A stretch of 64,000 bases of DNA from Lophium mytilinum (lineage: Eukaryota), in the NCBI GenBank assembly GCA_010093605.1, contig MU004186.1, forward strand, positions 1,530,616-1,594,615, in the 5' to 3' direction. The notes under the pieces were generated by a model, which saw only the letters and a program-made list of their open reading frames with translations, was not told the DNA's origin and did not search any database. Positions 1 through 64,000 of this stretch are shown one piece after another. The translations under genes and the position numbers were made by a program. How positions within the stretch are numbered: position 1 is the stretch's first letter; each line of letters opens with the position of its first letter.

Positions 1-1748
1 ACATATGCAGCCTCAGGTCCACGCGCCAAGAAGTCGAAACACTTACCTCGCGATATGTCAGAATGAATCCGCGCAATCACCTTGCGCAGGTATTCAAGCG
101 CTGTGAAATGCAGCAAGTTGTAGTGCATGTCGTCGCTGATGGCTGAGTCGCCATCCTCGGGCAGCGGGACCTCGCCTTGAAGATTGCAGAGCCCCGTTTG
201 CGGAAGATCCAGGTCCAGGTGGAACCAACTACGTAAATGGTTCATCGCTATTCTAACATATTCAATGTGGAGAGCTACAGCCCGTACGTACTTTTCAATC
301 AGATGGCACATCCAGTATACTCGTTTGACCGCAACGCCCTTGGAATTATTCCAGTCCACTTCTTCACTATACCACAGGTTAGGAAATTGAGTACAGCACT
401 CGAAACAGCAATACAAACCATCGGATGATAACTTGGCAGGCAGCGGCAGCAGCAACGGTAGAGCGCCAAAAGTCCTAATATCGCAGGTGAGTACCATCCA
501 ATTTGCAACAACATAGGCTGAATACTTACCAAATGCCGGGCGCATGCTTCGTAATAAAGCCTGATTTGCTCACAGTCAGCGGAATGTCATGGACGCAAGC
601 TTCCACTGGGCGACATACGAGGCTAAAAGATGGCACTGGACGTTCTCCACGCTGCACTGTGTCATCAGAAACCCCATTCGCTTCCTCGCTTCATTGAAAA
701 TCTCAAGCCCCGGTGGCTCTGCTGATGTTCCACCCCTGATGCCACTGTTGGGGCGCACAGGGAGTCCGTTCGCCCCCTCGTCTGCGACGACGCCAAGTGA
801 CAGGACCAGTAAGACTAGAATGGAAACCAAGTTGTCTCCAAAACCATTCCGCACTGTAGGCGCGAGAAATCTTTCCTGAAACTCTTTACGGTCCAAGATT
901 GGAAACAGTCTATTGAAGTTTGAAAAATATGACTCAGTGTATTTATTCATCACTTCGATGCTGAGGTCGGGGAAGCGCACGCCTTCTAGCATGCGCACGC
1001 TAGTCAGGGGCGTACGAGTTGGCAGCACGTCGGTGTGCTTGACCAAATCATGGCGCAGAATCCACGGTGTCCCGGAGTGGATGATGCTTTGGAGGTCCAA
1101 GCCAGCGACTCCTCTATCAGTCATGTGCTCAGCAATAGCTGGCCAGAGCAAGATTTTATGAGGAGCCGTCAGGATGTTATTTGCCACCGGATTCTGGGCG
1201 AAGGCCTGCGCGCTCTCGGGAGTGAAAGGAGATGTGACGTCATGCTTGATGGTACCCGACATGGAGAAGGGGCTGCTTGAATGCAGGGTGGACGACTGGG
1301 CGGCCGTGGAGGCTGAGGTCGGACTTCTCGGGACCCTGAATACAGGAGATCCAGGGACGACTTGGCGGCCGAGGATATCGATCTTGCTCTCAATTCGGGC
1401 TTGGCCCTCAAGGACGCGGGTGATGTTGTCACTGATGTTGACCATAGTCTTATCCTTTCTAACGACATTGTCAGTATTGCCTATCCAACGCGGCCTGCTG
1501 CCCGGCATCTGTCACCGCGGAGCGGTGTCAACTCACTTGGTGGGCTGAGGCTCCCGGTACTTGCACTCGACATTTAGGCGATGACATAAACTGCATTTCG
1601 GCCTCCTCTCATCACACTTGGACTTCCGATTCCGGCACGTCTCACACGCCTGAGCAGCAATAGACGCGCGCTCCCGTCGTTGGCCACCATCCCCAGGGCT
1701 CCCCACCGATTCCCGATGCGCTTCAGCGAGTCCAAACCCGCTTTCCAT
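1..1748 (-). CDS. Zn(II)2Cys6 fungal transcription factor with fungal-specific TF middle region; multi-exon, 3' end runs off the left edge
   Basis: Exon 1 (1748-1537) encodes CETCRNRKSKCDERRPKCSLCHRLNVECKY (C6 cluster). A GTGAGT..TAG intron joins PTK|KDKTM to exon 2 (1458 to ~619). Short exons follow (LYYEACARHL, DFWRSTVAAAAACQ, VKRVYWMC, WFHLDLDLPQTGL), each bounded by GT/AG. Confidence 0.92.
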
Positions 1749-3224
1749 GCTGGACGACTCTAAGTTCTAAGCTGCTTGCAACATGCAGTGGACGCTGCAA
1801 GACTTGACGGTGGTGAGAATTTGAGCTTGTTAGAGAGAGCTGGACGCTTCACAGACGGAATGCTGTGGACGAAAGCGAGGAACTGGAAGAGGGACAGTAC
1901 AGACCGAATGCTGCCGGCGGCGCGATGTGTAGTGAATGTGAATGCTAGATGATAGGCGGCGGGGTTGTGTGAGATTGGTCAACGGTGCGAGACAGACGCG
2001 ACAAGAGCTGCGCTTTGAGGATCCTCGTAGGCTTCGGATCGATCATGCGGGTTAGGGGAGTCGGAGCTTTCGCCTTCATCCACTCCACATGGTGCTTCGG
2101 ACACTCTCCGCGGGAGGCACTAGGCTCAAAATTTCCCCCCAGCAGCAAGACGGCAATGCAGGATTCCCGTAGCAGCGGGAAAACGTGGAGATTCAAAGCT
2201 CTGTGCTCACCCTAAATGCGCACGTCTAATCCGAGCCAATGAGCAGAAGGGTAACCAGGGTTGCCACTTAGGCTTGCCACCGTGCTCGGAGCGTTCCGAA
2301 GAGTGAGTGTACCTGGAGAAGCTTCTCTGTGTTAAAAACTGCTCTTTTCGTGGCGATCTGTGCGGCGAGACGATCCGTCACTAGGCAAGGACACGGGAGT
2401 GCATCCAGGCACACTGACCTAGCTTCGACAAGTTCACTTAGCTTGTGGTGGCTAGTCCAACTCTGATATCATCCGCTTTTATATAAAGTGGCTGACGACC
2501 AGCTTGCGACAGCGACAACCTCGTGTCTATCTACTACGAGTTGTAGTCTCCCCCGTGCAGAATGAATGGAGCGTGTGATCCTCCAATTCACGAATTTCAG
2601 GGTCGAGGCACGACTTCTCGATATCGAATGGTAGTTCCGGATTAAGGCTGGTAACCCTCACAGCTGTGCAGTCCCAGTATGAGTATCTCTTACCTGACAG
2701 CAATGCTACGACTCACAAAGACAGCGGGTGTGGCTCCATCAGCAGTGCCTTTCCCACTCTGCATGCGCGGATGATTCTGAAACTTACCATCAAGGAAGCA
2801 TCAAGCAAATCGCATGGACGCCTCGGGGCGGGTTGTTGGGCCGGACGGCGTTGCTTTATGAGCTGCATGCTGGACTGTCATTCTCCCGCCCGGAGGCTTC
2901 TCCGTCTAAGCGACCGATGAGATCTTCAATAGGCCATCACGTGACTGACCCTCGCCCTCAGGCTCATCCTCATGTTGTCTTGCCACCAAACATTTAGAGG
3001 CCCTTTTCCACATCGTCGCATCATACCGGAGACTATGGCTGGAACCCACGCCAAATCGCCGCCATCGCTCGTTTCACCCGCTAGAGCAGATGATGACGGC
3101 TGCCACTCCCGCTGCTCTCCTCCAATGGCCCCCAGCAGAACAACACAATCATCACTTGGAACTTCGCCACCGCCGTTTCGCAGTCACGGCATGGACCCTT
3201 CCACCGTTTCCATCCCACTATTCC

Positions 3225-5150
3225 ATGGACCCCTGGACTCAGCTCCCGGACTTCCATCACCTGCCAGATGAACAGTGCGCCTTCCTCGATCCATACCACT
3301 GTTCGAGACGCATCGTGTCTAGCGCCCCAAATTATCTCGATCGCGGTAGTAGCGTGAGATGCGCAGCGGGCTGCTCTCGTTGCGCCGGGCCATAACTTGC
3401 TGCGGTGCCTGTGGCCGGTCATTATTATCACGCGTCGAGTCCTCTGGGCGATTCTCAACATACGCTGCGTTCTTTCTCCTCCATCCGGGGCCTAGGTGCA
3501 TTATGTGGCATCTCCGAGCACGGGTGGGAGCTCGCGACCTACTTCCGCCTCCCAGTGATTCATATCGAAGAGCGTGTCCGGGACTGTAGTGTGCACGCCG
3601 CGTCAACAACACTCACTGACAAAAACCAGCAATTCTATCCCTCCTACCTCATCGTTCCATGATTACGCTGTTTTGGCCTCGAATACAGGATCTACCACGT
3701 GGACCACATGGCGCGAACAATACATTACGTTGCAATCACAACGGATACGCCGTCCGAGGGGCGTTCACTTGAGAATCAGCCGAGCAATTGCATAAACCAA
3801 TCCTAGACCCGACCCATGCCAAAAAAGCACGAAAACCCGTGGCCAAACTATGCAAGAAATCGCTGCCCAGAATGAAGATACATTCTACCCTACTAAAGCC
3901 GATACGCACTGCCATCACACGAACAGTCTGTGCGAAAAATACCACCTTTTTCCATCACAATCACAACAACGCCCCGTTTAAATTTTCAAACGCCAGCTCG
4001 GGGTAAGAAGCTGCACAATGCGTCAGCTGAGCGTAGAGAACTTCGCAATGCGACAAGCCATCCGGCTCTATGCGTATCCACTCAAGTCTAGCCTCGCGCA
4101 CAGCTCGCCAGACAACCGCGCACGTTGCCACTTCACGACCACGCAAGCCATCTCGGGCTTTCCGCTTCTATACGTGTCTAGTGTCAAGCGCGGCAGGCCG
4201 TATAGACGTATGTCGCCCCAGCGTGTCCGCTTGCCACGACCTTCTCGAATTATCTAGCCATTAGAAAAAGCATGTGCTCTTGCCTCCTATTTCAGCCCGC
4301 ATATCGAGTCATCGAAGACTAGACTGCACCCTATGTCCCCAGGATTACTAACGGCGTTGTCCATTTCTAGGCCTGTCTAGCCTTGCGCGTCGGCCAGCTA
4401 ACCGCCTCCGGGCATGCTACGCATCACTGCTTCGCAATAGAACGAGCTACCGACTTCTGCTCTTCTGTGCCCGTCTAGGGTTGCATCTAGGCCCGAGACC
4501 AGCCAACAAATGCTCAACCTTACCACTTACTAGAACTCCGTATTCGTATCGCTTTCTACGCAACTAGCTAGCTAATCACACCCCGCCTCTGTTGAATATA
4601 AAAAGCCATCAGCGTCGTCTCAATATATGTACATACTCTATTTCCTATTTCGCCCGAATAATTAGGCTTATACTCATACAAATAGAAAGCACACACTAGC
4701 GTTACTTACCTTTACCAAGCAATTCTCAATCAGCGAATACTTCTGTCCTGCTGTTCATACCAAAGTGATATTGTGTAATCATCACCATCCCCCAATCCTT
4801 CAACCACCTCCTCAACGCACGCGCCCGCTAGCAAATTCAAATCGCGACTAGACGAGCTTCGTTCTGGGGACACGGTCCCCGGGTTGTTCCTTGACTTCGT
4901 TCCCGAGCTTGGCAGCCCTTCGCAAGTGTTCGCTCGCTCGCTCGCTACTAGAATGGTACTCGCGTCATCTCGCGCGCCCTCCTTCTACTAAGGCCTCATA
5001 AAAGTCACCTTACATTTCCGAAAACGTATTACTACATTTCATAACTTGCTCTTGGCCGTCTAGAGGTCTAGCTGGTGTTGGAGTGCTCTTGGACTAGCGT
5101 GCGGTGTAGTAGTATGGATATTTAAGCTCTAATGGAGCGAGGGGGGCTGA
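3225..5150 (+). pseudogene. Possible decayed gene or relic, RIP-like
   Basis: Protein-like stretches broken by stops (e.g. ORFs 3090-3395 and 3405-3662 are in one frame, separated by a single TAA). 4250-5300 has many CTAG/TAG and no long ORF. No family recognised. Confidence 0.25.
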
Positions 5151-5533
5151 CAGGGTCATCTTGGGCTCGGGCTTTTGATAGCGGTTCTTTGTTCTACTAT
5201 TTACTTAATACTAAAGAGAGGATTTAGGGGACAGGGAGGGAGCAGCGGTGGTAGATGGGATTGTATACACGCGATCTCTGGAACATGGGTATAGGGAGGG
5301 TACTAGAATATAGCTCTACGTGTACCTCTGATTGTTACAGTCTAAGACCCCTTTATGCGTCTTCAATGATCTAAACAAGATGGGACCGTTTTGTCTCAAG
5401 CCACCCATCCTACAACCATCTCCACAACAAACCCCATTTCTCGTACAGACAGATCCCCGACAGTCGTACAAATCTACACCCACCTCACAATCCCCTCTTC
5501 CACTCCCGTTTCCATTTCCTACTCCCACTCCCC

Positions 5534-7055
5534 TTACATCCCCGCCCTCCTAATTACCCCCTCAACCTCCCCCTCCCCCACCTCCCCCGGCACAACCCCC
5601 ATCTCCTTCAACCCCTCCAAGAACCGCCTCTTGCCCTCCTGATAACTGGCCTCCCACACCCCAGCCAGCTTCTCCACCTCCTTCACTACAATCTCCTCCG
5701 CCTCCCCCCCCATATACGCCACGTTCTTTCTCACAACAACTGCCGCAATGTTTTCAATCAAGAACAGCTGCCGCTCGAACCTCTTATCCAGAATCGCAAT
5801 CTCCTGTCTCAGATGCGGCGGCGTAGGATTCCTCGGTACTGGGAGGGCGGGGAGGCGGGGGATAGAGGCGGCGGGTGGGGTGGCGGAGGGGGTGGGTAGC
5901 GTGGGTCCGGGCGTGGGTAAAGGGGGTCCGGGCGCGGGGAGATGGTCGGCGAGGTGGTCGGCGAGGTCGGCGGCGGTGTTGATGCAGTGGTAGGTGCCTG
6001 GCTCGCCGGGGACGGGGAGGTGTAGGGGGAAGGTGATGAGAGAGGGGTTTAGAGTAGAGAGGTCGCCGCGGTAGATGTTCAGCGGGGCTCGTTCTTTAGG
6101 CTTTTGGGGCCCGCGTTTACGGGGGGAGCGGCGGTGATGCGGAGGGGGGGTGGAGGGCTTGGGGATTGAGGGAATGGCTGTTAGGCCTGAGGTTTCGGAG
6201 GCGGAGGCGGAGGGGGCCGGCTGGTTTTTGGGCTTCTTGCGTATCGTCAGTGGTTGGTGTGAGGGAGGCTCTTCGGAGTCGGAGGGGCCTGGGATGGAGG
6301 CAGGGGTTTTGGAGACGCGGGAAGGGGCATCCTTCTTAAGCCTTAGAGGTATAGGCGTTAAGAGGGTGTGCTTGTGCGAGTCGAATCCTTCATGTTCGGA
6401 GAGTTCGGAGGCGGATGATTCCTCAGGGACGGGGGCGGCGCGTTTGCTCGACTTCGCCAACGCTGTCTTAGGACGAATACGCTGGTGTGAGCGAAACTCT
6501 TCAGGTTGTTCGGGTTCGGAGGGCTCAGTGGTATCTTCGGAGACGTACGCGGCGCGGTTTCTCTTCGCGGGCACAGTATCAATGCGGTTGCGCTGCTGCG
6601 AACGATTCGCATGACGATGGAAGGTCGGTTTCGAGAGAATTGGAGTCTCGTCAGATGTATCAGAACTGTATCCAGTGCTTGGGTGCATTTCTTGGATTCG
6701 GCGGGAACGCCTAGGCGTCCTAGGGTCCACAGGCACGCGTTTTGTTGCCTTGAGGAGCGGTGGCGCTGTGGTTGCTGCTAATTGCGAGCGCTGGGATGGT
6801 GAAATGGGAGTGGTTTCCGTAGAGCTGCTGGTTGTGGATGACTCGTGCGAGGTGTCTACGGAGTATGCCTGCTCGTAATCGGATTTTGCTACTGGCTCAG
6901 AATCCGTACTTGAAGTCTCAGTAGAATCAAGCGTATCTGGAGGCTTGGAGCTTTGGTCGCGGAAGATGACGTTGGTGCAGAACTTGTACAATCTCTGGAG
7001 AGCGGGTTAGTGAAGACGCTGCAATACGGATATATAGCAAACCTACCGAAAGCAT
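5534..7055 (-). CDS. Hypothetical low-complexity Ser/Pro/Glu/Arg-rich protein with helical C-terminus
   Basis: 485-codon ORF. Proposed micro-exon ATG CTT TCG (7055-7047) and GTAGGT..CTAAC..CAG intron (7046-6995) splice in frame to RLYKFC. Confidence 0.7.
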
Positions 7056-8597
7056 TATTACGACGTCGGTAGAGAGTAAGTCAGGGTTTGCCAGCTGTGG
7101 TCTTTGCTTTACTGTATAACAGTTTGAGAATGTTGCAAGCCGTTGCTTTTGCTTTAACTGTAAAATAGCTTGAGGGTGCGGGCATGATACAAACATTTAA
7201 GTGCAATGTGATAGCTGGCTATGGCTTCAAGGATTCACTTAATACCTTTTATGATATTAGATTTGCGAAGCACGCTTATGTGCGGAAGCGTGAGGTCTTC
7301 TGTACGCCGGATGCCGCGTTAGCACCGAGTCTAAGATCTCGAATGAGACACAACACCATTTTCTACTCTCACCAGCGCAAAAAGACAGCCAAAAGCAAAC
7401 TGTCCCTAATTTCACTGTTCCCAACGAGTAATAATGCATGTACTAGTCAGACCTGAGGCAGGGCCGCTGAGCCAGATACCAAAAAGAATACCCAAGGAGC
7501 AAAAGACCACCCTCCCTGAGGAGGGTGTAGAAAATCCCCTCGGGGATCTTACCCTGGACTTACGACTTTCCACGCTGCGCCGTTTCGGACGATTCTTCGG
7601 GAAATAGCCAAGAGTTGGGGCTGGAGTCGAACTCACAACCCCTGGGGGGCTCGTTGGTGGCGCTGAACCAACTGAAACCACGGACCTGCTGTTCGAATTA
7701 GTTGGAGAATGGCGGAATTAGACTAAACATATACCTAGACTCATCAGAAGCGCAGTCAAGCACCATTCTTTCACCTGTGGCGTCACACGTGGTTGGGACC
7801 CGACATGCGTTCCGAGGAGTCTCCGAGGCAGTTGTTTACTCAGCGATTCTACGACAAGGTCCTTGACGTACATGATGATATTAGTGTCCGATGCCTTGAT
7901 TTGACTGTGTCACACGCATCGATGTATCCCTTAATCCGTCGTGGCGCAATGCTCGGAATCAGGATCAGGTTCCGTTGAAAACAAAGTGCAGCCCGACAGC
8001 GTTTGAGGTGGCCCGCAAAGCTATCGGCCTTGTCAATGTTGTCCCTTTTTGATCTTCTGTGGCGTACTACAGGACCTCAAGCGGTACTGGACAAGTGCAC
8101 GAAAAGCCTAGAGCGGGTGTATTGCTTAAGTACTGCAAGATCAGGAATCTCATCCCAAAGATCGCAAGATAAGAAAACACTTACATTCGTGACATCTATA
8201 CCCGCCGGCTAAGCAATCCATCTAGTAACCTCCCCGCCAGAATCCGGACCACGCGATTCCTTCTGACCCATATCACTTTGTTTAATAGTATGATCGCGAG
8301 GTGAAAGCGGCTAGCTCCGTGATGATTGTGTTTGGAAGGGATGAGTAAATGCGTCCAGAATAGGGCCGTATCAAAGCGCCGCCTCGTCACTTTTGCTGAT
8401 CCTGAAATCAAGATTGAAGGAGACGAGATGAATTGTGGACGAAGAAAAGCCCTAGTGAAATAAGCACCAGCAGTGGTGGTCAAATTGCGGAGTTACAGAA
8501 TCACGGAGCTCCTCACCTCTCAAATCAACGAATAACGAGAATCCGCAAGTCTTACTGTGACGATGGAATCATATTTAGGCAACCACCTCCTCTACTC

Positions 8598-10163
8598 CTA
8601 AAGTTTCTTGCAAAAGTTTCTCCCATGCCTCACCTGCCAGTTGCACAGCCAAACCTCAAACGCCATCCCCACAAAGCCCGCGATGCAGATACCGCCCGAA
8701 TCACTCACACTAGTAGCACCAAGGCTGAACTCGCGATCCACTTTGGGCACATTGTCTGTTATCTCCGCAAAGGTGCTTACGTATACGAGACCGCCCAGAA
8801 GCCCCTCCCAGAAGATGATGAGGCACACGATGTAAAAATTGGGAATGAAGTCGAATAGGGCGTGCGACGTGAGGAGAATGAGGTTCAATACTTGAAGTAT
8901 TGAAGGGAGGTAGAGGTGGTGGACACGGAAGAATGGAGTTGAGGATCTTGAGAGGAAGACGCCCACCTGGTAGACAGCGTTGTAGGTGGGATAGAAGGAT
9001 CTGAAGTGCTCGAAGGGGCTCGATTTGAGAGGGAAGAGGAGGGTGGGTGCGACGCCTTGATTGATGGTGTATTCGGCAACGTACACAAGAAGTAGAGGCA
9101 GCATACTGGGGAATCGTTAGCGGGGAAATGCTCACATGCGCCTATAAACGTACTATGGGAAGAACAATCCTCGCGAGCGCGCAAGATTTGCTTTGAGACT
9201 ATTCCATGCGTTGCGTGTTCGCGATCTTGACTGGTTGATGGAAGTAAAGCTGCGGCCGGAGGCTGAATGCATGGAGGAGCTGAGTAGATGCTCGCCTTCG
9301 GGAGATGCATTGGGCGAAGTATCAGAATCACTTTCTTCAGCAGAGATAGTGGGTGACTGGTCCTGGTCTAACCTCTCGTACTCTGCTTGTTTTGCGCCTG
9401 CCTTGAGAGGGCCCAGGGGCAAGATGATGAAGAAGCTAATTAGCATGATGACAGGCAAGAAAGAGAATGCCAGGAGACTCGTTCGCACACTCAATCCCAG
9501 AGTGGTTGTAGCAATGACGTAGGCACCGGCGCCGATGAGTCCTGCTCCACCTGTCCCAGAGCCCCATGCAGCGAGACTGAAGTGGCCATAGTGGTGCGTC
9601 AAGCCAAGAAAGCTAAGTTCTCCCCCTCCACTGCTCAAGCTGGCCAGAATAACGCCAGACATCTTGATTGCAACTGTCTTGCCATCGCGTGAGGCGGGCG
9701 TCAGGGCAATGAGAAGCATGCCACATGCTGACAAGGCTACGAAGACGAGGATTCGAATCTGGTAGGGGACCTTGTGGATGAAGTATGGGGCCACCAGCTT
9801 GGTCAGGAAGGAGGGTATCACGTCTGCCAGCAGCACGACGCCCTTGGGGACCGAGGGCCCGACAAGGTCGAGGGCGGAGGAGAGGATGATGACATAGAGG
9901 ACGTTGTTGATCAGGCCTGGGAGGTTAGTTTATGTATGTGCATGTCATAGAGCGGTTGAATATCAATGATATAATATCTCTCAAGTTTGAAGTCACACTA
10001 CAGACGCACTGGACTAATTGGGGAAAGACTTCCAGAGAATGTGCATACCGAAGAGCCAGAAAGCTGCACACACACGCGGATCGGCGCCTTCGAAGGTCGA
10101 CTTGAGCCGCGCGCGGAAACGGGGCCAGGACGCAGCGGGCGAGCCTGGCATGGGCAGCGGCAT
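8598..10163 (-). CDS. BTN1: Battenin/CLN3 family vacuolar membrane protein
   Basis: Motifs [81 protein letters not shown]. Introns ~10048-9917 and ~9154-9106. Confidence 0.95.
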
Positions 10164-10976
10164 GAGAAAGACAAGCTAGACAGCGCAGGCAGCGGGATGA
10201 GGGGCGGAAGGGTGCAGCATTTGGCTGGTGGCTGGGCGGAGTGCGTTATCGTGAGTTGTCCATCTGGTGTTGAGCACGCTGCAAGTGACAGGTCGGCTTC
10301 GGCAGTCTGCCAGTGTGGTCGTGTGAATCGGGCCGGGATTAGCGGCCAAATTTAGCCCCCTGTGCCCACAGCGTTGGCGGATGCAAAACACTCGATGGCT
10401 GCCACATGAGCCTTGGAATGCCAGGCCTGCCGCAGGGCCCATCTCGACTGGCTCGCGCCCGCATCACGCTCGATGCCGCCCCGCGCTCAAGGGGCCCCGG
10501 TAGTTTGGCTGTGCTGGCTGCTTCACCGCCTGAATCTGTGCATACTCAGCACACAGCTTGCCCCCGCGGCCACTGTCTGGGCTGCTGGAGTCGGAGAAAT
10601 AGAGACCTTCAGCGTCGCACTCGAGGCACGACGGCGGTTCCACTGTGGGCCGTGGCCCGAACGAGTAAGGCTGTGATGCATGACGGAGACGTGGAGAGCA
10701 GCACATCCCGGTCGCAATCGACCCTTGAACGGTGGCTGGCTCGACTAGACGCCGCTCGGTCCTAACCTTGGGATCGCTTTCCTCCCCGGCTGCTCTCCCA
10801 ACTAACTCATCAACCGCTTCTCTCATCACCGCCCACACTCAGCACCCACGAGCCCGTCCTCCTCGTCCGCAGTGCTCGAGAGAGCCATGCGAGTGCGCCT
10901 CCCGAGCACGTACTAGCTGCTGGCCACGACCGAGCCCCGTGCCTGACGGTCCGCCGAGCAGAGAAGCGCGCCCACG

Positions 10977-13900
10977 ATGGATCCACGACACAACCAGCAG
11001 CAGTCGCAGCACCCCTTCACGCGCCCGCCAGACCGCCCTCTCATACACAACCCGAACCACCAGCCGGCGCCCCCGTCCCAGCAGCCGCAGCCCTACTCCT
11101 CCTATCCTCCCGGCTCGCAGCCACAACCCCCCGTCCACGCGCCCTTTTCCGACCCATACACTTCGAGACGGGACCCTTTCCTCCCGACACCCTCGCAGCA
11201 GGGTCGCCGAGAGGGCTATGGCGTCCACGATGGTCTTCGCGATAGAGAGGCTGCGCCCGCAGAGCGCCAGGTTATGAATGGAGGCTGGGCAAATTCAGGT
11301 ACGATACACGTCTATTCATTAGAGTCGATTTCTTAGGCACAGCACACGCGAGCACGCTTCCAAATCGACGCCCGAATGGATCCCGTACCAACTACGCCAT
11401 ATGTGCTATCCTCGTACCCCTGGGGCGTTTGCAACACATTCACTGCCTGTTGGACCAGCGCAGGAGGAATGGGTTTGTCTAGCCGCCGTGTCTTGTCGTT
11501 GCGTCACAGGCCACACCATACATTTGCCATGTGCAGGAAATCCCGCGCGATGGAGCGTCCAACAGTCCTGCACCATCGAGCAGGGCAATCCCCGAAGCAC
11601 AAACTCGCGACTCAGACCTGTACGACCGCAACGACCCGATACGCGTGGCTAAGACAACCACCCACCGAAGAATGCTCGAGGCCAACGCGTGCACTGCTCC
11701 CTCATCTCCTCTCCATGCTCCCATCAGCCTTCTGCCTCTTTTCTGTTGAACCGCCGGCATCCTCGTCTGTACCCACACTTTGGCGCGCTAAGCGAGCTTG
11801 TTCCTGCGCACTAGCTTTTTCTGACTGGCGAGACGTTTGATGGCTGATCGTGTTCTAGCGCCTCACCCCCAGCATCACCACTCCCAATCCGGCCCACCGC
11901 CTCCGCCTTCCATCACGTCCGCCCACAGCTCCTCGAACCAGCCTCCCTATGACTACGGTCCTGCCCGGAGAGGCTCTCTCGGTGGCGCCAGCCCTCCAGC
12001 CCTATACGGAGGTAAGCTCTATTTTTGGCTTTGTTGCAGACACATCGAACACCGCAGCCGAGACCCGGCCAGTATCAAGAGACACAATACATGGTTGTGG
12101 CTGGCACGACATCCGCCTGGCATGATTGACTGGATATTCGTGCCAGTCTGGGCCAGCACCATCTTCTTCCTACAGCTATATGTCCTGCAAGCTATGCATA
12201 ACTTTACTAACATTCTGCAGCTCCCCCTCATGACGCCCCCCCACCGCCGCCGTCCTTTCCTCGCCCGCATATGCCACCCCCCTCGTCCCCCCAGCAGCCG
12301 CAGTCTCACTTGTCCCATGTATCCACTCAGCGTGCACCCTTCCCGTCGTCGTCCTACGGCGGCGGGCGAGAGCTTCCCGGCCTAGCCTCAGGTCACCGAC
12401 AGGGAGGCAGTATGTCTATTTCTTCCCTCATCGGTGGTGATTCTTCAACGTCTAATCATGCAGCTCAAAACCAAGCGTCTTCTCCTAGTACATCCGCCTC
12501 AGCCACCCCCATTGGCAACCACGCAATGCAGCCTCCTTCTCCACGGCGGGTGACGTCCGGATCCAGGTCTGACTTCCCTCAGTTCCGCCGCCACCCTTCT
12601 CCCGATAGGCACGCGATGCCAAACTCAGTAACGAGAATGTCCGAGGGACATGGCTACTCCGCCAGCTCGCCTCCGCGACCTTATTCTAGTAGCCATGGAT
12701 CCCCAGAGCGTGGTCGGCAAAATCTGCCCTCAGCTTCGCAACCTTATAGGCCGATGACGTTCCAAGGCTCGCGACTTTACCAGTCGTCGCCTAATGATGC
12801 GCAATCACGTGACTCGCGGCAATCTGGCATTCCTCCACGTCCAAGCAGTCAGCCCTCTGCTCCCGTCGAGGCGGAGTCCAAGTCAAGTCTTGATGCGTTG
12901 GGGCCGAGACGAGCTGCGTATGGCGCCAACGAAGGTGAACGGAGGCGAACTATGGGAGAGTCTCATCACTCTAGGCCCAATACCTCGGAACTTCTAGGCG
13001 GCGTAACGCAAGAACAGAGAGACCGCGACCGTCCAGTAACGGTTCAACCGGTTTCGCAGTCTGCTTTCAGCCCTCCTCGGGACCAGCGAATGTCGGCGAT
13101 TCCTCAGGAGACTTCACAGCAGTCCCAACGAAACTTATTTTGGCGAAATCAAGCTGGGGCTGGGGAAGAAGGCCATCGCGATCTAAATCCTGGCTCCGCC
13201 CCATTGTTCCGTCTAGGATTTGGCGGCCCTGCAGCTCCGTCTCAGGCACAGTCTCCATTTGCAAACGCAAGCGGTGATGAACAAGCTCGAATCCGGGCGG
13301 CCTCTGAATCCCACCGGCTAATGGAGGTATATCACCCGCCGCCCACCTCCGATCCGAATAGTACAGAGAGGCGAAGGGCTGAGCAGTTCATACACACGCC
13401 TTCGTCTAGTTCTAATTCGTACACGCCTCGTTCTGTGGGGTATGAGCAGCAGCAACGCCGCTTCGGCGAAGAGATGCTACCACAGAAGTCGTTCCTGGGC
13501 AATTTGGGGGGCCCGGAAGCAAATAGACGAACAGGGCGAGCATCGCCACTCCCTCAGGCCGTACAAGGTGCTCAGGCTCAGCCAGCAGGAATCGGCGGCG
13601 ACCCGAATATCAAGAGCGAATTCGGAAGGATGTTTTCTGGTTTAGGGAGTGGACTAGGGACTGGCCCTCCTGGCATTACTACACCATCGAGACAAAGCCC
13701 TCTTCCACAAGGTTCGCAGGAGTCTCTCGGCGGAGACTTCATGTCTCGCGTTAATTCCCAGGGTGGACGTAAACCAAAGAGGGTAAAGGATGAAGACAAT
13801 ACGCTTGATAGTGATGGTGACGGTAGAGGCACGCCAAACCTAATGGGTCCACGAGGGGCCAAGCGCAACAAACACAGTCACGCAGCCCACCATCATCACC

Positions 13901-14954
13901 ACCACGCCCATCCTCACCAGTGAGTGTTTTTCGGGTAGCCGTATGAACAATCAAGCTAACCATTTGCAGTCACCACCATCATCATCACAAAGCAGAGGAT
14001 GAAGCCGCTAGTCTACCTCCTAATGCTGCAGCGGCTCCTTTTAATACTGCTCGATATGGTTCAGCTCAGCCGCAAAGTAGCACCCCAGCGCAGATGGCCC
14101 ATCACCATCACCATTATCACACAGGCCCTCACCACCATCACCACGCACCGAGACCCAGCCAGTCAGCGATCATGCCTCCCCCAAAGCCTGTTATTCCTGA
14201 GCACGATATCTCATCTGTTTTGGCCGATGCCGCCAAGCAACCGCGACGCCATCTGGGAAGTCAGATGTACGAGGCTAAAGTAGAACTCCCCAAAGCGAAC
14301 TCTCAGCTAGACGAGCAATTCGGGTACTCGTCCAAGCCGAAGCCTCTGCCTGATTGGGATTTTAATCCGGTCAACTGCACCTACACGATTCGGGTGCCCC
14401 ATCAGTACCTACGACCCAGAGAACGGTCGCAGATTGTTACGCAGCGGCACCTCTGGGGTGCGGCAGTCTACACGTCCAATTCTGACCCCATCGCGGCTGC
14501 TATGCATTCAGGCTGGCTCCGTGGCGAATGGAACGACTCGGTCAACGTGGAATCGCTCGACCCTCGCCTTTCTGATCCAAACGACCCTTCTGACGCTGAG
14601 GACACGCTCGAGAAGAAACCTAAAGCACCAGTCGTCCCGCCGCCCGAGATGAGTCTCCACATCACATTGCTCATTCTGCCAACACTCAAGGAATACTTCG
14701 CAATGACGGAGTACGGAATCTCGAGCCGCCAGAAGCTAGGTTACGACGGGTGGAGCTTCACGATCCACAAAATGCAGTGGGTGGAAGAGGGGTATGGCGT
14801 GCGTGGGCAAGAGAGGGGTGCTGCGGCGCTGAAGAAAAGGCTGGATGCGAGCAATGCGCTCATGGCTCTCATGAATGGTGAGAGATCATTTGGGAAGATG
14901 AACGGGAGCGGAGTTGCTACCACAGGGAGCGGGATGACGAAGCTGCATGCTTAA
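10977..14954 (+). CDS. RXT3: Rxt3-domain histone deacetylase complex subunit with long disordered His/Pro-rich N-terminus
   Basis: C-terminal domain RRHLGS..NCTYTIRVP..HLWGAAVYTSNSDPIAAAMHSGW..SLHITLLILPTL..YGISSR. Exons 10977-11298, 11859-12011, 12221-13919, 13970-14954 splice in frame. Confidence 0.85.
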
Positions 14955-15521
14955 GACAGACTCTGGAAGCTGTGCTGATATGTTGTGTGCGTGCAGAGCC
15001 GAAGGATCTAGGTCTTCCTGGTAGCGCGGGTGATCATGTTCTGTTCATTCAACCAGTAGTAATTAAGGGGGAGAGTCGGCACTACATGACAGAGGATATG
15101 CAGCAAGAGAAGGACGAGGAATCGTGGTCCGAGATGGAAGATGACATGTGGCCAGAGCTAGAAGACGATTTGCAGCTAGGACCCACGTCGCTCTTCGATC
15201 TGAAGGACTGATGCTGGTGGCAGGTACCTTTGGATGGGGCGAGATTCGGTTGAATAGGGAAAAAGTAATCCCGGGCGTGTGTGTGAAACAAAAGGCAACA
15301 AAGCGCAGAAAGGGAGCCGGAGCCGGAGCGGTTCAGTTTCCTGTCTGTTCTAGCATCGCTATATACCCATACCTTTTGACGCATGAGACGGCCGGCAAGA
15401 GCACATTCTAGGTAGCTTGCGCATAACACAATGAGAGCGATTATTCAGGTAGTCTTGTAATGATATTGGAACGTCTGTGAGGTTTGTGGATTATCTTCTG
15501 AGTATTCCTTGAGTCTACAGT

Positions 15522-15832
15522 CTCTTCTCGCATCCTGTGGTTAGCGCATCTCGTGAATGATGCGTAACTAGAGGCTTTATACCCCTGCAAAAGTTATTCT
15601 AGCCAACGGAATGTCTCCTAATTGCTTTCAGTATACCTACTGTTTTAGTATATGGGTACGCCTGTATAGCACCGTCTGAGGTCCTCCAGTATCCTATCAC
15701 TATTTGAGAAAGGGTAAAGTTGGCGAGCCTGTAAGCTCTCCGGGCCACCTCAAACGGTCTTGAACCGCTTGAGGGTGTACCGTAATTTAACCTTGCAGCC
15801 ACCTGCGCGCTGACCACAGGATGCGAGAAGAG
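15522..15832. repeat. Inverted repeat, 26-bp arms (25/26 match), ~260-bp spacer
   Basis: CTCTTCTCGCATCCTGTGGTTAGCGC at 15522-15547; reverse complement of 15807-15832 is CTCTTCTCGCATCCTGTGGTCAGCGC. Confidence 0.9.
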
Positions 15833-15842
15833 GCAGTAGGGA

Positions 15843-16949
15843 AGTCACGACATCCTTCTTCAGTAATACCTAACTGGAGAATGAATATGGAGCCCTCGCT
15901 CTACTCATTTGAATAGTGATCCTTAGCGCATGCTATAGCTGCCTCCAGGACTTCAAATAAAGCCTGCGTGTCCACCGTCGCGTTATGCAAGTCATCTCGC
16001 CCGATTGAAGAGTGTGGACAAAGTGCTTCATGGACGGTACAGCACATGGACAACGATAGAGCCCACCCAGCCATTTTCGCGGGTGTCTGAGACTAAGTAC
16101 CGCCTTACGGCGCCGGTTGGCGCTCCGCCTTTCGAGATCCGCTCTAATAGACGAGATATATCCGTGGATGGTGAACCAAGCTGCGACCTGTTTGTTGGTT
16201 GCATGGGCAATCCAGTAGCAGGTTCCATGTACTGCGAGGGTCACTTCATCCAATTGATTTGCTCGGGGTCGCTCGAGGCAGGGTCAGTTCCAAATGGCCA
16301 AAGCGTTCGAGAGGAACTGCCCGCGGCATCTCTGTATCCCCTCCAGTGGCTCTCCAAGATGGCACACGAAGCCCCTTCTGATGTCTGGTTACTGGACCTC
16401 GAATTCGTGCCCGTCCGGAAGATGGAGGGCGGCCCCCCACCAATCCCCTTCAGCATCGCGGTTCGAACATTGGATGGCTAATTACTCTTGCATACACGCA
16501 TAGACTATGGCCTATCCCACAATGATATGCTTGGAAAACTATCGCCTTTCCTAGGTCGCAGCAGTAACAACCAGATATCCCCAGGAACAAAAGCACTCTT
16601 GTGCGGTGGATTCTTAAAGGCGTACGGGAATCTTGAACATACCTGTGGTCTTAGTATTGACAGCCTCCGCTGGAAGATACTGGACTGTAGATATAACAAA
16701 GATCGGCACTTTATACTCTCCTGGCACTCAGCGATGGGTATTAAGGTGTGGGTAAGGATCATGGAAGGAGGCAACGATATCCTCGCCCCGGAAGTTGACC
16801 AATACGACTACATGCCAGGTCTCTTGCAACCGATCGCTACTGTGTCTGTCTATACTCTCTGGATTTTTCAAGATGAAGGATCGCGTATCACCTTCTATCT
16901 ACTGCTTGAGCCTATGGGCAGTCACGACATCCTTCTTCAGTAATACCTA
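15843..16949. repeat. Direct repeat pair with 30-bp identical core, ~1.08 kb apart
   Basis: AGTCACGACATCCTTCTTCAGTAATACCTA at 15843-15872 and 16920-16949; weaker similarity continues ~50 bp downstream (CTGGAG.ATGA, CTCTACT, GAAT..TGAT). Confidence 0.92.
15940..16943 (+). pseudogene. Pseudogene of a putative DEDD-type 3'-5' exonuclease-domain protein with an upstream Cys/His motif
   Basis: ORFs 16005-16481 and 16488-16943 are in one frame, separated by TAA at 16479-16481. VWLLDLEF..PIPFSIAVRTLDG*LLLHTRIDY resembles a DEDD ExoI region; CDLFVGC..YCEGH lies upstream. No clear start codon. Confidence 0.55.
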
Positions 16950-18317
16950 GGTAGCTGGAGGATGAGGATGAGGACTCACTCTACTTCTACTCACTGGAAT
17001 GCTGATTCGTGACATAAGTCAGACATAAAAACGGCGTAAGCTGGCGCTGCACACGGTGCTCAATCTGATGGATGAGACAGGGTGGCCGTCGGTGCTTTTT
17101 ATGTCGTGTCGCCCTGATAAGCGGCGTGGGCTCCGCTTTCGCAATGGCGGGATGGGATGGCCCCCTGGCAGAGCTTATTGAGATAATCCCCAGCTCATTC
17201 CTCCTTCTTTCGAATTTCTCAAAGGCCCAATACCCCCAGACATGCAGACTTCTTAGTAGCTTTGGTCCCCACTTGCACCTGACTCTGAGCATCCCAGACG
17301 CCGGGTTCAGCCACGAAAAGAGCCCCTCCCTCGCGCCCGCCCGCCCGCCACACCGGGACGCACTGACTGCGTGGCAGACTGAGCGAACGAAGCGCAGATC
17401 GGAGCGGAATTGAGGGGAACGGTGGTAGATAATATGCCGAGGCCACAGACTCGGGTTAGGAACTACTCCATGTCCAGGGTAAGTCGGCTTTTCTTCTCTC
17501 CACTTTGGGAGTTCTATCGTGGTTTCTTCCTGGTCGAATTTTCGTTCGTGGGGCTGTTTTGTGGAGCGGCGCGATGCTAGATGGGATCGAGGGGCTCCAG
17601 CCCCGGCCGCTCGGGCAGATGCCGCCAGAGAGGATAGAATCGGCTTCATTTCCACGCCCACGAGAGACCTGGGAAGGGCGTCACAAGACGAGGAAGACAG
17701 TTGCCAGCAGCGCGACGCGTGTTAAGAGCCGAGTGTATGCTGAAGTCGCGCCCCTCGGTGTGTGATATCTAACGCCACACCATCGTGGAGCGAGATCGTG
17801 GCCGAATTGTGATACGGAGCACAGCGTGACGGCGGCGCCATCAGATGCAGCAGATCTTGCAGGCACGAAGGAGATTCCCAGGGCACTCGAGCAGCCGCGG
17901 CGCAAATACATATCCAGCATTTGCTGAGGACAGGCTACCGGACCCTTCCCCCTTCTTTCCCACGACGTCGACCCCTCCGCGCTTGCAGCTGGCATGCCCC
18001 GCCCTCCAAAAACATCCGAGCTAAACCGCAGTCCGCGAACATCATCACCTGTTCGCCCACCATACAACTCAACGAGGACATCCAACACCACAACCGCTGC
18101 CAATTGCTGCCATTCTTTCACCATATCTCCCAGGACTGTCACCACGACCCACGCGTCCTCTTTCTGTCCGCTGCTAGCGCCACTGCAGCCACTGCCACAC
18201 CGCCAGACACCCATTGTGTTTCTTTTTCTACAACTTTTTCGCGAACCCTCTATTTCTTCCTCTTCTTTCCACTGCGCCTGAGCCACAAGCTCATTCACAC
18301 CTTCCCTTTCCTTCACC

Positions 18318-19792
18318 ATGGCGGCCAACGGCGTCTTCGCCCCCAACATGCGCTCCGTCCCTACGGGCGAGTTCATTACTCCGAGCAGGAAAACTAACGG
18401 TGCGGGAGTTCAGGCCGAGGACACGCGCATATGCGTTGTGATGGTTGGATTGCCCGCAAGAGGCAAGAGTCTGATTGCGCAGAAAGGTACGCCCACTCTG
18501 ATTTGTACACCAAATGTCGCGTATCTGGGGCTAATCACCTTCTTTGTACAGTCGTTAGATACCTCCACTGGCTATCCATCACCGCTAAGACCTTCAATGT
18601 CGGCCAGTATCGCCGCACCGCCACCCCAAACCCCTCCGCAGAGTTCTTCGATACCACAAACCCTGAAGGCGAGCGGTTACGTCGCGCTGCGGCGGAGGCG
18701 GCCGTCAACGACATGTGCAAGTGGTTCTCTGAAGGTCGAGGCCTCATTGCTATACTGGATGCGACCAATTCCACCAAGGCCCGACGGAGGTGGATTCAAG
18801 AGCGTTGCGCCAAGGAGAACATAGAGACACTCTTCGTGGAGAGCAAGTGCGACGACGAGGACCTCATTATGAGCAACATCCTAGAGGTGAAGACGACATC
18901 CCCAGACTACGTCGGCCAAGATCCTGAAGCTGCGGCGCAAGATTTCAGGGACCGGATACGGAACTACGAGAAGGTCTACCAGACAATCGATGAGGATGAG
19001 TGTGATTTGACCTACGTCAAGTTGATCAACGTGGGAAAGCAAGTAATCATCAATCAGATACAGGACTACTTGCAGAGCCGCGTGGTGTACTACCTTATGA
19101 ACTTGCACATCAAGCCGCGCTCTATCTGGCTTTCAAGGGTGTGTAACCTTCAATCCCAGTAGCTAAACATGCTAATTTTACTCCAGCACGGCGAATCCAA
19201 CTACAATCTCTCGGGCAAAATCGGCGGCGACGCTGACATCTCCGAGCGCGGCGAAGCCTACGCGCGCGCTCTCCCGGGCCTGGTCGCGCAATCCGTCGGC
19301 GACGGCCGCAAACTCACCGTCTGGACCTCCACCCTCAAGCGCACCATCCAAACGGCACGCTTCCTAACCTTTGAGAAGCTCGAATGGAAAGCCCTCGACG
19401 AACTCGATTCGGGCGTCTGTGACGGCCTCACCTATGGCGAAATCGAGCAGAAATACCCCGAAGACTTCAAGCAGCGCGACGAAGACAAGTACAACTACCG
19501 CTACCTGGGCGGGGAATCTTACCGCGACGTGGTCATCCGGCTGGAACCCATCATCATGGAGCTCGAGCGCAGCGAGAACATCCTGATCGTCACGCACCAG
19601 GCGATCCTGCGGTGCATCTACGCGTACTTTATGAACGTGCCGCAGGAGCAGAGCCCGTGGATGAAGGTGCCGCTGCACACGCTGATCAAGCTGACGCCCA
19701 AGGCGTACAGTACGCAGGAGGAGAGGCTGAATGCGGACATCCCGGCTGTTAGTACGTTCCGGGAGAAGGGAAGCAGTGCTAAGCATCAGTGA
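18318..19792 (+). CDS. FBP26: 6-phosphofructo-2-kinase/fructose-2,6-bisphosphatase
   Basis: VMVGLPARGKS, FNVGQYRR, DATNST, SRHGES phosphatase motif split by an intron, GGESYRDVVIRLEP. Introns 18487-18551 and 19139-19186. Confidence 0.96.
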
Positions 19793-21087
19793 TTTGTGGC
19801 AGACCAACGAGATTGAGGAGCGCATCCGGAACGATGATAATCCGGCGTTGTGGGATAAATACGTGGGACTGAGTGGGGGGATTTAGGGTGCGGGTGTGGG
19901 GTGGGGGATGGGATGGTTTGATACGGAGTTGTGAAGGCGGAGGGAGATTGGGACGGCGATATACGCGGCCTGAACCACGAGATCCTCGAACCGACGATAC
20001 GATTCTTTCACGATACGACCACCACCCGATTCGATACGAGATTCGGATACTTCCACTACTGGACAGAGACGGAGGCCTCCCAAACTTCCCCCAGATGTCT
20101 ATTACAACCCGACCCTTCTCTCTACTCCACACTTTCTTTTCTTTCATTTTTTCCTTTCTTTCTGGGGCTTGCGACTTGCCCCATTGTAACGATGCCAGCA
20201 TCTCCACGGCGTTTTTCGGGCTTTCAACGATACGTGCATACGACTGGCGTATGCTAGGGCGGCAGAGTTAAGTATCTGGGGTACGGGCGGCGGTCTACTG
20301 GGTGTTTGGCTTTGCGGGCTTGCATTGGAAAAGGGCGGCATTCCAACTGGTCCCGAGGGCGGATGGGGAGTTTTACATAGATGAGGACAATGATGATGAG
20401 GCTTCTCTGCTCTTGATTTGTGTGCTTTTTTGTGGGTATTTAGTGGATGTGGGTGGTGACTTGAGGGAGAGTTTGAGGGCGTGGTTTGAGGGGTGGTTTG
20501 GAATCTCCCTTCTTTCCCCGTTTTGTCCTTTATTTCCATGTGCGATCAGGTGCCATTCACATGACCCCCGAGCTCTTCGAGTGGGGTGGGGGGTATAAAA
20601 CCTCTTCCTCGCCGGTCGCTCGTTCGAATTCTTCAGGAGGAGAGGCGGGTTTTGGAGAGATTAAAACAGCTCGAAGAAGATCTGAATGGCAGTGGATCTG
20701 GGTGTCTGCGCATCAAAAGTCCACATTCTTAGGCCTCATGGCTGGAGGAGGGGTGGCAGTGGATGAAAACCCAGCCATATATCCTATTTGATGGCTGGGG
20801 AAGAGGAGGGGTGATTGCGTGGGCCATGAAAAGCGGTTTGGTGGTGGTTACCATCATTTCAGAGAAGAAGGACTGTGAGATGAAAGGTTGCGATGAGGTT
20901 CCTAGTTTGGCTTGAGGTGATGGTCGTTATCATGATTGCATAAATTCGTTAAGAGGTTGTAAGTATTCGTCTCTATTGCGTGCTTGCATGCGCCGCACGT
21001 TATGTAAACCACAGCTTGAACTCGACGAGGTGGTTCCGATACGCGAGTGTTTGTACATAATTTTACATAATGGAATAGTTGGTGGTT

Positions 21088-23007
21088 TTAGATCAGAGCT
21101 TGCCCCTTGAACATCCCCTCTCGCACTTCCTTCACCACGTCCGTCCGGTCCCCACGTCCGACGAGTACGATTCCGCGGCCTCTCCTGCCCATCCGTCCCG
21201 TGCGGCCGAGGCGGTGGATGAAGTCGATGGTTGTATGCGGGACATCGTACAAAATAACGTGCCTCACAGCTAGCGTATCGATACCCCTCGACCCCAAATC
21301 CGTTGTAACAATAACCTTCGTATTCAGCAGCCTCCTCCTCCGCTCCGCCAGCGTCGCCGCCTCAGCTCCCTGCCCCGGAAAGAAATTCGCCGTCTTCACG
21401 GCCGGCGCATCTAGCACCGTAGGCTCAGGGACCACCTCCTCGCCCTTGGCCAGGCCCTTGAACGAGGCGAGGATGCGGCCCGCGCGCTCGCCAGAGGTGT
21501 CGCGGTTAAGGGCGACGGCGTCGATGCCCTTGGTGACGAGGTAGTCAGCAACCTCGACGGCCTTCTCGCGCTCGTTGACGAAGACGATGATGCGCTTGAG
21601 GTCGACGTGCTCGGCAGCGCTGCCGTCGTCGGAGTGCTCGGCGGTGGTGCGGCCGATGGTCCAGATGGTGTCGGCGCAGGCGAGGTCTTTGTTGCCGCGG
21701 TAGGGCTCCTTGTTGACGTCGACCACGCCGAGCTGCACGCGGCGCGGGATAGCGTGCAGGTTGGGGGTGACGAGGCGCTTGATGTCTGGGAAGCGCTTTT
21801 CGAGAAAGGAGTCGAGGCGGCGGGGGATGGTGGCGGAGCAGAGGATTAGCTGGCGGAGGGAGGGGGTGGAGCGGTCGATGATGGCGGAGGTGGTGGGCGA
21901 GAAGGAGCGGTCCAGGAGGGAGTCGGCTTCGTCGATTACGAGATGTGTGACGCGGCTGAGGATGTTGGGGTTGCTTTCGGCGATGCTGCCGAGTAGGTGA
22001 GGCGTGCTGATGACTACGTCGACGCCGCTGGGGGAGAAGAGGCGACTGCGGATGACCGTTGCGGTGTTGGCGGCTGATATAGGGGCAGTTCTGAACTTAG
22101 CGACGTGAGATAAGGCCTTTGCGAGTTGGCCGACTTGCACCACGAGCTCTGCTGTAGGTACGAGGATTATAGCGCGGGGCCTTGCGCTGGTGGGGTGGGG
22201 ATCTGTTGATAGCGGAGGAGACTTCAGGCTAAACATATCGGTTCTCTTATTTGCCTGTGCTTCTGCGGCCTTTTCTGCTGCTGTTGCTTGTGCTTCTTCC
22301 TCTGCTTCGGTGACTTCCGCGCGCTTGATGGCATCAATGACGGGTAACAGATATGCCAACGTCTTTCCAGATCCAGTTTCCGCAGCCAACAAAAACTGTT
22401 CCATGCCCTTCTTTTCCACGGGGTTCCTCTTGCGACGGCGGTCGTCAACTCCTAGCAGTGCCGGGATTGCAACTCGCTGTGCAGGCGTAGGAGAAACATC
22501 TTCCAGACCAGGAAGGGCATCCGCGATGGCCTTCTTAAGAGAGGGGAGAAGCGGAAATTTGTCAAAGGTCTCTAGTTCGCTGATCTGGCTCTTGACGGCG
22601 GCTCGGTCGCCGTATGGCACGGGTGCCAGCGTCCGTTGCATCTTCAAGGCCTTGAAAGTTTCCGGTCTCGACCTCGACGACCCCCGCTCTCTTGCATTGT
22701 AGGCCTGCTTGTGTTCCAACTCGGTTCGTTTGCGCTGTGGAGGAGGCTGCACGCGTGCTTCTTTCTGGTTGAGATTGCCGAACGGGTCCAATGCTTTCTT
22801 CTTCGGTGGTTTGCTGTCTGTTAACGACCTAGGTGGATCTCGAGGGCGGCCGACATTGGGGGATAGTTCCATTCGAGAGGGTTTCCGCCTCTGAAGCTGG
22901 CCATAATGGCGCGATTGCTGCCAAGGGGCTTGTATGGACGACGGCTTGGTGTTGAAGATGGATCGAACTTCGCAAAAGAGACAGAGGCGGGACGTCGGGC
23001 GCAACAT
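21088..23007 (-). CDS. MRH4: Mitochondrial DEAD-box RNA helicase
   Basis: AAETGSGKTLAY, PTAEL, DEAD, SAT, SRGID, HRLGRTGRMGRRG; basic N-terminal presequence; single exon, 639 aa. Confidence 0.92.
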   Translation of the reverse strand: MLRPTSRLCLFCEVRSIFNTKPSSIQAPWQQSRHYGQLQRRKPSRMELSPNVGRPRDPPRSLTDSKPPKKKALDPFGNLNQKEARVQPPPQRKRTELEHKQAYNARERGSSRSRPETFKALKMQRTLAPVPYGDRAAVKSQISELETFDKFPLLPSLKKAIADALPGLEDVSPTPAQRVAIPALLGVDDRRRKRNPVEKKGMEQFLLAAETGSGKTLAYLLPVIDAIKRAEVTEAEEEAQATAAEKAAEAQANKRTDMFSLKSPPLSTDPHPTSARPRAIILVPTAELVVQVGQLAKALSHVAKFRTAPISAANTATVIRSRLFSPSGVDVVISTPHLLGSIAESNPNILSRVTHLVIDEADSLLDRSFSPTTSAIIDRSTPSLRQLILCSATIPRRLDSFLEKRFPDIKRLVTPNLHAIPRRVQLGVVDVNKEPYRGNKDLACADTIWTIGRTTAEHSDDGSAAEHVDLKRIIVFVNEREKAVEVADYLVTKGIDAVALNRDTSGERAGRILASFKGLAKGEEVVPEPTVLDAPAVKTANFFPGQGAEAATLAERRRRLLNTKVIVTTDLGSRGIDTLAVRHVILYDVPHTTIDFIHRLGRTGRMGRRGRGIVLVGRGDRTDVVKEVREGMFKGQALI

Positions 23008-23712
23008 TTGGGTATACTGCAGATCAAGAGGAGATGACTAGTTCATTAAAGACGCGTAGGAGTTTTGAAAGGTAGAGGAAAGAAGAAGAGAGTTTCGTGT
23101 AAATGAAGCAATACTCGTACAGCGTGAGGCGGCATGCTCAGAACTTTTTCGCGACAGGAGCGGTCTTCTACGGTAGACTAGTACCCGGCTGCAAGCGTGG
23201 CATGCCCGTTTGCCGTAGGATTCAGGCCGGGATTCTGCCCTGTTCTGTTCCCGCTGTCACGTGCTTTACCGTTGCTCCTCGCGACAACTAAAAATTCGGG
23301 CCGTGCACAGTATTATGGAACCTCGACTCAGCTAAGAGGTTGGCCCTCCCCTCCACCACAACCTCAGCATCTAGCTCCCACAGTTCACTTCTGCCCGTCG
23401 GCCTCTCCTCAATTTCCATACTCTCGCTTGAGACTTCATTGCATTCACTGCCATCATCATTGTGCAGTCGCATCACGGCGATCACTCCTTGACGGAGCGC
23501 GCGCATTCCAGCCGCATTCCATCCGTCGCCGCGGGCACCTTTGCGTCGCCAATTCCTACTCCAGCAGCTACTGCCCGAGTGAGATGCCTTCTGAAGGGGT
23601 AAGAGCCTACTCACGTCTTCTTCAGCGTATCGCATGTATATTAATTGTCCCCGTGCTCCAGGTCCCGCCTCTCCGTATAAACAAAACAACGCCATCCTCA
23701 TCGCCAGTCAAG

Positions 23713-26700
23713 ATGTCCAGCAGCGCCTCCCAGCGACCGCTGTCCGAGATCGGCTCGACGGAGCAGAGAAGAAACTCTCCTAGCTTCAATCAATCTACGA
23801 AGGTATTGCCGACCCGCATTCCTCCTCCTAATCCAGTCTAACCCGTCGCCAGAAACTCATGTTCAATCGAGACTCTTCTCCCTTCGACTCTTCGCCGTTC
23901 AACAACTCCCCGCGACTCTTTTGGAAAGAACGCGACCCAGCTTCCCCCGCCCGCTTCGGATCGGAGAACGAGTTTGAGCGCGACCAGTCCCTGTCGCCCA
24001 AGCGCTCCTCCATCGAGAACCTGAAGAAGGCGTCGCGCGTCAAGAACAGCAGCATGTTCGCTCGCGAACAGAAAAACGAATACGACCCCACTTCTACTCC
24101 AGTCGTCGAGCGCCCGCTTGCTGCCGGTCGCCCCCTCAGCGTGCAGGCCCAAGGTATCACATACGGCGGTCGCGGTCCCGAAGGGCTGCGGAAACCGAAC
24201 GAAGAGTTCAAAGGACATCGTAGAGGCGAGAGTTTGAGCAAGATTCCTCTCCTGCTGAGCCCAAACAACAAACCTCCTGCGCGACCTAACGGAGTCTCCC
24301 CATACAACTCAAACAGCGAGCTAGCGTCGCCGACAAAATCGTCCCTAGCCAGCAACGGCAGGTTCAGCGCTGTTGGCCAGACATACGACCCCGAGTCCAG
24401 CATCTGGTCCGACGACGAGGAGCAGCTCAAACACCAAACGCCGCGTCCCTTGCGCCGACATGCTAAAAGCGTAACCTTCGACGCCGCTCCACCAACAATC
24501 AACGAGTACGAGATGGTCACGCCTGATCCATCGTCGGTTGCTTCTGGGTCAGTACGAGAGGGGAGCTTCGACTCTGTTGAGGACTTTGATGATAGCTTCG
24601 ATCGCGGTTCCATGGACCATGATGACAGCTTTGACGCGTCCCTAGAGGATACCGACAAGACGCCAGTTGTGCTGCCGGAAGATTGGCGACACATGAGCCC
24701 TGAGCTCGCAAATACCTCTTTGGCAGACACATTTGATGATCCTTTCGATGGCAGGGAGGCTAGTCCCATGCCGACCGCACGCCCGAATGGTGTTGCAAAG
24801 TCGGAGAACCGCCAGGGTTCAACCAACTCGGAAGGTGAATCCAGGCCTCTGCCTCCTCTACCTGGGCTTCAAGGAGCGAACAGCCACCGTAGGAGAGACT
24901 CCAGCATTGGACTATCCACCGCGGCTGAGCGAGCGAGTGGCGCGCAGCGGTCTTTGCCGACCCCTCCACGCGCGGCTGGGGTGTCCAAGTCCGACATCCT
25001 CAACATGCGTGATACCTCCATGACGCTTGAGGACAGGCTTCGTCTGATGGGTCTCGAAGATCGCAACACTGATACTCCAACTCAAGAAAGCCACAATGAA
25101 TCCCAGCATTCAAAGTCGCCCCAGAAAGACCAGGGCCTGGGAATACAAGTCCATGTGGACGAAGTCGACGAGGTAGATGATTCCGAAATGGAGTCATTCC
25201 ACATCCCACGAATCTCACGGGAGTCCATTTTACGAAAAGTAAAGAGCCGTAACTTCGACGACTACGAGTGTGACTTCTCCATGGCGTCTAGTCCTGAGCG
25301 GAGCTACGGTGATCTTGCGGACCTCGATCCTGACGTTCCAATTCCTTCTCGAGAAGCCTCTTCAAACTTCGAAGTGGATGTTCCAGACGCGCCAGTCAAG
25401 ACCGAAAGCGATGCCGACAGCGTGGTTGACGCCTACTCCATGACTGAGATGTATAACCCCGAGCGGTCGGTTTCTCAAGTAGACGACTACGATCGTGAAG
25501 CTTCTGTCATACACCACAAGATGGAGCAGCAGCCTCAAGATGACGATGACGCTAGCCTGTACTCCCAGCAGCTGACTGAAGAAGGTGAAAAACCAGACAC
25601 AGTCACGGACTCAGATGGGCCTCCGACACCAAAGGCAGAACACCATACTGTGCCGCAAGCTGAAGCTACTACCACCAGTGACTTGCCTGACTTTGGCTCC
25701 TTCATGGGAGAGGACGATTTCAGGTTGAAATTCGACTCTTACATGGCGCCTTCCGTTCCCAAGGCTCCAGAATCAGCTCCTAGGGAGATCGCTCTTGAAG
25801 CCGCCTTAGAAGTCATACCATCATTCGAAGCACAGCCAGAGCTGGCGCCCCGCCCTTCCACGCCCGAAGATAAACTTCAGCTGCCGCAATTTGCAGGAGA
25901 AGACTCTGAGGACGAGCCAGGTACTCCAGATTCAGTTATCCGGCATCCAATGATTGATTCGCAAGAGCGCGATTCTCCTGTAGTCCCAGAGCCAGTTGCA
26001 ACTATCAAGGCACCTGGCGCAAAGCTCAAGACCCGCCCATCCCTTGTGCAATCCGATTTCAAGACTATGGCAGCTCAGCGTCGGCAAGTCAGTGGGGAGC
26101 GTGCACCACCGATTCCAGAGCGCAGTCCGAAGAGACATTCCATGAGTCTGGATCTTACCAATGGTGATGAAGACGATTCGGTTGAGGGGCATAGCGATGG
26201 ATCAAACAAGGAGAATCCACCACGCCGTCGCGAGAGCAACAGACTGAAGCTCGACATACCGTTTAGCGGAGCCTCGGACGATCTGAGTTTCGGCTTAGAC
26301 GAGGAGTTCGACCGCGTTATTGAGGCCCAGAAGGTAGACCTATTTCCCTTACCCTCTTACGCCCGATTCTCCACATCAGCTGCTGCAACATCTTTGGGTG
26401 ATGCAGGAGAGGAATTTATGTGTGGGGAGGGTTTCCTATACCAGTACAGTCCCACTAACGGATATGTACGCACACAGAAAGGGTACTTGATGAGACAAAA
26501 CACGAAGGTGGTGGTTGCGAGCAGCCGGCAGTTCAGCGATGAGCAGCCGCCAATGTCACCAACCGAGGCGTCTGGTCCAGGCGGCAGAGGTACACGATCG
26601 GCTGGAAGCAGTCCTCGCAAACCTAGCGCTGATCGGAAAGCCTGGACGACGGAGCCGTGGAACGGTAAGGTGAGGAGGAAGAGCATTCGTTCGACTTCTG

Positions 26701-28349
26701 GTAATGTACGCAAAGCTCCCAGTGGTCCAGCACCTCCACTGCCAGGTCAAGAGAGCAATGTCACTGGTGGACTGAGAACTCTTGTTGAAGATCAAACGAT
26801 GGTAGACGAGGATTCCGGAGAGGAGAAGGAGCGAGGGAGATTGTTTGTCAAGGTTATCGGAGTTAAAGACCTCGATCTACCCCTCCCAAGGAGTAAGTCT
26901 ATGTAAACCCGTCAGGATGGCTCAATGCTAACTACAATCAGCCGAGAAAACACGCTTCCAGCTCACCCTCGATAATGGATTGCACTGTGTGACCACGGCG
27001 TGGCTTGACCTTGGCCAGAACGCTCCCATAGGCCAGGAATTCGAGCTTACCGTCTACAAGGAGCTGGAATTCCAACTTACTCTCCAAACAAAGCTCGATG
27101 CACCACCGGAGCCTCTAATGCCTACAGTGTCTCCTACGAAGGTCATCAACCACAAGAAGTCTACCTCCGCTTTTAGCCGTCTCCTTTCTTCTCCCAAGAA
27201 GCGCAAAGAGCAAGAGCGCAAGCAGAACGAGGCAAACGAGCGTGCTGCCGATCTCAAACAAAAGGAAATGCAGTCTAAGCGCGGTAGTAAACAAGCTACC
27301 GCCTGGGATTTGCTGCACGACCTTGTGGGCACAGATGGCTCGTTTGCACGTGCATACGTCTGCCTCAACAATCATGAGAGCCAGGCTTTCGGCCGACCTT
27401 TGAATGTCGACATTCCATGCTTCAACGAGTGGGCTGTGGATCCCGGAGCTAGTGTCAAGAGCAAGCGTGGAGGAATGGTTCGACGCCCACCTTATCGCAT
27501 CGGCAAGCTTCAATTGCAACTTCTCTATGTTCCAAAGCCTGAGAATGCCAAGGACGATGATATGCCGAAGAGCATGAATGCTTGCATTCGCGACCTGAAA
27601 GAGGCAGAGGAGCTTAAGGCCACGAGCTGGGAAGGCCCTTTGAGTCAACAAGGTGGTGACTGTCCAGTAAGTGATCCATTGAATTCCTAGGTTTACCTGT
27701 TCTTGGAATTACAGCGTGCTAATGTTTGCTTTAGTACTGGCGCCGACGGTTCTTCCGCCTCTCCGGCACCAAACTAACCGCATACCACGAATCTACGCGA
27801 CAACCTCGTGCGACGATCAACCTTGCAAAAGCCAGCAAACTGATTGATGACCGGAGCTCCCTCACACAATCGTCACCCTCTAAGAGTGGAGGCCGACGCA
27901 AGTCCGCATTTGCTGAGGAAGAGGAAGGCTATATGTTCGTCGAGGAAGGCTTCCGAATCCGCTTTGCTAATGGCGAAGTCATCGACTTCTATGCCGACAG
28001 CGCTGCGCAAAAGGAAGGCTGGATGAAGGTCCTCTGCGAGACTGTTGGGAAGGACCTCGGCAGCTCCAAGGGTTGGACCGATCTCGTTCTCAGCAAGGAA
28101 CGACGCGACAAGAACGCAAAGAACCTCAAAGAGAATGCGCATGCCAGCGCTGGCCAACAGCGCCCTCGATCTCAACCCCAGCCACAAGAGCGAGCCAGCA
28201 GCAAAAGCGCTCCAACAAGTCCGCAAAAGTGGATGCACCGCGACTCTCAGCATCCACCTCCACCAGTCGAAAAGGACGTGCGCCACGCAGTCCCGCGAAT
28301 GAATCCGGTGAATCCGCGGCGCGATCAAGTGCGGTCTATGATGTATTAG
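23713..28349 (+). CDS. BUD4: Bud4/anillin-like septin-organising protein with C-terminal PH domain
   Basis: KRSSIENLKKASRVKNS, KSVTFDAAPP, RISRESILRK, GRLFVKVIGVKDL, LTLDNGLHCVTT, LSQQGGDCPYWRRRFF, EEGFRIRFANGEVIDFYAD. Introns 23803-23852, 26334-26477, 26893-26941, 27667-27734. Confidence 0.93.
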
Positions 28350-29132
28350 AGTCGTGCTTCTAATTTCTCTTCTTGAAAACACCGTCTTGTTTGGTTGCCA
28401 AAATGTCGCTGTGCGGCAAATGTTGGTTAGCTGAATGTATTGATTACCCCGTCTGGTTCTGTAGAGCCCGCACACTTGAAGCTGTACAGCTTTCTTTTCA
28501 TTTTCTCTTCCTCTTCTCTATTCTTTGTTTTGGTATTTGGTTGCTTCTGGCGTTGGAGGGGTGGGTGTAATGCCAGTTCTTTCACGAGGCCTCTGTGTAA
28601 TGACTATACTTGATGCAGAGGAAACCTCGGGTTGCGGAATATACAATACCTTCACAATATTCTTTCGTCCGTGTTCATTGCGTGATACTTTGTAGAATGC
28701 CTAGCCATCTCTAGGAGGTTTCTCTTCAAGTTTGTCTCGTTCACCCCGCTTGATGTGGTTCTGATTCTCATACAGGCTGGTGGAACGTCCGGACTCGAGC
28801 AAACACAAGGCAATCCTCAAGACGCAAACAGAGAGCCCCTTCCCGTCAACATTAGAATCGAGCTGAGTCGGAATTATGGCTTTGGAAAGTTTCCCTATCC
28901 CACTTTCTTTCTTCCTTTTCCCCGGGCAGGCTAAGCTTAAGAGTCTTCAACACAGTATGCTGATTTCATCAGGCAGGCAAGCAGAACTAGAAGCAACGCC
29001 ACTTGTTTTCCTTTGAATGATTGCAGGTTTCGTGTTTATACTTTCCCCTTAACTCATTATTTCTACCTCTCGTTTAATACCCTACATAATCCCCCTTCCC
29101 GACCACTTCCCCAAAGCCAACGCCAAAGCTAA

Positions 29133-30780
29133 ATGGGCAACACCCTCTCCAACCGCCCAGAGGTCCAAGTAGCAGGCCACTACCGCCCCGTCCTGACAAA
29201 CTGCCCCTGCTCCCCGCCCTCAAACCCAAGACTCCGCTCCCGCTCTCGCTCGCCCTCTCCTCGCGACTACCGCTCCCCTCGCTACCCCCCCGCCTACCCA
29301 CTACGCGGAGGAGGAGGGCCAATACACTACAGACCTCCCCCCGGCGCCGCCTACCGCAGTCCCCCTCCCACACCAGTCGCCTACCGCTCGAGCCCCCGAG
29401 GCGCCTACCCCATGGCATCACCACACGCCCCAGCGATGGCACCGCGCTACCCTCCTACAAACCCTTATACGCCACAGCCGTACATCCCGCCGCAACCACA
29501 CCCCCAGCGCCAGCCTCCCTATCAGCCTCCCTATCAGGCCCCTTATCAACCTCCCTATCAACCGCAATATCAACCTCCCAGACCCGCCGCTGCCCAACCC
29601 CAACCTCAACCCCAACCCCAGCTACCCCCGGCCCAGCGCGACTACGCCCACTTCCCCGGCGACCCCTTCCTCGACGCGTGCTTCTGCAAGACGGCGTGCC
29701 GGTGCCGCAAGGGGACGCGGGTGCTGTACCGCAGCCGGCGGGCGGACGGGACGATGGGGGAGGGGGAGATACGGTATGAGCTGAAGGAGGAGGTGGAGAG
29801 GGGGGTTGGGTGTGGGGGCAACGAACACGGGGATGGGGACGAGGGGCGGAGGAGGAAGGGGAGGGGGGAGGAGGGGGCGTGTAGGGAGCGGGTGAAGAAG
29901 AGTGAGCGGAAGGTGCTGGGGAGGATGGACGCGATGGAGAGGGGGAGGAGAAAGGATGTGGAGGAGTTGAGGAGGTTGGTAGGGAGGGGGATGGGAGGGG
30001 GTGGGGGGATGAGGGAGGGGTTTGAGAGGATGGGGGGTAGGGGGATGAGGGAGCAAACGTTTGGGATGGGTGGAGGAGGGGGGGATCGGTTTACGGGCGA
30101 GCCGTATGGGGAGATGGGGGGTGGTGGGGGGATCTATCCTGGAATGGCTGAGTACGGGGACCTTAGGTATCCGCCTGGTGAAGAGTCCATTCCGGAGCAT
30201 GAGTTCGGAGGGCAAGCTCAGCCCTTCCCAATGCGCGGTATGCCGCCGAGACACGGGCGTCCTCTACGAGGAGGACCGAGACAGAGCGGCTGGAATCCTG
30301 GGCGGGGAATGGACGATGAGGGCGGCCTCGAAACCGTAGATCCGCGAGGCGATTTTGGCAACAGAGGTCGAGGAGGTCCACGCGGCGGCCGGCCTCTACG
30401 AGGAAGAAGGGGTATGTCTGGGCGGGGCATGCGTCCTGGCCCACCTCTGGATGATAGCGAAGGTCCAGCGGGGAATGCGGGAGGCGAGGGGGAAGAGGCG
30501 TGGGAGGACGAAGATTGTAAGTGTCTTATTTCATATGATTTTCTCCCTGAGTATGTCTGACCGTAGAGTCCGTAGAGAGCATTATGATGTACGCGAGAGG
30601 CCTATGGCCAGGCCAGCGGAACCACAGCACCAAGAACAGCAACATAGACCCCCGCCCCAAGCTCGACGATCCAGCCGGATGGGTTCGGGGCAGAGCGGGG
30701 CTCAAAGAGGAGCGAGAGGTGCTAGGATGGACTCGGTACAGGATGAGGAGTACGGCGGTGGCCCGGATCGGACGGTGTAG
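29133..30780 (+). CDS. Hypothetical Pro-rich / Gly-Arg-rich protein with a central CxCxxxCxC motif; 3' end uncertain
   Basis: 475-codon ORF starting MGNTLS, with PYQ repeats and ACFCKTACRC. GTAAGT donor at 30517; splicing to the coding-like exon ending at 30780 needs a weak donor or acceptor, otherwise the CDS stops near 30568. Confidence 0.7.
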
Positions 30781-31391
30781 GAGTGATAGTAGAAATGTAA
30801 CAAGTTTGTAGACCTATGGATATGTTCTGGCCATAGGGCGAAATCTTGAATGACTTAAAACGATGCATGCACTCATTCAAAACAACATTCGTCTCCTTAC
30901 CTTATCAAGTATATCTCCAGGCCTGTGTAAGGGTAATGGTGATAAGCAGAACTCAAGCAATGAGAGCTTAGCACGCTTACGTAGGAGGTATTAGACATCC
31001 AACTAGTTATACTGTATTTTACGCTTTACTTAAAATGCGATACTCTTTGAGAATCATCTGTAAACGGTCACGTGCTGGCTGTCTTTAGCAGATGGGCATG
31101 CGCGTTCATTGTTACAATCTTTTCAACGTGAAGAGGCGAGTCCTGCCGATGCTGCTTCAGAGCCTGTCACTGTTCACGCATATTCCTTTTCATTGGATAC
31201 GAATGTTCGTGTCACAATGAGGTCGGCACTTATGAGGTGAGCTGGAGGGAGCAATCTCATCATAGGTTACACAGCATCGCTACCATGCATCAGCGCTGTA
31301 TGAGTGACGTGGACGCACCGCCTCCCAAATAAACCTGATATGTCCGTGAGACCTTTGCAAATTGAAGCGTGCTGGCCACATTACCGACAAT

Positions 31392-32195
31392 ATGAGCTCC
31401 TGTTGCGTACTCTGCGATCGAGATTTCAACAGCCACGAAGCTCTGCAGCAGCACAAACGAGACTCATCTGCACACAAGTTCGACTGTATAACATGCGATC
31501 GCCGTTTCAGAAGCGACACGGCTCTGGCACAGCACAAACGAGATGCCCCCGTTCATACTCAGTCCTTGGAACATCCAACCACTCTCGCGATGCCTCCTAG
31601 AAACCGGAAACCGACCAAGAAACAGAAGCTCAGCACAAAACCAGAGCCCAGAACAAACCCAGAGCCCAGAACAAACCCAGAGCCCAGCACAAAACCAGAG
31701 CCAAGCACAAAACCGAAGCCGATCACAAAACCGAAGCCGACCACAAAACCGAAGCCGACCAAGAATTGGTCGATATACCCCTCACTCCACAATGACGTCT
31801 CCAACCTCCTCGACGAAGACAACCTCTTCTTTAGCTTCTACGAGAAGGACGACGAGTACAGCTGTCTAGACTACTACGACACGAATATCATGGGTCAGTT
31901 TACTTGCAGCAATCCGGCATGCCCGGCTATCTGGACAAGCAAGCAAATAGCCATCACTATACGAGAATATTCCGACTCGCGATACAACGCAAGAGTGTAC
32001 TATCAATCGTGTAAGCGCTGTCAGACGACGAGTGAACCGCAACTGGATCATTCATACGCGGAAAGAGTGGCGTATCGGCTCAAAAAGTGGGCTGGGGTCC
32101 AGGTGGAACGCCCTCCCTACTCACAGCAGAGCAATGGCCCACATAGGAAGGATCTGTGTGAAGGGTGCAAGGAGGGTCATTGCAGCAACATGTAA
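31392..32195 (+). CDS. 3CxxC-type zinc-finger protein with two N-terminal C2H2 fingers and a K/P-rich repeat linker
   Basis: CVLCDRDFNSHEALQQHKRDSSAH and CITCDRRFRSDTALAQHKRDAPVH; then MGQFTC..C..WTSKQI, YNARVYYQSCKRC, PHRKDLCEGCKEGHC. Confidence 0.88.
   Translation: MSSCCVLCDRDFNSHEALQQHKRDSSAHKFDCITCDRRFRSDTALAQHKRDAPVHTQSLEHPTTLAMPPRNRKPTKKQKLSTKPEPRTNPEPRTNPEPSTKPEPSTKPKPITKPKPTTKPKPTKNWSIYPSLHNDVSNLLDEDNLFFSFYEKDDEYSCLDYYDTNIMGQFTCSNPACPAIWTSKQIAITIREYSDSRYNARVYYQSCKRCQTTSEPQLDHSYAERVAYRLKKWAGVQVERPPYSQQSNGPHRKDLCEGCKEGHCSNM
31632..31757 (+). repeat. Coding 18-bp tandem repeat, 7 copies (STKPEP/RTNPEP/TTKPKP)
   Basis: AGCACAAAACCAGAGCCC-like units in tandem inside the zinc-finger gene. 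Confidence 0.95.
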
Positions 32196-32369
32196 CTAAT
32201 GTCCTTTGTAGCACCGATGTTAAGCTGAATGTGATACTAAGATTTAAGAGGCAACGGAAAGAGGACGTGATCAACGGCAGCTTCTTATTATGCCTCTTTA
32301 TAGTACACTGACTTCTTGACCTCTTATTTCCTGAATGCATCTTGCGTAAATGGTAAAGGGGGCTCCTCC

Positions 32370-32461
32370 CAGCTAAGCTCCTCCTCTCCGCGGTGTCAAG
32401 TTCACACCACCGAAGCTGAACAGTGCTGAGCCCGTATGCCTAGACTTATAGCCCAGTACTG
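32370..32461 (+). mobile_element. Truncated right half of the mimp-like MITE
   Basis: CAGCTAAGCT..GGTGTCAAGT..AGCTGAA..CGTATGCCTAGACTTATAGCCCAGTACTG aligns with the right halves of the copies at 58060-58286 and 61068-61292; no left TIR seen. Confidence 0.8.
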
Positions 32462-32495
32462 TCCCTCAACACTAAACACCCATACATCCACAAAC

Positions 32496-34151
32496 CTAAT
32501 ACGACAACATTCTCTTCGACCCCACCCTCTTCAACGTCGCATTCGACCTCACCCTCTTCAATGCCGCATTCGACTTCACCTTCTTCAACACCACCGTCCC
32601 CCCAATCCCCAAGCTCCTCAACAAATCCCTAGCCCACTTCCCATCCTCGTCCACCTCCCCAACCGTCTCCCCCAGCAACGGCGACCGCGGAAGCGGTATC
32701 TCTGCGAGCACCGTGGCAGAGAGTGCTGGGCTCACGTTGGCGAGGTCGTGCGGCTCGCTGACATGCCGATGCCAGTCCGCTTCGGAGACCTCGTCGCCGC
32801 GCTCGAGGGCGGGGCGGATGGAGATGGGGGAGGGCTCGTTGGTGGGATGGTGAGCTGGTGTGAGATGGGTGGTGGAGTGTGTCGGGCGGACGTCTGAGAG
32901 GTCGGTTGGGGGGTGGATGCGCTGACGCCATTCTCGCATGGAGTCTTCTTCGTTGTGGTCAGGAGTGTTGTGGATGGAGAGGGGGTTTGAGGCTGTGAGG
33001 GCGTTTGGGTGGGGTACTGCGGCGGGAGGGAAGCGCGTCCACCAGGCTTCAGGAATAGGCGCAGGTTTGGGAGAGAGTTCTGGTAGGGTCGGGCGAGGGG
33101 GTGTGTGCGTCGAGGGCTGTGGAAGGGCGGAGTCTGGGGAGCAGTCTGGGTGTTCTTCTTTGATATACTGCTGCTGCTCCTGTGGCCGGCCGCAGTCAAT
33201 GGCCCCACGTCTATGGGAAGGACGGGTTTCGGTAGCATCGGTGTTGCGATCTGGTGCATGCGACTTCGAAGCCTTCGCTTTCATTTTCTTCACTCCCCCA
33301 CGAGACCCGTAGATCGCTGAGTTAGGATGCAGCATAAGTAGAGCCTTCTTCAGTACGGGGAACGCATCCTTTTGCTCTTCTTCGACCCTAGCGGGAACGG
33401 AAAAGCTGTCCAATTCTTCCTGGACAGTTGGAAGGTAGCTAAGAGGAGTGTCTGGACGCTCCATCAAGGTATGAGTAGGAGCCGCGGCCGATATTTCGTC
33501 ATCGGGACCCGGACTGAATCTTCCACTTGGAATGGTGATTGATAGACCTGGGCGGGCTCGAGCCCTCACAGAGTCGACTTGAGATCCTTGCCTAGACTCA
33601 ACAGTCTTCCGCGAGGGAGAGAGGCTGGTCACGGGTTCGTTGACGGCGGCGCCGGTTTCCCAGTGCGGGTCGTGGATGTCTGTTCTGCCTGATCGCCATA
33701 TCTTCTTCTTGTGAACTGATTTGTTCTTCTCTGCTGGCAATTTTACAGGTCTGGCTGGCGCATCCGTGCCGTCGCTGTCTTCAGTAGGTTTGGCACACGA
33801 GAATCGGTCAAGCCGTGAAGCTTTGGCGAGGATCCGCCTAACAATACTCGTCTCGTCCTCGGAGTAGGCTTGGGGATCAGCGTGGGCTTGCGGATCAGAG
33901 TGGGTTTGTGGACTCCTGTCTATGCTGCTGTACCGGTTGCCTTTGGGGATGTTGTTACGCAGAGCATAGGAAGGCTGTGTCCGTTCCAGCTTGGCGATGT
34001 GGGCAGCAGCCTCTTTGCTAGGCCTTGGGATGTTGGGCAGAGATAGCTGCTCTCTGGCCTGGTCTGCTTTCTGAGGACTAGAGGCTCTGTACAGGCCTCC
34101 AACGGCTGCGCTAGATGGCATCTTCTTCGAACTCGAATGAGGGATGGGCAT
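32496..34151 (-). CDS. Hypothetical disordered Ser/Pro-rich protein
   Basis: ~550-codon uninterrupted ORF, first ATG at 34151 (MPIPHSS); no domain recognised. Confidence 0.7.
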   Translation of the reverse strand: MPIPHSSSKKMPSSAAVGGLYRASSPQKADQAREQLSLPNIPRPSKEAAAHIAKLERTQPSYALRNNIPKGNRYSSIDRSPQTHSDPQAHADPQAYSEDETSIVRRILAKASRLDRFSCAKPTEDSDGTDAPARPVKLPAEKNKSVHKKKIWRSGRTDIHDPHWETGAAVNEPVTSLSPSRKTVESRQGSQVDSVRARARPGLSITIPSGRFSPGPDDEISAAAPTHTLMERPDTPLSYLPTVQEELDSFSVPARVEEEQKDAFPVLKKALLMLHPNSAIYGSRGGVKKMKAKASKSHAPDRNTDATETRPSHRRGAIDCGRPQEQQQYIKEEHPDCSPDSALPQPSTHTPPRPTLPELSPKPAPIPEAWWTRFPPAAVPHPNALTASNPLSIHNTPDHNEEDSMREWRQRIHPPTDLSDVRPTHSTTHLTPAHHPTNEPSPISIRPALERGDEVSEADWHRHVSEPHDLANVSPALSATVLAEIPLPRSPLLGETVGEVDEDGKWARDLLRSLGIGGTVVLKKVKSNAALKRVRSNATLKRVGSKRMLSY

Positions 34152-35087
34152 ATTGAATGACACAGGATAGATATGAAATGTTGAAAATTATGGCAGCGTG
34201 GATATGTAGCTGTTTGAGAAGAAAAAAGGACAGGTAGGGCTCGAGAACTGGCTTCTTCCACCTTGAAAATGCGAGTGCGTGTCCTAGATGCCATGAGTTT
34301 CGTGGTTGAGATGTTGTGAACCATGTTTTGCGGCTCATGTACCTAATCATAGTTTAAGGTCTATGAAGCCTCTCAGTATATGGCTGAGTCGAGAACAGGA
34401 TCAAAATTGCGGCCGAGATTACTAGCGGAGTACCGTGGGGTCTTGTGGATCGAGGCCCCGACGCCTAGCATCCTAGCTAATATATTTCATCTCGTGGCGG
34501 TAGAACCGTGGTTCGGTTCGTGTAGACTATGTGTAGGACCCCAGTTATGGGAGGAATACAGTCAACCTCAGGTCATAGGAGGCCAGCTCCATGCCGCATA
34601 GTAAGATATTAAAGAAAGACACGCGAGTGTTCGACTTCGCGAATGAGTAACTTCTTTGGCGAGCATTCGCGAATGGTAATTGGAGTTGGTCGTGGAATAT
34701 GAACCATGGAAATGAACCTGAGTGGGCCCTTCAGTGGCCCGAGCACAGATGTAGGAGCTCGGCGTAGTAAATAGACTGCGCAAATCTCCACGGATTAATA
34801 CCACGTGCGCGGAGACAGATTTCAAACTTTAAGCAGCTGGACTGCAAACTAGGAGTTCTTTTATCTTGAATTATTTACCATAATTCGCAGTCGGAATTCA
34901 AAGCCCAACACCCGAACGCCGTATTCAGTGCGAGAGAATCGTAATCCAAAACACATGCCCGCTTCATAAGCCTTCACCAGTCGTCGTTCTCGGCAGCCCG
35001 ACGCTGGTGTATAGATCCGAAAAATAGCGAAATAGTTCGCAACCGGAGAGCAATCGGCTCGAATCGCTCATGCACTATTATTGCCTG

Positions 35088-35668
35088 TTATTCTCTGCCA
35101 TCGTAATCAGCCTGCGATTGGCTGGTAAAGGGAAGAACGCAGGTTGGGAGGGTCGCAACCAAAAAAACATATCGGGTACTCACAATAACGACAACGTGAG
35201 ATCACCTCGAATACTGGCCTTGAGCTCAATCTCAATCTCGAGATTCGCCTCGAGTTTGAGCTTTAGCCCGTCCTGCTCATCCAAGCCGCCTGACGGCTTC
35301 GCTTTTTCCTCCATGCGATAGGGCTGGTTCGGGTCCGCCCCACGCATTGGTATCTCGCCTCTCATTGCTCGCGCTTTTGTGACGGGGCCGTCCATAGATG
35401 TGCTGTCTGGGCCAATACGTTCGAAGGCCTGCATACTGTTGAGCTCCCCGTTGGCATCGGCTTCCTCAAGGGCTTCTAGCGAGTTCGTTTTCATGTATTT
35501 GCCCTCTTCGATGCCCTTTTGAATGCGGCGGCGACGGTCTCGGCGCGAAGAGGATCGCGAGCGCGCGCTCTGGAGGCCAGCTTCACGTTTTTGTAGCTTC
35601 TTAGCCTCGGTCTCCTTGTTCTGCTGCATCGTAGTGCGGGCATGAGGCTCAGAATCGGAGTCGGACAT
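35088..35668 (-). CDS. Small hydrophilic protein with C-terminal alternating beta motif (LKLKLEANLEIEIELKASIRGDLTLSLLE)
   Basis: Exon 35668-35184, GTGAGT..CTGAT..CAG intron, 7-nt last exon 35094-35088 giving L-E-stop. Confidence 0.85.
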
Positions 35669-36432
35669 CTTGAATATGCGATTGAGGGAAGTGAGGCTAG
35701 GGAAAGTTTCCAGAAGTTAAGGATAGATGTAGAGTTGTGGAGATCTCAAAACGGTGTGTATAGACTGTAGTAGCAATGCGATGAAGGATGAGAGAGGGAA
35801 CTGGAGAGGTGATAGTAAGAAAGACGGACGGGCCACTACCAAGACTAAGCTACGCTCGCGGGCCAGGAGGAAAACAAGATTGAGCGATGCACCGCGTGCA
35901 TGCGTTGATGCTTGTGCATGGGTGCTCCATCGGGACACGAGAATGTCCCCGCGCGGCTCCATCGGCGATGCGTTGACGTCACACACTCCACCCGCCCCAG
36001 CTTGTCATCGTTTAGGCCCGAAACGAGGGACGGCGGAGGTTTCTGAATCGGTGGATGAGGGTGGGTGGAACTTGCGTCAGCGGCAAAGAACGCACGGGGA
36101 TGTTGCAGGGGGACGCGTGGAGAAAAGTTGGCTGCGAATTCGAGGGCTGGGAAGCTTGAGCACGGACAATTATAGTGCATGCGGCGGAGAGCCTCCAGGA
36201 GCTTCAATTCGAGGTTGCTGGCAACATGCAGTTCAATTCACGTTGAGTAACAGTCCAAATGGGAGGTACATGGCTTTTCTATCTCGCGATGCTGCGACTA
36301 ATAATTACATCAAAGGAAATCAACGCCGTCCCAAACTCAGCGCATTGTGATTAGCCCAATATTCATGACCACATAGAATTCTCTGCGCGAACAAATAGCA
36401 CTCGATGCAAAGCGGAGGAGTTGTTTAAGAGT

Positions 36433-37201
36433 TTAGTTGCTGGAACGTGGTTAGCGCATAGCTTCAATTCAAAAATTCAGGGTCCACTTACAGCAAGCCC
36501 AGCGTAAGATCACCGTGAATCTTCGCCTTGAGCTGGATCTCAATGTCGAGGTTCAGTTCAAGCCGCAGTCGTAGCTGCTCGCCCTTGCTGTCTTCTTCGC
36601 CCTCTCCCTGGCCCTGGCCCTGCTTCCCACCGCCTGTCAGGCCTCCTAGTGCTTGGCCTGCAGTGTCGCCGACCTGGTTGACAGCATCTCCAGCCGTATT
36701 CTGCACCATCTCGCCGGCACCATTGACGAGCTCTCCACCAGGCGCATTCTCGGTGATGCCATCCAGAGGGCCGCCTCCTTGCTTCTTCTGGCGCTGGCGG
36801 TTTCGTCGTCCACCAGTGGCAGACTGATCAGAGCGGTAGTCGCTTTCGCTCACTTCAGCCGCTGCGCCGCCTCGTCGGCCACGACCGCGAGATTGGCGGC
36901 GTCTTGACTGTGATTTCTGGGGTTGCGGTTCGGGCTCTGATTCCTCGGCACCGCCGTTGGTAGCTTGTTCTGCGTCGCCATTCGCTTCAGCGTCTTCTTC
37001 CTCACTCTCAGGCGCGGGAGTAGGCTCGGGAGTAGGTTGTTGTTGAGGTTTCTTGCCGCCTAGCTTCTTCGGGGTCTTCTTCTCGGTGGTCTTCTTACTC
37101 GAACTTGAAGCGTCGGCCTTGCCGCCAACGGATGCGCCGCCTTGGGCCTGTCCCTCAGCTCCAACGGAGGACTGCTGCTCTTCGGTGGTCTTGTCGGCCA
37201 T
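36433..37201 (-). CDS. Gly/Glu/Gln-rich hydrophilic protein with the same C-terminal motif (LRLRLELNLDIEIQLKAKIHGDLTLGLLN)
   Basis: ATG at 37201 (MADKTTEE), exon to 36492, GTAAGT..CTAAC..CAG intron, 7-nt last exon 36439-36433 giving L-N-stop. Confidence 0.88.
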
Positions 37202-38124
37202 GTTGCGCTTTGTGTAGTTTTGGTATGGATTATAAAGTTGAGAAGGCGTGGAAGATTTGTGGACGACAGAGTATGAATTGATGCGAAAGTACAGAAGAAA
37301 GTGGAATTGGACTGGACAAAAGAAACAGCGCACAGCAACCGGTTTGAAAGTGAGTGCACTCGACCCCCCTGCAAACACAGGCCATCCCTCGCTGCACTCT
37401 GACGCAACGCGTGCCCCACGAGACGCGATCCGCGGGGGATCCCAGAACTCGGCTGTGGAAAACAAGTCCCAATCCTCGCCGCCGTCTGTTCTGGAAAAAC
37501 GTCCATGCGGATCCAGTCGCTGCCCCTGCTGCCAACCTCGCCGCTGTGCGTGCTGCCGTGGCGTCGGGACCGCTTTTTAGCGGTCAGCTTGCCCCATCCA
37601 GAGTGCGCGGAGCGTGCATCACCATGTTACTGGTGAAACTCCAGCCGTTCTTGCGACCTGCCGCGTCCACCTGCTGTTCTGTAGCGTAGTGATGTAAGCT
37701 GCGATGGTTTGCTTGGTGCTGGCCAACTTTCTGGCCTTTCCGCGACCTCCCATCGATGATTCCTGCAGGTCCTGCGAACTGGTCGTTCGGCTCCGGACGA
37801 CGATCGCGCCGGCGTGGCGCCCCTCGGTGAGTTTCCGAGTTGAAATGCTCGATTGGGTCGTACAGCATTACACAACTCTGAGATATCGATCATGCGGGAG
37901 AGCAGAGCGGTGATGCGACATCGTCGTGGTTTCTCAAATCAAAGACTTGACAGAGCCAAGAGACTGGGACGCTAGACCGGCTTCGGCTCATATCGAGCTA
38001 AGAACCGAGGTAGCACAGCTCCCGGTCTATTCTTGGGGCGACGACGCCAACCTCAACACCACGTTTTCCATCTCGAGAATCGCCCCCACAAATCGCCAGC
38101 TCTAGGCAATTAGCCTTCGTCGGA

Positions 38125-38995
38125 ATGGCATCCGCAGTAGATCCTCAGGCGGCCCAAGCTCAGGTGGCCAAAGGGCGCATCATTCCCCACATGAACAGCG
38201 AACATGGTGACTCAGTAGGGCTCCCAGTCTCAACTCTTCATCTTCAACTGGTTGGCATTGATTGTATTAAATGATTTGTCGGAAGCCATTATGAGGCCAT
38301 TTCGATGAAAACACAGTCTATGGATGATTGGGGCTTACCACCTCCCAGATAAGCCGCTACCTAGAGCACTACCTCCACGTATCCTCCTTCGCAGCTCGCA
38401 ATGCCAAGCTCGAAGATGTATCGTTCTCTAGCCTCACCATTCGATCTTCCGGCGGCCGCTACACCGTCCCGCTCACTCCGCCCCTCGCCTCCTGGAGCGA
38501 AGCCCGCGAGCGCCTCATCGCCATGGACCAGGATGCCGTGAAAGGCCTTGACCGGAGTCCAATCACCGTGACCACGTACACACCTCCACGGGGTTGGCAC
38601 CTCGGCGTGTTCGTCGCCTGCCTCTTGGGCTACTTCGGCTTTTCGCGCCCGGCGAATTTCCAACCGGGGAGCTACATGTATGAAATCCTCCTGAAGCACG
38701 TGCCGAGTTTCGCCGAGTACATGGCCCCGAAGGCGTACATCGCGCTGGCTGTGATGGTTGCAATTCATGGGACGGAGACGTATCTCATGGCGACAACGAA
38801 GCTGCGGAAGCATTCGGTCCCTGTGGGGAGCTCGTTGTGGTGGACGTGGGTGTCCTCGACTTTCATTGAGGGCTTTTGTGCTTTTCAGAGGTAGAGAGAT
38901 CTAAGTGTGTTTCTTATGACTTTGGTACTGACGTGTCTAGGATTGATGCGATCGTGAGGAAGAGGACCAAGGAGGTTGAAGGCAAAAAGCATTGA
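38125..38995 (+). CDS. DUF2470-domain membrane protein
   Basis: RIIPHMNSEHGDS|ISRYLEHY..VPLTPPLASWSEARERLIAM, followed by hydrophobic helices (IHGTET, WWTWVSSTFIEGF). Exons 38125-38214, 38349-38890, 38941-38995. Confidence 0.85.
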
Positions 38996-39447
38996 TCGTG
39001 TTGCATTAGTAGCGAAGTTGCGTCTTGAAAAGTATGAAGACGATATCATTCACGGTATGAGAGGGCTATGACGAGCCTAGGACTGTGGTATGCTTTCTGA
39101 ATAGGTCTGTGTACACTTTCTTGCCTTTATCATTGCTTCTAGGTCCTTAAAGTGTCTCGTATGGCGTTGTCTGATAATCTTTTCGTGTTGCGCGGCCGCC
39201 CTGTGGGAACACGGAAAGGCTTCATTATAGATCTGTGCACAACTGGCTGCCTCAATAGCCTTTGACAAAAGTGAATGAGATGGAAAACCGTCATTTTGAA
39301 CAGTCAGTAAGCTCGTTGGGCCGCCTCAGCTGCTGGTGCCCACGAACGTCACCTGACCCTCGCTCACTTCACCGCCAGCCATTGCTCTTTCCTTCTTAGC
39401 CTCTTATTACCTCTATCACTCTCTCACCACCACCTCTACACCTCACA

Positions 39448-39486
39448 ACGGCCTATTCTGCCGTCACGGCCTATTCTGCCGTCACG
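39448..39486. repeat. Perfect 18-bp tandem duplication just upstream of the ATG at 39501
   Basis: ACGGCCTATTCTGCCGTC twice, then ACG. Confidence 0.9.
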
Positions 39487-39500
39487 ACGAGCTGTACAAG

Positions 39501-40846
39501 ATGAGCGCCCTCGGTCCCCTCTATAGTTCCGAAACAGCCACCGGAATCACCTGGGGCATGCCAGTCTCAGTCGTCGCACTTGGTGCTAGCCTAGACAGGT
39601 TCACCAAGCTTCTTCCTCAACTTCAGACCCTTCGCCTGTGCCACCGATACGGCAAAGGCGACGACGTGCACCTCACTAAGCTTCCGAACGAGCTACTGGA
39701 AATGGTCATCAACGAGCTTTACCACATTGAGCCCCGCACCACGTGGCCGGAATGGGAACGGGAGCTGAAGTGTTTTGAAGGTAATTGCACGCCTATCTCT
39801 CACTTCGAGGGCCACGACGGGTTGGACCCACATGACCTACTTCTCCAATACTTCGAGCACGAAGACCCTTACTCTCTGCCGGAAAACGAAATTAAAGATC
39901 GGCTGCATGAGGCCCTACTGGCGTACCAGTGGCATCCGCCCACTTCTGTGCGAGAGTCTCACCCTCACTACCAGCGCAAGATGCAGTGGAAGTGTCGGCT
40001 TACGCAGGACCCTCCGGGACCATGCGGTTTCGCAAAGTACGACCATGTGAGTACCCTCGTTCACCGCCGTCAGGAGTACACCCACAGGCTCAAAACAATC
40101 AAGAGCTATTCTCTTGCTGGTCGCTATTAGCCTTTTGGGCCACCTCTTACGGCGTCAACACATTATCACACCAAGAGCTCTACTGACGTAAACTAGATCC
40201 TCAAGGCCCACTTCGGGCTCGAAGCTTTCATTGCTCACAGGAAGGTGCCAGACAAATTGCGATCAACTTTCCCATGCCCAGGCTGGGACAGTCGTTGCAA
40301 CACCACAGTTTGCTACCTTACACTGCCAGAGGGAACAATTAAGCAAGAAGCAGATGACGAAGGGGGTCTGACCGAAGAGCCCGTCTCTAGGCCCAATGGG
40401 TGGAAGAAGTACGGCAACTCGTCATTCATGACATGCTACGTGGACCCAGAGCTGTTGAACATCACGAAGAACCAGAAGTTGCGCTTCAAAAAAGTACAGA
40501 CCGTCCTCGGTATTGGCCCTCAGCTTCACCTAACCGGGCTCACACGCAGCCAAGCGGGTAAAACTACTGCAAAGACCGACGATTGCGCCCTCGAAACTAC
40601 CAAGACCAAGCTGAACAACGCGATCGACCGTCTAGCAGCGAGCAGAGTGCGTCGCGAACACCACGGTGGAGATGCCATCTTAGAAGAAATTGAGACTGGT
40701 GAGTGACCACTCTTCACCCTATTTACTGAATGATGCAATGCTAAAGTCTCACAGTCCTACTCCCCGAACTCTCTGCGCTCATGGAGTGGCCAAAGCTTCT
40801 CAATGTTGCCAAGACCACATTCGGTCTGCAGGTCCGTCGTGACTGA
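39501..40846 (+). CDS. F-box-like hypothetical protein, paralog 1 of 3
   Basis: WGMPV..LGASL..TLRLCHRYGKGDDVHLTKLPNELLEMVINEL. Exons 39501-40046, 40197-40698, 40755-40846 splice in frame (KYDH|ILKAHFGLEA; ..WPKLL). Confidence 0.8.
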
Positions 40847-41115
40847 CAGTCCCTTGCCAATGTTTGAGGGCCTCTAGTAGAGCCATCAATAGCTGGGCAG
40901 GATGCAAGGTTTCGGGACGGGGGATTGTGGGCGGATTTCTGAGGGCTTTGGATCGATCAGTTTGCTGACTCAGGCCACCTCAGGCGCTGCCAGACCATGA
41001 TGCCCCTTCCTAATCTTGCGCTAAAATTCTCTTTCCATCTTACAGGCGTTTCGATATCCACCTCATGACATGCAGGTAGATTCATATCAATTTTACATTC
41101 ATTTCTTTATCAAAC

Positions 41116-41367
41116 ATGCCTCTGCGCGTTCTCCCGAGGTGGGTTACCACTGTTTGAGGTGCGTCAATATATTTTCGAAAACTGAGATTCGATGTAAGGT
41201 TTGTGGCCCTCGGATCTATACGAACTACGCGATGCCTTTGATGCGCATTCTCCCGTGGGGTGTTACCACTGTTTGAGGTGCTCCAACTTACTTTCGATAA
41301 CATAGATCCGATGTAAGGTTTGTGACCCTCGAATCTGGACGAATCATGCGATGCGTTTGCTCGTTCG
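41116..41367. repeat. Diverged tandem duplication, 119-bp period, ~2 copies
   Basis: TTACCACTGTTTGAGGTGC at 41144 and 41263; CGATGTAAGGTTTGTG.CCCTCG in both units. Confidence 0.92.
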
Positions 41368-41879
41368 GCCACCCCTTGAGCCAACTCACACGTATCGCCC
41401 ATCGAGTAGCTCAAACCCACCAACGTCAGCATCCATCATCCTACACACGCTAATTTCTCCAAAGCATCAATGGAGGTCAATGATCCATTGATAATGTGAG
41501 TCAATCGGCATCGTGGAGGTTGTGTGGATCACATGACACCAGGGGCTCTAAATCGACCTCACTTCTACTTCCATCCTCCTCCATCACCACAACCTGTCAC
41601 CTCCACAGCATCCCATCGCCGTATCGGATCTCCGGTGAGTTCAAGTCCTCCTGTATGCTGATTGTATCGCTGACATCGCTTCTCTTTGATAGCAGTCTCC
41701 CAGGTGACGACCTAGTCGGGCATTCATTGCACGGCTTGGACATCTCTGATCGGGCTGCATCGCATCTCAGGTGAGCTAAAAAGCTCTTTCAGGCTCATCC
41801 TATCACTAACAACATCCTGCTTAGCTAGCAGGTTCATGGGTGACACGTAGTCAGCTGCTCATCGATCTCGTTAGACACG

Positions 41880-43201
41880 ATGTGTCGTCCCATCACCGAG
41901 GCGGACTCGTCAGCCCAGACAGTCTCCGGCATCATTTGGGCTATGCCAGTCAACATTGCACAGCTCGGAGCTCACCTTCAAGCCTACGATGAAACCAACG
42001 TCGTCACTATACGTTCTTGTCATAGCTTCGGACAAGGAGATGATGTTCACATCAATAAGTTGCCGCTGGAGATTCTCGAGAGGATTATCGAAGAAGTGCA
42101 ATTCTCCGCTCGTGTTACAGCCTTTGAGAGCTGGAACCACCACTTTCTATGCTTCCAGAAACGATGCTGCTCAGAGGATCATCTAAGGAACTTAGATCCA
42201 GAAGAATTCAAAGCGACCAAGTGGCAATATCGTCAATTTCCAGACCTCGATAGCTGTGATCCAGCAGGCTACAAGAGCCTCCGCCTTGCTTGGTATCCAT
42301 CTTCAAGAGAAGAAGCTGGTCCTCGATGCATTGCTCAGAGAGACCAATGGGCATCATTCATTTGTCAGTGTCCCGTCACGCACGAAAGCACCAAAGCTGG
42401 TGCTTTTGTGAAATACGACGAGGTACGTTCCCCATTGTAGGGTATAGCGGCACCGTGACGACGAGCTTACAGCGGTGCTGACCAGATTTTAAAATCCGAA
42501 TTTGGCCTTGAGGCACTTATCTTCTCCCACGAAATCGACAGAAAGCTGAACATGGGCGGCCACGTTGCATCGTCAACTAGATACCATACCACCACATGTT
42601 ATCTCATCCTACCGGCCCGCTTGTCCCGAGATATCATCCGCCACAGGGAACACACTCCTGAGTCCCCAGAATGCGCTCAGGGACTATTCAATCAACGCTG
42701 GGGAGACACGATTAGCAACACTCTGAGTAGCTCAGTCATTGACCCATCATCTCTGAGCATTACGGCGGAACAGAGGTCACGATTCGGGAAAGTGAGGCGA
42801 CTACTCGGTCTCAAACCATACGTACCCTCCGCGCAACTTAATGACGCTCTGTCCGCGTACTGTCCGGCGGAGTCAAACAGTGGAATAGGCTTCAGACCAA
42901 AGCTTGATATTGAACCGTACCTTGGATGGAAGATGAACGAATGGGCGGAGAAATTGGCTGCGCGTCGGGAAGCCATTGAGGCACACAACAAGAGTATGTA
43001 CTTCGTTGTTCTTTTGGGTTTCGATACTGACTAGGCTCGGTAGTGATCGAGAATCTGACCTGGCCGCAGCTAATCAGCTTTGCGAAGTCGGACTTCTATT
43101 CGCGTGGCAGCTGGCATGGTGCCTCCTCGCTAGGATCTCCTCGTTTTCCGGATTCTGAGCCTTCCTGCGGAGACCGCCCTGAAGGTCACTCGATCGAATA
43201 G
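41880..43201 (+). CDS. F-box-like hypothetical protein, paralog 2 of 3
   Basis: WAMPV..LGAHL..TIRSCHSFGQGDDVHINKLPLEILERIIEEV. Exons 41880-42422, 42486-42993, ~43044-43201 (KYDE|ILKSEFGLEA; ..WPQLI); intron positions match paralog 1. Confidence 0.8.
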
Positions 43202-44230
43202 TTACAGCTAGTGATTCGTGTATCGGCTTCCCACACCCTTTCTTGATTGCAGTTCGACAATACTTAGCGGCCGGGCACATTCTTTCGGACCCGTGTCTGA
43301 TGACCATGCTCGAAGCTTGCTTTTCTAGATGCTCAGATCAAGAAACTGGCACATGAGGATTCGGATGCAAATGCTGTCTTTAATTTATGGCGGAAGCGTC
43401 GCACCTATGGTATCTTATGTTGCGGTCTTCACAACTTCATTGATCCACAAAACTTCTGGGTCGAACGAAGTAGTAGGTACGACTTGCGAAATAAGGCTTC
43501 AATCTCTTTCCAATTCATCTCGATAGTCATTCATATTTCTTACAAACACGGAGATTACGTGACTTTCTTATGAAACAGTCGACGCTCTTTGCAATGTTTC
43601 CATTGTGCAGAGTAGACCGACTCGTCCCCATGCGTGGTTGTAAGAGGAGCCCTCATGAGTAAAACAACAGTAACTAAATATGCTTTACTTTACTTTCCAC
43701 ACTCGAGATGCTTGTAGTGACTATCCCCTATTGGTCCACGGAGATGATGACGATACCATCCTTAGGGTGATTCCCTCGCGCAGCGACTGAATTCCATAGA
43801 CTCGAAAGCTGATTGAGCTCCGGCCAGTAAGGTTTCCCCAAATCGACTAAGTTTCTGGAATTGAGCTGGTCCATCCTAAGTTGGTGATAAAGATGTGTCG
43901 AGCTCTCTGAATTTACAGTAGGATCGCGCAGACTCAAGAGTCAACTTATGTCGCACTGGTGAGGTCTAGCAAGCATCTCATGTGTATTTTAAGACTTATA
44001 AATTGAACTGAAGGAAACTACCCTTAAAAGTGGCATTTTCGGGCCTAGCAATTGCAAGTTCGTGGTGTGATCCCATGACACGCTGGAGCTCCCAGCCATG
44101 GTTCACCTGCATGGAGTCGTACGGTCCATGGTTTACCTCGCTTTCTCCTCTTCTTGCTCCACAGTCGGAGCTGTTGCATTACCTTCTGCCTTCACCAAAC
44201 TCCAAAATCATTACCAAGCAAGGAAACACA

Positions 44231-44797
44231 ATGTGTCGTCCACCAGGCCAGTCAGACAGCCCATTTCAAACTATCTTGGGACTGGTCTGGGCCATGCCGG
44301 TCGACATCGCTCGTTTCGGAGCCCACCTTGAAGCTTACGTGGCGTCTAGTCCTGGGATTCAAGCCCTGAGGCTTTGCTGTCGATTCGGAGAAGGCGTCAA
44401 TGTTTACATCAACAAGCTGCCGGAAGAACTCATCGCAAGCGTCATTGTAGAGCTGCAGCGACCAGCGCGCGCGATTGCATTCGCTGAATGGAGCACAGGA
44501 TTTAAGTGCTTTCGAAAAGATTGCTCCATGCAGAACCACATGAATGGAGACTTTCTGAGAGAGGTTCAAGCGGAGTACCGCCTGGAACACATCAGCCCTG
44601 GACAGCTACAGGAACCTACCCAGACAGAACTTCTAGAATTCATGGCGAAGAAGAGGAGTTCGTCGGAACTCAATTTCTGTTGCTTGAGGCGGATTCTGCG
44701 AAATGCCAGGATCAAAAATCAGCATGGATTCAGAAAGTCTGTCAATGCCAAGGTATGGCATCGTCTGCGGAAGGGATTCTTTCTGAAATTTGACAGG
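44231..44797 (+). pseudogene. F-box-like paralog 3, exon 1 only (3' part missing)
   Basis: MCRPP..WAMPVDIARFGAHL..ALRLCCRFGEGVNVYINKLPEELIASVIVEL..KFDR then a GTATGT donor; no ILKxxFGLEA exon 2 follows. Confidence 0.7.
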
Positions 44798-44849
44798 GTA
44801 TGTTGAAGCCTTCTGCTTCGAAATTGCATCGAGCTGATTCAAGATTTCT

Positions 44850-45116
44850 TCAAACTTGTCCTGTGCCCCACTTCGACGTAAAATGGATATCCTCCATGAG
44901 CCTATTCTGATTCACTTTCAGGCTCGCAAGATCCTTCTCGTTTGTTTCTTTCGTATGCAATTGCCATCGTGAAGAGCTTGAGAGTACCCTGCATCCAATT
45001 GGTCCCGAGAGAGTGCCCAAAGCTCCGAGGCGTGACCTCGAATAGCTCCGTCGTGCAAGGCGAAAAGCTGTTGCAGACAGCTTCATCCCTGGTACTGCCA
45101 TGTTGTGCAAGTTCAT
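44850..45116 (-). pseudogene. N-terminal fragment of an M20 hydantoinase/carbamoylase (beta-alanine synthase-like) amidohydrolase
   Basis: Arg/Ser-rich presequence-like segment, then LASLKVNQNRLMEDIHFTSKWGTG, which matches the N-terminus of fungal members as I recall it; ends at TGA with no downstream exons. Confidence 0.7.
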
Positions 45117-45691
45117 TGGAGTTTAGGTTCCATGGGGGGTGCAGTTGATATAACAAGCGAGCGGTTGCTGTGGACCTCTGGTGACATAATGTAGTTCTAG
45201 CGGGGATCTCCTATATCCGATAAGGTTGTTTTTAGCATAACCCCTCACGCCCCTGTAACTCTCCTGATATTACGAGAATTGAGGCCTCTTTTGCTGGCCA
45301 GACATACATATAACGCTTTATCTAAAGCCTTGCTTCCAAAGTCTTTTTTCTCTCTCGATCATTGCACCACCTCAAAAGCGTCTCATCAGGATCAAACTCT
45401 AACTTGCTTTTTAAATGTCTTAGACGCTATGGAAGCTCTTTAGTTGAGTGAGCTGCAATTGTAAAATGATGCTATTCAGGAGAGCAGCTTGACAAGCAAA
45501 GTGTGGGCTAAAGGAGCGGATTTCTCCGCTGTTGCACGGGAATGTCCAATTTCCTTTAGAAAATGTAGAAAGTTGAACAGGCAATGCATTAGACCCCTGA
45601 CCAGATACTTCGTAATAAGGGTATTGCACTAGCAACCTTTGACGTCGTGAAATCCTAGGACCGTGAACTTCCCTTACGCCTTACAGCCCAT

Positions 45692-46570
45692 CTAAAGCCA
45701 CTTCGAGAACCACTTAATCGCTTGCTCCTTCGCATCATCAGCGCCTTGCACATCCGCAGTTCCAGGTCTCGCCCTTGCTGCAAAGCCATGGGCGCAGCCC
45801 TTGTAAGTGATGAACTCGTAGTTGTATCCGTTCTCTCCATTTCCTGTCGCGTTGTACTTCTGCTTGAGCTCAGCCTCAGCAGTATCCATCTTCGCCGTCG
45901 ACCAGTTGAAGTCGTTCTCCGCGTGCGCCAGCGAGTATGGCACCTTGTATGTGGTGATGGCAGCCACGACCTGTTCCGGGCCCTTCAGGGCAGATGGATG
46001 TGCGCAGAATTGCGCATCAATCAATTGCTCCGAGCCTCCTTCCACCGCCGGCTCGACGCACAGATTTGTGCTGCCATATCCACCCCAGCAGAATCCACAG
46101 ACGCCGAGCTTGCCGCCCGGTGGTATATCTGCCTTCAATTTGCGGGCATATTCGAGTTCGCTCTTGAAGATGTGGGCTTTGTCGGGAGACGCTTTGAGCA
46201 TGAACGGGACGAAGTGCCTCGCTGCATTGGCGACTGACCAGATCCGGGACAGCTGTCCGAGGATGTCCCACCATTTCACGGGCTTCATCACATTGTCCAT
46301 ATGGGCGATGACGGCAGGCTCCACGCCATGGCCTGGGATGATGTCTGGGATGACGACGCGATGGCCAGTGCGGAGGGCGTAGTCGTCGGCGAGAAGCTTG
46401 TTGTTGACAAGTTTGAGGCCGAAGGCGTCGGTGATGAAGAGGATGGTAGATTTAGAGGTTGTGGAGGAGGGAGGAAGTGCGACATAGGTGGTGACGCCGT
46501 AGAGGGTGGTGAGTGCACCTTTGGGCTCGCCTTTGGCTTGTCCGCCTCGGAAACAGTCAGGACAGGACAT
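45692..46570 (-). CDS. Dienelactone hydrolase family alpha/beta hydrolase
   Basis: MSCPDCFRG start, ITDAFG, nucleophile motif GFCWGG, AHPS, HGFAAR; single exon, 292 aa. Confidence 0.93.
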   Translation of the reverse strand: MSCPDCFRGGQAKGEPKGALTTLYGVTTYVALPPSSTTSKSTILFITDAFGLKLVNNKLLADDYALRTGHRVVIPDIIPGHGVEPAVIAHMDNVMKPVKWWDILGQLSRIWSVANAARHFVPFMLKASPDKAHIFKSELEYARKLKADIPPGGKLGVCGFCWGGYGSTNLCVEPAVEGGSEQLIDAQFCAHPSALKGPEQVVAAITTYKVPYSLAHAENDFNWSTAKMDTAEAELKQKYNATGNGENGYNYEFITYKGCAHGFAARARPGTADVQGADDAKEQAIKWFSKWL

Positions 46571-49294
46571 TGTGAGTTAATTGAAAGGTGAATTGGGCGA
46601 ATGCGAAATATTTATAGCAAGGTTGGAGTTTGTAGAGGTTGAGTGCGTCTTCATGGTGATGTATACCTAGCTTCGCGTCGATCCCCGCCTCTATGCCGGT
46701 GATAACGGTAATAAAGCAACGCGAGGACGACGGTAGTACAGAAGAGGCTAGTGTCGCGCTTTCACTCCCTCAAAACTCCACTCAGGCCATGCTCCAATAT
46801 GGAAATCGCTGTCCTGATTCGCAGGAGCGGCGTAAAGTCTTTCCGTCAGATACCTGGACAGCCTCACAATTTGGAGCCTTATCGCAATAGACGAACGAGT
46901 ACATAAGCGCTATAGAAGCTAGCGTCATCCTTCACCTACCTATACAAAGGTACAGCTGATAGAATTCCCAGATCTGTTTTACTTTGGTGTGGCGGTCTTC
47001 GGTATCAGTGTGGCTCCGAAAACTCTCGCGGAAGTGCTGATCCCCGAGTCGCACTCCAGGAACGTTCATGCAGCATGCAGTTGCTTCATCATTCTCGCCT
47101 CCACGATTGGTCGTCGAGTTGCTTGTGAAACCGGTTTGTCCTGCATTAAATTCGAAGTGTGAGGTAGAGGTACGTGCCGAGGGATGATATACTGGTAGGT
47201 TTTGAATAGGAAGAACGAGATAACCTCCATTTAGTGTCTCGTTTTCGGCTATACCCATCAACTGGAGGTCCAAACAAGGTTGCTGAAGCATACAGCTATG
47301 TCGGCACCTACAGTCTTTAGATCACATCGTGGAGTACATTCCGAAGAGACTGCGTTATGTACAAAGCTTGATTCATAGCCTACGCAGATCGCGACCAGGG
47401 ACTTCTCCAGACTTGCAGGGTTCGCCTCCACTTCCAGCTCCATGTCACTCTTACTCCTCTGATCGACGTCGACTCAGCTGCATATCAGACGCCTCTTAAT
47501 GGAGAGGCTGTGAGCAGAATCTGACAGCAGTTTCGTCGAGCATCACCGCCAGCCATCTGTTACTCTAATCGTACTCGTAAATCGACCCGAGGAAACGCAA
47601 AGTCACGCTTCTCGAGGCTAAACATTAGCCTTCCAAACTCCACTAGCCGACCTTCAAACCTGCTTGTTCAACAGGTACCCGAAGCCGCTTGCAAAAATTA
47701 AACTTCTGTCTGGTAGAAAGTTAGAGTTGGTATTACGACTGTATATGACGACGTGGAGCAGCCCAACTCAGGGGACAGTCACCCTTCCATTACTTCCCGT
47801 TCTCTGTTCTCTGCAGGCGGGACGTGATTACGTTGCAGAATGTTTCAGGATCATCAGCACGTGAGAAGCGACCCCTCATGACAGTTCGCTTCTGAAGCGA
47901 CTTGGTGGGCGGTCGAGGTCCAAAAGATGCCTCTTTGGCTTTTCATGACTCGCGCTATACGAATTACAAGCGCATCTGCCAGCTCTGAACCCTTTCACTC
48001 TGAAGAGCGGGAGGCACGTGGAAGGGTCTGGAACAGGAGTACAAGTCCCGTAGGTCGCCGGTCATAGTTCTAGGCGTTATAATTCTGCGACCATTGACCT
48101 CGCCCTACGGCACAGGGACCGAAAGTAACAGCCACATGGCGACGAGCGACGAAAGTCTAGCGGCAAATCATCGTGGCGAAAATGGTCTGTGAGAGCAAGG
48201 AGAACTTAGCAAGCATCTCCTGCCGGAGCGCGCGGACGCCTTTTCATTTGACAGCCAGCCATGCCGATGAATCCCCATAACCGAACCGTTGACGCAAGCA
48301 AAAAGAGACGCCACAAGTCTACCGGATGCTGCTAAAGGGAAAAGCTCGCTCCGGGCCTAAGCTGATATCGTACCAGAATCCCGGAGCCCGACGATCCGCA
48401 CAGGGTCACATCGCGATTCTCCTCGCCCTTTAGCCCGAGATGCCACCGGCCTGTGCGTGTGGAGAAGGGTGCCTGCCGAGGGTTCCGTATGCTACCTAGC
48501 GACCTCCAGTCAGTGTTAGGGAATCTCATACGTACTTTCTTTCAGCCTAAATGATCGCAATGGATGCTAATGATTCTGCGGCACGTAGCGTTGCAAATAC
48601 AAACCTTAACACTGTCTCCACCAGGAAAACAGCTCATCGAAAGTTTTGAGAGAAGATTAAGGTTCGATAGTGTGCGTGTCTGCGAGAACAACGCGCCTTT
48701 CAACGCCACAGAAGACGCATCGCCAGGGTGAGTCCATGCAGAGAATCCCTCCGCCCCTGGCGACGCGGCCAAGGAGACGCCTAGGGCTCCAGAACATGCA
48801 TATAGTGTTTTCAGTCTTCGCCATTCAGCCAGACCGGGCACACCTCCGCTCCCGCCGGCGTCGTTCTCAACCACTTCCAACGCTCCTAGGCGACGCGAAG
48901 TTCCTCCGATCCTGTACGAAAAGGGTCCAGCAACGGCGTATGACAGACTGACCTATGACGGACAGACACTCCGCAGCATCGACGCCATCACCACATCACT
49001 TCCACATGGTTGCAACGCCAAGGGGTCCAGATGCTGAACTTTCTGACAGGAACACCTTGCGGCCTTCAGATCCACTTCCCAAACGGATCGGACAGGGCTT
49101 CCTCGACTTGCATTCATGTGGAGGCGGTCCGAGCTGCACTGGCCGCCCTACCACATGGCAGGTACCCGGCTACTGGTATGCGGCGTTCACGGGGGGCCTA
49201 CATAATCTGTACCAATGCCCTGCTGTTGTTCGAAAAATCATTTTGACATTTTTCAGCCTTGTTGCCCCGGTCCTGCTTGTGAGACCTTGAGAAT

Positions 49295-49344
49295 AGCGGC
49301 ATTGCTCCAAGTTCATACAAGCGGCATTGTTCCAACTTCATACA
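49295..49344. repeat. 25-bp tandem duplication in the 5' region of the PTH11-like gene
   Basis: AGCGGCATTGCTCCAAGTTCATACA followed by AGCGGCATTGTTCCAACTTCATACA. Confidence 0.88.
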
Positions 49345-49417
49345 CCTTGAAAACCCTTCTCTCCCTTTCATAGTCTACCCCTCTCTCTCTTTCATAGTTC
49401 CTCCTCTTTCTTCTATC

Positions 49418-50618
49418 ATGGCTGTTCCAGAAGGGGCACCGGGCCCCGATGTCTCCATCGCCCACAAGTTCCTCGGTCCTACTGCTGCATTTCTTGCGCT
49501 GGATATCATCCTCTATATCGCCCGCATGTACACTCGCCTCTGGCCCAACCGGCGACTAGGAATGGACGACCTAACAGCCACAATGTCAATGGTAAGTTGC
49601 ACCCCTGAGAATATCCTCAGCCCAATGAACCAGCCACTCACCTCTCCCGCTGCAGTTCCTCATGATAATCGTCTGGGCCCTCACCGCGCGCGCCGTCGAC
49701 TTCGGCATGGGCCGCCACAACTTCTACGTCTCGGCCGAAGACCAAACCCGCGCCGCGCACCTCCTGTTCGCCGTGCAGCCGCTCTGGGCGTGGAGCGTCG
49801 GGCTAGGCAAGATCAGCATGGCGTGCATGCTGCTGCGCATCATGCGCTCCAAAGCCTGGCGCGTCTTCCTCTATATCATCATCGGCATCCAGCTCGTGTC
49901 CACGACGGCCTTCATGTTCGTCGTGCTGCTGCAGTGCCGCCCGCTCTCCGGCATGTGGGCCCCCAGGGCCTCTGACAACTGCTGGGGCCCGCTGCCAACC
50001 CAGATCGCGCTGTATGTCAACGGCGCGGTGTCGATCATCACGGACTTCATCTTCACGTTCCTGCCCTTGACCTTTATTAGCAAGATGAATCTGCCGCTGC
50101 GGCAGAAGGTCGTGCTGGGGGCGCTCATGGGCATGGGGCTGTTTGCGACGGCTGCCGGCATTGTCAAGTTGACGCTTGTGAAGACGTACACGAACGGGGG
50201 CGATACGCTGTACAAGATGGTCGACCTTTACATGTGGGGCTATCTGGAGCAGGAGATGAGCATCATTGCGCTGTGTGTGCCGTGTCTGAAGGCGCTATTC
50301 GAGAAGATCCTACGAAGGCTGAGGCTGGTGTCGAGCAGCGGGGGTCGGTCCAGCGAGCAGAAGAGCCGGAGTGGGTATATCAATTTTGGCAACAGCCAGA
50401 AAAGCAACCCGTATGCCACACAGAAGAGCGGTACGTTTGGCGTTACCAGTCAGGCTGCGCACGAGCTGGACGTGGTCAAGCAGAAGAAGAGAGGCGATGT
50501 GGAAACGCAGAGCCAGGAGACGATTTTGCAGAAAGATGGGCATATTATGAAGACGACGGAGGTGACATTTGAAACGGAGACGGTGAAGGATTTTGACGCT
50601 AGTAGTTCGGAGAGGTGA
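49418..50618 (+). CDS. PTH11-like seven-TM integral membrane protein (fungal rhodopsin-like domain), no CFEM
   Basis: RMYTR..GMDD, GMGRH, KISMACMLLRI, LLQCRPLSGMW, ITDFIFTFLP, E..MSIIALCVPCLK; intron 49592-49655. Confidence 0.92.
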
Positions 50619-50890
50619 TTGTTTTTTACATTTTTGTGCATAGCGATGGCGTTTGGGAAGGTCAGGCATGTTAATTCGCGATGACTTTGAAAGTAACATG
50701 AGATTAAATACCCACACGCAACTTGATAACGGCGCGTAATAATAGACAATCCAAGCTACAAAGAGAATTGCGGCGGAACGTTACCAGTGAACGTGCTAGC
50801 CGTAACGACGAGAAAGGGGTACGAGCTTCTTGGATATCTGGCCCGTCGGTGATAAATTGCAGTATCAAATCGCTGGTATGACAAATACCT

Positions 50891-52375
50891 CTAGAAGATC
50901 TTCGATAAAAGAACAGATCCAATCTTGAAGGACACGTATGTCCCCACTCCACAAAAGCCAGCGAAGATAAGAAGAGCCCTCAGATTTCTAGCCTCAGCAC
51001 CAACGTGTCGGCCATTTGCTCCGAAGTCCCCCATTTCCGTAATCGTTGTGAACTGTGGGATGTACTTGAAATCGAACACAGTTTCGATACCGGCAAGACC
51101 ATACTTGCTCTCCACAATGATCGCGTAGAAGAGCTTCTTGAGCCTCTTAACGTTCTTCCGATCGAGATACGGAGTTGATCTGTAGATATTGCACATGAAA
51201 ATGAAAAATATGCACTGGCCAGCCATCAGACCCCAGTAGTATATTGAGACTCGCGGTAGCCCCAGTCGGTCGGCTAGGGCATTGCCGTTGAGCCAGCGAG
51301 CGCTTGCGATCAGCATTTCTGCCGAAACATATGTGGGGGGCGAGTTCTCGAGACTTGTGATGATGTTTTGCGCTAGAATTCTGGACATATCCGATGGGTT
51401 GACTTCGTTGTATAATAGCGTCTCCATTATGGCTTTAGCCTTAGTGGGCGTCTCGAAATATTTTGTAGGACATCCGAGAATGTAGCCAATGTAACGCCAT
51501 AAAGCGATGTAGTCGACGATTTCTTGTTGCGATAGGAAGAGTCCCTGACGGGGGAAGCTCAGCCAGATCAGGGTTGCGCTGAAAGTACCGATAGTGGCCA
51601 TTTGATCAAGATCATTCACAGGAATACCCCATTCTTTGACGTTGTAGTATTCGGGTCGCTGTTCGGCAAGTTTCATAATGCGTTGCCGGACGGCACAGTG
51701 TAATAGCCTGACGCGAATAGAGGACGCCCAGCCTTCACCTCCCGGCTGCATCGACTCGAGTGACCTAGTGCACTGCAAGATATGTTGTGTCGTTTCGAAC
51801 AGTCGTCCCCGAGCCACCTTTGGTGAGAAACCACCAGTTCTGGCAAGAGTCTCTACAACTCTCGCGGCTCCCATGCCGCCAAGCAGACTCTGGTATGTAA
51901 GACCAGTGAGTGCAGGACCACCATAACGGTAGAAAACATCTTGGCCTCGTTCGATTTGAGCCCAGTCCACCCAGTCTGGGACAGTGTTCACTTCGGTCCA
52001 GAGCTGGTCTAATTTTGGGTCCTCGCCATGGTGGTCCCTCAGGAGGGCATAAAGGTCTCTACGGGGAACATCAGGCTTGTCCGACTTCTCCCCTTCCTTC
52101 TCTTTGGGCGCTTCGAGACTGTTGCTGCGTGGCAAAGCGGCGCTCTCTGGAGGGTACAGTACATTCAAGCGGTTGAGGCACTCCTCTGCCAAAACGTCGT
52201 AGGAGTGCTTGAGAGGCTCAGCCTGCTCGGACGTTAGATGATCATCTGTCCACTCGAACGTATAGCCCCAACAGCTAAGGGTGGGTTAGCTTTTGTTTGA
52301 TGCTGAATCAGATGTAGAGATAACGTACTTTCGTGTATTCTCTGTTGTGCGTCGGAATGGATTTGGAATGGCCAT
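50891..52375 (-). CDS. MpaB/Lcp-like ER-bound oxygenase (DUF2236 family) with C-terminal TM anchor
   Basis: VPDWVDWAQIERGQDVFYRY, RLFETTQH, RVRLLHCAVR, WGIPVNDLDQMAT, DYIALWRYIGYILG; intron 52328-52275. Confidence 0.9.
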
Positions 52376-52813
52376 GTTATGCTTGAGAAATGCAAGAAAA
52401 AAGAAGCGAAGAGGCGGAAAGGTCAATGCAAGAAGAAAAAATGAAAGTAGGAATGATTAGTTCATAGATAGTCGTCTATAGCGTCATGTGGTGCCGAGGG
52501 CCCTTTCGGGGACAAGTGGGAGGCCCCTGGAGATATGGCACATGCCCGGCCTGCAGGGCATGGATCGACGTGGGCCGTCGGATCCATGCTGAGGTGTTAG
52601 GTCAAGATTCATTACTGTAAAGTACAAGAGGTCAATATACTTTGGCTATGGTGGTGCGTGTTGTTGAGCTCCCATCCACGGCGGGCGGTGGCAAAACACC
52701 TCTTGGCATTGCGCTCGAGCCACTTTATCATCCGTTCATACAACTTTTTGTGAGCTTCTCCTGTAAGCTCTCTGTATTAGCCCTTCCTTACTTCACCACA
52801 TCCGCGTCCTGAT

Positions 52814-53725
52814 ATGGCGTGCTCCAACTGCTCCAAGCGGACTCTGGAGTTGTTCCTTCGGGGAGCAGCTGGCATCGACACCAGCGCAACTCTCCGTCCG
52901 TCCTTACATCGAAACTTTGCGACCGCTCGATATTTCAGCGCTGGCGCTCAATGGACCCGTCGAGACGACGCAACTCCTAATCTCTCTATACATCTTGGTC
53001 CATCGCCTTCTACTATGACGGCTCCTGCAAAACCAACAAGCACCGAATACTCGGATGCTTTTACACTTCAGAATGCTGATTCCGCCGAGCCAAACCCTTC
53101 CTTCCAAATTCCTCCTTCGGGTTTATCACGGCCCAGTAAATTCACCCCTGAACAGAAAGAGCGCAAGAGGGCCAAGGCGAGGGCAGCTAGAGAGACGTTA
53201 TCATCAGGCAGACCTGCGAAGGCGGAAGAGCCCGTAGTCAAAGAGCCGTGGATGATCAACAAGGCCGCTTTACAGAAGAAGTTTGGAGGTGAAAAGTGGA
53301 ATCCGCGCAAGAAGCTATCTCCTGACACTATGGACGGTATTCGACATCTGCACAAGCAATCCCCGGACAAGTTCACAACGCCGGTGCTGGCCGAGCATTT
53401 CAAAATCTCCCCAGAAGCTATTCGACGGATACTGAAGAGCAATTGGAAGCCTTCAGACGAGGAGTACGAAGACAGGATGCGAAGGTGGGAGAAACGCGGT
53501 GAGACCATTTGGAGCAATCTGGTGGATCTCGGAGTCAGGCCTCCGAAGAAATGGCGAGATATGGGTGTTGGCAAGGCAGAACGGGGCAATGTGCCCAAGT
53601 GGAAGACAAGATGGAGAAACCAGGTCGCTGTGAGCGACAACATAGATGATATTCCGCTAGTGGATGAGGGACCTGGTCATGCGGCGTGGGAGGAGCCGCG
53701 ACCAATTGCTGAGCGAATCATGTAG
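52814..53725 (+). CDS. RRG9: Neugrin-family mitochondrial protein (required for respiratory growth 9)
   Basis: EPWMINKAALQKKF..WNPRKKLSPDTMDGIRHLH..LAEHFKISPEAIRRILKSNWKP. Confidence 0.92.
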   Translation: MACSNCSKRTLELFLRGAAGIDTSATLRPSLHRNFATARYFSAGAQWTRRDDATPNLSIHLGPSPSTMTAPAKPTSTEYSDAFTLQNADSAEPNPSFQIPPSGLSRPSKFTPEQKERKRAKARAARETLSSGRPAKAEEPVVKEPWMINKAALQKKFGGEKWNPRKKLSPDTMDGIRHLHKQSPDKFTTPVLAEHFKISPEAIRRILKSNWKPSDEEYEDRMRRWEKRGETIWSNLVDLGVRPPKKWRDMGVGKAERGNVPKWKTRWRNQVAVSDNIDDIPLVDEGPGHAAWEEPRPIAERIM

Positions 53726-54076
53726 TAATATAGCGTCGAGGAAAAGGACGTTAGAAACTGTATAAACACCGAATGTAAAGCTTGTACCATCATTTGCAAC
53801 TAATATGCCTACATACTGCTTGTTGTAGACCTCACATGTGGACCTGAGCGGCTTTTACCGAGCCATCGCGCAAGCCCAAACCGCGAACTTCAACCTCACC
53901 TCACCTGCTCGACCTGCCCTTTGTATCCCCGTATGCGACTACCGAATCCCTACCGCCTCTGTCCCAATGAACGTTGATAGGTGCCATGTCGAACAGTAGA
54001 GCCGCGCGGACCGGGCCCCACCCATGAGTTGCCAGCTCCGCAAAGGAGTCTGGGACGTCAACCACATATCCCTACC

Positions 54077-56680
54077 ATGTCCACGAACATCCGCGTCTTC
54101 GTACAATGGAAGGAGTCCACTGTGTTTGCCGGCGAGGACATCGAATGCACCATCACTTTCAAGAACGTCGCCCTTCCGCCCGGCGGTGACAGATCCCCAG
54201 TGCGACCCTCGAAGAATGGCTTTGCATCTGGCGGAGAGCGCCAGCGCAAGGTGCTCCCGCTACCGGCTCCTACAACGAGGCCCTCTGCTTCGAGGAACTC
54301 ATCGTACAGCTCCCAGATGCCACCACCACACCTTCGAGGGCACAAACCGACCTTGTCGCTGAGCACGCCCGGCTCTTTGACCGGTCGACGATCACCTGTA
54401 CCGCTGAGCGGAGGGCGCAATGGAGGCAATTCGGCAGCACATAAACATGGAAGGTCGTTGTCGATAATGTCTATGGGAACAGATGCTGCTGCGGATGTGA
54501 ATCATGAACGAGGCGCATCTGGACCTCCTACCAGGCGACCAGGTCGTGCTCATGGGAGGTCAGCAAGCTTGCAGGTTATGCCGGGCAGTGGGAATTCTTT
54601 TTCAGGTCTGAGGCCCTCCTATACACTATCTGGAGGCTCGACATGCTTAACAAGATCACCAGGGTCACCACCGTTTCGCTCTTCCGCACAACACCATTCT
54701 CCTCTTATAGGATCGTCCACACCACCCGCAATATACGAGACTGGCAAGGAGTTTCCATTACCTGCTCGGCCGTCGGCCAGACGAAGACCTGGTATTTTTA
54801 CGGCGCCCAGCACACCCGCGCTGCCTACTACGACGCGAAAGCCTTCGGGCTCATTCTCCCAAGCCTTCAAATTCCCCCCTGCTCCCCCTCCTCAGAACAA
54901 TGTACCAGGAATATCTCCCTCAACACCTCCAGAGTCTGCTATTAGCCCTCGGGCACGAACGCCGCAGCTTCGCGGAAATTCTCCCCGGCCGCCTGAAGAG
55001 CCTCCGCCTGGAATAGAAGTATTGTCACCAATTCCGCGTATATTGTCTGGATCCAGCATAAATGGCACCCCGCGGAGTAGCGGCGAGTTCTACTCTATGA
55101 GCAATAATTCGTCGGAGACTCTGGCATCGGAATACATACCTCCGACGACCGCTAGATTACTCCCGAAACCGATACATAATAGACAAGGATCACGCTATAA
55201 CGGCCAAATCCAGATGAAAGCTCCAGAAACTCTGATGATGGGATATGCACAGATCATGGGTTCTTTCACTTTGGACGGTTCTCTGATAAATCAAGCGCCA
55301 TTTGAGGAAGTCAAGAGAAAGGGTGTTGTCGGCGGCCAGGGCGGCGGTGGCGTGGTCGGGGTAGAACGAACCAAGAGAGACAGCGGACTGTTTGGTGCTC
55401 TGGGCTGGGGAAATATTGGGGAGTCTCTAGGCGGTCTTATTGGAAACTCTGAGCCTTCCAGCATCAGAGAGATGAGGGGTATCGCCAGTTTGAAGACCGT
55501 CCCGTTGATCACGACGCCTCAGTCAATCCTTTTCGTGGATCTTCGACTTGCTCCAGGAGAAAGTAAAAGCTACCAGTACACTTTCACGCTACCAAGTGGA
55601 CTACCGCCCACCCATAAGGGGAAGTCTATGAAGGTAGAATATCACATTACCATTGGAACCCAGAGACCGGGGTCTGCCAAAGATCAGCAAATAAAGCATG
55701 TGGATGTCCCTTTTCGGGTTTTCGGAAGTGTCAACAGTAAGACTCTAGTTTTCTTCACTCGCAATTGGATGTTAATCTATTTCACAGGCCGTGGTGAAAT
55801 TCTAGGACATGATCTGATGTCTCCGTATATCCTCCTGAAAGATCTCGCCAGGACATCAAACTTGGACCATAATGCGCTTGTATCGAACGGAACCTCAAAA
55901 CCGCCTGTGAAACAGGCTGAAACCGAGGACCCGCTATCTGACTTCCTGAGCTACGTAGACAACCTCTTAGAGAAACCTCGCCAAAACTCGAGCATGGGTT
56001 TGTTATCGCCCACCGAAACTATCCCCGGCAGGCTTTCGGTAGCCGAAGAGCCGCAAACGATGAAACAAGCCATCGATCTTGCCATCCTCCGCAGTAACGT
56101 CACTAGCGCATCTAATCAAAGCGCTAACAGGTTCGAAATCGCCCGCAGCGGACGCCGCGTAGCTGTCATCATGCTCGCCCGTCCAGCGTACCGACTCGGC
56201 GAGACTATCTCGGCGGTCATCGATTTCAAGAACGCCAACATCCCGTGCTACTCCGTGCACGTGTCTCTAGAGACGTCCGAGAAGGTCGACCCAGCTATCG
56301 CGCTCCGGTCGAACGCTAGCATCTATCGCGTAACGAGGAAAGTCCACGCATCATTCGCGGAAAACACGCTTTTCGCTCAGCGCTTGTCCTTTTGCCCTAC
56401 GATCCCAACGAATAGTACGCCAGAGTTCATCACCAGCGGCGTAAGTCTTGAGTGGAAGCTGCGGATCGAGTTTGTCACGCCCCGCCTGACGCACGAAGAC
56501 GGAGACGAGGCGATTTGGAATGAGCTGCTTGAGGAAATGTCAAGTGATGACCGCGGTGTCATCCTTGGAGCTGTAGAGAGGCTACCATGTGATAGCTTCG
56601 AAGTCGCTGTACCTGTGAGGGTCTATGGTGCGGTGGCTGGTCCCGGGGAGCCTGTGGACGCGGAGGGCCTTGTCGTCTAA
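54077..56680 (+). CDS. RGP1: Rgp1-domain protein (Ric1-Rgp1 GEF subunit)
   Basis: VFAGEDIECTITFKN, ETLMMGYAQIMGSF, PLITTPQSILFVDL, LPPTHKG, YRLGET, TPEFITSGVSLEWKLRIEF. ATG at 54077; probable introns 54606-54662 and 55737-55787. Confidence 0.92.
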   Translation: MSTNIRVFVQWKESTVFAGEDIECTITFKNVALPPGGDRSPVRPSKNGFASGGERQRKVLPLPAPTTRPSASRNSSYSSQMPPPHLRGHKPTLSLSTPGSLTGRRSPVPLSGGRNGGNSAAHKHGRSLSIMSMGTDAAADVNHERGASGPPTRRPGRAHGRSASLQVMPGSGNSFSGLRPSYTLSGGSTCLTRSPGSPPFRSSAQHHSPLIGSSTPPAIYETGKEFPLPARPSARRRPGIFTAPSTPALPTTTRKPSGSFSQAFKFPPAPPPQNNVPGISPSTPPESAISPRARTPQLRGNSPRPPEEPPPGIEVLSPIPRILSGSSINGTPRSSGEFYSMSNNSSETLASEYIPPTTARLLPKPIHNRQGSRYNGQIQMKAPETLMMGYAQIMGSFTLDGSLINQAPFEEVKRKGVVGGQGGGGVVGVERTKRDSGLFGALGWGNIGESLGGLIGNSEPSSIREMRGIASLKTVPLITTPQSILFVDLRLAPGESKSYQYTFTLPSGLPPTHKGKSMKVEYHITIGTQRPGSAKDQQIKHVDVPFRVFGSVNSKTLVFFTRNWMLIYFTGRGEILGHDLMSPYILLKDLARTSNLDHNALVSNGTSKPPVKQAETEDPLSDFLSYVDNLLEKPRQNSSMGLLSPTETIPGRLSVAEEPQTMKQAIDLAILRSNVTSASNQSANRFEIARSGRRVAVIMLARPAYRLGETISAVIDFKNANIPCYSVHVSLETSEKVDPAIALRSNASIYRVTRKVHASFAENTLFAQRLSFCPTIPTNSTPEFITSGVSLEWKLRIEFVTPRLTHEDGDEAIWNELLEEMSSDDRGVILGAVERLPCDSFEVAVPVRVYGAVAGPGEPVDAEGLVV

Positions 56681-56996
56681 CAACTTCGTGGGGCGTTATA
56701 AGATGACGCCGGCTTAGAAATCTCGAGAGTGAGGGCGGTGGGGGGTGTAGGTAGGGCCGCTGTTCCTCATTTGTATATTATGAGCCGCAAAAGCCAATGT
56801 AATTTTTGGCCATGCTAAAAACGAAGGAGGGCCCAGATAGGTGTTTTCAATTCGAGTATATTCTTTCTCATGGTCTTGGTAAGTTTGTCATCGTGCCATG
56901 TGTGATGAAGGTGAAGATAAACGTTGAAGCTTGTGGAATTAGGTGACCGAAACCTGGTATTACTATGCCCTTTGGCCCTTCCGCGTGTACCCTCAT

Positions 56997-57089
56997 TTAC
57001 TCCCATTACTCTCATTACTCCCATTACTCCCATTACTCCCATTACTCCTATTACTCCCATTACTCCCATTACTCCCATTACTCCCATTA
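56997..57089. repeat. 9-bp minisatellite (TTACTCCCA), ~10 copies
   Basis: Direct reading; two units carry single C>T changes. Confidence 0.97.
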
Positions 57090-58059
57090 ACGCCCTAACG
57101 CCTCCTTTCCCTAATCTAAATATACTTATTCACTCTCCTTTGAATAGCTACATCACCCACACCTCAACCTACCCCGAAGTCGGGGTTTCAACACCACCAT
57201 TCCTCGCAAACCAACAGGGTTTTGCTGGCGCAATTCGTACCCTGCGGAAAAGCTGAAGGTCGCTCGCAGACACGGGCCCTTCTATCATCAACTGGGCTAT
57301 CTATTAATGGTCCATTGAGATGACGTCTAGGGCCAAAGACGTCGTATTGAAAATGTGAAGCACGTGTACCGCGCTAGATGGAAGGTGGGTGTTACGAGGG
57401 AGATTAAAGTAGCCACCACGTCTACGGACGTTGCTTGGCTGGACGCGATGTGGCAATGGCTTTTGGTGTGAATGCAATGTTAATGATACGGGAACGGAGT
57501 GGGACGTTGTTGGAGCGGAGGTGGAGGTGGGGATGATTTGGCTAATCAGAGTGTTAGATACAAATGAGGTATATAGCGTGGAAATTGAACCATGTAGACG
57601 TAGAGGGGAATACACGTGCAGCGAGGAGGGGTGAATGCAGAGTGAATGAGCCTGTAAGTTACCAGGCCACGTAGATTCAAGCGTTTATCGCATACCCAGA
57701 TGAGCGTTCAGAATATTTCAATGTTGGATCGGAAGTCTCTGCATACCTGTATTGTCTTGCCATAGGTATCCGCACACTTTTGAACCAACATCTTTGGGGC
57801 TCCAACGTATCTACAAAACATGAAGGGAGCAGATACGCTTCCAATCTGTGTGCACCCTGCTAACGATGTCTAGGACATCCTCGCAAGTATACTAGTTTTC
57901 CTAAAAGTCAAACTCTTCTCTTATTTAGAACGCTAAAAATACTATGAATCTCCTTGCGCAGCGGTAAACGAGTGTACAGGTTTATATGAAGAGACCTGGT
58001 ATCAACGTCCGGTGCCCAAGGCTCATTATCGGTCTAAGGAAATTAATGAACAGCTCTTA

Positions 58060-58286
58060 CAGTTACAGGCCAAAAGTCTGGGCACACTACTTTGCCACTG
58101 CTTGGGGTACCCCGATAAGGTTACAAACCTCTGGCCATGAAGTTAAGTTCTGGGTAGTGCAAACCAGACTACCTCTTGACTGCCTAGCTATCGAGCAGCC
58201 AAGCTACCCCTCACAGTGGTGTCAAGTGAGCAAAGTGGAGCTGAAGGGTGTTTGTTTCGTGTGCCTAGACTTATGGCCTAGTACTG
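58060..58286 (+). mobile_element. mimp-like Tc1/mariner MITE, 227 bp, 28-bp TIRs, flanked by TA on both sides
   Basis: TA|CAGTTACAGGCCAAAAGTCTGGGCACAC ... GTGTGCCTAGACTTATGGCCTAGTACTG|TA (23/28 TIR match); homologous to 61068-61292. Confidence 0.88.
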
Positions 58287-58387
58287 TAGGCCCTCAGGGG
58301 CTCAGCTTCCCGCGCCGTGGTGGAGGAGTAGCTCTACAATCTCTTGATTTTTTTGCTTTGTTGCTAGTGATAAAGCCGTATTGCCTT

Positions 58388-61300
58388 CTAGTCCTCTGAG
58401 TTTGAGTCGACGTCGTCCCGCTCAAGCAGCAATCTCACCACTTCCGTCTGCATCCAATGTATCGCCTCCATGAGCGGTGTTTTGCCATTGAATTTCTTCA
58501 CGTCTGCCTTAATCTCATTCCGTTGAAGTAGTACGTTCGTCACTGGCGCATGTCCTTCCGTCGCTGCGTGATGTAATGCCGTGTTGCCATCTCCATCTTG
58601 CAAATTGATGTCTACGTCCTCCCGCTGTAGTAGAAGCTTTGTCACTAGCTCATATCCTCGCTTTGCTGCGTGATGTAATGCCGTGTTGCCGTCTCTATCT
58701 TGCAAGTTGATGTCTACGTCGTCCCGCTTGAGGAGCAGTCTCGCCGATAACTCATAGCCATACTTTGCTGTCCCAAGAAGTGGCGTGCCGCCCCTATTGT
58801 TACGTATATTGACTTTGGTCTCGGTCCGCTGAAGTAGCAGCTTCATCGTTGGTTCGAGTCCTCGATACGCTGCCAAATGTAATGCAGTGTCACCGCGTTG
58901 ATCTTGATGATTGATGTCTACGTCATCCCGCTCGAGAAGTAGCCTTGCTATCCCCTCATGACCATTATCGACTGCGATCGAAAGTGCTGACGGGCGCATG
59001 CCAGCTTCTACGTTAACGTCAATGTCGTCCCGCGCAAGGAGAAGCTCTAGTATTCCATCATGCCCGTTTTGTGCTGCTAAGAATAGCGGCGTGTTTGCGT
59101 TCCTATTTGGGTTATTAACTTCAATGCCACTTCTCTTGAGTAGCAGCTTCACGACTGGCTCATGCCCGTTATCTACAGCTAGACAAAGTGGAATTGCTAG
59201 ACAAAGTGGAATTCGCCATAGTGTTCCCGACCACAGCGGACCCTTATCGCCTCTGTATCCCGAGTTGAGGTCGACATCGTCTCGCTCTAGTAAGAGATTG
59301 ACTATCGCCTCATGTCCTGATTGTGCAGCTCGCGACAGTGGAGAATAGCCCCAATCGTCTCGAATATCGGCGAAGCTTTCGTCATCAGTGTCTGATATTT
59401 GCAGCAGTAGCCTTGTCAGATGAAGTAGTCCCAGCCGTGCTGTGAGATGCAGGCCAACAGACCCGGCCGGGTATTCTGGCCCCGAATCACCAATTTGGTA
59501 TTCTTCCGGATCGTGGTAAAGGACCTGAAGGAGACATGCGATCAAATTGGCGTCCCGAAGTACGGTTAACGCTAGCTCGGACACCTCTTCTTGCATTGTG
59601 GATGCGTGATTGCCCCAGTAGCGAGCAGCGTAATGAAGGAGCGGATTTATCCGAAGTCTTGTACGGAAGTCAATATACCCTGCACAATCCCCGCTCTTGA
59701 AAGTGTCGAAGCAAAGATAGGTCAGGCAGATAGAGGTGATGTCCTCTTGCGCTTTAGGAATCCAACGTTGCCGTATGCGCTCGAAGTATTCTTGCGTAGT
59801 GTAATGCACCAGGCGCACGTTATCACTGTCGTAATCGAAAGTAACGAGGCCAGCACAGACTGAGACCAGGTCTTCGATATCCGGGATGTTGTCCGGATCG
59901 AGTTCTTTATCACCTGGCTCCACCGCTAATGCATGGCATAGCTCACGCGCTGTGAGCTGTCTCTCCGCATAGATGATCCAGGAGAGTACAGCCCTTGCCG
60001 ACTCGCGATCCCCGGATTGCTGTCGTTCGATTCTGTCAATCGCTGCGTCGTACGCCTCGTTTAGTGCGGAAAATCCTTTTTGGAAGGTGTTAAGCGCAGT
60101 CTGTAATTTCTTCTTGGTGTTTTTATCCAATAGAGAGTCGAAATGGAGACGAGCGAGAAGGAACCTGGGACACTCGTAAGCTAAAGTCAAGATAACAATT
60201 CGAATACTAACATCCCATCTACAGCTTCAGCAATCTTCTCCTGCACTAATACCTGCAACCCACTGTCTCGCTGGACGTATCCGGGAAGCTCATCCATACG
60301 GCCTTTGACAAATCGCTTCACGTCTGCTGCGCTCGCTCGCACTTCCAGCGTCGGCGTCGACTCAAATTCCTTTACAATTTCTGGGATGAAGCGCGAGGTA
60401 CCCATCAGATGGAGATTTGATTTCGACTGTAAATCACGAAGCGTACTTATAAGCTTGCGTGTCGTGCCCTCTTTGTCCGAGCACTCATCAAGCGCATCAA
60501 CGACCAAGTATACTGTCGAGAAGTCATTGAGCACGATTTGCAGGGTATCAGTAATCTCATTCAACGATGGTCTAGTCTTTTCGTGGCGATGGATTTCGTA
60601 TAAACTTGCTATAGCCTGAGGCGTGGACGACTGAGCTTGACCTAGCTGCTTGAGGATGGCAGCAAGGAAGTAACTGACTGACTGTTCTGTCTGCGCCTTA
60701 TAGTTGCAAAACAGATAAGCCACAGCAACGTTTTGGGTTTGAGAAGCTCGCAAGTACTCGATTGTGATTGCGGACATCATCGTCTTTCCGGCCCCAGGTA
60801 TGCCGGGGCAGAATAGGGTTTTGTTCGAGCCGTGAACCCATTCAGAGAATTCATTCGCTGCAAGGAACCATAGACCCGTGTCCTCTTGCTTCCTAGCGAT
60901 GAAGTCGGACTGCTGCAGTGGAAAGTTGGTTGGAGATAGCCAATCCAGTATTTCGTCGTGCCGTTGACGATGCTGATCTTGCTCAAGCGCTGCCACGCCC
61001 TTGTGGGTAGCTTTCGAGAGTTCACTGTAAGCGTTAGTATGTAGACCTATGAATTCAGGCCGTCATATAGTGACAAGCCACAAGTCTGGGCACACTGGTA
61101 CGCCACTGCTTGGGGCCCCCGCATGGTTTCGAGGACTCAAGAGCGATGTCAAGCTTCAAACAGTGCAGATTAGACTGCCTCTTGACTAATTGCCTGCTCA
61201 GCAGCTAGGCTACCCCCAACAGTGGTATAGAGTGAGCAAACTGGAGATTAACTGGATTCAGTCCGTATGCCCAGACTTATGGCCTAGTACTGTATATTGA

Positions 61301-61736
61301 CGACCTGTCATCAGACAACTTACAAATGGTCCAGCTGTAGCGCATTCTGCACTAGCGTTTTCAAGCGCTCTATCCTCATCATGGTCTCTTTGACCTCTTT
61401 TTTGACAAACTTCCACTGGAGAGAGTGAAGAACGTCCTTCAAACCTTTCCCCTTCTGCACCTTGGCCTGTAAATCCTCGAGAGCGAGCTTGTACTGATCG
61501 AGCGGGCCATTGTGGACGCCAAGTTCCCGAACGGAGGCATACCAAGGCTCGTTAGAACTAGTCTCTGTACATCGATACCTTAACTGAGTGAGGAGGGAAG
61601 AAAGATTCGATGCTTCGATAGCCCATTGATCGCGGTCTTTTGGAGCGTCTTTCACGTCGTCTAGATAGCTGATCAGCTTACTAGTGAGCTGCAGCACGGC
61701 GATGATGCTGGCGGCCACACTGAGGGGATCTGCCAT
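58388..61736 (-). CDS. Fungal NLR: SesA/HeLo-like N-terminal domain + NACHT NTPase + ankyrin repeats; last repeat frameshifted (former stop at 58302)
   Basis: MADPLSVAASIIAVLQL N-terminus, Walker A GIPGAGKT, Walker B LVVDALDEC, GMFLLARLH, VRLVHYTTQEYF, roughly 9-10 ankyrin repeats. Exons 61736-61324, 61024-60212, 60164-58388. Confidence 0.93.
61068..61292 (+). mobile_element. mimp-like MITE copy, 225 bp, inside NLR intron 1
   Basis: TA|TAGTGACAAGCCACAAGTCTGGGCACAC ... GTATGCCCAGACTTATGGCCTAGTACTG|TA; internal blocks GCCACTGCTTGGGG, CCTCTTGACT, GCTACCCC, AGTGAGCAAA shared with the 58060 copy. Confidence 0.88.
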
Positions 61737-62504
61737 AGCATAACAAGCTCAGAGGGACCAAGTTGGAGTTAGTTGTACGTGTCCTCTTCGACGTTGTCTT
61801 GTAGGTAGGCTGCAGGAAGGTTGAAAAAGCAACTGGACCACGTGATGCTTCATCCTCATCTGCCAAGACCTTAGATGTATCCATGCATGAACGCATGATT
61901 TTACAACCTCGTGGAAAGCCTTTACGCGGGACTTGTGTAACTTCCGCAACACTCGGAGGAAGTTCTGTAGTTGACGGACTGAGAGTGGAATTCCACTAGG
62001 CCTCTTGTAAGTGTTTCTTCAACTCTGACCAATGGTTGTTGTTCTAGTGTGTGTTACGGCCGAAATACCGACAGTCGGCGATTGCTGCGTACTTTTTGCC
62101 CGGGCGTGTGTTCATCGTTCGACCCGATCCTCATTACTCCACCCGATCTTCATATGTAGCACTTCGGAAATACGCCAACTTGATCAATGGCTAGGGTGAG
62201 AATACATATATAGGTAGGAAGACATATCCTCAGCTGGTTTCTAGCATCACTCGATTGTCCAACCACCAAACTCCCTAACCATCACTGACAAAGAGCTACT
62301 ACGCTTCAATTAAGCAATTTTAAGTACTTACTACATTTCTACATCTTCCTCCCTATCACACCTATACTTATAGCGTCATCAACCACCCCGACACTAGGGA
62401 CTCGAGGAACCAACCCCAGTACCTCTCAACTGCATCCACCTAATCCTCCACGCAACCGCGCCGTCGCCCACAACTTGCACCTTCGTCCCCAACCTCCCCC
62501 AAAA

Positions 62505-63020
62505 ATGACCTCCCTCTTCCCCCACCCCGCCTACGCCGAAGAACAACCCCACGCCCGCACAATCCTCTACCTCCACGTCATCCGCGCGGGCACGCAAGCC
62601 GCCGCGCTCGTCGCAACCGTCACCGCAACCGCCTCCTCCCTCTACTACCGCCCGCGGTCCCTCGCCGCCTTCGTCCCAAGACTCATAATCCACTCCGCGC
62701 GTGCCGTGCCCATCGGCATCGTCTTCTCTGGTCTCGCGACGGCGGGGCGGATGTACGGGCGCGAGCAGATCGAGTGGCAGGACCGCACGTGGCGGTTGTT
62801 GGAGAACAAGCCGCAGGAGCGGGCGGATTGGTGGGCGATTGGGGGCGGGGTTGGTGGTGCGGTTGCGGGGGTTTGGGGGGTGAGGAGGGGTGTGCTGCCG
62901 GGTGTTGTTAGGGGGAGATATCTTGGGAGGACTGCGAAGTTGGTGCTGGGAGGGGCGGGAGTGGGGATGGGACCGGTTGGGGTGGGGTTGGGACAGGTTT
63001 ATACTGGTTTGAAGGGGTGA
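62505..63020 (+). CDS. Small fungal hypothetical membrane protein with Gly-rich hydrophobic helices
   Basis: MTSLFPHPAYAEEQP..GRMYGREQIEWQDRTWRLLENKPQ..DWWAIGGGVGGAVAG; single exon, biased codon use. Confidence 0.8.
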   Translation: MTSLFPHPAYAEEQPHARTILYLHVIRAGTQAAALVATVTATASSLYYRPRSLAAFVPRLIIHSARAVPIGIVFSGLATAGRMYGREQIEWQDRTWRLLENKPQERADWWAIGGGVGGAVAGVWGVRRGVLPGVVRGRYLGRTAKLVLGGAGVGMGPVGVGLGQVYTGLKG

Positions 63021-64000
63021 CTGCTTTAAGAAGAAGTCGGTTCAAACATGAAGACGGGTGGAGGATTGAAGAGATATGGATGTAATATGAGCTAGTGTAT
63101 ATATGAGACGATGTTTTGAGATATAATGTACAATATTTGTTGGGCCTAGGGACTCTATCCACACAATTTAGATGGATGAATTGCTTCCTTGTCTCCTATA
63201 TCTCAATCCATATATGAGTGATGATGTAGCTTCTTCCACCATATTAAGGCTGAACGGGCTGCATTCCTCCCTACATGGACTACATAGATCACCAATGGGT
63301 TCTGGTCCAGGATCCTTTTTGTAACTACTACTACTTGGTCAAGTGTGTCGGATCTTCAAATCCCCTAACGTCTCAGTACTCTCCTACTGAACCGCAAGAG
63401 CTTCATCAGCTGCCTACAAGGCTAGTACAAGGGCAGAATGAGGGGTTTGACGCTAATAGGCTGCTCGGCATCTCCACTCCGGCGGCAACTCAAACAAGCT
63501 TTGCTGGGCGGGCTCCGAGGACAAGGCACGGCACCACATCCGCACCGGGTTGGCGGCCTGGGCTCCACTCAATTGAACGCCGCAAATTTGTCGTCAGCAC
63601 TTCGACCATGGATGGCAGCCAGAGATGGCCGCAATGCTCGCTATGAACGGCCGGCCTGAGGCTGATAGTCATACAGTCGGGTCTGACAGGCGACGTGAAA
63701 CCGGCCCCCAGGAGGATGTTGCAGCAGGGAGTCTGTCCAACGACGGCGTCCGGTGCGTACGCAATCGGATTTAGGGCCCTAGCCGCGCTCAGATAATGCG
63801 TCGTCATGACTTCCACACACCTCATCTCTTTCTCTGCACCTAACTTTCTAGTCTCTGCTTCGTGTTGCACTGCATCTGTCTCTTCCACTCTCTCGGCTTT
63901 CTCTTTACACGCTCTCTCTGCTTCCTAGCGTTCCTTTGGCGCCTCATACGTAACCAGTTTTCGACCCGTGAACGTGTATACTACTACTACATAATTCCAG

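What the first reader, a model, noticed from the sequence alone, without database searches (positions are those of the whole stretch)
58058..61294. Two MITE copies bracket exactly the NACHT+ankyrin module of an NLR
Seen: one copy is in intron 1, which separates the N-terminal effector exon from NACHT (299-nt intron, ~72 nt without the element). The other ends ~15 bp from the former stop codon. Both are in the same orientation with TA flanks. Known: fungal NLRs combine effector, NOD and repeat domains combinatorially. Inference: the outer TIRs define a 3.2-kb composite unit, and the copies could support transposition or recombination that moves the sensor module behind other effector exons. The copies are diverged, so two independent insertions are also plausible.
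Basis: partly seen in the sequence, partly recalled or inferred. Interest (0 to 1): 0.72.

Follow-up and report, generated by a model that had tools for sequence, protein, structure and literature searches.

The report
Two MITE insertions flanking a fungal NLR
Two old copies of a very abundant small transposon sit in an intron and just past the end of an otherwise ordinary fungal immune-receptor-like gene, and nothing indicates that they have moved or will move the part of the gene between them.

Summary
Two copies of one MITE family (A 58060-58286, B 61068-61292) lie in the same orientation, each between TA dinucleotides. B sits in the 299-nt intron 1 of a minus-strand NLR, which would be 72 nt without it. 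A ends 13 nt from an ancestral stop codon that a frameshift has put out of frame; the present stop is 99 nt away.

The composite-unit idea finds no support.
- The family is high-copy in the source sample, about 20x to 190x single-copy depth. Other close pairs exist elsewhere, and chance alone predicts about 1 to 11 pairs within 3.2 kb.
- A and B are only 70% identical and belong to different subfamilies.
- The NACHT-ankyrin segment is single-copy.
- 20 of 29 NACHT-bearing homologues carry the exon-1 domain in the same order. Exon-1 and NACHT trees share their clades.
- The same phase-2 intron, about 43-62 nt and without an element, is present in 7 of 7 homologous loci inspected.

Enrichment at NLR loci and variation between strains could not be tested: no genome is held and only the source sample's runs were found. 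Best reading: two independent insertions into tolerated non-coding TA sites.

The parts
58060..58286 (+). MITE copy A, 227 nt. Its ends read CAGT...ACTG. TA lies at 58058-59 and 58287-88. It sits in the 3' flank of the NLR, 13 nt past the ancestral stop and 99 nt past the present stop.
   Evidence: (I2, D4, D5). Other genomic copies lose similarity at 58058 (table 7).
61068..61292 (+). MITE copy B, 225 nt, inside intron 1. TA lies at 61066-67 and 61293-94. Its 5' end reads TAGT where copy A has CAGT; its 3' end ACTG is intact.
   Evidence: (I3). Other copies lose similarity at 61069 and 61294 (table 7).
32370..32462 (+). Third, partial copy: the 3' 93 nt of the same family, 73% identical to A. 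It lies between two non-NLR ORFs, about 35 nt from the end of the minus-strand ORF 32499-34187.
   Evidence: D7; neighbouring ORFs.
61324..61736 (-). NLR exon 1: 137 codons plus 2 nt, starting at ATG 61736. The N-terminal domain is probably of the PigL_N / HeLo-like kind.
   Evidence: ORF. PF17111 at E 0.033, below the cut-off. Atlas lead, score 0.97; collinear with the N-termini of 20 homologues.
61025..61323 (-). Intron 1, 299 nt, phase 2, with GTAAGT, TACTAAC and CAG signals. It is 72 nt without copy B and one TA.
   Evidence: The exon junction gives a protein contiguous with P0018 and P0024. The same intron is present in homologous loci.
60212..61024 (-). NLR exon 2: linker plus the NACHT (NPHP3_N) NTPase domain, with the Walker A motif GIPGAGKT.
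   Evidence: PF24883, E 1.1e-36; translation.
60165..60211 (-). Intron 2, 47 nt, with GTTAGT donor and CAG acceptor.
   Evidence: Read. The junction restores the ...DGMFLLARL... sequence, contiguous with homologues.
58388..60164 (-). NLR exon 3: winged-helix domain, linker and ankyrin repeats, ending at the present stop TAG (58390-58388).
   Evidence: PF22939, E 2.9e-8; Ank, E 9e-56, 8 stretches.
58302..58385 (-). Out-of-frame relic of the last ankyrin repeat plus the ancestral stop TGA (58304-58302). A one-base frame change near 58386-58392 cut it off.
   Evidence: tblastn alignments to ankyrin repeats of P0092, P0087, P0119 and P0114, E 1e-8 to 2e-6.

Best explanation
These are two separate, old insertions of a high-copy, TA-targeting MITE of the Tc1/mariner kind. 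Both landed in non-coding TA sites of a single-copy fungal NLR gene with an ancient architecture: a PigL_N-like N-terminal domain, NACHT, a winged helix and ankyrin repeats.

Copy B landed in an intron that this gene family has carried since long before the insertion, at the boundary between the N-terminal domain and the NACHT linker. Copy A landed in the 3' untranslated region, just past the then stop codon.

Insertions into coding sequence would be selected against, so introns and flanks are the only places in a gene where such elements persist. That, together with the old intron sitting at a domain boundary, produces the look of an 'exact bracket'. The gene still reads as an intact 1000-codon frame with canonical splice signals.

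Shown: the anatomy, the copy abundance, the ancestral gene structure and the single-copy state of the module. Inferred: the independence of the two insertions and the absence of any function for the pair.
For: (1) The family is abundant in the source sample.
- 521 and 559 contigs of the two runs lie on the 4-kb stretch at 80% likeness or more.
- Summed depth is about 3500-3900 over A and 17000-31700 over B, against about 155-172 for unique sequence.
- At 58058, 61069 and 61294, 11-26 contigs run on into unlike, mutually discordant flanks (agreement 0.38-0.43).

(2) Close pairs occur elsewhere. Contigs join the end of one copy to the start of another with only 10 or 28 letters between (tables 5 and 5c). 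With 100-400 copies in about 45 Mb, uniform placement alone gives 0.7-11 pairs within 3.2 kb.

(3) A and B differ at 30% of positions. They recruit very different depths at the 80% threshold, so they come from different subfamilies. At the listed variant sites, each also differs from most of its own relatives (table 3).

(4) A third, partial copy lies between non-NLR genes, again close to an ORF end.

(5) The architecture is ancestral. Of 29 NACHT-bearing homologues, 20 carry the exon-1 domain collinearly at 42-64% identity. Identity ranks correlate and the trees share their clades.

(6) The phase-2 intron is present at the same place, about 43-62 nt long and without an element, in 7 of 7 PigL_N-type loci read by eye. 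A script confirmed 3 of these and gave phase-2 candidates in 3 more.

(7) Between the copies, depth is flat at the single-copy level (table 2).
Against: - Two of the three copies in this 64-kb window sit at its single NLR gene. Local density (3 in 64 kb) is well above the rough genome mean, so some targeting of this locus or of NLRs cannot be excluded.
- The outer termini of the pair are intact (CAGT and ACTG) and match as well as each copy's own pair (23/30 against 24/30 and 22/30). The inner 5' end of B is altered. The pair is therefore structurally fit to act as one unit.
- The copy-number figures are summed contig depths, which the tool itself warns are not copy numbers.
- All reads come from one sample, probably the one the window was assembled from.
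- The homologous loci are distant relatives, not orthologues.
- TA target duplications cannot tell one composite insertion from two single ones.
Confidence: 0.85

Rival explanations
1. Composite (macro-)transposon. A Tc1/mariner transposase uses the outer termini of A and B and moves the 3.2-kb unit. The unit carries the intron 3' part with its branch point and acceptor, the NACHT-ANK exons and the stop. Landing in an intron of another gene would create a new NLR chimaera.
For: - The outer termini are intact and inverted, matching at 23/30 (I2). B's inner 5' end is altered from CAGT to TAGT.
- The unit starts inside an intron upstream of a TACTAAC branch point and ends 13 nt past the ancestral stop.
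- Relatives of this module do carry other N-termini: HET in P0102 and PNP_UDP in L009, L042 and L044.
Against: - No second copy of the module exists at 80% likeness or more in the source sample.
- Exon 1 and NACHT are congruent, and the intron predates the element. This locus is therefore not a product of such a move.
- The PNP_UDP-type relatives have a phase-1 junction intron, not phase 2 (by eye). The swaps seen are not simple exchanges at this intron.
- Both copies are old and diverged.
- No autonomous partner is known.
- From general knowledge (recalled): transposition by this superfamily falls steeply with element length.
Confidence: 0.04
2. Recombination substrate. The two direct repeats mediate deletion of the NACHT-ANK segment, leaving a solo hybrid element, or ectopic exchange with other copies, so that the locus turns over.
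For: The two copies are in direct orientation 3 kb apart. The family has many dispersed partners.
Against: - Identity is only 70% and the longest perfect run is 22 nt. From general knowledge (recalled), this is poor substrate for homologous recombination.
- The joints between A and B have short sides (21-40 letters) and either unrelated letters between them or an unknown content there. They are other family members aligning partly to A and partly to B.
- No listed contig links the 57.7-kb flank to the 61.3-kb flank. The same sample cannot show other alleles in any case.
Confidence: 0.04
3. Cis-regulation. The elements in the intron and the 3' UTR form hairpins in the pre-mRNA, or draw small RNAs or chromatin marks, and so tune expression of a potentially dangerous cell-death receptor.
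For: Both copies lie inside the predicted transcript and have inverted termini. From abstracts and listings seen: MITEs near genes affect expression in plants, and mimp elements mark effector promoters in Fusarium (PMC3599309).
Against: No RNA data exist: 0 RNA runs were found. There is no known RNA family in the region. Nothing sets this gene apart from the many other places where the family sits.
Confidence: 0.07

Closest known systems
Tc1/mariner-derived MITEs of fungi, for example mimp / impala of Fusarium oxysporum (PMC3599309 and PMC5579170; search listing and abstracts only)
   Same: Short (about 225 nt) non-coding elements with about 30-nt terminal inverted repeats and TA flanks. High copy number and location close to genes.
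   Different: There is no sequence relation to a named family. The pattern search of metagenome contigs found nothing and the 80 homologous loci hold no copy. No autonomous partner is identified. The resemblance of the CAGT terminus to Tc1-type ends is recalled, not tested. Association with a gene class is shown for mimp and not shown here.
Fungal NLRs of NACHT-ANK architecture with a HeLo-like/PigL_N N-terminus (Dyrka et al. 2014, PMC4986451; PMC12258605; listing and abstracts, and for the second also passages)
   Same: Three-part architecture. A NACHT of the NPHP3_N type, a winged helix and C-terminal ankyrin repeats. Family members carry alternative N-termini.
   Different: Nothing unusual in the protein, except a frameshift that removes the last ankyrin repeat and an 18-bp in-frame tandem duplication.
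Association of transposable elements with a subset of fungal NLR genes in the Podospora species complex (PMC13449251; passages seen)
   Same: TEs lie in the flanks of NLR genes. The authors suggest TEs may be involved in moving these genes.
   Different: That result concerns NLRs with highly conserved internal repeats and TE content in 2-kb flanks. Here the ankyrin repeats are only 70-78% alike at the DNA level (D2), and the elements are two small MITEs. No movement is shown.
Macrotransposition by pairs of cut-and-paste elements, such as Ac/Ds pairs in maize (recalled; no paper read)
   Same: Two nearby elements whose outer ends could be used together.
   Different: No evidence that it happened here. 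A different superfamily.

Membership tests
MITE of the Tc1/mariner (TA-target) kind | Terminal inverted repeats | tested here: met
   The 30-nt ends match at 24/30 (A) and 22/30 (B) (I2 and I3).
MITE of the Tc1/mariner (TA-target) kind | TA target-site duplication | tested here: met
   TA lies on both sides of A and B. Alignments of 11 and 18-19 other contigs run through the TA at 58058 and 61294 before the flanks diverge (table 7).
MITE of the Tc1/mariner (TA-target) kind | Short, non-coding and multi-copy, with shared defined ends and unrelated flanks | tested here: met
   The elements are 225-227 nt. Depth is about 20x to 190x the single-copy level, and 521 and 559 contigs were laid. Loose ends have low flank agreement. 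The depth ratio is only a rough guide to copy number.
MITE of the Tc1/mariner (TA-target) kind | An autonomous element with matching termini that encodes a DDE transposase | not testable with these tools
   No genome is held. None of the 33 long window ORFs scanned matched a transposase family.
Fungal NLR (NACHT-ANK) | NACHT-type NTPase with a Walker A motif | tested here: met
   PF24883 NPHP3_N at E 1.1e-36. GIPGAGKT is present in the translation.
Fungal NLR (NACHT-ANK) | C-terminal superstructure-forming repeats | tested here: met
   Ank at E 9e-56 in 8 stretches; Ank_2 at E 1e-57.
Fungal NLR (NACHT-ANK) | N-terminal effector domain of a named family (PF17111 PigL_N, formerly Helo_like_N) | tested here: inconclusive
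   E 0.033 and 14 bits against a cut-off of 27.2. Atlas clusters score 0.97, with PF17111 on 14-27% of members. Distant relative L040 passes the cut-off at 37.2 bits.
Composite transposon / macrotransposon carrying the NACHT-ANK module | Outer ends of the pair intact and in inverted orientation | tested here: met
   23/30 match, with CAGT and ACTG termini.
Composite transposon / macrotransposon carrying the NACHT-ANK module | The unit is found at a second site, or its cargo has a history different from the flanking exon | tested here: not met
   The cargo is at single-copy depth. Exon-1 and NACHT identities and trees are congruent. Limits: only one sample was available and there are no close orthologues.
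Composite transposon / macrotransposon carrying the NACHT-ANK module | An empty site or excision footprint for the whole unit in another individual | not testable with these tools
   Only two runs of one sample hold the stretch.

The most novel reading that the evidence does not exclude
The pair is a latent 'exon-trap cassette'. The outer termini are intact while one inner terminus is damaged, so a transposase would favour the outer ends. It would then move a unit made of branch point, acceptor, NACHT-ANK coding sequence and stop. Inserted into a phase-2 intron of another gene, the unit would build a new NLR in one step. MITE pairs would then be a general engine of the combinatorial N-terminus / NOD-repeat assortments of fungal NLRs.
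Probability: 0.03. Interest if true: 0.75.

Novelty: new member of a known kind. Interest (0 to 1): 0.17.

Why it matters
If the bracket were functional, it would offer a concrete mechanism for the long-noted domain shuffling of fungal NLRs. As it stands, it is a tidy example of how an abundant TA-targeting MITE ends up in the few tolerated non-coding sites of a gene. It also shows how an old intron at a domain boundary can make two chance insertions look designed.

Useful by-products:
- A defined new MITE family, with exact ends.
- A corrected three-exon gene model for the NLR.
- Recognition of a C-terminal frameshift in the NLR.
- The observation that the junction intron is conserved across PigL_N-type NACHT-ANK genes.

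Tried and rejected
- **Whole genome.** The proposed genome-wide enrichment test was therefore not possible.
- **Earlier notes of this scan.** There were none for this genome, for the MITE sequence or for the key words.
- **MITE pattern search.** A 27-nt degenerate pattern found 0 matches in metagenome contigs. No further copies with flanks could be collected.
- **Sequencing runs.** Only two runs of one sample and one study hold the stretch, and none is RNA. Strain comparison and expression could not be addressed.
- **Joints between A and B in the laid contigs.** Examples are 58113 to 61139 and 58233 to 61143. I considered them as possible deletion alleles and rejected them. They have short sides of 21-40 letters and either unrelated letters between them or an unknown content there. 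They fit other family members aligning half to A and half to B.
- **Displaced exons.** I searched for exons or NLR remnants elsewhere in the window, with the gene masked. Only chance-level hits came up (best E 0.007), apart from the out-of-frame last ankyrin repeat.
- **Rfam.** The scan of 57800-61500 gave only one sub-threshold chance hit, 21.8 bits against a gathering score of 70.
- **RIP as the cause of divergence.** Not indicated: 45 transitions against 25 transversions.
- **Literature.** The first search was swamped by house-dust-mite papers. One search failed on syntax and was re-sent. No paper in the listings describes MITE pairs bracketing NLR modules in fungi. These four searches do not prove that none exists.
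Full report
**1. What is there**

The stretch 58058-61294 is bounded by two copies of one short repeat.
- blastn of copy A against the whole window finds copy B at E = 5e-26. It also finds a third, partial copy at 32370-32462 at E = 4e-9.
- A 14-mer from the terminal repeat occurs 5 times in the window against 0.46 expected, and 0 of 100 shuffles reach 5.

Read to the base:
- Copy A is 58060-58286 (227 nt).
- Copy B is 61068-61292 (225 nt).
- Both are in the same orientation, and each lies between TA dinucleotides.
- The 30-nt ends are inverted repeats, matching at 24/30 in A and 22/30 in B.
- The outer pair (A's left end with B's right end) matches at 23/30. The inner pair matches at 21/30.
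- A's ends read CAGT...ACTG. B's left end reads TAGT.
- A and B are identical at 161 of 231 aligned positions (70%), with 45 transitions and 25 transversions. The longest identical run is 22 nt.

**2. The gene**

A three-exon gene lies on the minus strand.

| Part | Coordinates | Notes |
|---|---|---|
| Exon 1 | 61736-61324 | 137 codons plus 2 nt |
| Intron 1 | 61323-61025 | 299 nt; GTAAGT, TACTAAC branch point, CAG |
| Exon 2 | 61024-60212 | NPHP3_N/NACHT, E 1e-36; Walker A GIPGAGKT |
| Intron 2 | 60211-60165 | 47 nt |
| Exon 3 | 60164-58388 | winged helix E 3e-8; ankyrin E 9e-56, 8 stretches |

- Both junctions give a protein contiguous with full-length homologues. For example, P0018 aligns to exon 1 at residues 2-136, to exon 2 at 138-408 and to exon 3 from 410.
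- The product is 1000 residues.
- Exon 1 has only a sub-threshold match to PF17111 (PigL_N, E 0.033). A language-model look-up points to the same family (score 0.97). It is probably a HeLo-like / PigL_N N-terminal domain.
- Copy B lies wholly inside intron 1.

**3. The 'former stop codon'**

Ankyrin repeats of homologues match it at E 1e-8 to 6e-6 in a small database. It ends in TGA at 58304-58302, 13 nt from A's TA.

The independent Logan contigs of the source sample show the same letters there: contig 58259-61098 has 0 differences. They come from the same sample.

**4. How common is the element?**

No whole genome is held. Only two runs, of one sample and one study, hold the stretch. I laid their contigs on 57700-61700 at 80% likeness or more.
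- 521 and 559 contigs lie on the stretch.
- Unique parts have summed depth of 155-172.
- The bins over A have 1987-3936 in run X1.
- The bins over B have 17061-31716 in run X1.
- This is about 12-24x the single-copy level for A and 100-190x for B. The tool warns that such sums are not copy numbers, so I read this only as 'tens to hundreds of copies'.
- The A-like subfamily is much smaller than the B-like one.
- At 58058, 61069 and 61294, 11 to 26 contigs run on into unlike sequence with low mutual agreement (0.38-0.43). This is what many insertions at different sites look like, and it confirms the element's ends.
- Some contigs join the end of one copy to the start of another with only 10 or 28 letters between. 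Close pairs therefore exist elsewhere.
- Between the copies the depth is flat at the single-copy level, apart from a slight rise over two ankyrin bins. The NACHT-ANK segment has no second copy at 80% or more.

With 100-400 copies in about 45 Mb, uniform placement alone predicts 0.7-11 pairs within 3.2 kb.

**5. Is the gene's architecture recent or old?**

The best protein relatives are only 50-60% identical, so no orthologue is available. Of the 120 listed hits, 29 include the NACHT exon.
- 20 of the 29 carry the exon-1 domain at their N-terminus, collinear, at 42-64% identity.
- 7 of the other 9 are models that start within the first 24 residues of the NACHT-exon alignment.
- One (P0102) has a HET domain instead, at E 1e-11.
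- One (P0076) has a weak SesA-like N-terminus, at E 0.015.

I then compared the 18 homologues with a full exon-1 match, dropping P0021 and P0042, whose matches were partial.
- Identity to the query in exon 1 correlates with identity in exon 2 (rho 0.66) and in the winged-helix part (rho 0.71). Exon 2 against the winged-helix part gives 0.61.
- Quick maximum-likelihood trees of exon 1 (135 columns) and of NACHT plus winged helix (560 columns) recover the same groups: P0018+P0024; P0047+P0058+P0081; P0050+P0065; P0006+P0106+P0038+P0068+P0026; and P0044+P0071.
- Both trees give the query the same five nearest rows. The query's own placement is not strongly supported in either tree.

There is no sign that the module was recently put behind this first exon.

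**6. The intron is older than the element**

A profile search of metagenome contigs returned 80 loci with relatives of the NACHT exon. Of these, 16 had an exon-1 match.
- By eye, L001, L002, L003, L021 and L029 show a GT..AG intron at the same codon position and phase (phase 2, just before the conserved x-L-S-x-A-I-K stretch).
- The same is true of two further PigL_N-type loci found by Pfam, L005 and L040.
- These introns are about 43-62 nt long and hold no element. That makes 7 of 7 inspected.
- A script run on the 16 loci gave canonical phase-2 solutions for L001 (48 nt), L003 (43 nt) and L021 (51 nt).
- It gave phase-2 candidates for L013, L057 and L060, and an uninterrupted frame in L014, L035 and L036.
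- It gave no clean solution for the other 7, two of which (L002, L029) were resolved by eye.
- Relatives with a PNP_UDP N-terminus (L009, L042, L044) also have an intron at the junction, but in phase 1 (by eye).
- None of the 80 loci (388 kb) holds this MITE.

**7. Reading**

The simplest account is two unrelated insertions of an abundant TA-targeting MITE into non-coding TA sites of an old, single-copy NLR gene. The 'exact bracket' follows from two things. An old intron happens to sit at the domain boundary, and only introns and flanks tolerate insertions.

The third copy in the window lies between non-NLR genes, and it too lies about 35 nt from an ORF end.

What speaks the other way:
- Two of three copies in 64 kb are at the only NLR.
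- The outer ends are intact while one inner end is altered, so the pair could in principle act as a unit.
- The homologous loci are distant, and all reads come from one sample.

I put 0.85 on independent insertions without a role in module mobility. I put a few percent each on composite transposition, recombination and cis-regulation.

**8. Known context**

- TA-flanked MITEs derived from Tc1/mariner elements are known in fungi, for example mimp/impala (PMC3599309, PMC5579170; abstracts only).
- Combinatorial NLR architectures are known (PMC4986451, abstract; PMC12258605, passages).
- In Podospora, a subset of NLRs is more associated with TEs. The authors suggest TEs may help to move them (PMC13449251; passages).
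- I found no report of MITE pairs bracketing an NLR module in the listings. That is not proof that none exists.

**9. Verdict**

The mobility inference is unsupported, and two of its own three refutation criteria are met as far as they can be tested. The element is a new member of a known kind. Interest is low.

Noticed in passing
window 58302-58392 (minus strand): A frame change of one base just at the present stop codon cuts off a complete last ankyrin repeat. That repeat is still readable one frame off and ends at an older TGA. The rest of the 1000-codon frame is intact, so the truncation is recent or tolerated.
   Followed up: yes
window 59178-59213: An exact 18-bp tandem duplication (two copies, 100% identical) lies inside an ankyrin repeat. 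It duplicates six residues in frame (IPLCLA twice). The two depth bins that start there are slightly raised in the laid contigs.
   Followed up: partly
window 15515-15839: A second MITE-like element of another family, 325 bp long, with 33-nt terminal inverted repeats 91% complementary. It begins with TACAGT and lies between the Rxt3-like gene and the next ORF.
   Followed up: no
window 56970-57121: A tandem array of a 9-nt unit (about 12 copies of TTACTCCCA) in the spacer between the convergent Rgp1-like gene and the NLR.
   Followed up: no
window 31609-31770: An 18-nt tandem repeat (7 copies, 61-100% identical) inside the ORF 31350-32192, which carries zinc-finger and 3CxxC zinc-ribbon domains.
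   Followed up: no
window 41123-41359: Two tandem copies of a 118-nt unit, 82% identical, in a stretch without a Pfam match.
   Followed up: no
loci L009, L042, L044 versus L001-L003, L005, L021, L029, L040: In relatives of this NACHT-ANK family, an intron sits at the boundary between the N-terminal domain and the NACHT linker in both PigL_N-type genes (phase 2) and PNP_UDP-type genes (phase 1). Introns at this domain boundary may be a general feature worth a systematic look.
   Followed up: partly
protein P0102 (homologue, 958 aa): It carries a HET domain in front of a NACHT-ANK part that is as close to the query (53-55% identity) as in homologues with the PigL_N-type N-terminus. This is an example of an N-terminal swap within this family.
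   Followed up: partly
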